From positions 10,912,001-10,976,000 of the forward strand of contig JBHGNT010000012.1 of the NCBI GenBank assembly GCA_043228905.1: 64,000 nucleotides of DNA. The letters run 5' to 3'. The notes beneath the pieces are model-generated. The model worked only from the letters and a program-made list of their open reading frames with translations. It made no database searches and was not told the origin of the DNA. Both the position numbers and the translations under genes were made by a program. This stretch comes from Azolla caroliniana. Lineage: Eukaryota > Plantae > Polypodiophyta. Shown one piece after another: positions 1 to 64,000 of the stretch. Within the stretch, counting starts at the first letter, position 1. The number at the start of each line of letters is the position of its first letter.

Positions 1-213
1 TCTGATCCATATGATCATGTGTGTGGCTAACCAAAAGAAAATTGACTTTCACTTTTCTAAACAATCCTTGGTTGACCAACATACTTAGATAGCCAAACAC
101 AGTTGAATTTTTGTTCTCTCTAGCAGTATTGTCCAATTGAATGTATAGAACAAGGGGGAACGGTTGAAGCATTGAGAATCATTGCGGGGTGGGGGGTGGT
201 GCCTAGAAGGGCT

Positions 214-527
214 CCACCCCCCTCCCAAGGGGGTTCAATGTTAGGGAGAGGAAAGAGACAGAGAAATGATAAGAGAGAAAATGAGAGAGAAAATGATTAT
301 TGTCTTCATTCATTCCCCATAAGGGGTTAAATAAGTACAAAGGGGTAGATCCACAAGGGTGCAAGTTTCTAGGCACCACCCCCCTCCCAAGGGGGTTCAA
401 TGTTAGGGAGAGGAAAGAGACAGAGAAATGATAAGAGAGAAATTGAGAGAGAAAATGATTATTGTCTTCATTCATTCCCCATAAGGGGTTAAATAAGTAC
501 AAAGGGGTAGATCCACAAGGGTGCAAG
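214..527. repeat. 152-bp direct duplication inside the D 5' LTR (214-365 and 376-527)
   Basis: Two near-identical units; the segment is single-copy in the 3' LTR at ~16543-16695. Confidence 0.9.
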
Positions 528-620
528 CCCCTTGGGCATTCACACCTAGTCACTCACTCACACCTCTTTGTATCCACCACACTCACACTTACATTCACAC
601 TCATAATTGTATAAGATTAC

Positions 621-1069
621 TGTTGTCCACCTGAATAGTAACCGACGGACAAGAGCGCAGGAATACGGAATAGTATAATATTGTAACGCATGTAACGGTT
701 CACGCGGGAAGCGTGAACGGCTAAAAGACCCTGCGTATATGAAGGGTAGAAAACCTCTGATAGAGGTAGTGTGTAATTTTGAATGTAAGAGGCGTATCGT
801 AATAGAATTCTATCTTCTCTGATATCTGTGTGTAGCTACGGCTAATCTACTGTGTGTCTATAACACATGAGAGTGTAGGAGTAAGTAACAGTGTGTGTTT
901 TAGCCCACTGTCAAAGGAGCTCGGTTGTAGCCGTCCCCCCTATATGTTGCTAGGTTACGGGGAATATCCCACTAAGTATTATGCACAGACACTACCATTC
1001 GTTGTCACACAGTCACTTGGAGGTCTAGGTCGAAGGACTGACCGTAGACCATGTTCCTAGTCGGTAACA
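621..1069 (+). repeat. 5' LTR of element A
   Basis: Direct repeat of 14136-14584 with TG...CA ends. Confidence 0.95.
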
Positions 1070-1339
1070 CCTTTGGCACACTTGGTGATCTGTGTCTTCT
1101 CACAGACAAACAACGACGAATGAATGTTTAGCCACAGACTCCCCAAATAACCAACATGACCAGACCGGCCAATCACAAGGTCCATCACACGCCAAGAAGA
1201 GGAACGCGCACGGCAGAAGCCTCGCCTCAACGTCCTCAACACTACCTGTCATGATCAAAAAGGTGATTTCCCGCTCTCCAAATACCTCGACGATATGTGG
1301 GGAGCACGCTCACCACAACAGCATTGTGGTCTTCCCTGG

Positions 1340-4300
1340 CCCGCCGTAGCCCCTAGCATGGCCTTTGCCTAACCCCGCTTTAACGGCGAAACCGACGCCG
1401 CAACTGACATTCGTCTGTTTCTCAATGTTTGGAATGCAAACCATATGGCGCAGAGCCTTTCTAAGACACTAGTGCACCAGTCCAAAATGACGGAGTTCGG
1501 GTTAACATTGGATGGGCGAGCGGCGTTTTGGCATTCACAGATGGATTTGCAAGCAATCACGACCTTTGACCAGTTGCAGTCCGCCTTTTTGCGATTCTTC
1601 CATCGGAGGGTTCCACAACGCGAACTCCTCGGACAGTTCTACACAATTATGCAGCTGTCGACCGAGACGATCGCAGACTTCAGCTTACGTTTCCAAAATT
1701 TATGGCGGAGACTAGAACGGAGCCCCGCAGAGCACGAGGCTCGGGAGACATTTCTGGCGGCATTACACCAACCCATACAGACAACGCTCAACAACAATAG
1801 CGTGAAAGGGGAGATGGCGGATATGGTCATCGAACGAGTGTTACAGCTCGAGCTGGACAACGAAGAGGAAAGGTTTTCTATGTCCTCGTTACGACAAGCG
1901 TTACCTCAGGACGAGGAACGATAGTTTCATCAAGCAATCCAGTGCACGATTTGCTTGAACTTGGGGCATTCCGCAATGGAGTGCAACATGCGAATCCACT
2001 ACCCAATTTGTCACACGAAGGCTCACACAGTCGAATAGTGCGAATACAATATGTTGAACAGAGTCGCTCCCACAGTACGCAGCATGGACACATAACGTCC
2101 CCCACGCCGTCCTGAACAAAGGAGGCAAGAAGACTGACCATGGTATATGCATCGCAACCCACGTGACGACCGGCACTATCGGAATCACTGGAATCACAAT
2201 GATTCTAAGGAAGACGAACCAAGAGGATGAGGACTACCGTGGTCCCCTTCAATATGCTAAAGGGGGCCGGCGCTATGAGAATCACCGGTCGACAAACAAA
2301 TGTGGTGGCTTCAATGTCTCGTGGAAAGCAGCGACAATATCGGGACCACCGGCGATATGATGAAAGCACAGACGAAGAGCGGCACCAAGAACCACGCCGA
2401 GGCCAACAGCAACCACCACGTATGCTCCGACAAACGAGGCCGGACCGTGAGGAGCAAGTCGCACCGGGGGATCGGCACGCACCACCAGGCACCGAGAAGG
2501 GCGAATCAAGCATCCATTGTTTTGTTTGTCAACAGCCCGGACATTATGCCACGCAATGCCCAGTACGAAGGGAAAGGGGCCCGCCGTCAATACGTTTACG
2601 ACAGAAGTGCAGCAAGTCATGACACACCACAAACGAAAATGGCTGATGGGCCGTAGAAGATGAGATACGACGACAAGCCCAGGCATGGGTTGAAAAAGCA
2701 AACGCGACAATTATGGAACACATGCGGAAGGAGTCCGCGAAAACAATGGGACTAGGGGAGGACGAAGGACCGGCCCCTGACCCCATTTGGCAAGCACTAG
2801 CGGGTTGCGAGATAATGTTAACCATGGAGAAGGAGAAGCTGTTGCAACTAGTCCCACGCTTTCGCAAGACCATGGAAGAACGGGTGACGGGCATACCCGG
2901 GGTGAGCGTTGCTACGAATCTCACGGACATTAACGACGGACTGTCCGTAGTGGATCACCACAACCCGGCTATTACATTGATATTACATGGTCAGGAAATC
3001 CCAGGATGCATAATCGATGGCGGCTCGGGCGTTAATTTAATTAGCGCGAAAACATGCGAGCAATTAGGTATTTCAGAATGGGAGGCTTGCCCGTTCTGGC
3101 TCCATATGGCAGATACCCGCTCACTACGACTATTGGGGTTGATACGCAAGGTCGGCATTATCGTGGGAGGACATTGCTTCGACATCTCGGCGGTAGTCCT
3201 CGCCCTAGACACCCCAAGGGCATACCCTATGCTGCTGGGCAGACCGTGGCTTCATGCAGCGAATATCAAGCAGAGCTGGCAACAAAAGTGTATCAGTTTC
3301 CGACACGGACGCACCAAGGTTTGCGTACCTACGGAGGAAAGGGTATAACACCATTATACGCGGAAGATATAAATATGGTGGCTGGGGTGGATGATGCAGA
3401 ATTAGAGGCATACCTAGACGAGCACCCTCGGATTATTCTGTTGTTCGAAATTGATGTCATCGCAACCGCAACAAAATATGCCACGGCCACTACTCTCCAC
3501 GACGAGACTTACGAACCAAATCTTGGAACTAAACAGAGCACGCGCAACATTCGAAAGGGAAATGGAAATTTCACGACGAGTAACCGCCTCCGCCCTGGAA
3601 GAAGTAAACGTGGGTACGGCGTTAGAACCCCATTTTCTCTCCATCGCAAAAGAATTAAGGCCGTACCAAAGAGACGCGATGATCGAACTACTCAAGAAAT
3701 ATAAAGACGTGTTCGCCTGGGCTCATGAGGACATGAAGGGGTTAGATCCAAAGTTCTATCAACATAAGATCAATTTAGCGATCGACGCAAAACCGGTACA
3801 GCAGCGCCGCTACCACATGAACCCGAACTACTTGACCCGCATAAAAGAAGAAATTGACAAACTCCTAAAGGCGGGATTTATACGGCCAGTTAAACAAGCC
3901 ACATGGTTAAAGAATTCAATGGATGTTGTTGCTTCAAGAATTCGATTTTGTAATTCAGCATTAGCCGGGTACGCAACACGCATTGACAGATTTTTTGAGC
4001 AGACTCGATAATGGAGAAACAGTACAGAAGGACGACGACAACTTTCCGGACGCAGACATTCTGCGGGTAGTAGCATTAGTAGAAAGAATGGAAACGACCT
4101 TTCCGGACCGGTGGCTTATGGAAATGACATACTTTTTGACTATGGGATTGCCTCCACCACAATTACGCACAGACGAGAAGAAATGATTAGCCGTCCGGAG
4201 CCGTAACTTCTGCGTGGTAGAAGGAATTTTATATCACAAAGGTAGTGATGGCATTTGGCGACGCGGTGTACGTCAGGATGAAAAAGAAATAGTCTTACGG

Positions 4301-5375
4301 GAAGCTCACTGTAGCACGGCAGGCAGCCATTATGCGGGCGATGTTACGGCCCGGGAAATATGGCAAGCAGGCCTATGGTGGCCGATTACACAGAAGGATG
4401 CATACGAGTATTGCAGGAAGTGTGATTTGTGTCAACGGATGGGCCAGCCCACGGAGGTTGCGCGGATGCCTCACCAACCCATATTACCGTTAGATCCCTT
4501 GCAAAAGTGGGGATTGGATTTTGTGGGCCCCTTCACACCGGCGGCAGCCCGTACGGGCAATAAATACATATTGGTAGCCACAGAGTATTGCACCAAGTGG
4601 GTAGAAGCAAAGGCACTATGAGAGAATACGGTGGCCATCACACCGAGATTCCTTTACGAACATATTTGGTGTCGGTTCGACTGTCCGATTGAGCTTATCA
4701 GTGACCAGGGGAGCCACTTTCTCAATACAGTCATTCAAGAACTAATGCATCATTACACCATAGTCCACAAGACAAGTACGCCATATTATCCGCAGGCGAA
4801 TGGGTTAGCGGAATCGACCAACAAGACGTTGCAGACCATCTTAAAGAAAATCGTCAATGAAAATAGAACAGACTGGGATACCAAATTACAGAGAACCAGC
4901 TACAAAACAAGCATATAGTCAACACCGTTTCGACTAGCGTTTGGGCTAGAGGCCGTGATGCCGGTAGAGTTTCAGATACCCAGTTTACGGATTCAGGTAC
5001 GGGACGGACTATCGGAAGCCAAGTCGGAGGAGGTACGGCTCCACTAGCTACTCGAACTCGGCGAAAAACGCGTACACAGCATGGCGGTGTTGGAGCAGGA
5101 ACAACGACAGCGTAAAGTGTTTGTGGATCAACATCGGAACGCACGGGAAAAGGATTTTGCGGTCGGTCGACCGGTACTGGTTTTCCAAACCCGCATGGGC
5201 CATATGCCAAGGAAGTTACAATTCCACTAGACAGGCCCGTACTGGATAATAGAAGCGGAACAAGGCACGTTCCAACTAGGCATGCTGGTCGGGGAAGTCT
5301 TATGACAAAAGGTGAATGGGTTCCGCCTTAAACCTTACCTGGGCCCTACGCCACCTAACCCATTCACCACCGGAT
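1340..5375 (+). pseudogene. gag-pol of element A: gag with CCHC knuckle, protease and integrase; RT and most of RNase H missing
   Basis: CFVCQQPGHYATQC knuckle; IIDGGSGVN protease; RT starts at RPVKQATWL and jumps at ~3910 to the RNase H tail WMLLLQEFDF; integrase HHCC, GLDFVGP, SDQGSHF and PQANGLAE; many stops and frameshifts. Confidence 0.9.
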
Positions 5376-5729
5376 AGGACAAAGCCGGAGAACTGGACCG
5401 CCCCACTTGTATCATAATGTAAAAATAGGCTGTATGTAACCGTTACGAAAAGAAAAAAAAAAAGAGAGAAGATAGCGACGCTATTAAAAAAGGACTGAAT
5501 GCATGCACAAACTTCTAGACCAAGAACATGCGGCACCACGATGGCTCACCGCCCAATGAACCCTAGGCCACAAAAAGAAGGAAATAGAAGGTCTTTTGCA
5601 CAAAACAAAAATCCACCTCCTAACCCTCAGTGCTCTCATCGCTCCCCTCCCTCACCTTCTCCTCCATCCTATCACAGAGCTCAAGCCTACCGCCACCACC
5701 AATCTCCTCCCCACAAGCCTACTCTGACT

Positions 5730-8466
5730 ATGCCGATATTTATCTCTACCGCCTTACGTCGATGGCTCGTGGAGAAACGCCTGGATGGGTACATCAGGGT
5801 CGCAGAGGCACCTCCACACCTAGATGCATTGGATATCGCCAAAAAGATCAACATCGACACAGTCACCAACTCCTCCATCCAGAAAAAGTTGGACCTGTCA
5901 TCACTAGGTGAGAGGCATTTCGGAATCCCCCCCACGGAGTCGCTACAGAGGTATTTCGGCCCGTATTCCTCTTCCGCCAAGGCCTATAGAACGAAGGAGA
6001 TCCCGGATCCCTTTTTCAGTGAAGTCTCCAAGTTCCTATTAGAGGTCGGATGTGTACACGTAAACGCATATGGGATGCCCAAGCAGAAGGCAGGTATCGT
6101 TATTGATACCTTTGAAGGGCGTGTGGTCAACTAGGGAGTCATCACGGGGCCAGCGTTAAGGGAAGGCTTGCACACGTATCAAGGATGCAAGAAGCTCATG
6201 CCTATCACACAACAATACCTGATGATACTATTCCCACCCCGAGGCCTGCCGACACCGCAGCCCAACAGACCCACGCCGCCGCCCTGATCCGCGAAGCGCA
6301 AGTTAGTGGAGTTAGCCGCCATAGAGTGGGAGGATGAACCCCAACCTGCCCAGCCGGACACACGGACAACGCTAGAAGAGCAAGCAACGTGCTCCACGAA
6401 AGCGGCACAAGAACCAAACACCGAACCACGACAGGATAGCCCCAAGCCAAAACGGCGAAGATTGGACAGGAAAGATAGGCGGGGATTAGTTAAAGACGTA
6501 CCCACGGCGGTGGAGACAACGACCAAAGGCAACGGCTCCGTAGCCACGGAGCCCAACACCACCTTCGAAATAATCCGGGAGCCACGACCGATCATTACAA
6601 CCCAGTCACAACGAGGGAAAGCCGTATTGACGGCGGAAAGCAAGGTTTTGGCATATCCGGATATCCCGGACACGACCCATGAGTTCAGCGCACTCTTGCA
6701 GTACGGAACCTCCTTTGAGTTCATGGAATTTTTGGCAACGCAACAGATAAAGGCCTCACACTGAATGGCCGAGGAGCACGCGGAGCGCCAGATGATCGAG
6801 TGCGCCTTAACACAAACAATGGAGAGCGACGATGAGGACCAGTTAGCAAGAGTCGGCAGACGGAGGAGCACCGGGATACGCCGAATGGGGGTTGAACTAC
6901 GCCCATTAAACACGTCCCTAGTCGAAGTCCACAGGGAACTGGCAAAGTTCAGCACGGGCGCGAAGGAGATGGCCATTAAAAATAAGAATGTCTGGAAGAA
7001 GGTGAAACTGACCCAAGCCAAGTTGCAAAAAGCCAACGAACGCATCGCGGAGTTGGAAACTAACGGGACTACGGCACAACAAGCAACTCCACCACCAAAC
7101 CATGCCATCGAAGCCTTGAAGGAAGAGATTGAGGCTCAGACCGCCATTGCCTCGAAAGCAAAAAGCGCCGTACAACTAGCGGAATCAGAAATTGACCGCC
7201 TCTACGCTGAACTTCGCCAGCCCTCAGACAGGGAAAAGGACATCCGGGCCAACGGCCGAAAGGCAGTAAAAACCCTTGAAGAGAAACTCGCTACGGAGAC
7301 AGCACAGCACACCCAGACAAAAGAAGAAAACACCCATTTACGGGAGGAAGCGAAGAAATCGGAAGCGGCAATCGCGGGACTCCGGGCCTTATTGGAGAAA
7401 AAGAAGGCATGGTTAGACGAGCAACTGGTGGGTGAACAAGAAAGAAGGCATCAACTCAAAATCCGCCTAAACAAGGAAATGGGGAAATTAGAAGAACTAC
7501 ATGCGAAGGAATCCCAGCTATGGGCGGGTATGAAGAGCACGTATGAAGCAGCGGCAGCAGTTAGTCAGCAAGAAATCACAAACCTCAAGAAGTCGGTGGA
7601 AGAAGCACGCAACTGTTGCAAGGTCATCACAAACAACGTGTGTATCCTTCTACAAACCAATCGGGAGAGGTTTACAGCACAATTGAAAACGACGTTGGAC
7701 AAAGGATGGATGGCATGGGCAGCCCAAGCGGCATAATTGCATGCGGATCGTGCATGCTGGGAGAACCGGAGAAAAGACAACGGAGGCTTCTATAAACTCA
7801 ATGAGGAGAGCATTGCGGCAGTACGGGAGGACCTAGCGCAAGACTATCGTGCGCTAGCAGACCAACATTCCGAAGAACTCTCACAGCTATTAGATGATTT
7901 TGGTGAAAGTCGAGAGGATCTGTTTCACCAGATCACGCAAGCCGGTAGCACACGAACAAATGAGGAACCCATCGCGACACCAATTCCGGATACTGCCAAA
8001 GAAGAGGAACCTCAGGCCAGGTCACCAGAAATCACAACTACGGTGAACAGCGCGGAACGGCGAGCGGAGTCCCCCACCATACCAGACAGCATAACCTCTG
8101 CCCAAGAGGAACCCCCATCTACCGGAGCATACGCTATCGGCCGACCACATGGAGAATGTTGCGGACCAAGAGGAACCGCAACCCCACTCCCCAGAGCGTA
8201 CAACGATGGACGACACCACGGAGGAAGTGACGGATGCGACGGAGCCGCGTCCAACCGCAAGTCTGCCGTCGGCTGAGCCCAACCCCCTAGCCCACGAAGA
8301 GCCCATACAACCTGGGCCGCCCACACAGGATGATCGTGACACCATGAGAAGCCCTCCTGACCAAACAGGGGAACCACACCACGATGCACATACGGGCCCT
8401 ACGTCGTCCCTTGATGCGGACACCGTAGCAGAGCCAAACATCATGGGCATTTTGGAAAAAGAGTAA
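5730..8466 (+). pseudogene. Additional sense ORF of element A (~900 codons with in-frame stops): globular N-terminus, long coiled coil and acidic tail
   Basis: ORF segments 5499-6134, 6306-6764, 6765-7736 and 7737-8276 share one frame and are broken by point stops; a frameshift leads into 8149-8466. It lies between the integrase and the 3' LTR. Confidence 0.75.
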
Positions 8467-8527
8467 AGGGATGGGTCCGACGTGCCATGACACTGTCCCA
8501 CAGGCTGTCATGAACACATGACCATTA

Positions 8528-8595
8528 TGGCGTCACCCGGACTTGAACCTCGAACCTTGTAATTCATACTTGAAAACCTCAACCATTAAGATAGC
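8528..8595 (-). promoter_or_regulatory. tRNA-like Pol III A-box/B-box cassette, antisense in U3 of element B (also in the 3' LTR at ~13736-13803)
   Basis: Minus strand reads TATCTTAATGG, 33 nt, GGTTCAAGTCC, then GGGTGACGCCA. Confidence 0.55.
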
Positions 8596-8663
8596 TTATT
8601 GTTATATGAAACAATAAAAGCTACTTCTTGTATTACATTGATTATTGTAAAAACTCTAGATTA

Positions 8664-8727
8664 TTCTAGAATGTTCTAGAATGTCCTAGAGCATTCTAGG
8701 TCTAGAACATTCTAGAACATTCTAGAA
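8664..8727. promoter_or_regulatory. Heat-shock-element array upstream of the B LTR TATA box (also 13872-13935)
   Basis: TTCtaGAAtgTTCtaGAA and GAAcaTTCtaGAAcaTTCtaGAA are perfect alternating nGAAn units, ending ~25 bp before TATAAATA. Confidence 0.75.
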
Positions 8728-8916
8728 ATCTCTAAGCTATTCTATAGGAACCTATAAATAAGCGCATACATGTATTCTCAAATCAATTCGAATCAACACC
8801 AGTCTTTAGCTCTCATTACATATCTTGTATCCATTCTCTTTCTTTCTCTATCTTATACATCCATTCTTCTCTATCCTTCTTCCATCACTCTATCTTTTAT
8901 CCTTGGTTCTGACAGT

Positions 8917-8923
8917 TTGATTC

Positions 8924-8928
<5 letters not shown>
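8917..8928 (+). other. Self-priming primer-binding site of element B
   Basis: TTGATTCGAATT is the exact reverse complement of 8785-8796, which starts 32 nt after the TATA box. No TGG tRNA-type PBS is present. Confidence 0.8.
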
Positions 8929-8961
<33 letters not shown>

Positions 8962-8986
8962 CCTCCTTTGTAACCGTCCTGAAACC

Positions 8987-10150
8987 ATGGCTGCCATTAA
9001 CTCAGAAGAATATCTCACCCTTGTTGCGGAAATGGAGAACCTTAAATCCAAGTTCGCATCTCTTGAAGTAGAGAATCAACGTCTACTTGGGGATCTACAA
9101 AAGGTTACTATAGAGAAGCAACAACAACAAGAGGAGTTCACGCGACGAGTGCAACAGTTAGAGTCGACAATCGTCGTGTTACAACAACAAAGGGTTGAAG
9201 GTCAGGGACTTATCAAGGAGCCCAAAATTAGCCTCCCAACTAAATTTGATGGGTCGAGGGCGTATTTCCGAGGTTTTTTGAATCAAGTACAGTTGGTGAT
9301 TCAAATGCATCCCGCACGTTATCCAACAAATGCATCACGAGTCGGGCTAGTGGGCACTTTATTGACTGGCATAGCATTGTCGTGGTTTGCTCCATTGCTA
9401 GAGACCAATTCTCCTCTACTGAATAATTTCGAGGAATTTATCAAGGAATTTAAGGCTTGTTTCGGAGATACTGATGGGGCGAGAACAACTATCAACAAGA
9501 TTCGTACACTTCGTCAAGGTGATCAACCAGCTTCAACATATGCTGCCAATTTCTGTCTCATCGCAAGCGATATTCCTTGGGATGAACAAGCCCTAATGGA
9601 GCAATTCCGTTCAGGCCTTCGTAGTGATGTCAAAGACTTACTTCTTACCTTCCCCGAGGATCCAAGGTCACTTAGAGAAGCTATTAGTCGAGCAATACGG
9701 TGTGATAATCGCCTTTTTGAGCGTCGATGTGAGCGACAACAACAAATAACAAGATCTAGATTCACACCAACTTATGCATCAGTAACGGCGCAATCATCCC
9801 CAAGGCAAATGTATAGCCCTGCTCCAACTCCAAGGCAAACACGTAGTCCAGTCCCAATGGATAGTCCTACACCCATGGAGATCGATATGACTCAACGACG
9901 AGGACCGTTGTCAGACGAAGAGAAGCAACGTCGTCGAGCAAACCATTTGTGCTTATATTGTGGAGGTCCAGGACATATAGCCATTCATTGCTCCCGTAGG
10001 CCGAGACGTCAAGTAAATCAAATTCACTATGACAATAAAAATGAGTCCAACATTTTAGAAGTAGTTAGTGAATCTAATATTATGAATAATCCACCCTTGT
10101 CCAATAAATTTGAAGTCCTAAGCCAATTAGAAGAGGAGTCAAACGAATAA
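8987..10150 (+). CDS. gag: Gag of element B (Ty3 capsid plus CCHC knuckle), 387 aa
   Basis: EPKISLPTKFDGSR..FRGFL, PTPMEID and CLYCGGPGHIAIHC motifs in an uninterrupted ORF. Confidence 0.92.
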   Translation: MAAINSEEYLTLVAEMENLKSKFASLEVENQRLLGDLQKVTIEKQQQQEEFTRRVQQLESTIVVLQQQRVEGQGLIKEPKISLPTKFDGSRAYFRGFLNQVQLVIQMHPARYPTNASRVGLVGTLLTGIALSWFAPLLETNSPLLNNFEEFIKEFKACFGDTDGARTTINKIRTLRQGDQPASTYAANFCLIASDIPWDEQALMEQFRSGLRSDVKDLLLTFPEDPRSLREAISRAIRCDNRLFERRCERQQQITRSRFTPTYASVTAQSSPRQMYSPAPTPRQTRSPVPMDSPTPMEIDMTQRRGPLSDEEKQRRRANHLCLYCGGPGHIAIHCSRRPRRQVNQIHYDNKNESNILEVVSESNIMNNPPLSNKFEVLSQLEEESNE

Positions 10151-10176
10151 GTCTGGCCAAAATAGGAGCCATTTGG

Positions 10177-13100
10177 TTGGACAACCCTAGATATGTACAA
10201 CCTAGTGTGGGTTCCATTTCTCCCAAGCATGTTAGTAGAGTCTTCTCAGCCCTAGTACAAGTTAGGACACCCAGTTGTCAACTTCAAGTCCAAGCCCAAA
10301 AACACCAAATATCCTTCAAGCATACACTTCCTTGTCCAGTTTCCGTGGTAGTGATTGATGGACGCCCCATAGCTTCCGGGAAGATATTTGAAGAGTCTGA
10401 GCCAATACACATACTCTTGGGTGATTTAGGATGTGTAGTTTCCTTTAACATAATCCGTAGTCCTGAGCATCCAATTGTCCTCGGTTTGACATGGTTCGAG
10501 CTACATAACCCTAGAATCGATTGGAGGAAGCGAGAAATTAGGTGCCCTTTAGCAGAAAATATCATTGTCAAGGATCGAGCTCGGGATTATCCTCCCAAAG
10601 TATATAGTTCTACCGATGCACCATATCCTTCTCATCAAATTTCAGCCATCACATTGCAACAATTGCGCCAAGTGGGAGGCAAGGAGGACCTTTTCTTATT
10701 TGCAGTATTAGTGACACCTTCTAGTGTCACTCAAGGGAATTCAGACATCCAAATTCCCAAAAAATATCAAGACTATGCTGATGTTTTCGACAAAGTCAAA
10801 GCTAGTGTTCTTCCAAAGCATCGGTCGTACGACTGTCCTATTGATCTCCAACCAGGAAAAGAGCCTCCATGGGGTCCGATTTACAATTTATCACCCACTG
10901 AGCTTGAGGTTCTTCGAGAATACATCGAGGAAAATCTTGCACATGGGTTTATTCGACATTCAAAGTCTCCAGCTGGTGCTCCTATCTTTTTTGTGAAGAA
11001 AAAGGACGGCTCCCTTCGTTTGGTCGTGGACTATCGAGGCTTAAATAAAGTCACCATAAGGAATAGGTATGCTTTACCTTTAATCTCCAATCTCTTAGAA
11101 CGCATTGGTGGGGCAAAGCATTTTACCAAAATTGATCTAAGGAGTGCATATAATCTTGTTCGAATTCAGCCGGGAGATGAGTGGAAAACAGCATTTCGTA
11201 CTCGGTATGGTCATTTCGAGTATACAGTCATGCCTTTCAGGCTCACAAATGCACCTGCCGTATTCCAACATATGGAAAATTACATCTTCCGGGATTTCTT
11301 GGATATTTTTCTAATCATCTACCTAGATGATCTATTGATTCACTCTAAAACACAGGGGGAGCATGATATACATGTGCGGCAAGTACTTGAACGCCTAAGG
11401 AAGTATGGTCTTTACGCCAAACTTGAGAAATGCAGTTTTGATTGCAAACAAGTCGAATTTTTGGGATACACTATTTCATCCCAGGGTGTTTTCATGGACC
11501 CGGCAAAAGTCCAAACAATATTGGAATGGAAACCCCCATGCTCAGTTCGGGATGTCCAGTGTTTCCTCAGATTTGCGAACTTCTATCGCAAATTCATACA
11601 TAATTATTCAAGCATTGTGTTGCCCCTTACTCAACTCACCAAGAAAAATCAAGCATTTTTTTGGAGTATCGAAGCGGACAAGGCTTTTACGCAGCTGAAA
11701 GAGGCATTCACATCAGCACCGATCCTAGCACATATTGATCCTGAAAAGCCATTTACTATTGAGGCGGATGCATCAGACTTTGCATTGGGGAGTATCCTAT
11801 CACAACCAGGCGAGGACGGGCAGATACATCCAGTCGCGTTTCACTCGAGAAAGTTTACTGTTTCAGAGATAAACTATGAGGTGCATGACAAGGAGTTACT
11901 AGCTGTGGTCGACTCATTCGAGCAATGGCGTCATTTTCTAGAAGGATCACCTCATCAGATTATAGTGATCACAAAAATCTCACATATTTTCAAACAGCTC
12001 GAGTATTAAATAGACGTCTAACGCGTTTCGATTTCAAGATCATTTTTCGCCCCGGAAAACAACAAGGGAAAGCAGATGCTCTGTCTCATCGTTCGTATCT
12101 AGCACTTCGACCTGGAGATCCGGCCTTTGACAATCAAAAGCAAACTCTCCTCGAGCCATCAAAGCTACAGGTAACAACAATTTATGCCACACCACTTGAT
12201 TCTACCCTTCTTGACACTATTCGGCAACAACTTCATTCGGATGATTTTTCTAAGGATGTCTTAGCCCATTGTGGTTCAAGTCGTCCATCTTGCTCCACAT
12301 TGCCAGGGTCATCTCAACATTACCAGGACTTCAAGTGGCAAGATGGTTTACTCTTCTACAAGAATCTCCTTTACGTCCCCGATGGATCACCCCGACTTCA
12401 AGTGTTGGAACATTGTCATGATGCCCCCATGGCTGGACATTTTGGTATTTCCAAGACCATTGAGCTGGTGACACGTTCGTTTTGGTGGCCTCACTTGCAA
12501 AAATTTGTCGAAGATTATGTTCGCCCTTGTGACACCTGCTGTCGCGCCAAAATACCCTGGCATCACCCTTATGGCTTACTACAACCATTACCCCCTCCCA
12601 ACAAGCCATGGCAGTCTATTTCTATGGAGTTCATTACGGATCTGCCACCTTCCAAAGGCTTTGATACTATTTTAACAGTAGTGGATCGGTTCACCAAGAT
12701 GGCACATTTTGTACCATGTGTAAAGACCATCAATAGTGAAGAAACTGCAGATCTCATTATGCGTGAAGTGTTTCGCCATCATGGTCTCCCGAATGATATT
12801 ATTAGCGATCGAGGTCCTCAATTTATCTCACACTTTTGGAAGCACCTATGGGCAGGCCTCAAAATCTCTTGCAAACTCTCTTCGGCTTATCATCCACAAA
12901 CTGACGGACAAACAGAGCGCACAAATCAAACGCTCGAGCAATATCTTCGATGTTTCATTAGTTATCAACAAGATGATTGGAGTAAAATTTTACATCTTGC
13001 CGAGTTTGCATACAACAACACGGTCCACTCTTCTACCAAAGTTACACCTTTCTTTGCCTACACCGGCAACCACCCTCGATGGTGTATACTGGATCTTCCC

Positions 13101-13721
13101 GAGGTGTCACGAAACCCTAATGCAGCGCATCACCTCCATCGACTACAACAAATCCAATTCGAGTTATCGTCACATCTTCAGAAAGCGCAAGCACACCATA
13201 AGACCAATGCCGATCGACATCGTCTTAAGTCTTCGTTTAAGGTTGGTGACCGTGTATGGTTGCTTCGTTGTCACATCAAGACTACCCGACCGTGTGCTAA
13301 GCTTGACTATCAACGCTTAGGTCCTTTTGTCATCACGGCGTAGATTAATGATGCAACATTTCGTCTTAACCTTCCTGCACATATGCGGCTTCACCCTGTC
13401 TTTCATAGCTCTCTTTTGGAACCTTGCCACACCTCTTTAATTCCTGATCGTGTCGTGCCACCACCGCCTTCTGTACAACTTGTGGACGGCCCCGAATATG
13501 AGGTAGCTGCTATTCTCGATTCTAAGATTGTGCGCAATAAGCTTTATTATCTAGTTGATTGGCTTGGTTATCCTCCGAGTGATCGCACTTGGGAACCCAT
13601 CGATAACGTTTGTAATGCTGAAGCTCTGGTCAACGACTTCCATCGTCACTATCCAAACAAGCCCGGCCCAACAATGTTAACGCCGAACCCGAACCTTCTC
13701 GAAAGAGGGATAGTGTCATGA
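10177..13721 (+). pseudogene. pol: Pol of element B (protease, RT, RNase H, integrase, chromodomain), disrupted
   Basis: RT YLDD, RNase H ADASDFALG, integrase SDRGPQF and HPQTDGQTE, GPF module, chromodomain EYEVAAILDS..YLVDWLGYPPSDRTWEP. The protease DSG segment is absent; frameshift at ~11965; stop at 13341. Confidence 0.93.
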
Positions 13722-14122
13722 ACACATGACCATTATGGCGTCACCCGGACTTGAACCTCGAACCTTGTAATTCATACTTGAAAACCTCAACCATTAAGAT
13801 AGCTTATTGTTATATGAAACAATAAAAGCTACTTCTTGTATTACATTGATTATTGTAAAAACTCTAGATTATTCTAGAATGTTCTAGAATGTCCTAGAGC
13901 ATTCTAGGTCTAGAACATTCTAGAACATTCTAGAAATCTCTAAGCTATTCTATAGGAACCTATAAATAAGCGCATACATGTATTCTCAAATCAATTCCTA
14001 TCAACACCAGTCTTTAGCTCTCATTACATATCTTGTATCCATTCTCTTTCTTTCTCTATCTTATACATCCATTCTTCTCTATCCTTCTTCCATCACTCTA
14101 TCTTTTATCCTTGGTTCTGACA
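13714..14122 (+). repeat. 3' LTR of element B
   Basis: Direct repeat of 8506-8914, preceded by the PPT. Confidence 0.97.
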
Positions 14123-14135
14123 CAGGCGTGCCATG

Positions 14136-14584
14136 TGTTGTCCGCCGGAATAGTAACCGACGGACAAGAGCGCAGGAATACGGAATAGTATAATATTGTA
14201 ACGCATGTAACGGTTCACGCGGGAAGCGTGAACGGCTAAAAGACCCTGCGTATATGAAGGGCAGAAAACCTCCGATAGAGGCAGCGTGTAATTTTGAATG
14301 TTAGAGGCGTATCGTAATAGAATTCTATCTTCTCTGATATCTGTGTGTAGCTACGACTAATCTATTGTGTGTCTGTAACACCTGAGAGCGTAGGAGTAAG
14401 TAACGGTGTGTGTGTTAGCCCACTGTCAAAGGTGCTTGGTTGTAGCCATCTCCCCTATACGCTGCTAGGTTACGGGGAATATCGCGCTAAGTATTACGCA
14501 CAGACACTACCATTCATTGTCACACAGTCACTTGGAGGTCTAGGTCGAAGGACTGACCGTAGACCGTGTTCCTAGTCGGTAACA
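14136..14584 (+). repeat. 3' LTR of element A
   Basis: Direct repeat of 621-1069. Confidence 0.95.
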
Positions 14585-16855
14585 ATTACACATACATTAC
14601 ATCATTCACCCTCACTTATCACACTTATCAATCACCCGTACATCTCGTACAATAACACAATATGGCATGCCCATGGGAGAGTTCCTTGCACGTCGATCCC
14701 ACATGCCTTGATCATAATCTTTCTTCGACCAGAACTTCCATCGGTCCTCTCAACGATCGGAGCCCTTGACTCGAACATCTTTGTCGGTCAGCGAATCTTC
14801 ATCGACACGAACATTCTCGTTCTGTTGGTTCACAAACTTCGGTAACATCATTTGGGTCGTCAAAAAAAACATTGTATGTATGTGTGTTCTTCTTTGTTTT
14901 GTGAGTTGTGTGTCGACCATGTCCATATCTTTTAGGTTGATGAGTTTTTTTACAATTAGTATTGTCCCCTGTAAATTTTTTAAAAAGATTCTGTTCTATA
15001 CCCCTATTCTCTTTCCCTCTCTTTTTATATATTATTATTATTATTACATATTTTCCTCCTATTCTCCTAGCGGGAAACAGTGTTCTTCTTTTCTTCTTCT
15101 TCTTGTGTCATATCATGTCGTTTCTTTGTTTCTCTCTTCTCTTCTTCTTCTTCTTCTTCTTTTTATCTGTTCGTCTTCCATTGCGACTGTTCCTCCGTCC
15201 TTTCTTCTCCTTCATTATTATTATTTTCTTCCTTCTACTCTATTTCTCCTCGTTCTATGCTTGTTTTTGCTTCCTCTCCTTCTGAAGCTCCATAGTATCC
15301 ATCGGTCAGCGGCTGTTGCCGTCTGTCTCTGGCTCTACAACAGTCTCTGTGCGTCCACTATCCGGGGTCACTGCCATCTATTAGCTCTATCCGGCCTGTC
15401 TCTATTTTGGCCATCATTCACTCATCGCTGTACATATTGGACGTCGATCTGGCTATTTTTGGTCATTTTTCCAACCATTGTTGCTCCATCGTCGTACGTC
15501 ATTCCGGCCATTTCCGGCCGCTCCAACAGTTCCAGCCACTGTCCGGCTATTTCGACCGGTTTCCAGCCCTTCTAGCCGCTCTTTCCGCTATCTGGCCCGT
15601 CTGGCCATGTCTGTCTAGTCCATCTCCAGATGTCTCTGTCGCCGGCCTGGTCAGCCCTATTCGGCTGTCTCTTTTGGCCGAGGTCCGTCGCTTTTCGGTG
15701 TCACTATCACTGTTTCAACCGTCTACTCCATTGTCTTTGTCCAACGTGTCTCTAGCCAGTTGTACGGCCGACTCCGTCATCGTTCCAACCACCATCGTTT
15801 GTTTGGTCGCCGATGCCGCTTCATCCAGCCCTTGTCTCGGCCGTTGTTCGGCTGCCATCCATCTCTGACCCTATCTTTCCGGTGCCTCGTTCATTCTTCC
15901 GTCCATCCGTTCGATTGTTCATTCTTTCTTTCCGACCATCAAGTAGTTCTTCAGTAGCCTTTGTCTCTTCGCATATCAGGACAGTGTCGCTGTCCAACTG
16001 TCTTCGTTCATCCCGGCCTTCGTCCCCGGTCATCTCCGTTGTTGTTCGACACGAACGACCATGTCTTTTTGGCTATCCGGTTCTTGTCCCGCTCGTCTTC
16101 GGTCTGGCCATCATTGTTGTTGTCGATCTCTCCGTCATTTCGGTTGTCACTATGATTGTTTCTTTTCTTTCTTTTTTTTCATTATCATGACCATTTCCAA
16201 CACATTGTGGTCGCCATTTCTTGCACATTACCGATTTGATTTGCTACTCATCATAAATTCGATTTCTCGCACATCACTGTCACCATTATCTCACATTTCG
16301 TCGTTGATGTCTCTGCCATGTATTAGTCTTCGACTTTGTCTCCAAAGGGGGGTCACCTTAGTGGTCGCCAAAAGGTGTTGTAGGTTTTTAGGGTTAGGGT
16401 TAATGGTAATGATGATTATCGATGACGAAGATAGACATGGTGTAATAATGAAGATGATTGAGAGTGATGGTGAGAGAGATCATGAAGAACAAGACAAGCA
16501 TTGAGAATCATTGCGGGGTGGCGGGTGGTGCCTAGAAGGGCTCCACCCCCCTCCCAAGGGGGTTCAACGTTAGGGAGAGGGAAGAGAGAGATAAATGACA
16601 AGAAAGAGATTGAGAGAGAAAATGATTATTGTCTTCATTCATTCCCCATAAGGGGTTAAATAGGTACAAAGGGGTAGATCCACAAGGGTGCAAGCCCCTT
16701 GGGCATTCACACCTAGTCACTCACTCACACCTCTTTGTATCCACCACACTCACACTTACATTCACATTGATAATCGTATAAGATTACACATACATTACAT
16801 TGTTCACCCTCACTTATCACACTTATCAATCACCCGTACATCTCGTATGGTAACA

Positions 16856-17987
16856 CATGTATTGTTCGGGCCTCTTCAAACACTTCTCTCTATGATGCAT
16901 CGCCTTCTTTCGTTCTAACGATTGTGCCTCACGATGCTCCTGTAGTAAGTTCTTACTCATATCCTTTTCCATTGATGTCTTTGCACCTTTAGCCAAACTT
17001 TTAAGATTTGCACAAATGGAGCAATACCCCATGCGTACTTTACGTAGAATGATAACATTTGAAAACCGAGCTCTCCATAATCTTGTGAATTGGCTATATG
17101 TGACAGATTTATTACGTGAGTCCACCATATCAGATCGATAGACATCATAAACTTCCCGATGTGTGTAATTATCAAAGAGGTGCATCCTACCTGTAGTGGG
17201 CATTACCTCACAATTTAACTGAAAGTAACTTTTCATCCAACCAATAGCATGTCTTCCAATTGCACCTTTCATACTTGGAACCTCTTTACAATTGAGCATC
17301 TAATCCCCGCTAAATAGATGTTGTTGTACTCTATGCAGCCGCATGTTACTAACACATAACGCAATTTTGAATGCAACTCTACATATCTGTTGCACATGGA
17401 AGATATAATACTCGAATGATACTTTGATCCCTGTACATTTGTCAGACACTAGTTGCATATGTGACCTGAGGTAAGTGTCTTGCTCATCACCAGTCATCAA
17501 AAAATAGTATCGCCTTAATTCTCACAACTTTGATTTTCCAATCATAGACATACAACCACGGGCACAACATATTTTTTTGACATCAAATCCAATCTACTTA
17601 TCTGATGTCACCAAATTAAATCTAGCCAGACGAATTCTTTGTGGGATTCTTCTAATATGCATAGGGCTTCTAGATTTCTCTTCCTACATTGAAGTTGGTG
17701 TAACCTTATTACTATCCAATTCTTTGTTGTGACCATCGCCCATGATATTCAATTTTTCATTGGCGCTACCTTCATTCTCCGTATCTTTATTAATATCGTA
17801 TTCTTCAATAGAGAACTCTTCACATGTGTCATTATTCACATGCGTTGTAGGTGAAGATGAGCTCAGACAATATTCTTCGATAGAAAATGGTGAGTCTGTC
17901 GATAGACAATACTCTTCGGTAGAAAATGAAGAGTCTGATGACAAACAATATTCTTCAATTGAGAACGGTGGGTGAGTCTTCACTTAT
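16856..17987 (-). pseudogene. 5' part of the Sola1-like transposase, copy 1
   Basis: Near-identical to 39245-40406; start codon mutated to ATA; truncated just before the first catalytic Asp (LMIDGMDQ). Confidence 0.9.
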
Positions 17988-18294
17988 GGCTTAAGGTTCA
18001 CACAAAGCTCTTTAAGTTACGTGCTTGGGCTAATATAAAAAACTGATAAGCTCCTCTCTAAACATAAACTCCTCTCTAAACAGAAGCTCCCTCAATATAA
18101 TGTCTATATTATTTAATATTATATTAATACAATAAATAAAGATATTATTTTTAATATAATAATTGTATTCAACATATTAATAATTACTTAAACTAGTTAG
18201 TATAAAGTTAAATCAATTATTTTTTATACCTTATTAATCTGATAATATATAATTTAAATTAAATTTACTTTAGCCATCAAGTATAATATAATTA

Positions 18295-18680
18295 CAATCA
18301 TTACCAAGTCATATATATGTTGGTTTAAAGTTAAAATCATTGGTTAATTAATGGCACCCATACTTAATATAGAACTTCTCAATCATTGGTTCATTCATGC
18401 CCACCATTTTAAATATAAGCCTTTTCAATCATTGGTTCATTCATGGCCACATCTTTAATACAAAGCAATTAAGAGTCATAAAAATGTTGCTTTGAGTATT
18501 CAATCATTGGTTCATTCATGAACCTCTATCATTATTTCCTTCATGACCTTCAAAATCATTGTATGTTAGTTTGACTATTAAATAATCATTAATATGTTAG
18601 TTTGAGTATTTAATCATTGATGCATTCATAAGCATCATTTAATTCAAATCCATTAGAGAGTGATTGGTACAATCATTCAA
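18295..18680. promoter_or_regulatory. Cluster of CCAAT-box repeats (AATCATTGGTT) in the divergent promoter region, copy 1; copy 2 equivalent at ~38760-38945
   Basis: At least four AATCATTGGTT motifs plus degenerate copies, mostly ~45-75 bp apart, present in both copies. Confidence 0.5.
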
Positions 18681-20008
18681 ATCCAAAATAGGTCGTATCG
18701 TGTTCCTTTTTAAAACACAAAATTTAAACAGGAATATTGTGTCTTTGGGGGAACAATTTAGTATATGTGTGAAAAGATACCAAATTTTATGTCCAATTCA
18801 GACTTTTTTAGTGACATTTGCTATATTTTGTAACAACTAGCGGCCTTACTTAAAAAGGTTTTATGACCTATAATAGTTTAAAATAATAGAAAATAACCCA
18901 CGAATTACCTTTATGATACCAAATTTAAGTCTGTCATATGCAAATTCTCTACAATATGGATATGGAATCAATATAAGCCATACCTACCCTTCAATATGAT
19001 ACATATCCTTGTATAATTATTAAGATATATAATTTTCAAAGTTGAATAGCCCTTACTAGAATTATCTTCCGAATAAAGGACTATCCTGTTCACTCAATAT
19101 AAGATTGATATTTATAGTTTACCACAAATCGCTTGCTAGTTTTTGTCTTCGTCTACTTATGTATGTATTTTAATATACAACCTTAGTCTAGGTAACCACC
19201 TAACTTATGTTTTCACATGTCCTTTCTTAAATAGGCCGTTTGAGAACTTGTTGGACTGACTAGTGAAGAAGATAAAGCTCTGGATTCAGGGCTCTCCAAT
19301 TGAGACCCAGAAACTAATAGTTCCTCAGAACATGAAGAAAGGAAATAAGCTTCTCTTCAATGAGGAGACAAAATATCAACCATCCGATGATGTCAGCCAA
19401 AAGAAAATGTTAGCAGCTATTGGTGGTGAGGACCTTCTTGACTGTGATCTAACGGACAAGGAATGGTGTATGCAATACGTCGACTCCAAGAAAAAAGTCA
19501 TGTTGTATATAGTAAAGAAGAAGGGCAATGATCAGCTTGAAAATGAAACTGCATTTATGTATGGCTGTATTCTAAGATTTGACTGCGAAGATTCAGATTC
19601 AACCAACATTCTTGTAATGATAGAGTGCTCTAAGGGGGTACGTAAAGTGTACCTTTTTGAAGATCCACTGAGAAAGGAATCTTGTGGGCTAGATTCTTTT
19701 AAAAAAGATCTAGAAAGCTCACAAAACCTTATTGTCACCTTGAGGCCTTGTATACAAGGCCATGTAACTCTAAGGGAGCTCTTGCCCTCCCTAGTGAAGG
19801 CCCCGAAAAGGACATCTAAAGTGCAATCAAGACCACTAAAAAAGAAAACCACTAAAATGTCGAACTCTTACTCATCAAGCTCAAACGAAGATAAGGACAC
19901 TAGGGGGACACCAGGAGCTGAGTTGGCATCGGGTGTGTTGTCATCTGAGCAGAATAAGATACGGAGAGAGTTAATGCCACATAAACTAGTCAGAAAAGGG
20001 CAAGTGTT

Positions 20009-20691
20009 TGTCAGGAATAGTACTAAGATAGAGAAGGAATTAGTACTAAGAGAGGTAAAGAACTCTCGAGAGAAGGAAAGAGTGAGTGAGAGGGAGGGAG
20101 GGAGAGACACAGAGACACAGAGAGAGAGAGAGTGATGATAAGAAAAGATATATATTATGTGAAGAGAATGTACAGTAGTAGCTAGGAGGCTTAAGACTAG
20201 CGTTGAACCGATTTGGTTCGAAATAAACTAAACTATGATCGGGTTCCATCAAATTTTGTAGGAAGACCGATCTTGGGTTCTTTGTGAATCCCTTGAGTGC
20301 TTGATCCTTGTTGTTGTAATTATACGATAGTCGCTTCGAGTTGTTGTACACGTAACGTCAACTCCCCATGTTGTTGTTTTTCCAGCGCTAGTTGTTGAAG
20401 ATCCCCCAACAAACGATGATTTTCTTGTTTCTAGTGCTACAAATTTCTTTTTTAAGCACTGGAGCTCCAAGAAAACAGATTGGTATTCCTGAGCTCTAAC
20501 AGTTTCCATTTTACTAGGGAGGATAAGAGGATTAATAAGAGGAGGAAAGGAAGATACGGAAGGAAGAACGAGCAAAATCGGTTCAAACTGTCAGGAACAG
20601 TACTAAGACAGAGAAGGAATTAGTACTAAAAGAAGTATTAGTACTAAGAGAGGTGAAGAACTCTCAAGAGAAGGAAAGAGTGAGTGAGAGG

Positions 20692-20727
<36 letters not shown>

Positions 20728-21022
20728 TAATAAGAAAAGATATATATTATGTGAAGAGAATGTACAGTAGTAGCTAGGAGGCTTAAGACTAGTGTTGAAC
20801 CGATTTGGTTCGAAATGATGCCTTGTGCCTCCTTTTATAGTGTTCTGAGGACTACTCCTGAAGTTTCTAGAATGTTTCAGAGAAATTTGGAATATACATC
20901 AATTTCTATAATCAAACATAAATGAAAATAATATTTTACATATTATATTGTATGGTTTAATAGTCAAGAGCTCGACCCATGTAGCATAAGGGCATGGGTT
21001 CGAGTCTTGCCATATCATGACA
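20009..21022 (-). mobile_element. Element C: internally deleted Tcn1-like chromovirus (5' LTR 21022-20589, gag start, R-U5 remnant of the 3' LTR at 20223-20009)
   Basis: TSD GTGTT at 20004-20008 and 21023-21027; the empty site is seen in copy 2 at ~36965. TGTCA...TGACA ends. Gag remnant METVRAQEY...KEPKIGLPTKFDG is homologous to B gag. Confidence 0.92.
20953..21012 (+). promoter_or_regulatory. tRNA-like A/B-box cassette, antisense in U3 of element C
   Basis: TGGTTTAATAG, 33 nt, GGTTCGAGTCT. Confidence 0.5.
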
Positions 21023-24000
21023 GTGTTTAATGTGCCTATAATACACATCCATCGGCCCCTTATAGATGAAAAAACAGGACGAAGACCACTTGAGATCAGA
21101 GAGCCATGTTTAAAATCTCAAGAAAAGAATGAAAATTAATCCACATGCTACCGTTGTGCCTTTTATTGTTATGGTGGATCTCGAAGAATGTGAAGCCACT
21201 GAATACTTTGACATTAGAAAGCATGATCAATACAATTACTTTGTAATTGGTGGATCGCATTTGGCGGAGGCACATGAGAGAACATCCAACGACTTTCTTC
21301 TTCGAGTATGCCGAGTGCAAAATTTACGTGGGCCTCAACACTGAAGAGGCAAAGCTATTGGCATGGGACCACAATAACAATAATGACTATAGGCAGAAAA
21401 TGTCATCGATTGAGCGTATAAGGTTCTTCCACCACGAGTATTTGGACGTCAAACAAAAGTTCGATGTGAAGCTACATCCAGGCCTACAACGTCTTCGGAA
21501 ATATGAGTCTTGGTTTCAACTTGCCTTTAGAGATGGAGAAGTATGGGCCCTACAAGATCAAATCTTCTCAATGTGGGAGAATAAGGAGGTCAAGGGTCAA
21601 CGACAAAAGAAATGTAAGGTAGACCCTCAACTAGAATTAAAGTCACAAGAAGCCAAGAAAATTGATTTGACAATTGAAGAAGCGGCTGACGACATGAAGT
21701 TGTCTCCGTGGAGAGCGATGCAAGGTATTAAGGACGAGCAGCTTCTTGTGTCTGTTTTGTCAAGGGTTGTGGCGAAAGATTTAAGCCTTGAAGAAATGGT
21801 CACTGAGTTCAATAAGTAAGTCTTTCAAATAGTGATATTGAATTCAATATGGTGCAATTGAAAGCTCTAATCTTGTTTTCTAATTTCACAGTCATAAGGT
21901 GTACATGAAGATCCAAGAAGTTATGATGAAACAACTTGGATGTATAACTTGGGAACAAGTGACCGAGGATTATCCTCTAACGTCTTCATATAAGGCGTTA
22001 TGAAGAGCCAAAAAAGAAAAGGATCGTTGCTTAGTCAAGGCGTACGAAATTGAGGAAGATGGCTCCTTCAAAAACTTTAGCCACAAAAAGGATATTACGA
22101 GAGATGTTTACTACAACATGGTTTGCGGCGATGTCATTGACATGATCCAAAAAGTGCCAAAGAAGGAATATATGCTAATGATTGCTGATATTCCATACGG
22201 ATTTCGAATGGCAGGGTCATCATACGACGATGAACCGTTTAGGTTTAAACAGTTAGAGAAAATGGTCAAGGATTTTTTTGAGCTAACGACTGCATCCTTG
22301 TGCAAAATAGTTGTCTTTCATAGTATGGACCAAGGGTACTCGGTAGCTCAAGCTTTGAGATCTCGTTGCCATGGAATCGAGAACCTTGCATGGTAAGGAT
22401 TATTTATATGCCTCATTCACTATATTGCCTTTCTTAAGATTGTTCAATCTATTCTTAACTCGATGTAATATTTGTTATAGGATAAAAACCAATGTAAATA
22501 GAGGGCCAACCTTTCGGTTCGTAAATGCCATTGAATACATTACGGTTGGCTACTTCGATGAAATTAAGAAACAAAGAATCAAGGAGCATTCTAATGAAGT
22601 GGGACGTTCAAATCAGCTGGTATATCTATCAGTGACACGGAAATTGTGACATGTCACCACAACAGAACAGGGACTTGTCAACCTATACCAAAAACCTCAA
22701 CGACTTATGATGTGCTTGGATATTAGACCTCTTTTCAGGCACAGGTATTCCGTGAACTAGGTTAACGATCTTGAGATAACCAATATTGAATCTTTTTTGT
22801 TTGAGAACTAAATCTTCTTGTTACTTTCTTCACATGGACAACGTCTGCATGTGCATTGAAGCTCTTTAGAAACAAAGTTGCATTGGAGAAGGACGAGGAG
22901 CGAGTTATATTTATAAACATGAGGATTAAGGCTTTGTGGGAGTGCCCAGACCAGGACGAGGATGTCGTTGCAAAGAACCTCGTTGATACTGAAAGGTTTC
23001 AACCTGCTTCGTGAGAGCCTATTCCTTTGTTAGCAGGGGAATCAGGGGAGCTAATAGATCTTGATGATGAGCATATAGAAGATATTTCGTTGGCTCGGCT
23101 AACAGGGGAAGACAATGCACGTATAGCTGAAGAGACTTCTATACAGGATGAACAAGAAAATGACATTGATAATTTGCTTGCTATGTAATAGACTCTTTTA
23201 AAAATGCGAAATGTATTGTTTGGAATTCACATTATTAATACAAATTTTGGGTTTTACTTGGTGGATTCTATTCTTTATAATCTTCTATATGTTTCAATTT
23301 TATTTCTATATACTTGGTTAGTAGACTTATGACTTATTTCTATATACTTGGTTAGTAGACTTATGACATTGGTTTCACCGCGTGCATTGTTGAATACCAA
23401 TATGGAGAAACATGAATTAGTTTAAATTAAGGTTGATTTTGGTCAAACTTTACCTTAACATAACATGGTCGTAGAATTGTTGCCATGACTGTCCATGTTG
23501 TTATTATGGATCTTTGTCTTCTATTGTTAAAACTATTATGTTTCTCTTCCATTGTTGCTTAGATTGTGTAGTGTGTTGATAATGGTTCCACTAGCGTTAT
23601 TCGCATGTTTTTATACGCTTGTAGTTCCACTAGCGTTATCGTTCAGAGTTTGATCCCGTATGAGTCACCCAAGGAATAGATTAGATCAATTTTAAATACA
23701 AATATGAAAGCCTTAATAGGTTTGTTATTTCCACCACATTATCCTAAAGTTCATTGTCTTACATTGTCCACAATTATATACATATGGTTGGATCCCATAC
23801 GAACAAACTGAGGAATAGATTAGATCAACTTTAAATACAAGTATTAAATACCTTAATAAGTTAGTTATTCCAATCACATTATCCTAAAGTGCACTATCCT
23901 ACATTGTCTACAATTATATACATGCGAGTATGGGTCAAAGTATAAATTATAACTCATTTTATTAGTATGGTTACAAGTACACCTCATATTTTTGTAAAAC

Positions 24001-24586
24001 TTACCAAATTAATATAAGTCTTTAACTTAGTGTTTCCCATGTCGCACATTAGTGAGAAATTGAGCCATTGTTGAACTTTATTATGCCTACATTAACTTAT
24101 CAACACATCCAAACTTATTTGAATTTCTAATGATCTCCATTCGTAGACCTATCATGTATTTTTATATTTGCAAATTCTAATCAAGTTGTGGAACATGTGA
24201 TACTAGTGCGTCCAATTTTTGTAGAGAGGGTATATTTGGATATTTTCAAGAAGATTCTATAAGTGGATTGCGCGATCCTTCCACTTCTGAACGCGAACGT
24301 GTTTCTGCCGATTCGGCTACAGGCCTGCCAACTTGTAACATATATAGTATAATTTAAATCTAAAATGTAATTTACACTTACAGAGGAGATAACCCCATTG
24401 AATTGTATGATTAATGGAGTAGTCCTTTTATGGGGGAGTTTGTTGGCATAAAAGGCCAACTCCACCCAAATATTGTAGCTCTAGTTTGAACATGTCCTCA
24501 CGGTTAGGGCTAAGTTACCCTAACTATATATGAGAGACTGTGTATTGTAAATATAGGTTTGGTGGTAAATGTAAAAAAAAACTTCT

Positions 24587-24662
24587 ATGTGTTTATGTGT
24601 GTTTATGTGTGTTTATGTGTGTTTATGTGTGTTTGTGTGTGTTTGTGTGTGTTTGTGTGTGT
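24587..24662. repeat. (TGTGTGTTTA/TG)n simple repeat inside an LTR-like fragment (~24334-24762)
   Basis: 10-bp tandem units visible directly; the enclosing TGTAAC...CAACA segment has no TSD. Confidence 0.7.
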
Positions 24663-24765
24663 AACTATTTATTCTTCTTGTTCTCCTTTGTAATAGTACA
24701 CGAGCACCCTTCTTTCTAGTTATCTTTGTTGTCTTGCTTGTCTCAAACACAAGTCCTCAACAAGT

Positions 24766-25560
24766 TCAAGAAACAACAACATTGAACATCTTCTTCATCG
24801 TCATGTTCAATAGTTGCCGAATCAAGATGCGTTTTGAGGAGCTTGACTTCTTCTCATATATCGTTTGAAGCTTCTCCCATAGGGTGAATGCAGTCGATGT
24901 CTCTTTGCCCATGCTAAAGCAAACGTTTTCAGCCAGATGCATTTGGATGGTTGATCTTGCAATCTCGTCCAGCAATTGCCATTCTTCAATTATCATCATC
25001 GATGATCTGTTGTTGTGCTTGATTGCCTAGATCTGACATCTCATGATCAACACATCCTACATCATCTCCTTCCATAAGACAAAGTTTTTCCCATCGAACT
25101 TTCTGATCTCACAACCTATGTCAGATGTTGAGGCCATTGTTCTTCTGGAGATCTTTTTTTGGTTTGGTCATTTCCTTCAGCCTTCTACCTCTTCTTGTAC
25201 TAATGCTTCTTAGTTCCAAGATTGCTCTAATACCACTTTATAACACTTGTAGTGTCGACTACTATGTGTAGTTTGTTCATTGGCTATGCAGAAGTAAGTG
25301 TGGAGATCTTGTTGATGTGAAGCAAGTAAGTGTAGAGTACGTGTGAGGTGTTGTGATCATTGTTTAATATACACAAAGAGTATGCACAAAGATAATTACA
25401 TAGTTATTAGCAAAGAGAAGATCTGTATTATTTATTCATCATCATGTACAAAGATGAGCACCTCTTATTTATACATGAGTGGGCTTAGTTGTAACTCCAA
25501 GGATATTTTCTAATTAAAATTACAACGGTCGGAAGTAGGACTTTAGTTACATTAGTTACA
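24766..25560 (-). mobile_element. Truncated Ty1/copia fragment: LTR ~25560-25239, tRNA-iMet PBS and Tnt1-like gag start
   Basis: Minus-strand TGGTATTAGAGC at 25235-25224; gag KFDGKNF.LWK...ARSTIQMHLAENV...LWEKLQTIYEKKS. Confidence 0.8.
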
Positions 25561-26173
25561 TTGCCAGAACAAGCATTGCAAGCACCAAATTCGCCGAAAG
25601 AACCGAAGATAAGTTCCCCATTGGGTCAATATTTCGAGGATTTCTAAACCAAGTACGTCTAGTATTACAAATGCATCCCACTCAATATCCAATTAATTCG
25701 GCATGAGTAGGGTTGGTCTAAACTTTATTGACTAAAGAAACGTTAGTTTGGTTCGCGTCACTTGAGAAAAAGTGCCTCATTTTGGATAACTTTGATGAGT
25801 TTATTAAATATTCTCAATCTTGTTTTGGAGATATGGACAATGTAAGAACAACTATCAATAAGATTCGAAGGTTACGAAAGGAGATCGTCCAGCCTCAGCC
25901 TATGCAACTGATTTTCACCTTCTTGCATGTGACATCCCCGAAGATAAAGAGGCATTGATGGAACAATTTCAATCAGGTCTTCTTAATGAGGTGAAAGACT
26001 TGCTTCTCACTTTACATGAAGATCTGAAATCGTTAATAGAGGTAATTAGTTGAACCGTAGGATGTGACAACCGTCTATTCGAGCGACATTTTGAGCGCCA
26101 ACAATGGTCTACACCTCGATTAGAGCAAAATATGCATCGGTGATAGTGTTACCATCCTCTAGAACTATGCACG
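25561..26173 (+). pseudogene. Element K: old Tcn1-like gag remnant, continued after element E at 54828-55130
   Basis: KEPKIS, FRGFLNQVRLV.QMHP and RCDNRLFER resemble B gag; PTPMEID resumes at ~54860. Confidence 0.8.
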
Positions 26174-26736
26174 TGTTGTCCATGCGACAGATTGGCAATT
26201 TGGGTATGAAACGAATCTGGATGTAGGTGAAGTAAGCAATTGTAACAGGGAAGGTAGCAAAGATAATGCAGCCATGAAACATGGGACCAAAACGAGTAAA
26301 GAGTGCAGCACGCCAAGTGGGAAAGCAAACTATAAAACGGGAAGCCGAAACGTAACAGAGAGAGAGGACAAAGGAGAGAAGAGTAGGCCCTAGTTAGAAT
26401 AGATTACTCAGGAACGTAGAATATCTACTCACACTTTCTGTTGTAATTTTCGGTCTTGCGCCGTGTAATCACTATTCCATATTACGTAATAAACATCTAG
26501 TTTTGGGTCAAATCTTGTCTATGTCTTAAGACCATTTCTAAATAATAACTTCTCAGATTACAATCGGGTTTTTATGGCTAATCAATCGTTCTGGGTACGA
26601 ATCGGATTGCCGAGCAATCCCTCTCTCACCCTGACCTCCACCACGTACCACAGTCCCCTGATCTGATTACCATAGGAGTAATCGAAGGTGTTGCTTCCAA
26701 TAAGGAGACAACACAATTTGGCACGCTTGGTTTACG

Positions 26737-29700
26737 TTGTGCTTCACAACGAACAAACGTCGGTGGAGAACCCTAGCCCCCATTACGGCGCCCAACCGTC
26801 TTACCCGCGCTCGGCTCCCATCCCGCCGCGCCGAGCCAGCCCAGGATACCGCTGACTCCATTATCACTCAACACTCATCACCGGAAACCCCCGAATCGCA
26901 CCCCTCACCAGTCATCCCTGAAACACAATCACATACCAGCCCTGAACTCGCCACTCCTCCGAGTCCACCGGCAGTTTCTCAACAATCTGAGTTCAACCCC
27001 TTCCCGGCCCTACCAGACGACCCAGATCTCGATGCAATGGCATACCACTCATATACCCACTACACGGATGGTCCAGACGCGGAATCTCACATCCGCTCTT
27101 TTCTCTCCACGTGGCAAGCCAACCATTCTAAGCAGCACCTCACGGTTGACGAGGTGAATGCCTCCAAAATCGCGGGATTTACCCTTTCATTAGACGGCCC
27201 CGCTGCAAGGTGGTATTCTCGCTACGATCCGGGGGAGTTTACCACATTTCAAGATGTTTGCACCTAGTTTCTGAAGTTATTCCACTAGGAGATCCCTAAG
27301 CGCGAACTGCTCCGCCAATTCTATACCATTGCCCAGGGACCCAATGAAACGGTTTCCCAATTTACCATCCGATTTCAAAACCTTTACCGGCAACTTGCAC
27401 AGGATGTGTCAGCCAATCATTTAAAAGATACATTCCTTGCGGGACTCCGAGAGCCGTTGAGCATGATGTTGGCCCTTACGGATTTTTCACAACACATTAT
27501 CGAGCAAGTGGTCGCTCGTGTTCTCGCTTTAGATAGGGCTCATCATAACAATTCTTTCTCCATGGGCATGCTCCAAACCGCATTACCAACAACCGAGGAG
27601 ACCCAGTTTCAGCAAGCATTGCAATGCATGACTTGTGCCAAGTCCGGTCACTTGACTATCGATTGCCCTCTACGACCACACTATCCCATCTACCATTCTA
27701 GAGTACATACGGTTGAGCAATGTGACTCGTGAGTACAACATGCTCAACCGTACTAACTCGGTTCCGGTACAACAAATCGAGCCACACTACGATCATTCAC
27801 AACAGGATGAGCGACCACCACCACGGAATAGAGACGTTGAATGACCTTGGGAGGATGATCAGCTTCACCTAAACGATGGCTACCACCCTGAACCGGATCG
27901 CTATCACCGGGATCCCCACTACCAACCGGAGCCACCATACTATGACAATCGGCCACACTATTATCATGACAAACGCTATTACCTAGAGGACCCCTATTAC
28001 CGTGATAACTATGATCAAGGAGACTATTACGAACCCCAGTATCCACGGCACGATCGATGGCCCCCACATCATAATTGCGACTTCTGACCTTCGGGGAATA
28101 ATCGACAACCCTTTGCCAACCATCGCCGAGATCCTCCGTACACCGATAATCGGCGGCCTCCCCAATCTGAGCCTCGTGAAAACATTCCACGGTCCTATTC
28201 CCAGCCGGCCCGAGACGATCAACCACGACACACAACACAACCTCAATTCGAGCAGGAAGAACCCAATAACTCGGCCCCAGTAACATGCTTCAACGGTAAT
28301 CAACTAGGCCACTACGCCACTCAATGCCCAACCAACAATCGAGGTGAAGCATTGCCCATGAACATGATTACGGCCGATGTCCAGCAAGTTACCACCCGAA
28401 GTCAAGCCCAACAGTCACAATGGGAGATTCAAGATGAGGTCCGCCAAGCCGCTAAGAAATGGATTGATGCGATAAATCAAGCGAACATTGATCGGATGCA
28501 CACCAAAATGCAAGAGATCGATCCCAGTCCATCACAACCCCCTCCTCCTATTAAACAAACCGATAATGACCCGCTCTAGCAAGCTCTCACCAACTGCCAA
28601 ATCTCCATGCCCCTGCATAAACTGATGCAGCTACTTCCGCGCTTCAAGGACACAATCCAATCTCTCACCATTGGTCACGCACCCACTACCCTGCCCGTAC
28701 ATCTCACGGCGCCGGAACCCGGACCTCAACTAATGGATTCCCAGAATCCAGCGGTCAAACTTGTCCAAAAAGGCCGCGATGTCCATGGGTGCATTATTGA
28801 CGGTGGATCAGGCATTAATGTTATTACCGAGGCAACATGCCATCACCTGGGCATCACTCAATGGGAGCCATGTCCGTTTTGGTTTCAAATGGTGGATACG
28901 TGATCGGTTCGACCGATAGGGCTAAACCGCAATTTTGATTTTATCCTCGGAGGGCATACCTTCACCGTGTCCACGGTGGTATTAGACTCGACACTCCAGG
29001 TGCTATCTGTTGTTACTTGGAAGTTTGTGGTTGCGAACAACTGATATTAAGCAACATTGGCAGTGCAACATGATCTCTTTCCATAGGGGCAAAGGATCTT
29101 GCGTCTGAAGAACGATCAGCCATGCTAGGGTTGTTGATTGAATATCAAGATGTGCTCGTGTTGGTAATACAGTGACATGAAGGGGTTAGACCCCCAATAC
29201 TACCAACACTAGATCAACCTCCAAAAGGATGCACAACCGGTATAACAACGTCGCTACCGGATGAACCCGAAGTACACGGCAAAAGAAAGAGGAAATCGAC
29301 AAACTCCTACGGGTGGGGTTCATTCGGCCAGTCAAGAGGGCAGCTTGGTTAAGGAATATTGTGGTCGTACCGAAAAAGTACGGGCAAATCCGAGTGTGCG
29401 TCGACTACCGTAAAGTAAACGCAGCCACTATCACGGATGCATTCCTGCTTCCATTCACGGACGGCGTCCTAGACACAGTCGCAGGCCATGAATGTTATAG
29501 CCTTTTAGATGGATTCAGTGGCTACAATCAGATCCGAATACACCCTGAAGACCAAGAGAAGACAACTTTCGTGACCGAATGGGGTGTGTTTGTCGTAGTC
29601 GTAATGTTGTTCGGCTTGAGAACGGCACCGGCTACTTTCGAGCGCATCATTGCCAAAATTTTCGAGGAGTATATTCCAGTGTTCATGCAAGTCTTCCTCG

Positions 29701-31850
29701 ATGACTTTGTCATGTACAGACAACAAATTGAGCACCTCGGACATCTCCAGTTGTGCCTTCAACAATGCTGACACGCACAGCTCAGCTTAAACCCAGCCAA
29801 ATGTGCTTTCTACGTAACTAGTGGCGCCTTGCTTGGTCACATTGTCAGTCGCGACGGGATAGCCATGGATCCCGACAAGGTGCACGCTATACTAAATGCC
29901 CCGGCTCCAAACACGGCGAAAGCTCTTAGCCAATTCTTGGGATAGATACGGTGGCATAGTCGCATGCTACGCTACCTAGCCGACTTCGCAACACCTCTGC
30001 ATGCCGCGATACATACAATTCTATTCCGATGGACAGACCGAGATGACGAAGCTTATAGTTCCTCCAAAGTGATGCTCTCCCACGCCCCAATAGTGCAACT
30101 GCCGGATTGGTCGCATCCTTTCCACCTGTTTGTGGATGCTTCTGACATAGCCATCAGACGCACACTGATGCAGAAAACACCACCAAACTGGTCCTGTCCT
30201 GTCTATTACGCTAGCCGACAGCTCTCCAAGGCCAAAAAGAACTATTCCACCACGGAACAAGAAGCAGTTGGCATGATTTATGCATCACTAAATTTTGCCA
30301 TTACCTACTCGGCCGAAAATTCACTTTTCACGTCGATTATTTGGCGCTTCAGTACCTCGTTGACAAGCAAGGATTAATCGGTCGGCGAGCACCGTGGATG
30401 CTCCTTCTGCAAGAATTTGACGTCGATATCCAACATCAACCAAGAGTACAACATGCGGTCGCGAACTACCTCAGTCATCTCGAATCAAGGGAACTAGCCG
30501 AAACAGAGTATAATGAATTTCTTGATGCCAACTTGTTCAGCGTCGACGCCACAACCTTTGCCGCCGATCACAAGGACAACTAGATTACAGAAATGACGCA
30601 ATTCCTCGGCACCGTCCTTACACCCGAACACTTAACACTAGAAACTAAGAAACGATTGGCGGTCTGGAGCCGAAATTTTTGTCTGTTCACCAACACTCTA
30701 TATCATAAAGGCTCGGACGGCATTTGGCGACGCACAGTATGACAATTCCAGAAAGACGCGGTTTTACGCGCCACCCATCACGGTATAGCCAGCGGTCACT
30801 ATGCGGGTGACACCATAGCTCGAAAGATTTGGCAAAGAGGATTATGGTGGCCAACTACGAAAAAAGATGCTCACGAGTTTTGTAAACGTTGCAATCTCTG
30901 TTAGCGCATGGGACAGTCGAGCACGCAAGACCGGATGCCTCACCAACCGATCCTTCCTTTAGAACCCTTTTAGAAATGGGGATTGTATTTTGTAGGGCCA
31001 TTTAAACCACTCGCAACCCGAACATGCAACAAATATATAATCATGGCTACTGATTACTGCACAAAATGGGTCGAAATGAAAGCATTGTGCGATAACACGG
31101 CCATGCCAACAACCAAATTCGTGTATGAATACTTGTGGTGTCGATTTGGCTGCCCAATTGAGCTCATGAGCGACCAATGGGGGCACTTTCTCAATCGTCT
31201 TATCCGCGAGTTAACCTCCCATTACGTTGTGGTGCATAACAAGAGCACACCCTATTACCCCCAAGCCAACAGACTTGCCGAGTCTACGAATAAGACCCTG
31301 CAGACGATTCTCAAGAAAATCATGAACGAGCATCAGACGGATTGGGATGATAAATTACACAATTCACTATGGGCCTACCGCATCGCGTTCCACACAATCA
31401 TTGGATCCACACCCTTTCAGATGGCTTTTGGCTTGGAAGTCGTGATGCTAATCGAATTTCAGGTTCCGAGTCTCCGAGTGCAAGTAATAGAATGATTGTC
31501 CGAATCTGAGTCCGAACACAAACAACTAGAACAATTACTCGAACTCGGGGAAGAACAAATAGCCAGTCTATACCAATTGGAACAAGGCCAATGAAAAAGG
31601 AAAGTTTTCGTGGATCGCCATCGCCGAGAAACCGAAAAATCATTCGAGATCGGCACACTAGTCCTTGTGTTCCAAACACAACTTGGGTCAATGGCAGGGA
31701 AACTTCGGTTTCAGTGGACAAGACCATTCTAGATTGTCGACAATTTCAACGGAACTTTCCGGTTCGGCACATCGGCTAGGGAAATCTTGAAGAAGTGGGT
31801 CAACGGAATTGAAGCCATACCGCAGCTCGACACCACCAAACCCCTTCGCC
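26737..31850 (+). pseudogene. gag-pol of element E (gag, protease, RT, RNase H, integrase), heavily decayed
   Basis: IIDGGSGIN; LDGFSGYNQI and FLDD; FVDASD; TDYCTKWVE and YYPQAN; many stops. Confidence 0.92.
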
Positions 31851-33467
31851 GAACAACAGCACGGCTACGAACAACCCATGGTAGTAAGAACATAGGATTT
31901 CGGGGTCACCACGCCCCAATCATGATAAACTCCCCTACCTATAATTATGGAAAAAAAATGACACAAACACTATTTAAAGGCCATGCACACCATATGAGAA
32001 AAGCAAGTACTAACGGTCCACACGATGCGTGGTCTTAACTCCCAGTATGGCCGGGAAGATTCTGAATCTAGGGCATAAGGCCACGTGTCGAGAACCGAGG
32101 CACTTACAAAAAGAAAGACACCACAAACATAATTCTCATTTCTGCAAAAAAGTTGAAGCTCTCTCATCCTCAGTTCAATACCTCTCTCACTACCAAACTC
32201 CTTGTAACCAAGCGCTCTCTCCCTCTCTGACTCCTAACTTCCATCCCTACTCACCTTCCTGCTCTTTCGAGTATCGGCGGATGCCGGTCACCGTCTGTCA
32301 CCAGTTCCTTCGCATTGTCCGTCACCGGTTCCGTCGCACCGTCCGTCGCCGGATGCCGGTCATTGTCCATCGTCGGATTCGTAGCCGAATGCCGATCACT
32401 GTCCATCGCCAGATCCATCCGGTTGCCAGCTCCATCCGGTTTTCGATTATGTCATCGGCCGGTTTGAGTTTCTTCACCGGCCGGTTCGGGCACTTAGCCA
32501 CATATGTCCATCTAGACAAATGTGGCTTAAGTCCAACTATTTTTTATGTGCTCTTAACACAGATAAAATATGATGGATCTCAATCTGCTTATATCGCTGG
32601 AGCCTAAACTTTTCCTATCTATGTGGGATATTTCACAGTTTTATTTTTCTCTTTTTCTTTTGCAAAACTTGATACCCACATAACTTGACACTTAGATGTT
32701 CGTTTCTTATGGAGTAAAAGTGCATTCGAAAGCTCTTCATGACCTCTATCTTTTTGTACTAAGCTATTAAACTTATTTAAAATAGTATTTTCACTATTAT
32801 TGTTTTATATAATTCATACTCGATTTCGTATGTTTTATGCAATTTTCACACCATTGCCGAAAATCTTCACGACATCCATCCCCACCAAACCGCACGTCCT
32901 CCGGTACGTGCCAAGAAGAGAGAATGTGAGATTTCGGCAATGGTGATCAGCATGAATTCTCAACGTCGAGCATGTCTGTTTCTTTGTACTCGAATCATTG
33001 TTGCCACCCAATCCACCATATCATTCGTTTTTTCTTTGTTTTACCATGACTTCTTGTCATGGCCCCTTGCTCTCTTCTTGAGGATAATCGTTTAAGTCTC
33101 ATGAATGTTCCACCTTTGTCTCGATGATCTCCTTGCTCAAAGCACTTTGACTCGTTCACAGTAGTGTCTTTGATAGACGTTTTGATCACATCCTTCGGAT
33201 CCTCATGGCTTGCTTGGCCATTGCCATCCCTTGTCATATTTTGCTCAAACTCTTTGTTGCACATATCAGCTTTAACTCTTGCTTCTTCCCCATCACTATC
33301 CTTGACTTGGGTCTTACATCGGTTAATGCCCAAGTCTCTAGAACGATTGTGGAGGGACCCATACATTTCCATCGTTCACCTTTTTCGTGCTACACTTAGC
33401 CATTTCCATCTTAAAGTTGTTCGAATCAGTATTGACCTTTGCTTCCTCGCTGCCAGCTTCCGTCTCT

Positions 33468-33503
33468 AACACATTCGCGTTCACAAGTGGAAGGATTGCG
33501 CAT
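33468..33503 (+). repeat. Left TIR of copy 2
   Basis: Reverse complement of 42348-42383 with 3 mismatches. Confidence 0.95.
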
Positions 33504-34513
33504 TCCACTTGTAGAATCTTCTTAAAACGAAGCAAATACACCCTCTCTACAAAAATTGGATGCACTAGTATCACATGTTCCTCAACTTGATGAGAATTTG
33601 CAAATATAAAAATACATGATAGATCTACGAGTGGAGATCATTAGAAATCATGCAAGTTTAGACATGTTGATAAGTTAATGTAGGCATAATAAAGTTCAAC
33701 TATGGCTCAATATGTCACTACTGTGCGACAAGGGAAACACTAACTTAAAGACTTATATTAATTAGGTAAGTTTTACAAAAATATGAGGTGTACTTGTATC
33801 CATACTAATAAAATGAGATATAATTTATACTTTGACCCATATGTGCATGTATGTAATTGTGGAAAATGTAGGATAGTGCACATTAGGATAAGTGATTGGA
33901 ATAACTAACTTATTAAAGTATTCAATACTTGTATTTAAAGTTGATCTAATCTATTCCTCAGTTTGTTCATATGGGATCAAACCATATGTTTATAATTGTG
34001 GACAATGTAAGGCAGTGAACTTTAGGATAATGTCGTGGAAATAACAAACCTATTAGGCTTTCATACCTGTATTTAAAATTGATCTACTCTATTGTTTAGG
34101 TGATTCACACAAGATCAAACTCCGAACGATAACGCAACTGGAACCATTATCAACACACTACACAATCTAAGCAGCAATGGAATAGAAGCATAATAGTTTT
34201 AACAATAGAAGACAAAGATCCATAATAACAACATGGACAGTCATGGCAACAATTATAGGGCCATGTTCTGTTAAGGTTAGCTTGGACCAAAATCAGCCTC
34301 CATTTAAACTAGTTCATGTTTCTCCATAAGTTTGGTAGTCAGATATGCACGCGGTGAAACCAATGTCATAAATCTACTAATCAAGTATATAAAAATAAAA
34401 TTGAAACATATAGAAGATTATAAAGAATAGAATCCACTAGGTAAAACCCAAAATTTGTATTAATAATGTGAAATCTTAACAAATCGTCAGTGTCAGATTC
34501 TTCATAGAGTCTA

Positions 34514-37500
34514 TTACATAGCAATCAATTCATCAACGTCATTTTCTTCATCATCTTGTGTAGAACTGTCTTCGGCTATACGTGCATTGGTTTCCCCTGT
34601 TAGCCGAGCCAACGAAATATCTTCTATAAGCTCATCATCAAGCTCTATTAGCTCCCCCGGTTCGCCGGCTAACGGAGGAATAGGCTCTCGCGAAGCAGGT
34701 TGAAACCTTTCTGTATTGGCGAGGTTCTTTGCACCGACCTCCTCATCCTGGTCTGGGCACTCCCACAAAGCCTTAATCCGCATATTAATAAATATAACTT
34801 GGTCCTCGTCCTTCTCCAATGCAATTGTATTTCTAAACAGCTTCAATGCACATGCTGACATAGTTCCTGTGATGTAAGTAACAAGAAGATTTAGTTGTCA
34901 AACGAAAAAAAAGTGATTGGTTATCTCAAGATCGTTACCCTAGTTCAAGGAATACCTGTGCCAGAAAAGAGATCTAATATCCAGTCTCCTTCGACAAAAA
35001 ACATCTCGATCAAGCGCATCATAAGTCGTTGAGGTTTTTGGTATGGGTTGACAAGTCCCCGTTCTATCGTGGTGACATGTCGCAATTTCCGTGTCACTGC
35101 TGGATATACCAACAGATTTGAACCTCCCACTTCATTAGAATGCTCTTTGATTCTCTGCTTCTTAATTTCATCGAAGTAGCCAATCGTTATGTATTCAATG
35201 GCATTAACGAACCGAAAAGTTGGCCCTCTATTTACATTGGTCTTGATCCTATAAAAAATAATTCAGCGAGTTAAGAATAGATTCAACAACCTTAAGAAAT
35301 GCAATATAGTGAAAGACACCTATAAATAATCCTTACCATGCAAGGTTCTCGATGCCATGGCAACGAGATCTCAAAGCTTGAGCTACCGAGTACCCTTGGT
35401 CCATACTATGAAAGACAACTATTCGCCACAAGGATGCGGTCGTTAGCTCAGCGAAATCCTTGACCATCTTCTCCAATTGTTTAAACCTAAACGGTTCATC
35501 TTCGTATGATGACCCAGCCATTCGAAATCCGTAAGGAATATCCGCAATCATTAGCGTATATTCCTTCTTTGGCACCTTCTGGATCAAGTCGATGACATCA
35601 CCGCAAACCACATTGTAGTAAAGATCTCTCGTAATATCTTTTTTGTGGCTAAATTTTTTAAAGGAGCCATCTTCCTCCATTTTGTACGCCTTGACTAAGC
35701 GACGATCCTTTTCTTTTCTGGCTCGCTCGAGATGTGCAAGGAAGGATGTAGGGAAATCGTGTATATCCTTAACTTCTCCTTGTTTCTTGCCTTGACACGG
35801 TTTCTAATAGAAGCAATAGGACATCAGGTATTATTATACAAGCTCTACATATGATGAAAGGGTAATGAAAAAACATGAATACTAACCCAATCCTTGAATG
35901 CAATAAAATACTCTGATAACGCCTTATACGAAGACGTTAGAGGATAATCCTCGGTCACTTGTTCCCAAGTTATACATCCAAGTTGTTTCATCATAACTTC
36001 TTGGATCTTCATGTACACCTTATGACTGTAAAATTAGAAATCAAGATTAGAACTTTGAATTACACCAGATAGACTACAATTTCAGTATTTGAAAGACTTA
36101 CTTATTGAACTCAGTGACCATTTCTTCAAGGCTTAAATCTTTCGCCACAACCCTTGACAAAACCGACACAAGAAGCTGCTCGTCCTTAATACCTTGCATC
36201 GCTCTCCATAGAGACAGCTTCATGTCATCTGCCGCTTCTTCAATTGTCAAGTCAATTTTCTTGGCGGCTTGTGACTTTAACTCTAGTTGAGGGTCAACCC
36301 TACATTTCTTTTGTCGTTGACCCTTTACCTCCTTATTCTCCCACATTGAGAAGATTTGATCTTGTAGGTCCCATACTTCTCCATCTCTAAACGCCAATTG
36401 AAACCAAGACTCATACTTTCGAAGACCATCGGACCTAACATTATCATCTACCACAATGCCGACTTCATGCAGACATTGACGTCGAAGGCCTGGATGTAAC
36501 TTCACACCAAACTTTTGTTTCACGTCTAAATACTCGTGGTGGAAGAACCGTATACGCTCAATGGACGACATTTTCTACCTATAGTCATTATCATTATTAT
36601 GGTCCCATGCCAACAGCTTAGCCTCTTCGGTTGTGAGCCCAACATAAATTTTGCACTCGGCATACTTGAAGAAGAAAGTGGTTGGATGTTCTCTCACAAG
36701 TTGCCGACGTGCCTCTGCTGAATGCAATCCACCAATGACAAAATAATTATATTGATCATGCTTTCTAATATCAAAATCTTCAATGGTTTCACATTCTTCA
36801 GGATCTACCATAACAATAAAAGGCACCACAGTGGCATGAGGATTAATTTTCATTTTTTTCTTGAGATTTTGAACATGCATGCGGTGAGGCTCTCTAATCT
36901 CAAGTGGTCTTCGACCTGTTTTTTCATCAATAGGGGGCCGATGGATGTGTGTTATAGGCAAATTAAACACTTGCCCTTTCCTGACCAGTTTCCGTTGCAT
37001 TAACTCTCTCCTTATTTTATTCTGCTCGGATGACAAAACATCTGAGGCCAGCTCAGCTCCTGGCGTCCCCTTATTATCCTCCTCTTCGTTTTCACTTGTT
37101 GAATCCGTATCCGACATTTTGGTTGTCTTCTTCTTTGGTGGTCTTGACTGGACTTTGGATACCCTTTTTGTGGCCTTCAATGGGGAGGGCACTTCATCTC
37201 TTAGAGTTACATGGCCTTGTATATAAGGCCTCAAGGTAACAATAAGGTTTTGTGAGCTATCAAGTGCTTTTTTGAACGCTTTTGGCCCACAAGATTCCTT
37301 TACTAAAAGGTCTTCTGAAAGGAACACTTTACGTACCCCCTTGGAGCACTCTATCATTACCAGTATGTTGGCCGAATCTGCATCTTCGTAGTCAAATCGT
37401 AGAATACGGCCATACATAAGTTAGGTAATCACGTATTTAAGAAAGTATATGCAAAAACATAAGTTAGGTAATCACGTAGATTAAGGTTGTATATTAACAT

Positions 37501-38392
37501 GAAGAACAGTTCCCAGTAGCAGTCCTATATTCAAAAATCTATTATAGGCAGGGCTATTCAACCTAGAAAATATATATCGTAATAAGTAAACAGGGTTATT
37601 TATTCTTTTAAATAGTAGGTATGACTTATATAGATTCCAAACCTATATTGAGGAGAATTTGCTATCGTAAAGGCAATTTGTGGATCCTTTTCTACTATTT
37701 TAAGCTAAAGTAGGTCATAAAACACCTATAATTAGAGCATGTTTTTTTTCTGAAGGAAAGTCAACATAAAAAAGACTGATTTTGCTAGACAATTTGATAT
37801 CTTTTCCACCCCATAATTATTTGTTACCCCAAAAACACAATTTTTCTCTCTCAAAGCCTTCTTATATACAAGAACTCGATACGGCGTATCGAGTTCCTGT
37901 TTAAAACCTACACTTTAAACAGGAACTCGATACGGCGTATCGAGTTCCTGTTTAAAATTCAAACTTTAAACACGAACTCGATACGCCGTATCGAGTTCGT
38001 GTTTAAAGTGTAGGTTTTAAACACGAACTCAATACGGCGCCGTATCGAGTTCGTGTTTAAAGTGTAGGTTTTAAACAGGAACTCGATACGCCGTATCGAG
38101 TTCGTGTTTAATGTTTAGGTTTTAAACAGGAACTCGATACGCCGTATCGAGTTCCTGTTTAAAGTGTAGGTTTTAAACAGGAACTCGATACGCCGTATCG
38201 AGGTCCTGTATAAAAAGCAAAAACAAATTATGAACTTGATACGTTGTATCGAGTTCATGTATAAAGTTTGTATTGTATACATGAACTCGATACGGCGTAT
38301 CGAGTTCTTGAGAAACGAAACATATTTACAAAAATGTCCACAGTGTCAGAGGCCTACCTGGAGTCCTCGCGCTCGATTCTCTTTGAAGACAT
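34514..38392 (-). CDS. Spliced ParB-like domain plus beta-class N4C/N6A DNA methyltransferase, copy 2. Exons: 38392-38358, 37417-36102, 36025-35887, 35803-35337, 35248-34956, 34866-34514. Damaged by one TAG at 36577 and a deletion at the exon 2 start
   Basis: Introns 2-5 are GT-AG, 76-89 nt, and keep frame; the exon 1 donor is in phase with the copy 1 exon 2 acceptor. The spliced protein contains VVCGDVIDLI..LMIADIPYG (motif IV), AWIKTN..AIEYI, NPYQKPQRLMMRLIE and WILDLFSGTGTMSACALKLFRNTIALEKD (motif I). The N-terminal part has LPITHI..R..HVQNLKKKM..PFIVMV..YFVIGGLHSAEA (ParB/Srx-like). TATA box on the minus strand at ~38542. Confidence 0.88.
37872..38307. repeat. Nine palindromic units GAACTCGATACG(G/C)CGTATCGAGTTC at a 51-bp period, in intron 1 of the methyltransferase gene
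   Basis: Units start at 37872, 37923, 37974, 38025, 38079, 38130, 38181, 38232 and 38283. Arms extend into TTTAAACAG/CTGTTTAAA. Confidence 0.95.
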
Positions 38393-39244
38393 GGTTGATC
38401 GTGTGGAAGTGGAGGCGGAGATCGCGCTTTCGTGCTTTGTGCTCTGTGTGCTTTGTGTGCTTTGTGTGCTCTCTACGTTCTGTGTGCTCTGTACGCTCTG
38501 TACGCTCTGGTGAGTGAAATATGACGAGGTCTTCCTATTTATAGGGATTGAACACATTGGTTAAAGTAACCATAGTCACCTTAACCAAGGTTGGTAACTT
38601 TGAGGATAGTTAGTTGGTAACCATAGTCACATTAACTAGAGTAACTTATGATTGTATTAATGATTACAAAGTCAAACTAACATATTGATCAATCTTTTAT
38701 AGTCATAACAACCTACAATGACTTCAAAGGTTATAAAGGAGACAATGATAGAGGTTCATGAATGTACCAATGATTGATTACTAAAAGCAACAAATTTTAT
38801 GACTCTCAAATGCTATGTATTAAAGATGTTGGCATGAATTAACCAATGATTGATAAGTCTAATATTTAAAATGGTGAGCATTAAAGAACCAATGAGTGAG
38901 ACGTTCTATATCAGAATGGGTGCCATTAATTAGCCAATGATTTTAACATTAATCCAACATATTCATGGCTTGTTAATGATTAGTTTTATATTTTACTTGA
39001 TTTAACTTCATATAGATCTAGTTTATATAATAATTGATATTTTAAGTACAATTACTTTATTAAAAATATTTTTTTGATGTATTGTATTAATAGAATATTA
39101 CATAATATAGACATTCTATTGATTTGACTTTTGTTTAGAGAGAAGTTTATGCTTAGAGGGGAGTATATGTTTAGAGAGGAGCTTATTAGTTTTTTTCCTT
39201 ACCCTAAGCACATAACTTAGAGAGCCCTATCTAGACCTTAAGCC

Positions 39245-42025
39245 ATGAGTGAAGATTCACCGTTCTCGATTGAAGAATATTGTTTGTCATCAGACACATC
39301 GTTTTCTACTGAAGAGTATTGTTTGTCAACAGAGTCACCATATTCGATTGAAGAATATTGTCTATCGACCGACTCACCATATTCTATCGAAGAATATTGT
39401 CTGAGCTCATCTACAGGGAATGTAAATAATGACACATGTGAAGAGTTCTCTATTGAAGAATACGATATTAATAAAGATACCGAGAATGAAGGAAGTGCCC
39501 AGGAAACATTGAATAACATTGGCGATGGTCACAACAGAGAATTAGACTGTAACAAGGTTACACCAACCTCTATGTAGGAAGAGAAATCTGGGAGCCCTAT
39601 GCATATTAGAAGAATCCCACGAAGAATTCGTCTGGCTAGATTTAGCTTGGTGACATCAGATAAACAGATTGGATTTGATGTCAACAAAATATGTTGTGCC
39701 CGTGGTTGTATGTCTATGATTGGAAAATCAAAGTTGCGAGAATTAAGGCGATACTATTTTTCGATGATCGGTGATGAGCAAGACACTTACCTCGGGTCAC
39801 ATATGCAACTAGTATCTGACAAATGTACGGGGATCAAAGTATCATTCGAGTATTATATCTTCCATGCACAACAGATATGTAGAGTTGCATTCAAAATTGC
39901 GTTATGTGTTAGTAACATGCGGCTACATAGAGTACAACAACGTCTACTTAGCGGGGATCAGATGCTCAATTGTAAAGAGGTTCCAAGTATGAAAGGTGCA
40001 ATTGGAAGACTAGCTATTGGCTGGATGAAAACTTACTTTCAGTTAAATTGTGAAGTAATGCCCACTACAGGTAGGATGCATCTTTCTGATAATTATACAC
40101 GTCGGGAAGTTTATGATGTCTATCGATCTGATATGTTGGGCTCACGTAATAAGTCTATCACCTATAGCCAATTCACAAGATTATGGAGAGCTTGGTTTTC
40201 AAATGTTATTATTCCTCGTAAAGTACGTATGGGGTATTGCTCCATTTGTGCAAATCTTAAAAGTTTGGCTAAAGGTGCAAAGACATCAATGGAAAAGGAT
40301 ACGAGTAAGAAGTTACTACAAGAGCATCGTGAGGCACAATCCTTAGAACGAAGGAAGGTGATGCATCATAGAGAGAAGTGTTTGAAGAGGCCCGAACAAT
40401 ACATGTGCTTAATGATAGATGGCATGGACCAGAAGAAGACATGCTTGTCGCATATGCGGAGGCTCCCCAAAGATGTCAATGATGAGTGCCTTGTTCAAAT
40501 GCACTTGGTGGGATGCTTGGCTTATAATAGGTCTGTTCGACCTCACGTCTTCATTACTTACCCCAATGTTCACAATGACCCTAACCTAACAATTACAGTG
40601 ATTCACCGAGTTTTGATGTCTTGGGGACAACCTTTCCCCCTTGTTCTATACATTCAATTGGACAATACTGCTAGAGAGAACAAAAATTCAACTGTATTTG
40701 GCTATCTAAGTATGTTGGTCAACCTAGAATTGTTTAGGAAAGTGAAAGTCAATTTCCTTTTGGTTGGCCACACACATGACCATATAGATCAGATGTTTAG
40801 CACATTCTCCAGACAGTTGTCTCGGCATGATGCTTTCACTTTACCTAAACTATTTGATGTCATTTGTGATGCTTATACACCACGCCCAAAAGTGTTACAC
40901 TTGAAGGAGGTATATGACTTTAAGAGATATATATTAGATGGGGGTGGTGGGAATGTTAAAGTGCTTGCTCAGTTAAACAATATAAGTTTCAATCACATTT
41001 TTTTGATAAAGAAAAATGGAATAAGTGGTTCTACACTTTTGTATGCTAAACAATATTCATCTTCTACAACATGGGAACCTGAAGGTGGTTGCCAGTTATT
41101 ACTTTGTATGCCGAGTACAATTGTCCATGGAGCTAGGCAAATGCCAATTGAGAAGAAAGGACAGTTGCAGAGCGACTTGGTATCAGAACAAAAACGGTCA
41201 TGGCTCCAAGCCTTAGAAGAAAAAAGAAAGCATATTGAGGCCGCCAAGAAATATGCCGCACAACAAGACACGTCATGGTGGGATGTATTTTATAGTGATC
41301 AAAAAGAAATTATAGACAATTGTGTATCTGTTGATAATTGGAATTTGGAAACGCCATTCACATGGTCGCTGCAACATGATCGCGTAAATAGAAGTCCGGA
41401 GCAACTAGTAAATGCGATTAATGACAGCTTGGTCCATCCACAACAAAGAGACATTTATGTGGGACCAAGGATGACGAAAGCAGCCGAAGCTAGATAGCAA
41501 GGAAATTTGCAAGAGCTCACCGCGGGGATGTTGATTGCAATGTCGGCTGATGAGAACTCACATGGCCACCAATTTTGGGTTGGTAAAATTCTAGAAGTGC
41601 TAATGCATGAAATAGAAAACACGATCAAGTCTATAAATGTTCATTGGTACAACACTAGAAGTACAAATGCTTTTACAGGTAAGTATACATTGGAGATGAT
41701 TGAATGCCAAACAAGAAGGGGAGGTAGGAAAAGGAAGCGAAACATTCGTAACACCTCGACCCTTGATATCTCTGATGTGGATATCATCGTGTACGACTTC
41801 ACACTTACAAAAGCCGAACGATTAAGGAAGTCAACAATAGATATAATAAAAGAAAAATTACCAAGTCTACAAGGTGGCTCGAGTCAAAGGCAAACGAGAT
41901 TTGCTACATATAATCTAGAGTCAAACCATTTGGTTTATGACGAAGATAATGCACTGATTGGTACATCCGAGGATGATGAGGAGGAATCGTCATTGTATAT
42001 TAGTTATAGTAGTGATTCTCCGTAA
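39245..42025 (+). CDS. Sola1-like (DUF7869-type) DDD transposase, ~926 codons with two in-frame TAGs (39575 and 41495)
   Basis: The three ORF segments share one frame. Motifs: CCARGC, C..AF, YSQFTRLW, CSIC, LMIDGMDQ, YIQLDNTARENKN and FLLVGHTHDHIDQMFS. Flanked by TIRs and a 4-bp TSD as in Sola elements. The superfamily call rests on motif recall. Confidence 0.85.
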
Positions 42026-42347
42026 AGGAGTGATCGTGAATGTATATTTGGCTATTAAGTGTAACTACATTCCGCTTGTAACAAATCGAGTAATATAAAA
42101 TCATGTGTTTTGAATTCTTATGATTTCTAAAAAATCGTTTCTTATAAAATAACATTGGTTGTAAAGTTTGTGATATAAATTGAGAATGTATCTTTTTGAA
42201 ATTCGTCTTTTTTTAGTTACTTCTAAATCACGAAAATAGTGGATTTTTAACCTTTTTCATAGTATGTTTGAACATGTATGATACTGGTATCAATGTGTTT
42301 TGTAAAATCATTGAAAAACCCCTAAAATTTCCCTTATCCTTCCATTT

Positions 42348-42383
42348 ATGCGCGATCCTTCCACTTGTGAACGCGAACATGTT
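42348..42383 (-). repeat. Right TIR of copy 2
   Basis: Reverse complement of 33468-33503. Confidence 0.95.
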
Positions 42384-42387
42384 CTCT

Positions 42388-43916
42388 TGGGTCTTACATC
42401 GGTTAATGCCCAAGTCTCTAGAACTAATGCGGGGAAAGGCTCTTCATGGCCATTCACCATCTTCGCCTTGACGTCATTTTCCATAGCTATCTCTTCAAAC
42501 TCATGGGCCTCGTACCCATCGATCCTTATTATTGAGCAATCCTTTATTTTGCTTCTCTCTTCGTCGCATGTGTTATCTTCGACCATCGGTTCTTCGCCAT
42601 CACTTCCCGTCTCTTGGGTCTTACATCGGTTCTCGGACGCAATTGCCCAAGTCTCTGGAACAAGTGTGGAGAAAATTTGACTGTTGTCATTAGCTGTATT
42701 ATCTTGGTCCTTCTCTTCCTTTTCGCCACCATCCGTCTCTTGAGTCTCACGTTGGTTCTCGGACACAACTACCCAAGTCTCTAGATGAAGTGTTAGGATA
42801 GTCTCCACATGACCATCCGCCATAGACTCGTTCATAGCCATCTCCGACTCGATTTCGTTTTTCGTGGCTATCTCTTCAATCTCATGGGCCTCGTACCCAT
42901 TGACCTTCTTGATCGAGCAAGCTTTGATTATCCTTCTCTCTTCGTCGCATGTATTCTTTTCGACCTTCGGCTCCTCGCCGACACCTTCCGTCTCTTGGGT
43001 CTCACGTTGGTTCTTTGACGCAACTGCCCAAGTCTCTGGAGCATGTGTGGAGAAAATCCGGCCATGGTCATTGTCAACGCTTGTTATCTTGTTTATAGTC
43101 ACCTCCTCGATGTCGTCTTTAGCGGCTAGATCCGCAATTACACTAGCCTCGCTCTCTTTATCTCCATTGATGCACGCTTCGATTTGGCTTGTTCCATCAT
43201 CCGTTGTTTCGAACATGAAACATGTTCCGAAAACATTCGACCTCCTTTGAAATGGCCATCATCGTCCTCGAGTCATCATCAATCTTCTTTTCATGTTGGA
43301 TGCGTTGTTTAGGCGTCACGACTTCTTTAGATGGTTTTGATTTTTCTCCACTTGGTCTTACCAAGTCAATATCATCGAGCCATCGATGACGCCTGTCGAT
43401 CTTGTTGCATGCTTGCTTCACCGCAACCCAGTCCACCACAAGCCCGTTCGCTTCGGTATCATCTTCGAGGAGATTCCCCAACTCTCGTATATCCTTCATG
43501 TCCATAGCTTTCAAGAAGTACAAAGTTTTGTCTTCCTCAAGTAGCACTTGGTCCATGGCGGGGAGACGACCAAACATCTGGTCGAACTCGTCGTATACCC
43601 TCGAGATGCTCATCTTCTTATTTTTCTTCTCTATCCATTTCATGAGGACATGTCGAGTCATCCTTGTCGAGTCTTCAGTCGCGAACCCCGCTAATATCGG
43701 TTTCTCGAACTCAAACCATGTTGTCTTACCTTATTGAATCTCGATGATGCGTCTTTGGATGTTGTTGGAAATAAGTCTCTTGAAGCTTGCGATTTGAAGT
43801 GCTTCGGACACGTCCCTTTGATTCATCGCCCTTATATATGCATCAAGGAACTTCGTAATGTTCCTTCCGTCGAATTGACCCTCGAGCTCTACGACACGGT
43901 CAACGGCCTTCTCCAC
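42388..43916 (-). pseudogene. gag-like ORF of element F followed by acidic peptide repeats (..PETWA.ASENQRETQET..), continuing at 33463-32995
   Basis: QFDGRNITKFLDAY gag N-terminus; repeated ETW..NRCKTQE units on both sides of the DNA transposon; no pol motifs. Confidence 0.7.
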
Positions 43917-44073
43917 GCTCGTAACGTTGTCTCAAGATCTCATCATTTGTTCAACGATCAACATCATCCTTTCAAAGTCTCCCGCTTCATTCCTTGAGGA
44001 CGTCATCTCCAAGTATTGGTCTCGACTTGATCCTTCCTAACGCCTCTTTCACTTCGGGTTCACCACTTAAATA

Positions 44074-45535
44074 TGTCGTGAAGATCCGTCACTAAGCGCG
44101 GATCGTGAGCCAGAACCACCAGGGTCCTGGACTAGAAGGATTCGAAGTTGGCACAAGCTTTACCGAGAAAGTGTTTAAGATAGATTGAGAGAGAGAGAAA
44201 TTGAGATTAAACGCTTGACTTTAGATTGAGAGAGATTGAAATGGAGAGAGAGATTAAGATTGAACTTTTAACTTTTAGATTTAAGACACAAGATATATCA
44301 TCAATTGGATGACGAATTTTCTTCTTATTGAATTCTTGAATAGTACATCAATACCCTTTTGATCTTTTTCATCCACTCTTTTATAGATGCTCCCATGCAT
44401 ATGATGCATGTGAGGGTACGAGACATGCACACAATGCATGGAATGCATGTGATGCATGTGGGCCATTTGGCGCTCATGCATCACATGTCACTCAATCAAG
44501 CTCTAATATGAGAATTTACATGTAAAAGTATAATGATAGGAAATATAATCCCTAAAGAAATTATTTGGCTTAATGGTAAGCATATTGCTTCCTATCTTGG
44601 AGGTGCTAAGTTCGAGTCTTGCTTACATCTTTGTTTTTTATGCACAAAAACTATTAGGCTTTTGGACCAAATATCTTTAAGACATCATGCACGACGATCA
44701 ACCGACCCGACCGATCCGTCCGATTTGTATCCGTTCGGTCTGGCCCGGTTCGATCCGCATCCCGAGGTCGTCGGATGCCAGTCACCGTACGTCACCGGTT
44801 TCGTCGCACCATACGTCACCGGTTTCGTCGCACCGTCCATCGCACTGTCCGTCGCCAGATGCCGGTCATTGTCCCTCGTCGGATTCGTCGACGGTTCCAT
44901 CACCGGATGTTGTTCATTGTCCGTCACCGGATGCCGGTTACTAGTTGCCGGTTCCGTCACCAGATACCGTTCATTGGTCATCGGTTCCTTCGCCGGATGT
45001 CGTTCACCAATCGCCAGTTCCGTCACCGAATGTCGTCACCGTCATCGGTTGCCAGATCCATCCGGTCACCGGTTGCATCCGGTTGCCGGCTCCATCCGGT
45101 TTCCGATTATGTCATCGATCGGTTTGAGTTTCTTCAACAGCCGGTTCGGGCACTTAGCCACATATGTCCATCTAGACAAATGTGGCTTAAGTCCAACTAT
45201 TTTTTATGTGCTCTTAACACATAGATAAAATATGATAGATCTCAATCTGCTTATATAGTTGGAGCCTAAACTCTTCCTATCTATGTGGGATATTTCACAG
45301 TTTTATTTTTCTCTTTTTCTTTTGCAAAACTTTATACGCACATAACTTGACATTTAGATGTCTGTTTCTTATGTAGTAAAGTGCATTCGAAAGCTCTTCA
45401 TGACCTCCATCTTTTTGTACTAAGCTATTAAACTTATTTAAAATAGTATTTTCACTATTATTGTTTTATATGATTCATACTCGATTTCGTATGTTTTATG
45501 TGATTTTCACATCATTGTCGAAAATCTTCACAACA
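44074..45535 (-). repeat. 5' LTR of element F, with GC-rich CCGGT/CGTCACC microrepeats at ~44700-45110
   Basis: Terminal inverted repeats; ~45070-45535 matches ~32415-32874. Confidence 0.85.
44566..44622 (+). promoter_or_regulatory. tRNA-like A/B-box cassette, antisense in U3 of element F
   Basis: TGGCTTAATGG, 32 nt, AGTTCGAGTCT; D-stem GCTT/AAGC, anticodon-like stem CTTCC/GGAGG and T-stem AAG/CTT. Confidence 0.55.
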
Positions 45536-46879
45536 ACGAATCACAAACCAACCCAGCACACACCGACTATCACGCTTGGGATCAGGCCGCAAGCCGTGTC
45601 TTGTATTGCCTTGCATCATGCGTTTATGATCATATGCTTGGCTACATTCGAGAGGCAAAAACGCCGAAGCAGGCGTGGGAAAATCTCAAAAAGATTTCTG
45701 CATCCAACACGACCGCACGCAAGCTCCAGCTTCGTCAGGAGCTGAATAGCATCCAACAAAGGGACATGTCAATCTCAAGCTACACCTTGAAGATCAAGGA
45801 GCTATGTGACGCCCTCGGATCGATCAACGTCGTTGTTGATGATGACGAACTAGTGCAGATATGCCTTGGAGGCTTAGCACCGCGTTTCAGCACGATTTGA
45901 TCAACCATTCTTGCAAGGGAGAACCCTCCTTCCTTCTTTGACCTTCAATCGATATTGTTGGTCGAAGAGAATCACGCCCGACAGAGGAACAACGCAACAT
46001 ATGGTCATTTGGTCTACTCCCAATCGGATAATAGAAGAGATTTCGGCCATGGAAATAGAGGTCATTTTGGACAAGGCCATAATGATCAGCGGAATCAAGG
46101 GCCTAACTCCCACCGATGGCAAGCAGACAAGAACGGGCCCAGAGAGCTTGACAGAAGGGGGAGTCATAACGTCGGACCGAGCAATTGCCGAAACCCAGTC
46201 GAGTGCGGGTACTGCGGAAAACCCGGCCACTACGAAGATGAGTGTCGGAAGAAGAAAGACCGACAACTCACGAACTACACAACAAATTCTAACTACGGCG
46301 ATCGTGGCAGAATGTTCGCAATGAGGCATAAAGCAAACTCAATGTCCGCACAGGCTTCAACAAGTGCCTCCGCCTCAAATAGTGTATCGTTCGTTGACTC
46401 GGGTGCATCCAACCATATGACGTCTCATGAAGATTGGTTTCGGGAACTGCGTAAACCCGATCAGCCCGGATATGTTGAGATTGGCGATGACACAACTCAT
46501 TCAATACATCATATCGGGAATGTACCATTCAAAAATGATGGGGACCAAACTTACCTCAAGAACGTCTTGCATGTCCCAACAATCACGAAGAACCTGATCT
46601 CTGTAGGTCAGATTGTCGAACATGGAATGCAAGTACGATTCAACAATGACGATTGTTTTATCGAAAAAGGCGATCGAATTATAGCCCAACAATCACAAAG
46701 AACCTGATCTCTGTAGGTCAAATTGTTGAACATGGAATGCAAGTACAATTCAACAATGACGATTGTTTTATCGAAAAAGGCGATCGAATTATAGCCCAAC
46801 AATCACGAAGAACCTGATCTCTGTAGGTCAGATTGTCGAACATGGAATGCAAGTACGATTCAACAATGACGATTATAGC
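45536..46879 (+). pseudogene. Element G: Ty1/copia gag-protease fragment
   Basis: AWENLKKI..ARKLQLRQEL, CGYCGKPGHYEDEC, VDSGASNHMT and NVLHVPTITKNLISVGQI. Confidence 0.9.
46576..46879. repeat. 110-bp tandem triplication at the truncated end of element G
   Basis: Units start at ~46576, 46686 and 46796; the third is truncated. Confidence 0.9.
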
Positions 46880-47511
46880 CCTGCACGATGCACAATGGAA
46901 CAACCCAAACCGAGGGCGATCACAACACGGCTTCGTTCAAAGATGTTATCCGCCGATAAGGAAGAACTTATCATTCAAACAACCATCGTGGACAAAGCTA
47001 AGGAACGTTACGACACAGCCAATGCCGAGGCAACCGAAATAAAGGAGAAAGCAACAAAAAAGGGAAGCCAAGCTACAAAAACTGCTCCACGACTAGACAA
47101 CCAAGCTCTAGGAGACAGAAAACAACGCCGCAGCTGCCCTCAGGACTACACAAGATATAGCAGTCACACAAATAGCATCACTAAACATGGAATTACAAGT
47201 GTGCTCTAGTCAGTTCCTACAAAAATTGGACCAAACAGAGCAAGAGTGATGCCAACTAGCAGATTCCCTTCACAAACATCAAATGAACTCAGCGTTGGAA
47301 CTCGAAAGGCAACAAGAGAAGTATTTGAAGGAATCAGCCGACAGCACGGATCGTCTCCTCCGCCGGTTCGACCAATTAACGGACAAGACAAAGGCAAGGA
47401 TCGCCACCCTCAACACGCCGTGCGAGATCATCAAAGTCAAACTGCAGCGGAAGGCAGAAGAAGCTAAAAGAGAAACGTGAGAGGAAATAACGCTCGGCTG
47501 CAACTGAGTCT

Positions 47512-50500
47512 TGAACAACGAATGGAAGAGAACAAGTTGAAGATAAAATGACACAAAATGTTAACGTGGAAAACCCTAAATGGGAAAAAACCACGGGAGC
47601 CCACAGACTCCAGCTATCATTATGTGAGGAAGGAGGTACAACAGGAGACTCAGAGGCAACGACCTTGACCTCTATATCTTCATCAACCGACGGTTACAAC
47701 AGAAATTAGTTCTGTATATGTCTCTTTCTCTCTCTCTCTCACCACTCTCTGTGTACAACGATGATACAACTAACAACGACACAACTGTTACACTCACAAA
47801 GTGGTTGCCCTAAGTCATATTTATACTTATATAAATTTTTGGGATATTTACAATTATAGCCTCAATAGGCTCATCATGAAACATATTTACAAATGTATCC
47901 TTGGATCCGGTTCGCACCGGATCCATCCGGATTCACTCGATCCGGTTTCCGGGTCTCATCCGAATCCCTTCCGGATTCAATTCCTTTATCCAGTTCATCT
48001 TATCCGATCCTCATGATCCTCATCTAGATACCATCCGGAAGGACTGAAATCCCAACAATCTCCCCCTTCACTCCGGCATGGGATTTCTTGTTAGTCCGAT
48101 TCATCTTCGGCACACATCCAACTTGTCGGTTGAAAGCACCTTAGTCAGCATATCCGATCCATTCTCCTCGTTGTGGATCTTCTACATTCTCTCAGATCCA
48201 ATGGTATCTACGTTGGATGTGTTTCGTCCGGGAATGGTAGGTCGTGTTCTTAGTAAGGTGGATGGCACTTTGACTGTCGCAGTAGAGTCAGAATTCCTCT
48301 TGCCAAATCCCTAGCTCTTCAATAAAGTCCTCATCAAGATTATTTCCTTTTCAGCTTCCACATCCGCCATGTACTCCGCTTCCGTTGTCTACAATGCAAT
48401 GGACCTCTACAGCCTCGACTGCCATGATACAGCTCCCCCTGTGTAAGTCATGACATATCCGGATGTAGACAAGCTGGTATCCACATCAGCCGACATATCT
48501 GAATCCGTAAATCCGTCCAATAGGGGTTTTTACGAGAGCCGAATTGCAAGCACATACTCGAGGTGCCTTTTAAATACCAGAGTATCCACTTGACCGCATT
48601 CCAATGCGCTCTTCCCGAATTGCTCATGAATCGACTGACTACTCTTATAGCATAAGCAATATACGGTCGGCTTCCACATCCGCCATGTACTCCGCTTCCG
48701 TTGTCTACAATGCAATGGACCTCTACAGCCTCGACTGCCATGATACGGCTCCCCATGTGTAAGTCATGACATATCCGGATGTAGACAAGCTAGTATCCAC
48801 ATCAACTGACATATCTGAATACGTAAATCCGTCCAATAGGGGTTTTTCCGAGAGCCGAATTGCAGGCACATACTCGAGGTGCCTTTTAAATACCAGAGTA
48901 TCCACTTGACCGCATTCCAATGCGCTCTTCCCGAATTGCTCATGAATCGGCTTATTACTCTTACACCATTGCGTACATCAAGCTTCCGACAACAGAGGCA
49001 TATGGTATCTTCATCATATCTGACTTTTCTACCTTCGTCCTTAGGCTCTTTTCCAGACAGCTTGCAGCTCACCGATACTGTTGACCCAATTGGCTTTGCG
49101 TCTGCCATGTTGAACCTCTAAAGCACCTTTGTCACATACTTCTCCTGTGACAGCCACAACAGCTTCTTCGACCGGTCCCAAATGACGGGCATCCCCAAAA
49201 TCTGTCTTACTAGACCCAAATCTTTCATTGAGAAGGCCTGGTTCAAGGCCTTCTTCAGCATTCGGATCTTGATTTGGTCTTGTCTGATGATCACCATGTC
49301 GTCCACATATAGAAAGAGTATTTGGAAGTCTTCTCCATCGAAGTTCTTCACAAATACGCAGTGATCGGCTTGCCTCTTATGGTACCCTTGGTCGGTCATG
49401 AAGGAGTCTCTAAGAAATATTGAGAATCGATTAGATAGGTATATAGAGTTACAACCATAGAGATGGATATATGAAAACAAAACTTCTACTACATATAAGA
49501 ATAGCTCACAATGGTAGTTCACCCATGCTCGCACACCTTAGAGCTTAGATGGGATCTAAACCAGCTCACTACAAAATTAGTGGGGACTCATTATCAATAC
49601 ACCACTTTGTAAGAGAGTAGATTATATTCTTTGTTTGGTCTGAGTGTAACATTAAATGTGCATGTCAATTGATAGTAGTGGAGATATTCCTTTTCTATCA
49701 ACTGACTTGTCATTTAATATGACCCAACTCCCTAGATATAGGCTAGTGCTAGATAGTACTTATCTTGAAGTCAATGGCACATACTTCAAGACTAAGTACA
49801 TTGTAACTTGCCCACAAAATATTCTAGTTGACTTTATTAGACAATCCTATTACCTATTTCGCTCTTTCCTAAATCCATTGTGTCCTACGCATCTACGGTT
49901 TCCTAGATTAACACCATATCGACCCATATGCTCGAGTTGCACAATAGTCGCTCCTCATTTGGGGCGCTATCACAAAATCTGCACTCTAAGAGCACATATG
50001 GGGATAGATTTACAACTTAGGGCTGATCATTGATTATATCTAACACGCCCCCTCAATGGTCAACCATTGAGTTCACTTGGAATTGGGCCAACTCTTAGTC
50101 GTCGAAAGTGTTGTTGTAGATGTTCTGCTTGAAGCGCCTTTGTGAAGATATCCACAGCATTTTCTGATGTTGGACAGTACTCAAGCTCCACAGTCTCATC
50201 ATTTATTAGCTCCCACACATAGTGATACTGAAGCTCCACATCATGCATGAAATATGGGGTTCTTGGCAATGGCCATGCAACTTTGATTGTTACACCTCAA
50301 TATCGTTGTCGTCCTTATTGGAACCGCCACATCCATAAGGATTCTTCTTAGCCAAACTACCTCGCATGCCGCTATGCATGCTGCTTTGTATTCTGCCTCC
50401 GTTGAAGATAGTGCCACTACTGGTTGTTTTTTACTACTCCATGAAATAACTCCAAAGCCTATGGAAAAACAATATCCAGAAACTGATTTTCTGGAATTAC

Positions 50501-53500
50501 TATCTCTAGCCCAATCAGAGTCGCAATATCCACTAAGTTCGTCAATTGTTGGTTTATAAAAGATTCTGTAATTTAAAGTACCCACAATGTACTTTAATAC
50601 ACATAGTGCAGCTTTCCAATGAGTCTCCTTCGGCTTGTTGTTGAATCGACTCACCACACCGACTGCAAAACAAATATCCGGCCTAGTGTTGCATAGGAAA
50701 ATTAGACTTCTTATTCGTTGTCTATGCTTCCTTATGTCAACCATTGGTGACGAGTCTTCTTGGGATAGCTTGCAGTTTGACTCCATTGGAGTCGACTTCG
50801 ACTTGTTGTCCATCATACCAAGGTCTTCAAGATCTCTATTGCGTACTTCCTTTGTGACATGAAGATGCCAACCGAGGTTTGCCAAACCTCAATTCCAAAG
50901 AAGTAGTGTAAAATCCCCAAGTCTGTCATTTCAAACTCAGTTTTCAAACACTCTTGTATTTGGCCAATACACTCTTCATGGTCACCGGTAAGTACTACAT
51001 CATCCACGTAAATGATGATGATGACTTGTTTCCCGTCCTTCATTTTGACATACATACTTGCATCCGAACGAAGCACATTGCTTAAAGTCGATTGATTGTA
51101 AGAAGTTGTCCATCCTCTTGTTCCAAGCTCTCGGTACTTGCTTTAGACCATACAACACCTTCTTCAGCTTGAAGACTTTGTTTTCTGAATTCGGCATCTC
51201 AAACCCCGGTGGTTGTGTCACGTATACCTCCTCCTTGAGATGCCCATTCAAAAATGTTGATTTGACATCCATTTGATAAATCGCCATCCTCTTGAAGCAG
51301 CCAATGCTATGACCATTCGAATTGTTGTCATGCGAGTTGTCGGGGCAAATGTTTCTTGTACATCGAACCCTTCAATTTGGGATTATCCTTGCGCTACTAG
51401 CCTAGCCTTAAATTTCTCCAAAAAACCATCAACTTTATACTTTACTTTCCACACCCACTTGGTGCCTATCACCTTCCTCTTTGTTGGCCTCTCTACCAAC
51501 TCCCACATGTCATTTTTCATGATGCTATCGTATTCTGATATCATCACCTCTTTCCACTTTGGGTTGGCCATGGCTTCCTCCACCGAGGTCGGCTCACTCA
51601 CTGAGCCTATTCGGATGTCCACCATCAGAGCAATGTTGACAATGTTGTGAGAGGTTCTCCCTTGCTCCTGTATTCTTCTTGATCTTCGTAATCCATCAGT
51701 TGATGTTTCAGGAAACTCAACTTTAGGAGTACGGTCATTGAAGAATTGTTGAGCCCACTTAGGTATTTTCTTTACATGTGGCACTAGCATAGACTGAACT
51801 AGCGAGCCATTACCATCAATGGTTCAGCTTCCTTTTCTGGACAGTGGGTCGGGATTGGGGGGAATACCTCTTCGGTTGATGAGATAACTTGAGAATCGTT
51901 ACTCTCGGCTAGTTGTGGTCGTTCCTCATCGAACACCACATACGACTTGTCAATATCTTTCTTGCCTCTAGATCGTAGAGTCGATAGGCCTTTGACTCTT
52001 CACTATATCCGAGAAAGATACACTTCTTGCTTTTAGCGTCCAACTTCTTTCCGCTCACATCTGGAACATGTGTGTAGCATGTACACCCAAAGGTTCTGAA
52101 GTGCAGCACTAAAGGTTTCTTGCCTGAATAAGCTTATTGGGGTGTTTTCCCTTGAAGTGCCTTCGTGTAGCTCCAATTGAGGATGTAAACTGTTGTATTC
52201 ACTACTTCAGCCCAGAATGGGTCGGGTAGCGCTTGTGCCTTCAACATACACCAAGCCATCTCGACAATTGTTCGGTTTAGACGTTCGACAACGCCATTTT
52301 GTTGTGGGGTGTACACAGTTGTAAGTTGGCTCTTAATTCCATGCTCTTTGCAATACTCACAGAATTCTATTGATAAGAATTCTCCACCTCGATCAGAGCG
52401 CAACTCCTTCACTAACTTTACGAAGGAAGTAAACCCACATCTTTCTACTGAAGTCATCGACTATTAGCATATAGTAGAGAGATCCACCCATTGCAGGAGT
52501 CACCATTTTTCCAGAGAGGTCGATGTGTATTAGTTGTAGAGGAGTGTTTGTTCGATTTTGACTCTCTTTTGGAATGGCTAATCTTTGATGCTTACCCATC
52601 ATACAAGCATCACAAACATGACTTAAGTCAAGTATGGTTGGCAACCCAACTACCATATTCGACTTCTTCATCTCCTTCAACACAGCAACATTGAGATGCC
52701 CAAATCTCTCATGCCATTGCTTTGTGTTAGTACTTGTGTTGTGGTCAGTAGAAATTGTAAACGCGCTCAGCTAATAGAGATTGTTGCGCCTTACCCCTAT
52801 TCCTACAACCTTGCCAACAGAATCTGTTATTTCTGCACCCGACTTCTTGAATCGAACATCAAGACCCTTGTCAGTCAATGCAAAAATGGACAATAGATTC
52901 TTCTTGAGATCTGGCACCTACAACACTTGAGAGAGATGCTTTGTCCCATTGTTCGTTGCTTTGAGGGAGACGGTTCCAATTCCTTTGGCTTGACATCGAG
53001 CATTGTTCCCAACCACAACATTGATGGGCTCTTGTAGAGGTGGCCAAGAGCTGTACTAGTCACGATTACTAGTCATATGTCGGGATGCCCCACTATCGAG
53101 AATCCAAGAGTTGTCGACAACTTGAGTATCAACTAAAGAACAAACTTAGAGCTTAGATGGGATCTAGACCAGCTCACTACAAAATTAATGGGGACTCATG
53201 ATCAATACACCACCGTGTAAGAGAGTAGATTATATTCTTTGTTTGGTTTGAGTGTAACATTAAATGTGCATGTTAGTTGATAGTAGTGGAGATATTCCTT
53301 TTCTGCCAACTGACTTGTCATTTAATATGACCCAACTCCCTAGATACATGCTAGTGCTAGATAGTACTTATCTTGAAGTCAATGGCACATACTTCAAGAC
53401 TAAGTACATTGTAACTTGCCCACAAAATATTCTAGTTGACTTGATTAGCCAATCCTATTACCTGTTTTGCTCTTTCCTAAATCCATTGTGTCCTACGCAT

Positions 53501-54380
53501 CTATGGTTTCCTAGATTAACACCAGATCGACCCATATGCTCACGTTGCACAATGGTCACTCATCATTTGGGGCGCTATCACAAAATGTGCTCTCTAAGAG
53601 CACATATGGGGATAGATTTACAACTTGGGGTTGATCATTGATTATATATAACAAGTGGAACTTCCGGTACCATTGTCGGGGAGCTTGCTTCAATCCGTAT
53701 AAGCTCTTCTTCAGCCGGCATACCAAGTGCTCCTTCCCTTTCTTTACAAATCCTTCTAGTTGTTGCATATGGATTTCTTCCTCGAGTTCACCATAAAGGA
53801 ACGTCGTCTTGACGTTTAGTTGCTCGACCTCGAGGTCCATGCTTGCTGCTATACTCAATATCGTTCGGATGGATGTCATCTTTACAACCGGGGCGAAGAT
53901 CTCATCGAAATCCACACCTTTCTTCCACCCCTTCACCATGATATGGGCTTTGTCCCTTGGTGGATTTCCGACATCTCCCGATTTCAACTTGTACACCCAC
54001 TTGTTCTAGAGTGTTGTCTTTCCTTTCGGCAGCTCCGTCAACTCATATGTATGGTTCTCATGCAGGGAATCCATCTCATCCTACATGGCACTCAACCACT
54101 TGCGGCTGTGGGAGTCTTTCTTTGCTTCTTCGAAGCTTTCCAGCTCCCCTTCATCGGTTAACAACACATGCTCTGCATCCGAAAATCTCCGAGGGGCTCT
54201 CTCTCTCTTAGAGGATATCTTCGTCCTTGATTTCCGACTACCGGTTCCTCCGTTTGCTCCGAATCGGAATCCGATTTGGGGTCTTATCCGGTTCTGGAGT
54301 CTTCTTCTTCTTCGCCTTTGGTCGGTTCGGTTTCTTGTCTGAATCCGGTTGGTTCATCGAGTGCCATCCGGTTGGTTCAT
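47512..54380 (-). mobile_element. Element H: 3' half of a Tnt1-like Ty1/copia (RT, RNase H, PPT, 3' LTR 48057-~47512), split by element I
   Basis: [17 protein letters not shown] (53.7 kb) rejoins SFMTDQGY..LYVDD (49.4 kb); STSGYVMTY..AVSWQSRLQ; PPT AGGGGGAGAT before TGTTGGG; 316-bp internal duplication at 48354 and 48670. The left LTR end is uncertain. Confidence 0.85.
49410..53653 (-). mobile_element. Element I: deleted Ty1/copia (partial LTRs 53653-53145 and 50045-~49410; pol pseudogene 53140-50060; PBS and gag lost)
   Basis: ~510-bp direct repeat; PPT GAGGGGGCG; WILDSGASRHMT, LRSDRGGEF, PQQNGVVER, YVDD, YCDSDWA and SSTEAEY. Confidence 0.9.
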
Positions 54381-54382
54381 CG

Positions 54383-54827
54383 AATGCAGCCATGAAACAT
54401 GGAACCAAAACGAGTAAAGACTAAAGCACACCATCGGGAAAGCAAATTATAAAACAGGAAGCAGAAACGTAAAAGTGAGAGGACAGAAGAGAGAAGAGTA
54501 GGCCTAGTTAGAATAGAGTACTCAGGAACGTAGAATATCTACTTGCACTTTCTGTTGTAATTATCGATCGTGCGCTGTGTAATCACTATTCCATATTATG
54601 TAATAAACATCTAGTTTTGGGTCAATTCTGGTCTGTGTCTTAAGCGCATTTCTAAATAATAACTTCTAGGATTACAATCGGGTAATTACGGCTAACCAAT
54701 CGTTTTGGGTACGAATCGGATTGCCGAGAAATCCCTCTCTCACCCTGACCTCCGTCACGTACCACAATCCCTTGATCCGATTACCATAGGAGTAATCGAA
54801 GGTGTTGCTTCCAATAAGGAGACAACA
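54383..54827 (+). repeat. 5'-truncated 3' LTR of element E
   Basis: Matches 26265-26713. Confidence 0.9.
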
Positions 54828-55130
54828 GCAAGTCCATACACCCAACCGAATAGGTGGCCCTACTCCAATGGAAATTGATACTACACGTCATTAAGGACCT
54901 TTAACAAAAACTAGAGAAAACGAATTATCCAAGAAACCCAAAAAAACAAAATATCAAATTTCTCTATTGCTTCTAACTCAAATTCAAAGTGCCATCAAAT
55001 GGAGCCAAATACTTTACAAAGCTCAAACTTCAATGTGCTTATAATCTAGTTCGAATTCTTCCAGGTGATGAATGGAAAACCACATTTTTCACCCAATATA
55101 TAGTTATGCCTTTCGATCTCACAAATGCGA
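54828..55130 (+). pseudogene. Continuation of element K (gag end and RT fragment)
   Basis: PTPMEIDT and [29 protein letters not shown]. Confidence 0.8.
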
Positions 55131-55427
55131 GAATAGGCAACAAGCCCACTATCTATCGACCTACAAACAGTTGTTGCTACTACTCAGCATTATCAACCAA
55201 GACCAAGCCTACAACCTCGTTCTTCCCACCCTAGGCTTGGTGTCAAGTCTAAGGTTCACACTACCTGAACACTTGTTCTTCATCTATACCTCTAAGCGCT
55301 AATTAATTAACATCAAAAGGCGTGGGGAGAACCTTATGTTCATAAAATACCACAAGTTCAATAAAAATATATTGTACTAAATCTGAAAGTACACCACTAT
55401 ATTCTAAATTAAACTATAAACGAAATA

Positions 55428-55492
55428 CACACACACACATACACATACACATACATGCACAGACATAGACACAGACACATGCACATATACAT

Positions 55493-55528
<36 letters not shown>

Positions 55529-55536
55529 ATACACAT
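55428..55536. repeat. Compound (CA)n microsatellite
   Basis: CA, CATA and CAGA runs visible directly. Confidence 0.9.
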
Positions 55537-57744
55537 CAGTTTCATAAACACACAATTTCCATGAAGGCTTCATGAGAATCTCAACAAAGGAGTCCCTTTT
55601 GGATGGTCAAGTTCACATGATATTTGGAGCCTTATTGTGTGGACGTGTAATAATTTAGTATAGGTTCCACAATGGCTGAGATCCTCCTAAGCATGAGTGC
55701 GGTCCAATGGAAGAGTGTCGGAGTTTACGAAATTGGAGATGTGCGTTGAAGTCCCACCACTTGTCAAGTTTTAACGCATAGTCCAAGTCTTTGAGACCCA
55801 ATAGGGGAATTAATAGTGGTATGGACAAAATCTAATTTCCCAATGTTTCTTCTCCTCAATAAAAAGCATGTGTAACTTCTTAAATAGGTGACAAGGAAAA
55901 TGCAAATATAATTCCTTCAAGATTACATCAAGCTTGATGTTATGGATAAAATTATCCAAGTTACATGGGATAGAAAGCTCTTTCTCATAGGTGGAGAGGA
56001 TCAATGTATAACTACTACCTAGATATCAGTGCGAAACATGTCCTCGACAATCTACAAGGTGATGGCATAAGCTATGTTGGTAACCCCTACTTGTCGCAAC
56101 AAATACCATAAATTTCCAATCCTTTAACTGAATCTATCAAAAGTCAACCTCCATGGCATCAAAAGTATTTGAATGATCCAATAGAAGGGCTAAATTTCCA
56201 AACAAAATTCTTTTGTCACCCTTGTTAGAGTATCACAGAGTTCCACCTTCCCCATTTCAAACAATATTGATTCCTCATTAGTGGCTGCAATAGGGGGGGT
56301 TTGGTGGGCTTACATTACATCATTCTTTTTAGACTTACCTAACTAACCTAGAACATAAGTATATAGGGTCGGGCCAAAGTCTACCCTATTGTTGGTAAGA
56401 CGACTAGTATTGGGTGTTAATCTAGTCCCTAAGCCTACCACAAATACTAATGAACGAACTAAGAAAACTCTAAACTGAATATCACATACATATGGAGGAG
56501 TTGAACTTACTTCATCACTTGATATTCACAATTACTAAAAGAGACGAGAAAGTACAATAACAAGTACAATCTATACAATGATTGAAAGGCCTAAGGTGGA
56601 AGTTTTGGTTCTTACTTACATTACCATGTAGATTAAAAGAAGCAATTATAAATTAATTAGATAATCCATATTAGGAGAGGGTTAAGATCTAGCTTGAGTT
56701 TTCCAAAATGAAAAGCTACGAAAACTTATACATGTGTCTTTTATAGCCTTTTACAATGCCATTAGGCTTTTTCACACTTCCTATAGTAGCTCTATTCTCG
56801 TCCTTATTCAATTGTCTCTTTCCTTAGCCTTACAATGGCTCTTTTGTTTCAAACCAATGTCCAAAGCTATGACAAAGTTTTATTTCCTAATGTTTTTCCA
56901 TGGGATTTTATTGTTGAGAAGGTTCTTCATTGTCCTTTGATGCTTTATGGTGATGTATTTCTAGCATTTACATGGTTCTCAGTTGACCCCTACTCTAGCC
57001 CATTCAACATAATTGTACCACCCCTTTCCGATGACTCTCATGCCAACTGAGGAAAGTAAATAAACACTTTTGAAGAATGAGAGTCATTGGAATGTTGATC
57101 AAAATCAAGTGGCTACGCTTTAACAAATGTCGATCTTCACGTGCTAATACCATGTGAAGAACATAAACAAGTTTTCCAAGTATTTTGTGTTCCAAGATGA
57201 AGATTGGCATGAGTGGGTCGAACAGGGGGGTCGCACACATGCATTTAGAAGACATACTGGACATGCTCTCTTTGTTAATACTTTTGAGATGTATTCATTG
57301 TCCACTTTGAGATGCAATCCTCAACCACAAGTGTTTCTTTGCCGCTTGTTCATCTCCACTCATCAAGTTTTTTGATGCCAAATCTTCATCTTCATTAAGC
57401 TTTTCATGCCTTTAATTTAATATAAAACATGAAAAATCTTGTAGAACACATCAAGCTAATTGGGTCTATGAATATAAAATTGTCAATGCCAATGTAATTG
57501 ACACTACTTAAATCAATAAAGTAAATTAGAGATTATGGTTAATTGGATAACACTACATAACATTACTTGGATAGTAAAGGGGACAGGGTTAAATTCAAGG
57601 GAATAATAAAAAGCAAATAAATAATTTTTCAAATTTATAACTGCATAAGATCAATCATTTAAGTATCAGTCAAGTTGATCGACCAAATGTTACAAAGTAA
57701 CCAAAGATGATACACTCAAAGTACGTGCACTTATGACAAGCCTC

Positions 57745-58431
57745 CTACGAAAGCACCCTCTAGTATTTGGAACCATGCATTTGGACACATGCAGCCTTCT
57801 TTGAAGCTTTCAGATATTTTGATAAAACATTTCAATTACCTAATAATGAAATATATAGCGTTCAGTGTCTTTCCAATCTGTGCAAGGATTTAGTTATTTT
57901 GGCTGAATTGCTTTTTACTTTGAAAAGAACATTGACGCAAAATGCAAGCAATGGTAATACGAGATATTACCTGATTGATGGAGATGGGAAGCTGAAACAA
58001 GGTTAGGGAGTAAAGTAAAGACGTATGCTTACTGATCTCAGATATCTACACCTTGAGGCTGCAGTCATATATCAGAATGTATAGAGGAATCCTCTTTTAT
58101 TATTGTCAAGACTTGGATTCACTCGAACCCACTTGTGGAATGTTCTCTTCAACCTTCATCCCCAGTTCTAACCTTGTTTTAGGTAACAAACAGCATGTGT
58201 CCATAGAAGACCTTGTTACACATAGCCATTCTCGAGGTGATTCAAGGTCATCACTCCCACTCTGTGGAATATGCCAATGTCCACTTATAGATTCCTGCAG
58301 AGTAACTTCATAAGTTCAATCCCTATATGAACGTTTTAGAGAATGTTCAATATAATGCTTACTTGAATCACCGTCGAATAAGGTGGTGGCATAAACAGCT
58401 CCAATCCATCATTTGTGAATGTAAAGCGGAC
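57745..58431 (-). pseudogene. Possible short exons of an unidentified host gene or pseudogene
   Basis: AG|VRFTFTNDGLELFMPPPYSTVIQ|GTAAGC..TGCAG|ESISGHWHIPQSGSDDLESPREWLCNK|GT..AG|ISEISKHTSLLYSLTLFQLPISINQ|GTAAT..TTAG|VIEMFYQNI*. The joins are phase-compatible, but no family was recognised. Confidence 0.35.
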
Positions 58432-59359
58432 CTAAGACACCCCAAATAAAAAGAAACAAAAAAAACGATTATTGGGGACTACACTAATATCAAATAGAGA
58501 TGAGATGAGACAGTACATTTAGAAGACGAAAATGTGTACAAGGAGAAAATAGAAAAATATCATGGCCAGTCGTAACTGGTCTCATTAGCTCACGGAAAGA
58601 GCAACGAGCAGAAAAAAAAAGAAATATTCATGTCTCTAAAATATCAGAATGGCACTTTGACACATCACATAGATTAAAACTGCCTATGTTAGCTCATCAA
58701 CACGTGTAACAAACAAAAACTGGCGTTCTACTTTAACTTCTTAAAACTAAATAGCTTGAAATATAATCACAAGAAACCAGCGATCAGGTTTGGTGCCTGA
58801 TCATAGGAACTGAAATTTCTACCCACAGAAAATATCCATTGTCTAGTGATCTAACACAGAAGAGTTGGCAGGACGAGGATTGCATCTCTGATGCCGTGTG
58901 GCGACAATTTTTGCACTTATGAAGATATGTAAAGAAAAAGAAATTTTACCATCGTACACAATTTGTAACGAATAACAAACATCAGTAAGTTTATTGACTA
59001 ATGGCAAATTGGTGAGGAGATTTGTCGCAATGTTTTCACTCATACATGATGTTTTCATCATTGTAACTATATAGAATCTTTTTTCCTTTACGTTCACTAG
59101 TCTTTACCCTGCTCCTCTTCCCTTTCATTGACCCTAGCCACCTTTTCCTTGAGATGGCATTCTATAGTGGGAAAATTAGACTAGTATTCTTGGGATAGCC
59201 TCTTTATGAGTTTCAACGGACTGGCCTTTTTTTCATTTCTGCCTGATAAAGGGAAGAATGAATAACTTAGACTGCAATCCACTTGGAACACTCAAAAACT
59301 AGGTCTATAGCAATTGAAGATAATGTCTACAAACAAGATCCATGCTTGATTAAGAATAG

Positions 59360-62300
59360 TGAGGATATGAAGCAAGATAAACTGTTTGAGGGTGGCAGCT
59401 CCAGACCTGCACTCTCTTTCATCTTTATTATCTCTGTACTACATTCTCTCTCTTCCCAGATTCTTCTCTCTCTAGAATTTGCAACTCTTTAAATGCCTTC
59501 TCTCTCTAGAATCTGCAATGCGTTAAATGCCTTTTGTCTCTTCCACTTTTTCCAAGATATTCCCTTTTTTATTCCTAGTTTACTGTACCTGTTTGGTAGT
59601 ACAAGAGTCTCTTAATTACCAAACAACCATTCCCAATTTTGTATAAATAGGCTTATCTCAGCCTCTTTTGTAATGAGATTATTTTTTGCTGCTACTTACA
59701 AACAAGCACAACTCTTTGGCTGTGTCTCTACTCTTTGCAACCATTTTTTCTACTGCTGTCTAACAGCCTTCTCACAGCTTGGCTGTGTCTATTTTGCTCT
59801 AACTCTTCCGCTGTTGCTATTAACAGCTTTTCTCACATGGTATCAGAGTAGTAAGGTCTCCATATCCTCAGCCTGATTTTGTTTGCCAAAGAGCACACAG
59901 ACCTCTCTTCTTTTATCCCTCCCTCCCAACCCTATAGAGGAGGTTCTCTTAGCAGCCACCCGCCCAACCTACAGAGGAGGTTCTTTTTTTTTCTTTTCCC
60001 TTCATCTGAGCCTCACCTAGCATCTAGGGAGAAGTAGAAAGACCCTGAGCATCTACTTAGAACTGCTGTAAATTGTCCAGTTGTAGCTCAAGTGGAGGAT
60101 ATCCATGGCCTCACATGCCACCATTGTTTCATCAACCATTCCCCAACTCCCCAAAGAGTCCATCTTGGATGGGAACAATTACTTGGAATGAAGCTACAAA
60201 TAAAGACCTTGCTACAATACCATTGTTTATGGACTGTAGACAATGGTAGTGACAAGAAACCACCAGTAACTTCATCCTCTTCAACCAAATCAGTTGCTGG
60301 CTCATCTAACTCTAAGATTGAAGCTTGGCTAGATAAGGATTCTCGTGCTCATGCTTTCCTCATGTTTAATATTAAACCGAGCATCCCTCGTCAATTTCAA
60401 GATAGAGATGAAGAGACAGCCAATGAGCTATGGACAGCCATGAAAAAGAGGTATCATCAAGCTAATCATGCTCAAATGATAGCTATTGAGAGCCAACTAG
60501 CAAGTCTCAAGATTCATGACACTCCCAACATCATGGATCAAATAACGCAATTTGTTACTCTCCAAAAGGAACTAGTTTCTTTGGGAAGCAAGTCAACTGA
60601 AGTCGAGTTTGTGCATCATCTAATGATAAAGTTGCCGGAGTCATTCTCAGCTTTTTGTGACACAATTTCTCTTCTTCCCAACACACCTGATATGAATACA
60701 TTTCTTGGCATGCTACAAGACAGGGCAACACGGAAGAAAAGTGCTCAAACTTCCAATGAGATGCTTCTACATGCAAAAAGTAAAGGCAAGTGGAAGCAAA
60801 ATGGTAACTCCTACAACAAACCCAATCCAAGATCACCAAACAAGCCAGCCTACAAGGAGCTCACTTGTCATTATTGTGGCTACAAAGGTCACATTCAGCC
60901 TGATTGTCGGAAAAAGAAAAGGGACCATGCTAAGAATTCTTCTTCTACCAAAAATCAAGCTACACCGAAATCCAACTCAGCCCACTCAGCCAAAGAAACA
61001 GTTTTCCTTGGCATTGAGGAACATACTTCACATTTGGCTGGACCAACTACCTCGACCATTGATGAGTGGTTAGTAGATAGTGGTGCCACTTCACACATGA
61101 CCTATGACAAATCCATTTTGCATGATGTGAAGCCTAGCTCCTCCCAAATCTCCATAGGAGATGCCTCAAGCATTGAGGCTTCATGTGTGGGCAATGTGTT
61201 TCTTAACCATTCTTCAAATGAAGAACCTGTCATTCTTCAAGATGTGTTACATGTGCCTCGCATCTCTGCCAACCTACTTTCAGTCTACCAAATCATTAAG
61301 CAAGGTTATGGAGTCTACTTTGATAGCTCAGTTTTGGAAGTGATTGACACCAACAGCCTACAAATTGTAGCTAGTGGCACACAAGAAGGGGGTTTATACA
61401 GCCTAAAAAGCTCCCATAGCCCCTTGGAAAACTCCAAATCTCATCTTCTTCAAGGCTCTCATGCATTGGTGGCACAAGAAGATCCCTCGTTGTGGCATGC
61501 TAGGTTTGGTCATCTCAACTATGATTCTCTTCAAAAGCTATCCTCTTCCCAACTAGTTGAGGGTCTTCCTATTTTCAAATCTCCCAATACCCCATGTGTT
61601 GCTTGTCTTCCTGGCAAGCAACATCGAGAGCCTTTCCCTCATGAAGCCACTCACTGGGCAACATCTATCTTGGAGTTAGTGCACATGGATCTTTGTGGTC
61701 CCATGAAAACCACTACTCTTGGTGGTGCACGCTACTTCATGCTTATAATTGATGACTTCTCCCGCAAGGTTTGGGTTTATTTTCTTGTAGAAAAATCCCA
61801 AGCCTTCGCAAAATTTCAAGAATGGGTAGCTCTCGTGGAGAATGAGACATCCAAGAAAGTTCGAAAGATCAGGTCGGACAATGGTGGAGAGTTTATCTCC
61901 CAAGCTTTCCACCATTTCTGCTCTCAACGAGGCATTGCTCGCCAATTTTCTACACCCAATACTCCTCAACAAAATGGAGTCGTGGAACGGAAGGACCGGA
62001 CAGTCCAAGAGATGGCTCGTACAATGCTATCTCAATCTGATCTTCCTCTCTCGTTTTGGGGTGAAGCTGTCAACACAGCAGTTTACATCATCAACTGCTG
62101 CCCAACAAAAGCAGTTGCTAGAATGACGCCTGAAGAAGCATTTACAGGTGTAAAGCCCTCAGTATCTCATTTTAAAGTCTTTGGTTGTGATGCTGATGTT
62201 CACATTTTAGATCATAAAAGGACGAAATTTGAGTCTAAAACCAAGAAATGCAAATTTCTTGGTTACAGCACAATCTAAAGCATACAGGTTATGGGATTTA

Positions 62301-64000
62301 GAGTCAAAGTCCCTAGTCATCTCTAGGGATGTTCATTTTGTAGAGTCTCAATCGGATGATTCTAGGATTTCACCTGAGTTCATGGTTGAAATCCCAGCTC
62401 CTCCGAAATCTCCTATTTTAGACAAAGATGTCTCATCTTCAAGCCCCCCATCTCCTCCTACTCAATCTCTAACTTCGTCGACAATTCAATCCTCTCCCTC
62501 AACTCCACTTGTTTCCCCTCCCTCTACAAACCAGCTTCCACCACTTCCCAAGTGGCTTCAAGCCACCATTCGTGATTCTCATCTCTCCGATGCTGAACTT
62601 CATGAGTATACATCTGGTTCTCGAACACGTAAGTCACAACAGCCTCTTCACTCGTGCAACTTTGCCTTATTGTGCATTGTTGTGCAATCAAAAGAACCCA
62701 CAACAGCAACAAAGGCCCTTGTTTTTCCAAAGTGGAAAGCAGCAATGGAAGTTGAACTTGATTCCATTGAGCGGAATCATACATGGGAGCTGGTCCCACG
62801 GCCTCCACATCGACAAGTCATTGGACTGAAATGGATTTTCAAGACCAAATACCATGCTGATGGTACTTTGGATAAGCACAAGGCACGTTTAGTGGCAAAA
62901 GGCTACTCACAAGTCGAAGGAGTGGATTACGAGGAAACTTTTGCTCCAACAGCAAGGTACACCTCTATCCGATGTGCGCTTGCACTTGCTGCTCACAACA
63001 AATGGCCCATTTTTCAAATGGATGTCAAGTCAGCCTTCCTTAATGGTGACTTGAAAGAGGAGGTCTATGTTGAACAGCCTCCAAGTTTCGAGATTTTAGA
63101 GCAAAAAAACATGGTCTACAGGTTACACAAAGCCTTGTATGGCTTAAAGCAAGCTCCCAAAGCTTGGCATGACAAAATTGATAGCTTCTCTCTCTCTTGG
63201 GTTTCAAAACTGTAATGCTGACAGCAATCTCTATGTTTTTTCCCAAGATAATTTGCTTTGCTTGATCATATTATATGTTGACGACCTTCTAATTACAGGG
63301 TCCCTTGCATCTAAAATCGAGGAGGTCCGTGCTAACCTCAAAACAACCTTTGAAATGACTGATCTAGGACTTCTCCATTATTTCATAGATATGGAGGTCT
63401 ATCAATCACATGGTGGTATCTTTCTTAGCCAACATAGGTATCTCAAGCAGCTCCTTGAGACCTATAGCATGACAAATCTCCTGTCCAATGGATTCAAACT
63501 CAAAGCTATCTCGTGAAGACGATTCTCCCATATTTGAGGATATCACAAAATATAGGAGGTTAATTGGGTCCCTTCTTCACTTAACTTATACCAGGCCTGA
63601 TTTGTCCTATAGCGTGAGTATTCTCAGCCAATTCTCAACTGCTCCAAGACAAAGTCATTGGCAAGCAGCTATTCGAGTTCTTCGGTATTTGGCCAACACA
63701 CTCGACTATGGTTTGTCTTTTAGAGGCGGCATTGAGCTTGTTGGCTACTCAGATGCTGATTGGGCAGGTGATATTGATTCTAGACGGTCCACATCTGGCT
63801 ATTGTTTTATGTTAGGTTCAGGCTTGATTTCTTGGAAATCGAAGAAGCAAAACTCAATTTCTACTTCATCGACGGAAGCTGAATATCGCGCCTACTTGGA
63901 TACTTGTTGTGAGTTGCTATGGTTGATGCAATTGTTTTCTCACATTGGTGTTTTGCAAGACTCTCCTATTGCAGTTTTCACCGACAGCCAAAGTGCACGT
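59360..64000 (+). mobile_element. Element J: Ty1/copia LTR retrotransposon (5' LTR ~59360-59835, tRNA-iMet PBS 59838-59848), running past the window end
   Basis: TGAG...CTCA ends; TATAAAT at 59642; PBS TGGTATCAGAG; full gag-PR-IN-RT-RH domain order. Confidence 0.93.
60105..64000 (+). pseudogene. gag-pol polyprotein of element J with frameshifts (~60190, 62275, 63195, 63480)
   Basis: [77 protein letters not shown] and SSTEAEY. Confidence 0.93.

Follow-up and report, generated by a model that had tools for sequence, protein, structure and literature searches.

What does a fern DNA transposon do with a gene for a ParB-like protein fused to a putative DNA amino-methyltransferase, and does that gene belong to the element at all? 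Plant transposon silencing is understood almost wholly via 5mC; whether land plants have 6mA or 4mC at all is disputed. The locus that raises the question lies in a stretch of 64,000 nucleotides of the Azolla caroliniana genome (the window), and the element itself, copy 1, is delimited in this way:

33468-42383: transposon copy 1, 8.9 kb, bounded by 36-bp TIRs and a CTCT TSD
33464-33467, no strand: left TSD, CTCT, single in uninterrupted paralogous empty sites
33468-33503, plus strand: left TIR, 36 bp, 5'-AACAC start; the same TIR is present in L002, L003, L005, L006 and copy 2
42348-42383, minus strand: right TIR, pairing with the left one
42384-42387, no strand: right TSD, CTCT, duplicate of the left CTCT

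The TIR pair is 92% complementary over 36 nt, and paralogous repeat units at ~42600 and ~42990 read CCGT-CTCT-TGGGTC uninterrupted, being equivalents of the empty site. As these equivalents near the element carry a single CTCT, the 4-bp duplication is real, and the 36-bp TIRs and 4-bp TSD described in an earlier note on this DNA are borne out by the TIR pairing and by the empty sites alike. A second TSD of the family, TAGA/TAGA, occurs in the liverwort Riccia (L007), while none was recognisable for L001 and L002, which are high-copy-repeat contigs whose ends may be chimeric. Flanks at contig ends are A/T-rich, and the depth of the element in DNA runs is very high. Copy 1 belongs to a genuine high-copy cut-and-paste DNA transposon.

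Its transposase gene comprises the following parts:

39245-42025, plus strand: transposase gene, 927 codons, intronless, with in-frame TAG at 39575-39577 and 41495-41497
approximately 40472-41053, plus strand: DUF7869 core of the transposase, by Pfam
40418-40420, 40661-40663 and 40787-40789, plus strand: candidate catalytic D codons, by conservation and model

The ORF at 39599-41497 is recognised by Pfam as DUF7869 (E 8e-51), and across the family the transposase is ~920 aa and intronless. In the AF2 model (pLDDT 80) the top Foldseek matches are all of the RNase-H fold, at an E of only ~2e-3, with RNase HI, IstA, the PFV and RSV integrases and TnsB among the PDB matches of that fold. The model places D84 on beta-1, D165 after beta-4 and D207 on the next helix; these residues are kept in 23, 26 and 25 of 26 sequences, respectively, so that the triad ends in Asp (H-x-x-I-D-Q) in all but one of the 26. 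The transposase is, according to the modelled structure, an RNase-H-fold protein with a D-D-D triad, and the DDD transposase of the earlier note agrees with this model and with the conservation of the triad. No mention of DUF7869 was found in the literature searched, and the Atlas search returned DUF7869 clusters alone.

As far as the superfamily is described in the papers which cite its original report, the element resembles Sola, and Sola1 especially (Bao et al. 2009, via PMC3845634 and PMC3627910), in its cut-and-paste mode, its TIRs, the 4-bp length of its TSD and its DDD transposase of RNase-H fold, and it shares with insect Sola1 a TIR length of ~36 bp. The differences are in the detail: the preferred TSD of Sola1 is AWWT (PMC3845634), which neither CTCT nor TAGA matches, two instances being too few to define a preference, and the TIR agrees with that of insect Sola1 at 17/36 positions, which falls short of significance (shuffle p 0.07). 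The fern element also has palindromes in an array and a gene for a methyltransferase, neither of which was found in the Sola descriptions consulted. By the length of its TSD (CTCT, TAGA) and by the triad the element fits Sola, its membership of Sola1 being putative after a comparison of TSD, triad and TIR, and Pfam calls the transposase core DUF7869 only. The statement that Sola elements are transposase-only proved too strong, since Sola2 elements with Fanzor1 cargo have been described (PMC3627910).

Head-to-head with the transposase, on the opposite strand, lies the second gene:

38393-39244, no strand: region between the two start codons with short repeats, a putative bidirectional promoter, inferred from gene orientation
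38358-38392, minus strand: exon 1, 35 nt, ATG plus 11 codons, donor CAG/GTAGG; protein and donor conserved with L002 and L005
36102-37417, minus strand: exon 2 remnant with ParB/Srx-like domain and helical domain; first ~300 nt and acceptor lost at ~37420-37445
approximately 36967-36575, minus strand: ParB/Srx-like domain in exon 2, GGLHSAEA at 36733-36710
36577-36575, minus strand: exon 2 nonsense codon TAG; all other copies read CAG in DNA run X2
35887-36025, minus strand: exon 3, 139 nt, 76-82% identity to L002/L005; GT-AG conserved in four elements
35337-35803, minus strand: exon 4, catalytic motif IV D-I-P-Y-G at 35542-35528; D-[IFA]-P-[YH]-G kept family-wide
34956-35248, minus strand: exon 5, NPYQKP at 35049-35032, motif I FSGT(G) at 34968-34957; Pfam N6_N4_Mtase E 4e-7; splice sites
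34517-34866, minus strand: exon 6, with the last part of the AdoMet-binding region, acidic tail, stop at 34519-34517; AG acceptor and phase conserved in L001, L002 and L005

The window copy is dead and not intact: it has nonsense codons in both genes (the two in the transposase and the TAG of exon 2 listed above), and exon 2 has lost its splice acceptor together with ~300 bp of its 5' part.

Comparison among family copies, with searches for the methyltransferase done exon by exon, found all splice sites of this gene to be conserved GT-AG and the exon lengths to be conserved as well; introns are 45-65% identical with indels, against 76-82% for the exon 3 block (L002, L005). By these comparative criteria a six-exon splicing of the gene is supported, and the six exons counted previously hold once the 35-nt exon 1 is included. 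A five-exon gene with an intergenic array was considered and rejected on finding this conserved mini-exon. The element was found in no RNA run: two runs presumed to be RNA gave no matching reads, and run X15 covers intron DNA and is therefore not spliced RNA.

The methyltransferase gene has a pN/pS of 0.16, compared with 0.25 for the transposase, which indicates that it is constrained at least as strongly, and by these substitution patterns it is maintained by purifying selection as a component of the element. The head-to-head pair was found in every long fern contig (3/3; L001, L002, L005), and also in Ceratopteris richardii (L009) and at two loci of the liverwort Riccia sorocarpa (L007 and L010); the full set of transposase, methyltransferase and palindromes is shared by three intact fern contigs, Ceratopteris richardii and the two Riccia sorocarpa loci. 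Between the fern lineages that share the pair inside TIRs synonymous sites are saturated. Fern lineages A and B have the same AACAC start of the TIR, and family TIRs are ~35 bp long. A homologue of the methyltransferase in Chara is found without a DUF7869 neighbour. These comparisons show an old transposon family, very abundant in ferns, of which Riccia sorocarpa has a related form with the same gene pair.

It might be argued that the second gene was captured from the host, or lies there by chance, and has no function for the element; all that speaks for this is that plant TEs in general tend to pick up fragments of genes. The same pair inside TIRs of synonymous-saturated ferns and of a liverwort, and the purifying selection on the gene, reduce the likelihood of such a capture to practically nothing, and we regard it as already refuted. 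The view that the two divergent genes form a family trait, the cargo being no one-off acquisition, is upheld by these same data.

What, then, does the gene encode? The family protein is ~860 aa and predicted to consist of an N-terminal region of ~230 aa with no assigned fold, a ParB/Srx fold, a helical domain similar to the ParB DBD, and a permuted beta-class amino-methyltransferase. The last of these is assigned by PF01555, whose match to the window exon (E 4e-7, 30.6 bits against a gathering threshold of 26.7) and to L001 (E 8e-8) lies above gathering, and whose match to a full-length Ginkgo homologue, P0087, reaches E 7.6e-18 and 65.7 bits. Motif IV precedes motif I, which is the order of the permuted beta class, and reads D-I-P-Y-G, a variant and not the canonical DPPY; its Asp, Pro, aromatic and Gly residues and the F-x-G-x-G of motif I are kept in ferns, Ginkgo, Riccia and Chara. 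The domain is, as judged from profile and motifs, a beta-class N6A/N4C amino-methyltransferase. Its best sequence matches in the PDB are the N6A enzymes M.MboIIA, M.RsrI, CcrM and DpnA. N6-adenine would be a likelier target than 4mC because motif IV has Asp, and it should be kept in mind that PF01555 enzymes switched repeatedly between 6mA and 4mC (PMC8885841). With the methyltransferase region of Ginkgo as query, the search for a prokaryotic donor returned only marginal non-family matches (E 1e-5 to 1e-3), so no donor can be named.

The ParB/Srx fold is assigned from structure models. The AF2 model of this domain (pLDDT 83) finds its relatives in Foldseek with E 1e-4 and probability 1.0, and VIA structure matches of the region to ParB, PadC, Noc and KorB reach Z 11-11.7. 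The N-domain superposes on C. crescentus ParB with VIA Z 11.0 and rmsd 2.2 A over 97 residues, and is matched to PadC at Z 10.4 and to sulfiredoxin and SerK at Z 7-8; two-domain models align 184-201 residues of ParB, KorB and pNOB8 ParB (Z 8.8-9.9), and the helical domain alone gives Z 4.0 against the ParB DBD. By sequence, no ParBc match was obtained from Pfam (E up to 10) or from single-sequence or profile searches of PDB sequences, and DUF6551 is matched weakly (E 0.006-0.07). The phosphate-binding Arg of the ParB P-motif (GxxR) is replaced, the motif reading G-G-x-H-S/T, which makes CTP-clamp behaviour doubtful. A homodimer prediction for the region scored 0.00 and weighs neither way. The combination of ParB and beta-class amino-methyltransferase named in the earlier note is nevertheless recovered by the fold matches, PF01555 and the motifs.

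Whether such a domain methylates DNA in vivo has to be weighed. It could be a modifier of RNA or protein, or a non-catalytic DNA-binding accessory; DIRS1 elements, for instance, carry an inactive methyltransferase. Consistent with this are the non-canonical motif IV (D-I/F/A-P-Y/H), weak Pfam matches in the motif region to UPF0020, a family of RNA methyltransferases, and the existence of ParB-fold fusions to RNA-type methyltransferases (PMC12704722). On the other hand, the key residues of motifs IV and I are kept from ferns to Chara, the nearest solved relatives are DNA N6A methyltransferases, and a methyltransferase fused to a ParB/HTH-like module is more readily understood as acting on DNA. 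We give this alternative a small chance. No clear signature of methylation emerged from CpG depletion or from polarised substitution spectra. Whether the protein actively methylates DNA, with the element itself as its substrate, seems to us an evenly balanced question.

The third component is a noncoding one:

37868-38307, no strand: palindrome array, ~8.6 units of 51 bp, in intron 1; 0 matches expected by chance

Each unit carries a 23-bp palindrome, AACTCGATACG-S-CGTATCGAGTT, and its core is conserved in L002, L003 and L005, the remainder of intron 1 not being so, which makes it the sole conserved DNA there. Half-sites differ by lineage, with AACTCGATACG in fern A, AAGTCGATGCC in fern B and TGTATGCG in Riccia, and so do the spacing of the units (51, 41 and 32-40 bp) and the spacers. 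The cis palindrome array noticed earlier is in this way a conserved feature across these contigs and Riccia.

Such an array might act through its structure, as an intron-1 hairpin that supplies small-RNA pathways, thereby limiting the element itself or serving as a decoy, or as a cruciform: it lies within a predicted transcribed intron, its 177-nt arms adjoin without a spacer and pair at 91% complementarity, and the predicted RNA fold has -309 kcal/mol (z -45). Conservation of the 23-bp core only, with spacing and spacers varying, is more what one would expect of a site recognised by its sequence than of generic long dsRNA under selection, and we consider the structural role improbable.

If it is a sequence that is recognised, the transposase or a host factor may be what binds it, the palindromes being promoter elements or a transposition enhancer, internal or subterminal, and the methyltransferase acting independently on TIRs, on excised DNA or genome-wide. 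Subterminal position is typical of transposase-binding sites, as in Ac or En/Spm, and the cognate Riccia palindrome, TGTATGCGCGCATACA, is present not only internally but also near each of the two ends, in the subterminal regions; the fern array is located 50-530 bp from the methyltransferase start codon, adjoining the divergent promoter. However, fern A and fern B keep one and the same AACAC start of the TIR while the half-site changes, which means that the palindrome is not a copy of a terminal transposase site, and ParB-family proteins typically bind palindromes via the domain modelled after the ParB N-domain. This alternative we consider unlikely, and docking of the methyltransferase protein on the palindromes possible, as a tentative suggestion.

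The descriptive part, a TIR family with a DUF7869 transposase, a six-exon ParB-methyltransferase gene and intron-1 palindromes, we hold with high confidence. Beyond it we propose that the ParB-like and helical module may dock on the element's palindromes, probably as a dimer, and that the docked methyltransferase would methylate exocyclic amino groups on element DNA. Family copies would thereby gain a private mark, which might work against the silencing of the divergent promoters by host 5mC/H3K9, or might gate transposition; Dam methylation is known to gate transposition of IS10. In its full form, with parS-like palindromes, a ParB-like loader and a fused enzyme writing 6mA or 4mC so that silencing is escaped or tuned, this self-targeting system is speculative and probably not correct in all its parts, whereas the explanation overall, with descriptive and inferred parts, is the best we can offer and stands at somewhat below even chances. 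If true, streptophytes would have in the self-targeting system their first writer of a DNA mark other than 5mC, and one owned by a transposon.

No published description of a design with transposase, ParB-methyltransferase and palindromes was found for land plants, and several known systems share parts of it. In phages and prophages the ParB-CTPase fold occurs fused to N6_N4 methyltransferases (PMC12704722; ParB-Tls loci, PMC4738411), and the fern protein resembles the phage fusions in having a ParB fold N-terminal to a PF01555 enzyme on a mobile element. It differs in being encoded by a eukaryotic gene of six exons inside a transposon, in its marginal similarity to prokaryotic members (best non-family E 1e-5 to 1e-4), in the replaced P-motif Arg and in the extra N-terminal region of ~230 aa. 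Enzymes of DNA marks are carried also by other mobile elements: TET/JBP by fungal KDZ and other DNA transposons (PMC12730594), DNMT by retrotransposons (PMC5890265), Dam-like methyltransferases by retrotransposons (bioRxiv 10.64898/2026.05.21.726589) and methyltransferases by Mariner elements of giant viruses (PMC3627910). The fern element shares with all of these an encoded enzyme able to write or edit DNA marks, conserved as part of the element, but has a permuted beta-class PF01555 enzyme with ParB, in a cellular TIR transposon and in another host group; TEs carrying the adenine methyltransferase Dam are reported absent from Streptophyta (bioRxiv 10.64898/2026.05.21.726589).

To the extent that Arabidopsis VANDAL elements and their VANC protein are described in citing papers (Hosaka et al. 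2017, cited in PMC12730594, PMC12973397), they too combine an accessory protein with family-specific noncoding motif arrays; VANC, as presented there, is not such an enzyme and causes 5mC loss, whereas the fern accessory is a putative methyltransferase. N4CMT of bdelloid rotifers is, like the fern protein, an intron-bearing PF01555 enzyme connected to transposons, presumed nuclear in the fern case; it is the only characterised eukaryotic PF01555 enzyme and is stated to have no eukaryotic homologues (PMC8885841). Whereas the fern gene is multi-copy cargo of the TE itself with a ParB-like fusion, N4CMT belongs to the host, is present in a single copy, has a chromodomain as its fusion partner and acts to silence TEs.

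A very abundant fern family, which has a liverwort relative, keeps a ParB-fused amino-methyltransferase under selection. If the enzyme is active, this would mean a new strategy in the conflict of transposon and host and a sequence-addressable methyltransferase module; if inactive, it would still be an undescribed accessory gene defining a DUF7869 (Sola-like) transposon lineage, and would give DUF7869 a function.

The window holds one more member of the family:

16851-24303, minus strand: copy 2, inverted and degraded, ~90% identical to copy 1

Its TIR lies at 24269-24303, and it has no palindrome array. It was earlier credited with the same gene pair, which is correct for the methyltransferase gene, present with frameshifts, a 1-kb insertion (20009-21022) and exon 1 missing, and only partly so for the transposase, cut after ~380 codons and retaining roughly its first third.

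We show that this transposon family keeps a ParB-fold amino-methyltransferase gene and its putative cognate palindrome array under selection. In the window the element occurs twice, and its limits can be placed as follows:

33468-33503 and 42348-42383: terminal inverted repeats (TIRs) of copy 1, 36 nt, 92% complementary (inverted-repeat search)
16851-24303, inverted: second element copy (copy 2), about 90% identical to copy 1

The sequence CTCT stands immediately outside both TIRs of copy 1. This copy interrupts a short tandem repeat, and two neighbouring units of it, at about 42600 and about 42990, read CCGT CTCT TGGGTC without a break. When the flanks are joined and one CTCT is removed, the sequence of these uninterrupted units is restored, which is direct evidence of insertion with a 4-bp target-site duplication (TSD); the 36-bp TIRs and 4-bp TSD of the earlier note are thereby borne out. 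The host tandem repeat itself (33164-33470, 42308-43216) is open as an acidic, repetitive 302-aa ORF. Window bases 1-166 match the copy-1 transposase (40628-40793) in reverse at 94.6% and are probably the rest of copy 2, with nested insertions of some 16.7 kb between them and position 16851. Relative to copy 1, copy 2 has an insertion of about 1 kb in methyltransferase exon 2 (20009-21022), and it has neither exon 1 nor the palindrome array, a single half-site of the latter being left near 18700.

The exon model of the methyltransferase gene comes from minus-strand comparison with three intact elements found on fern contigs as neighbours of transposase homologues (L001, L002 and L005), and homology searches were run exon by exon, each exon as a separate query.

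38392-38358, minus strand: exon 1, ATG and 11 codons, donor CAG|GTAGG
37868-38307: palindrome array, 8.6 units of 51 bp
...-36102, minus strand: exon 2, predicted to be joined to exon 1 at 38358|~37433 or the equivalent in intact copies; 5' part missing in the window copy
36025-35887, minus strand: exon 3, 139 nt
35803-35337, minus strand: exon 4, carries motif IV
35248-34956, minus strand: exon 5, carries motif I
34866-34517, minus strand: exon 6, stop at its end

All junctions are GT-AG in the four elements (window copy, L001, L002, L005) and their phases agree. Coding lengths of exons 3, 4 and 5 are equal in the window copy, L002 and L005 (lineage A), and exon 5 of L001 differs by 3 nt; the introns are 45-65% identical between elements, with many indels. 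Between lineages synonymous sites are saturated, with pN at 0.13-0.15; without correction, pN/pS comes to 0.16 for the large methyltransferase exon and 0.25 for the transposase, and copies 1 and 2 compared with each other give 0.17 over 188 codons. A five-exon gene, with the palindromes lying between the two genes, is ruled out by the conserved mini-exon 1. The six exons previously proposed from the sequence therefore stand, and the mini-exon puts the palindrome array inside intron 1.

Exon 5 meets the Pfam gathering score for N6_N4_Mtase, and a full-length Ginkgo homologue matches the same profile at E 7.6e-18. Since motif IV (D-I-P-Y-G) precedes motif I (F-S-G-T-G), the enzyme belongs to the permuted beta class, and among solved structures the closest to it by sequence are the N6-adenine enzymes M.MboIIA, M.RsrI, CcrM and DpnA. 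No sequence profile detected a ParB domain in Pfam and PDB-sequence searches. When the C-terminal half of exon 2 is modelled with AlphaFold (pLDDT 83), the model matches only ParB, PadC, Noc, KorB, Spo0J and sulfiredoxin (Foldseek E 1e-4, probability 1.0), with VIA Z of 11-11.7, an N-domain that superposes at 2.2 A over 97 residues and a two-domain alignment covering 184-201 residues of ParB, KorB and pNOB8 ParB. The family motif is V-I-G-G-x-H-S/T-x-x-A, without the Arg of the ParB P-motif. Identification of the product as a ParB-amino-methyltransferase has thus held, the methyltransferase by its PF01555 profile match and the ParB fold by the structure model and not by sequence profiles. Fusions of a ParB fold with PF01555 are common among phages and prophages (PMC12704722).

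The head-to-head gene pair lies within TIRs in three out of three fern contigs of sufficient length (L001, L002, L005), recurs in Ceratopteris richardii, where the methyltransferase gene is unannotated, and is present at two loci of the liverwort Riccia sorocarpa, one of which (L007) has TIRs starting AACAC and a TAGA/TAGA TSD; these occurrences confirm the earlier reading that the cargo is a component of the family. The L005 element seems fully intact: its 35-bp TIRs match at 100%, and every reading frame is open. In a different DUF7869 lineage of Riccia (L011, CM100799.1, 6753-12884) the transposase is head-to-head with a Peptidase_C48 (ULP-like) gene and there is no methyltransferase, so the transposase superfamily carries different cargo in different lineages. 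A methyltransferase homologue of Chara braunii (L008, BFEA01000138.1, 10001-12013) is intronless and codes for 670 aa, and no DUF7869 ORF was found within 10 kb of it; another Chara protein, 1825 aa long, matches in three stretches. In the DNA sequencing run X2, contigs at least 85% identical reach word depths in thousands along the whole element stretch, and all of them have CAG where the window copy has TAG (36577-36575).

The array's 15-bp core, CGATACGNCGTATCG, is present 7 times, where chance alone would give 0. Over the 1.2-1.8 kb between the genes of the window copy, L002 and L005, only a 23-bp palindrome and exon 1 with its donor are conserved, and unit spacing differs between elements (51, 41 and 32-40 bp). 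The more distant ferns of lineage B (L001, Ceratopteris) have instead the palindrome AAGTCGATGCC-N-GGCATCGACTT, and that of Riccia is TGTATGCGCGCATACA, at subterminal positions too. The TIR start AACAC is constant throughout, while the palindrome varies by lineage, and such co-variation suggests that one of the proteins encoded by the element binds this DNA sequence-specifically as a dimer. If transcribed, the array is predicted to form a very stable hairpin. The region between the start codons (38438-38509, 38560-38640) contains a (TGTGCTCTG)n tract together with repeated motifs resembling AACCATAGT. Both are seen again in diverged relatives (L005 5416-5520, L001 9130-9241) and may be promoter elements or sites of protein binding.

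Pfam assigns the transposase ORF (39599-41497) to DUF7869 with E 8e-51, and 39245-42025 reads in one frame as 927 codons with two internal TAGs; intact relatives are intronless and 865-932 aa long. They occur in ENA sample contigs (up to 90% identity), Ceratopteris richardii (55%), Adiantum, Ginkgo, many loci of Riccia sorocarpa and, more distantly, an oyster. For the core, modelled with AlphaFold at pLDDT 80, the top PDB matches are all of RNase-H fold (RNase HI, IstA, PFV/RSV integrases, TnsB) at modest E of about 2e-3, and three Asp at the expected DDE/D triad positions are conserved in 23-26 of 26 transposase sequences:

40418-40420, 40661-40663 and 40787-40789, plus strand: candidate triad Asp codons

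The window copy is dead, with nonsense codons in both genes, two in the transposase and one in the methyltransferase. The TAG at 41495-41497 replaces a Trp kept in transposase relatives. That at 39575-39577 (codon 111) is common to copy 2 (within 16826-17983, minus strand) and is followed 7 codons later by an in-frame ATG; the subfamily either spread while encoding a shortened transposase or was mobilised in trans. The methyltransferase has lost the first ~98 codons of exon 2 by a deletion of about 300 bp, and its exon 2 acceptor is changed from AG to AC. As its ends are intact, the window copy might still be moved in trans.

DNA-modifying enzymes are known in other mobile elements: TET/JBP in fungal DNA transposons (PMC12730594), DNMT (PMC5890265) and Dam-like enzymes (bioRxiv 10.64898/2026.05.21.726589) in retrotransposons, and methyltransferases in giant-virus Mariners, with Fanzor in Sola2 (PMC3627910). 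The present element, with its predicted DNA-modifying enzyme, falls into the same general category. Transposable elements with adenine methyltransferases were reported absent from Streptophyta (bioRxiv 10.64898/2026.05.21.726589), and our literature search, with Repbase entries outside its scope, found no land-plant TIR transposon with a ParB-methyltransferase gene.

We propose that the ParB-like and helical module would dock on the palindromes of the element and that the enzyme would methylate the DNA of the element itself, with N6-adenine the more likely target. The mark may counter host silencing of the divergent promoters, which VANC does by other means, or may couple transposition to replication, by analogy with Dam for IS10. 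Two further stretches are without a Pfam match, namely the N-terminal ~230 aa of the methyltransferase protein (L005 residues 1-240; YGRILRLDYED...), absent from copy 1, and the conserved transposase C-terminus (41507-42025, plus strand; FWIGKVL...VHWYNT), and each may function in chromatin reading or in targeting.
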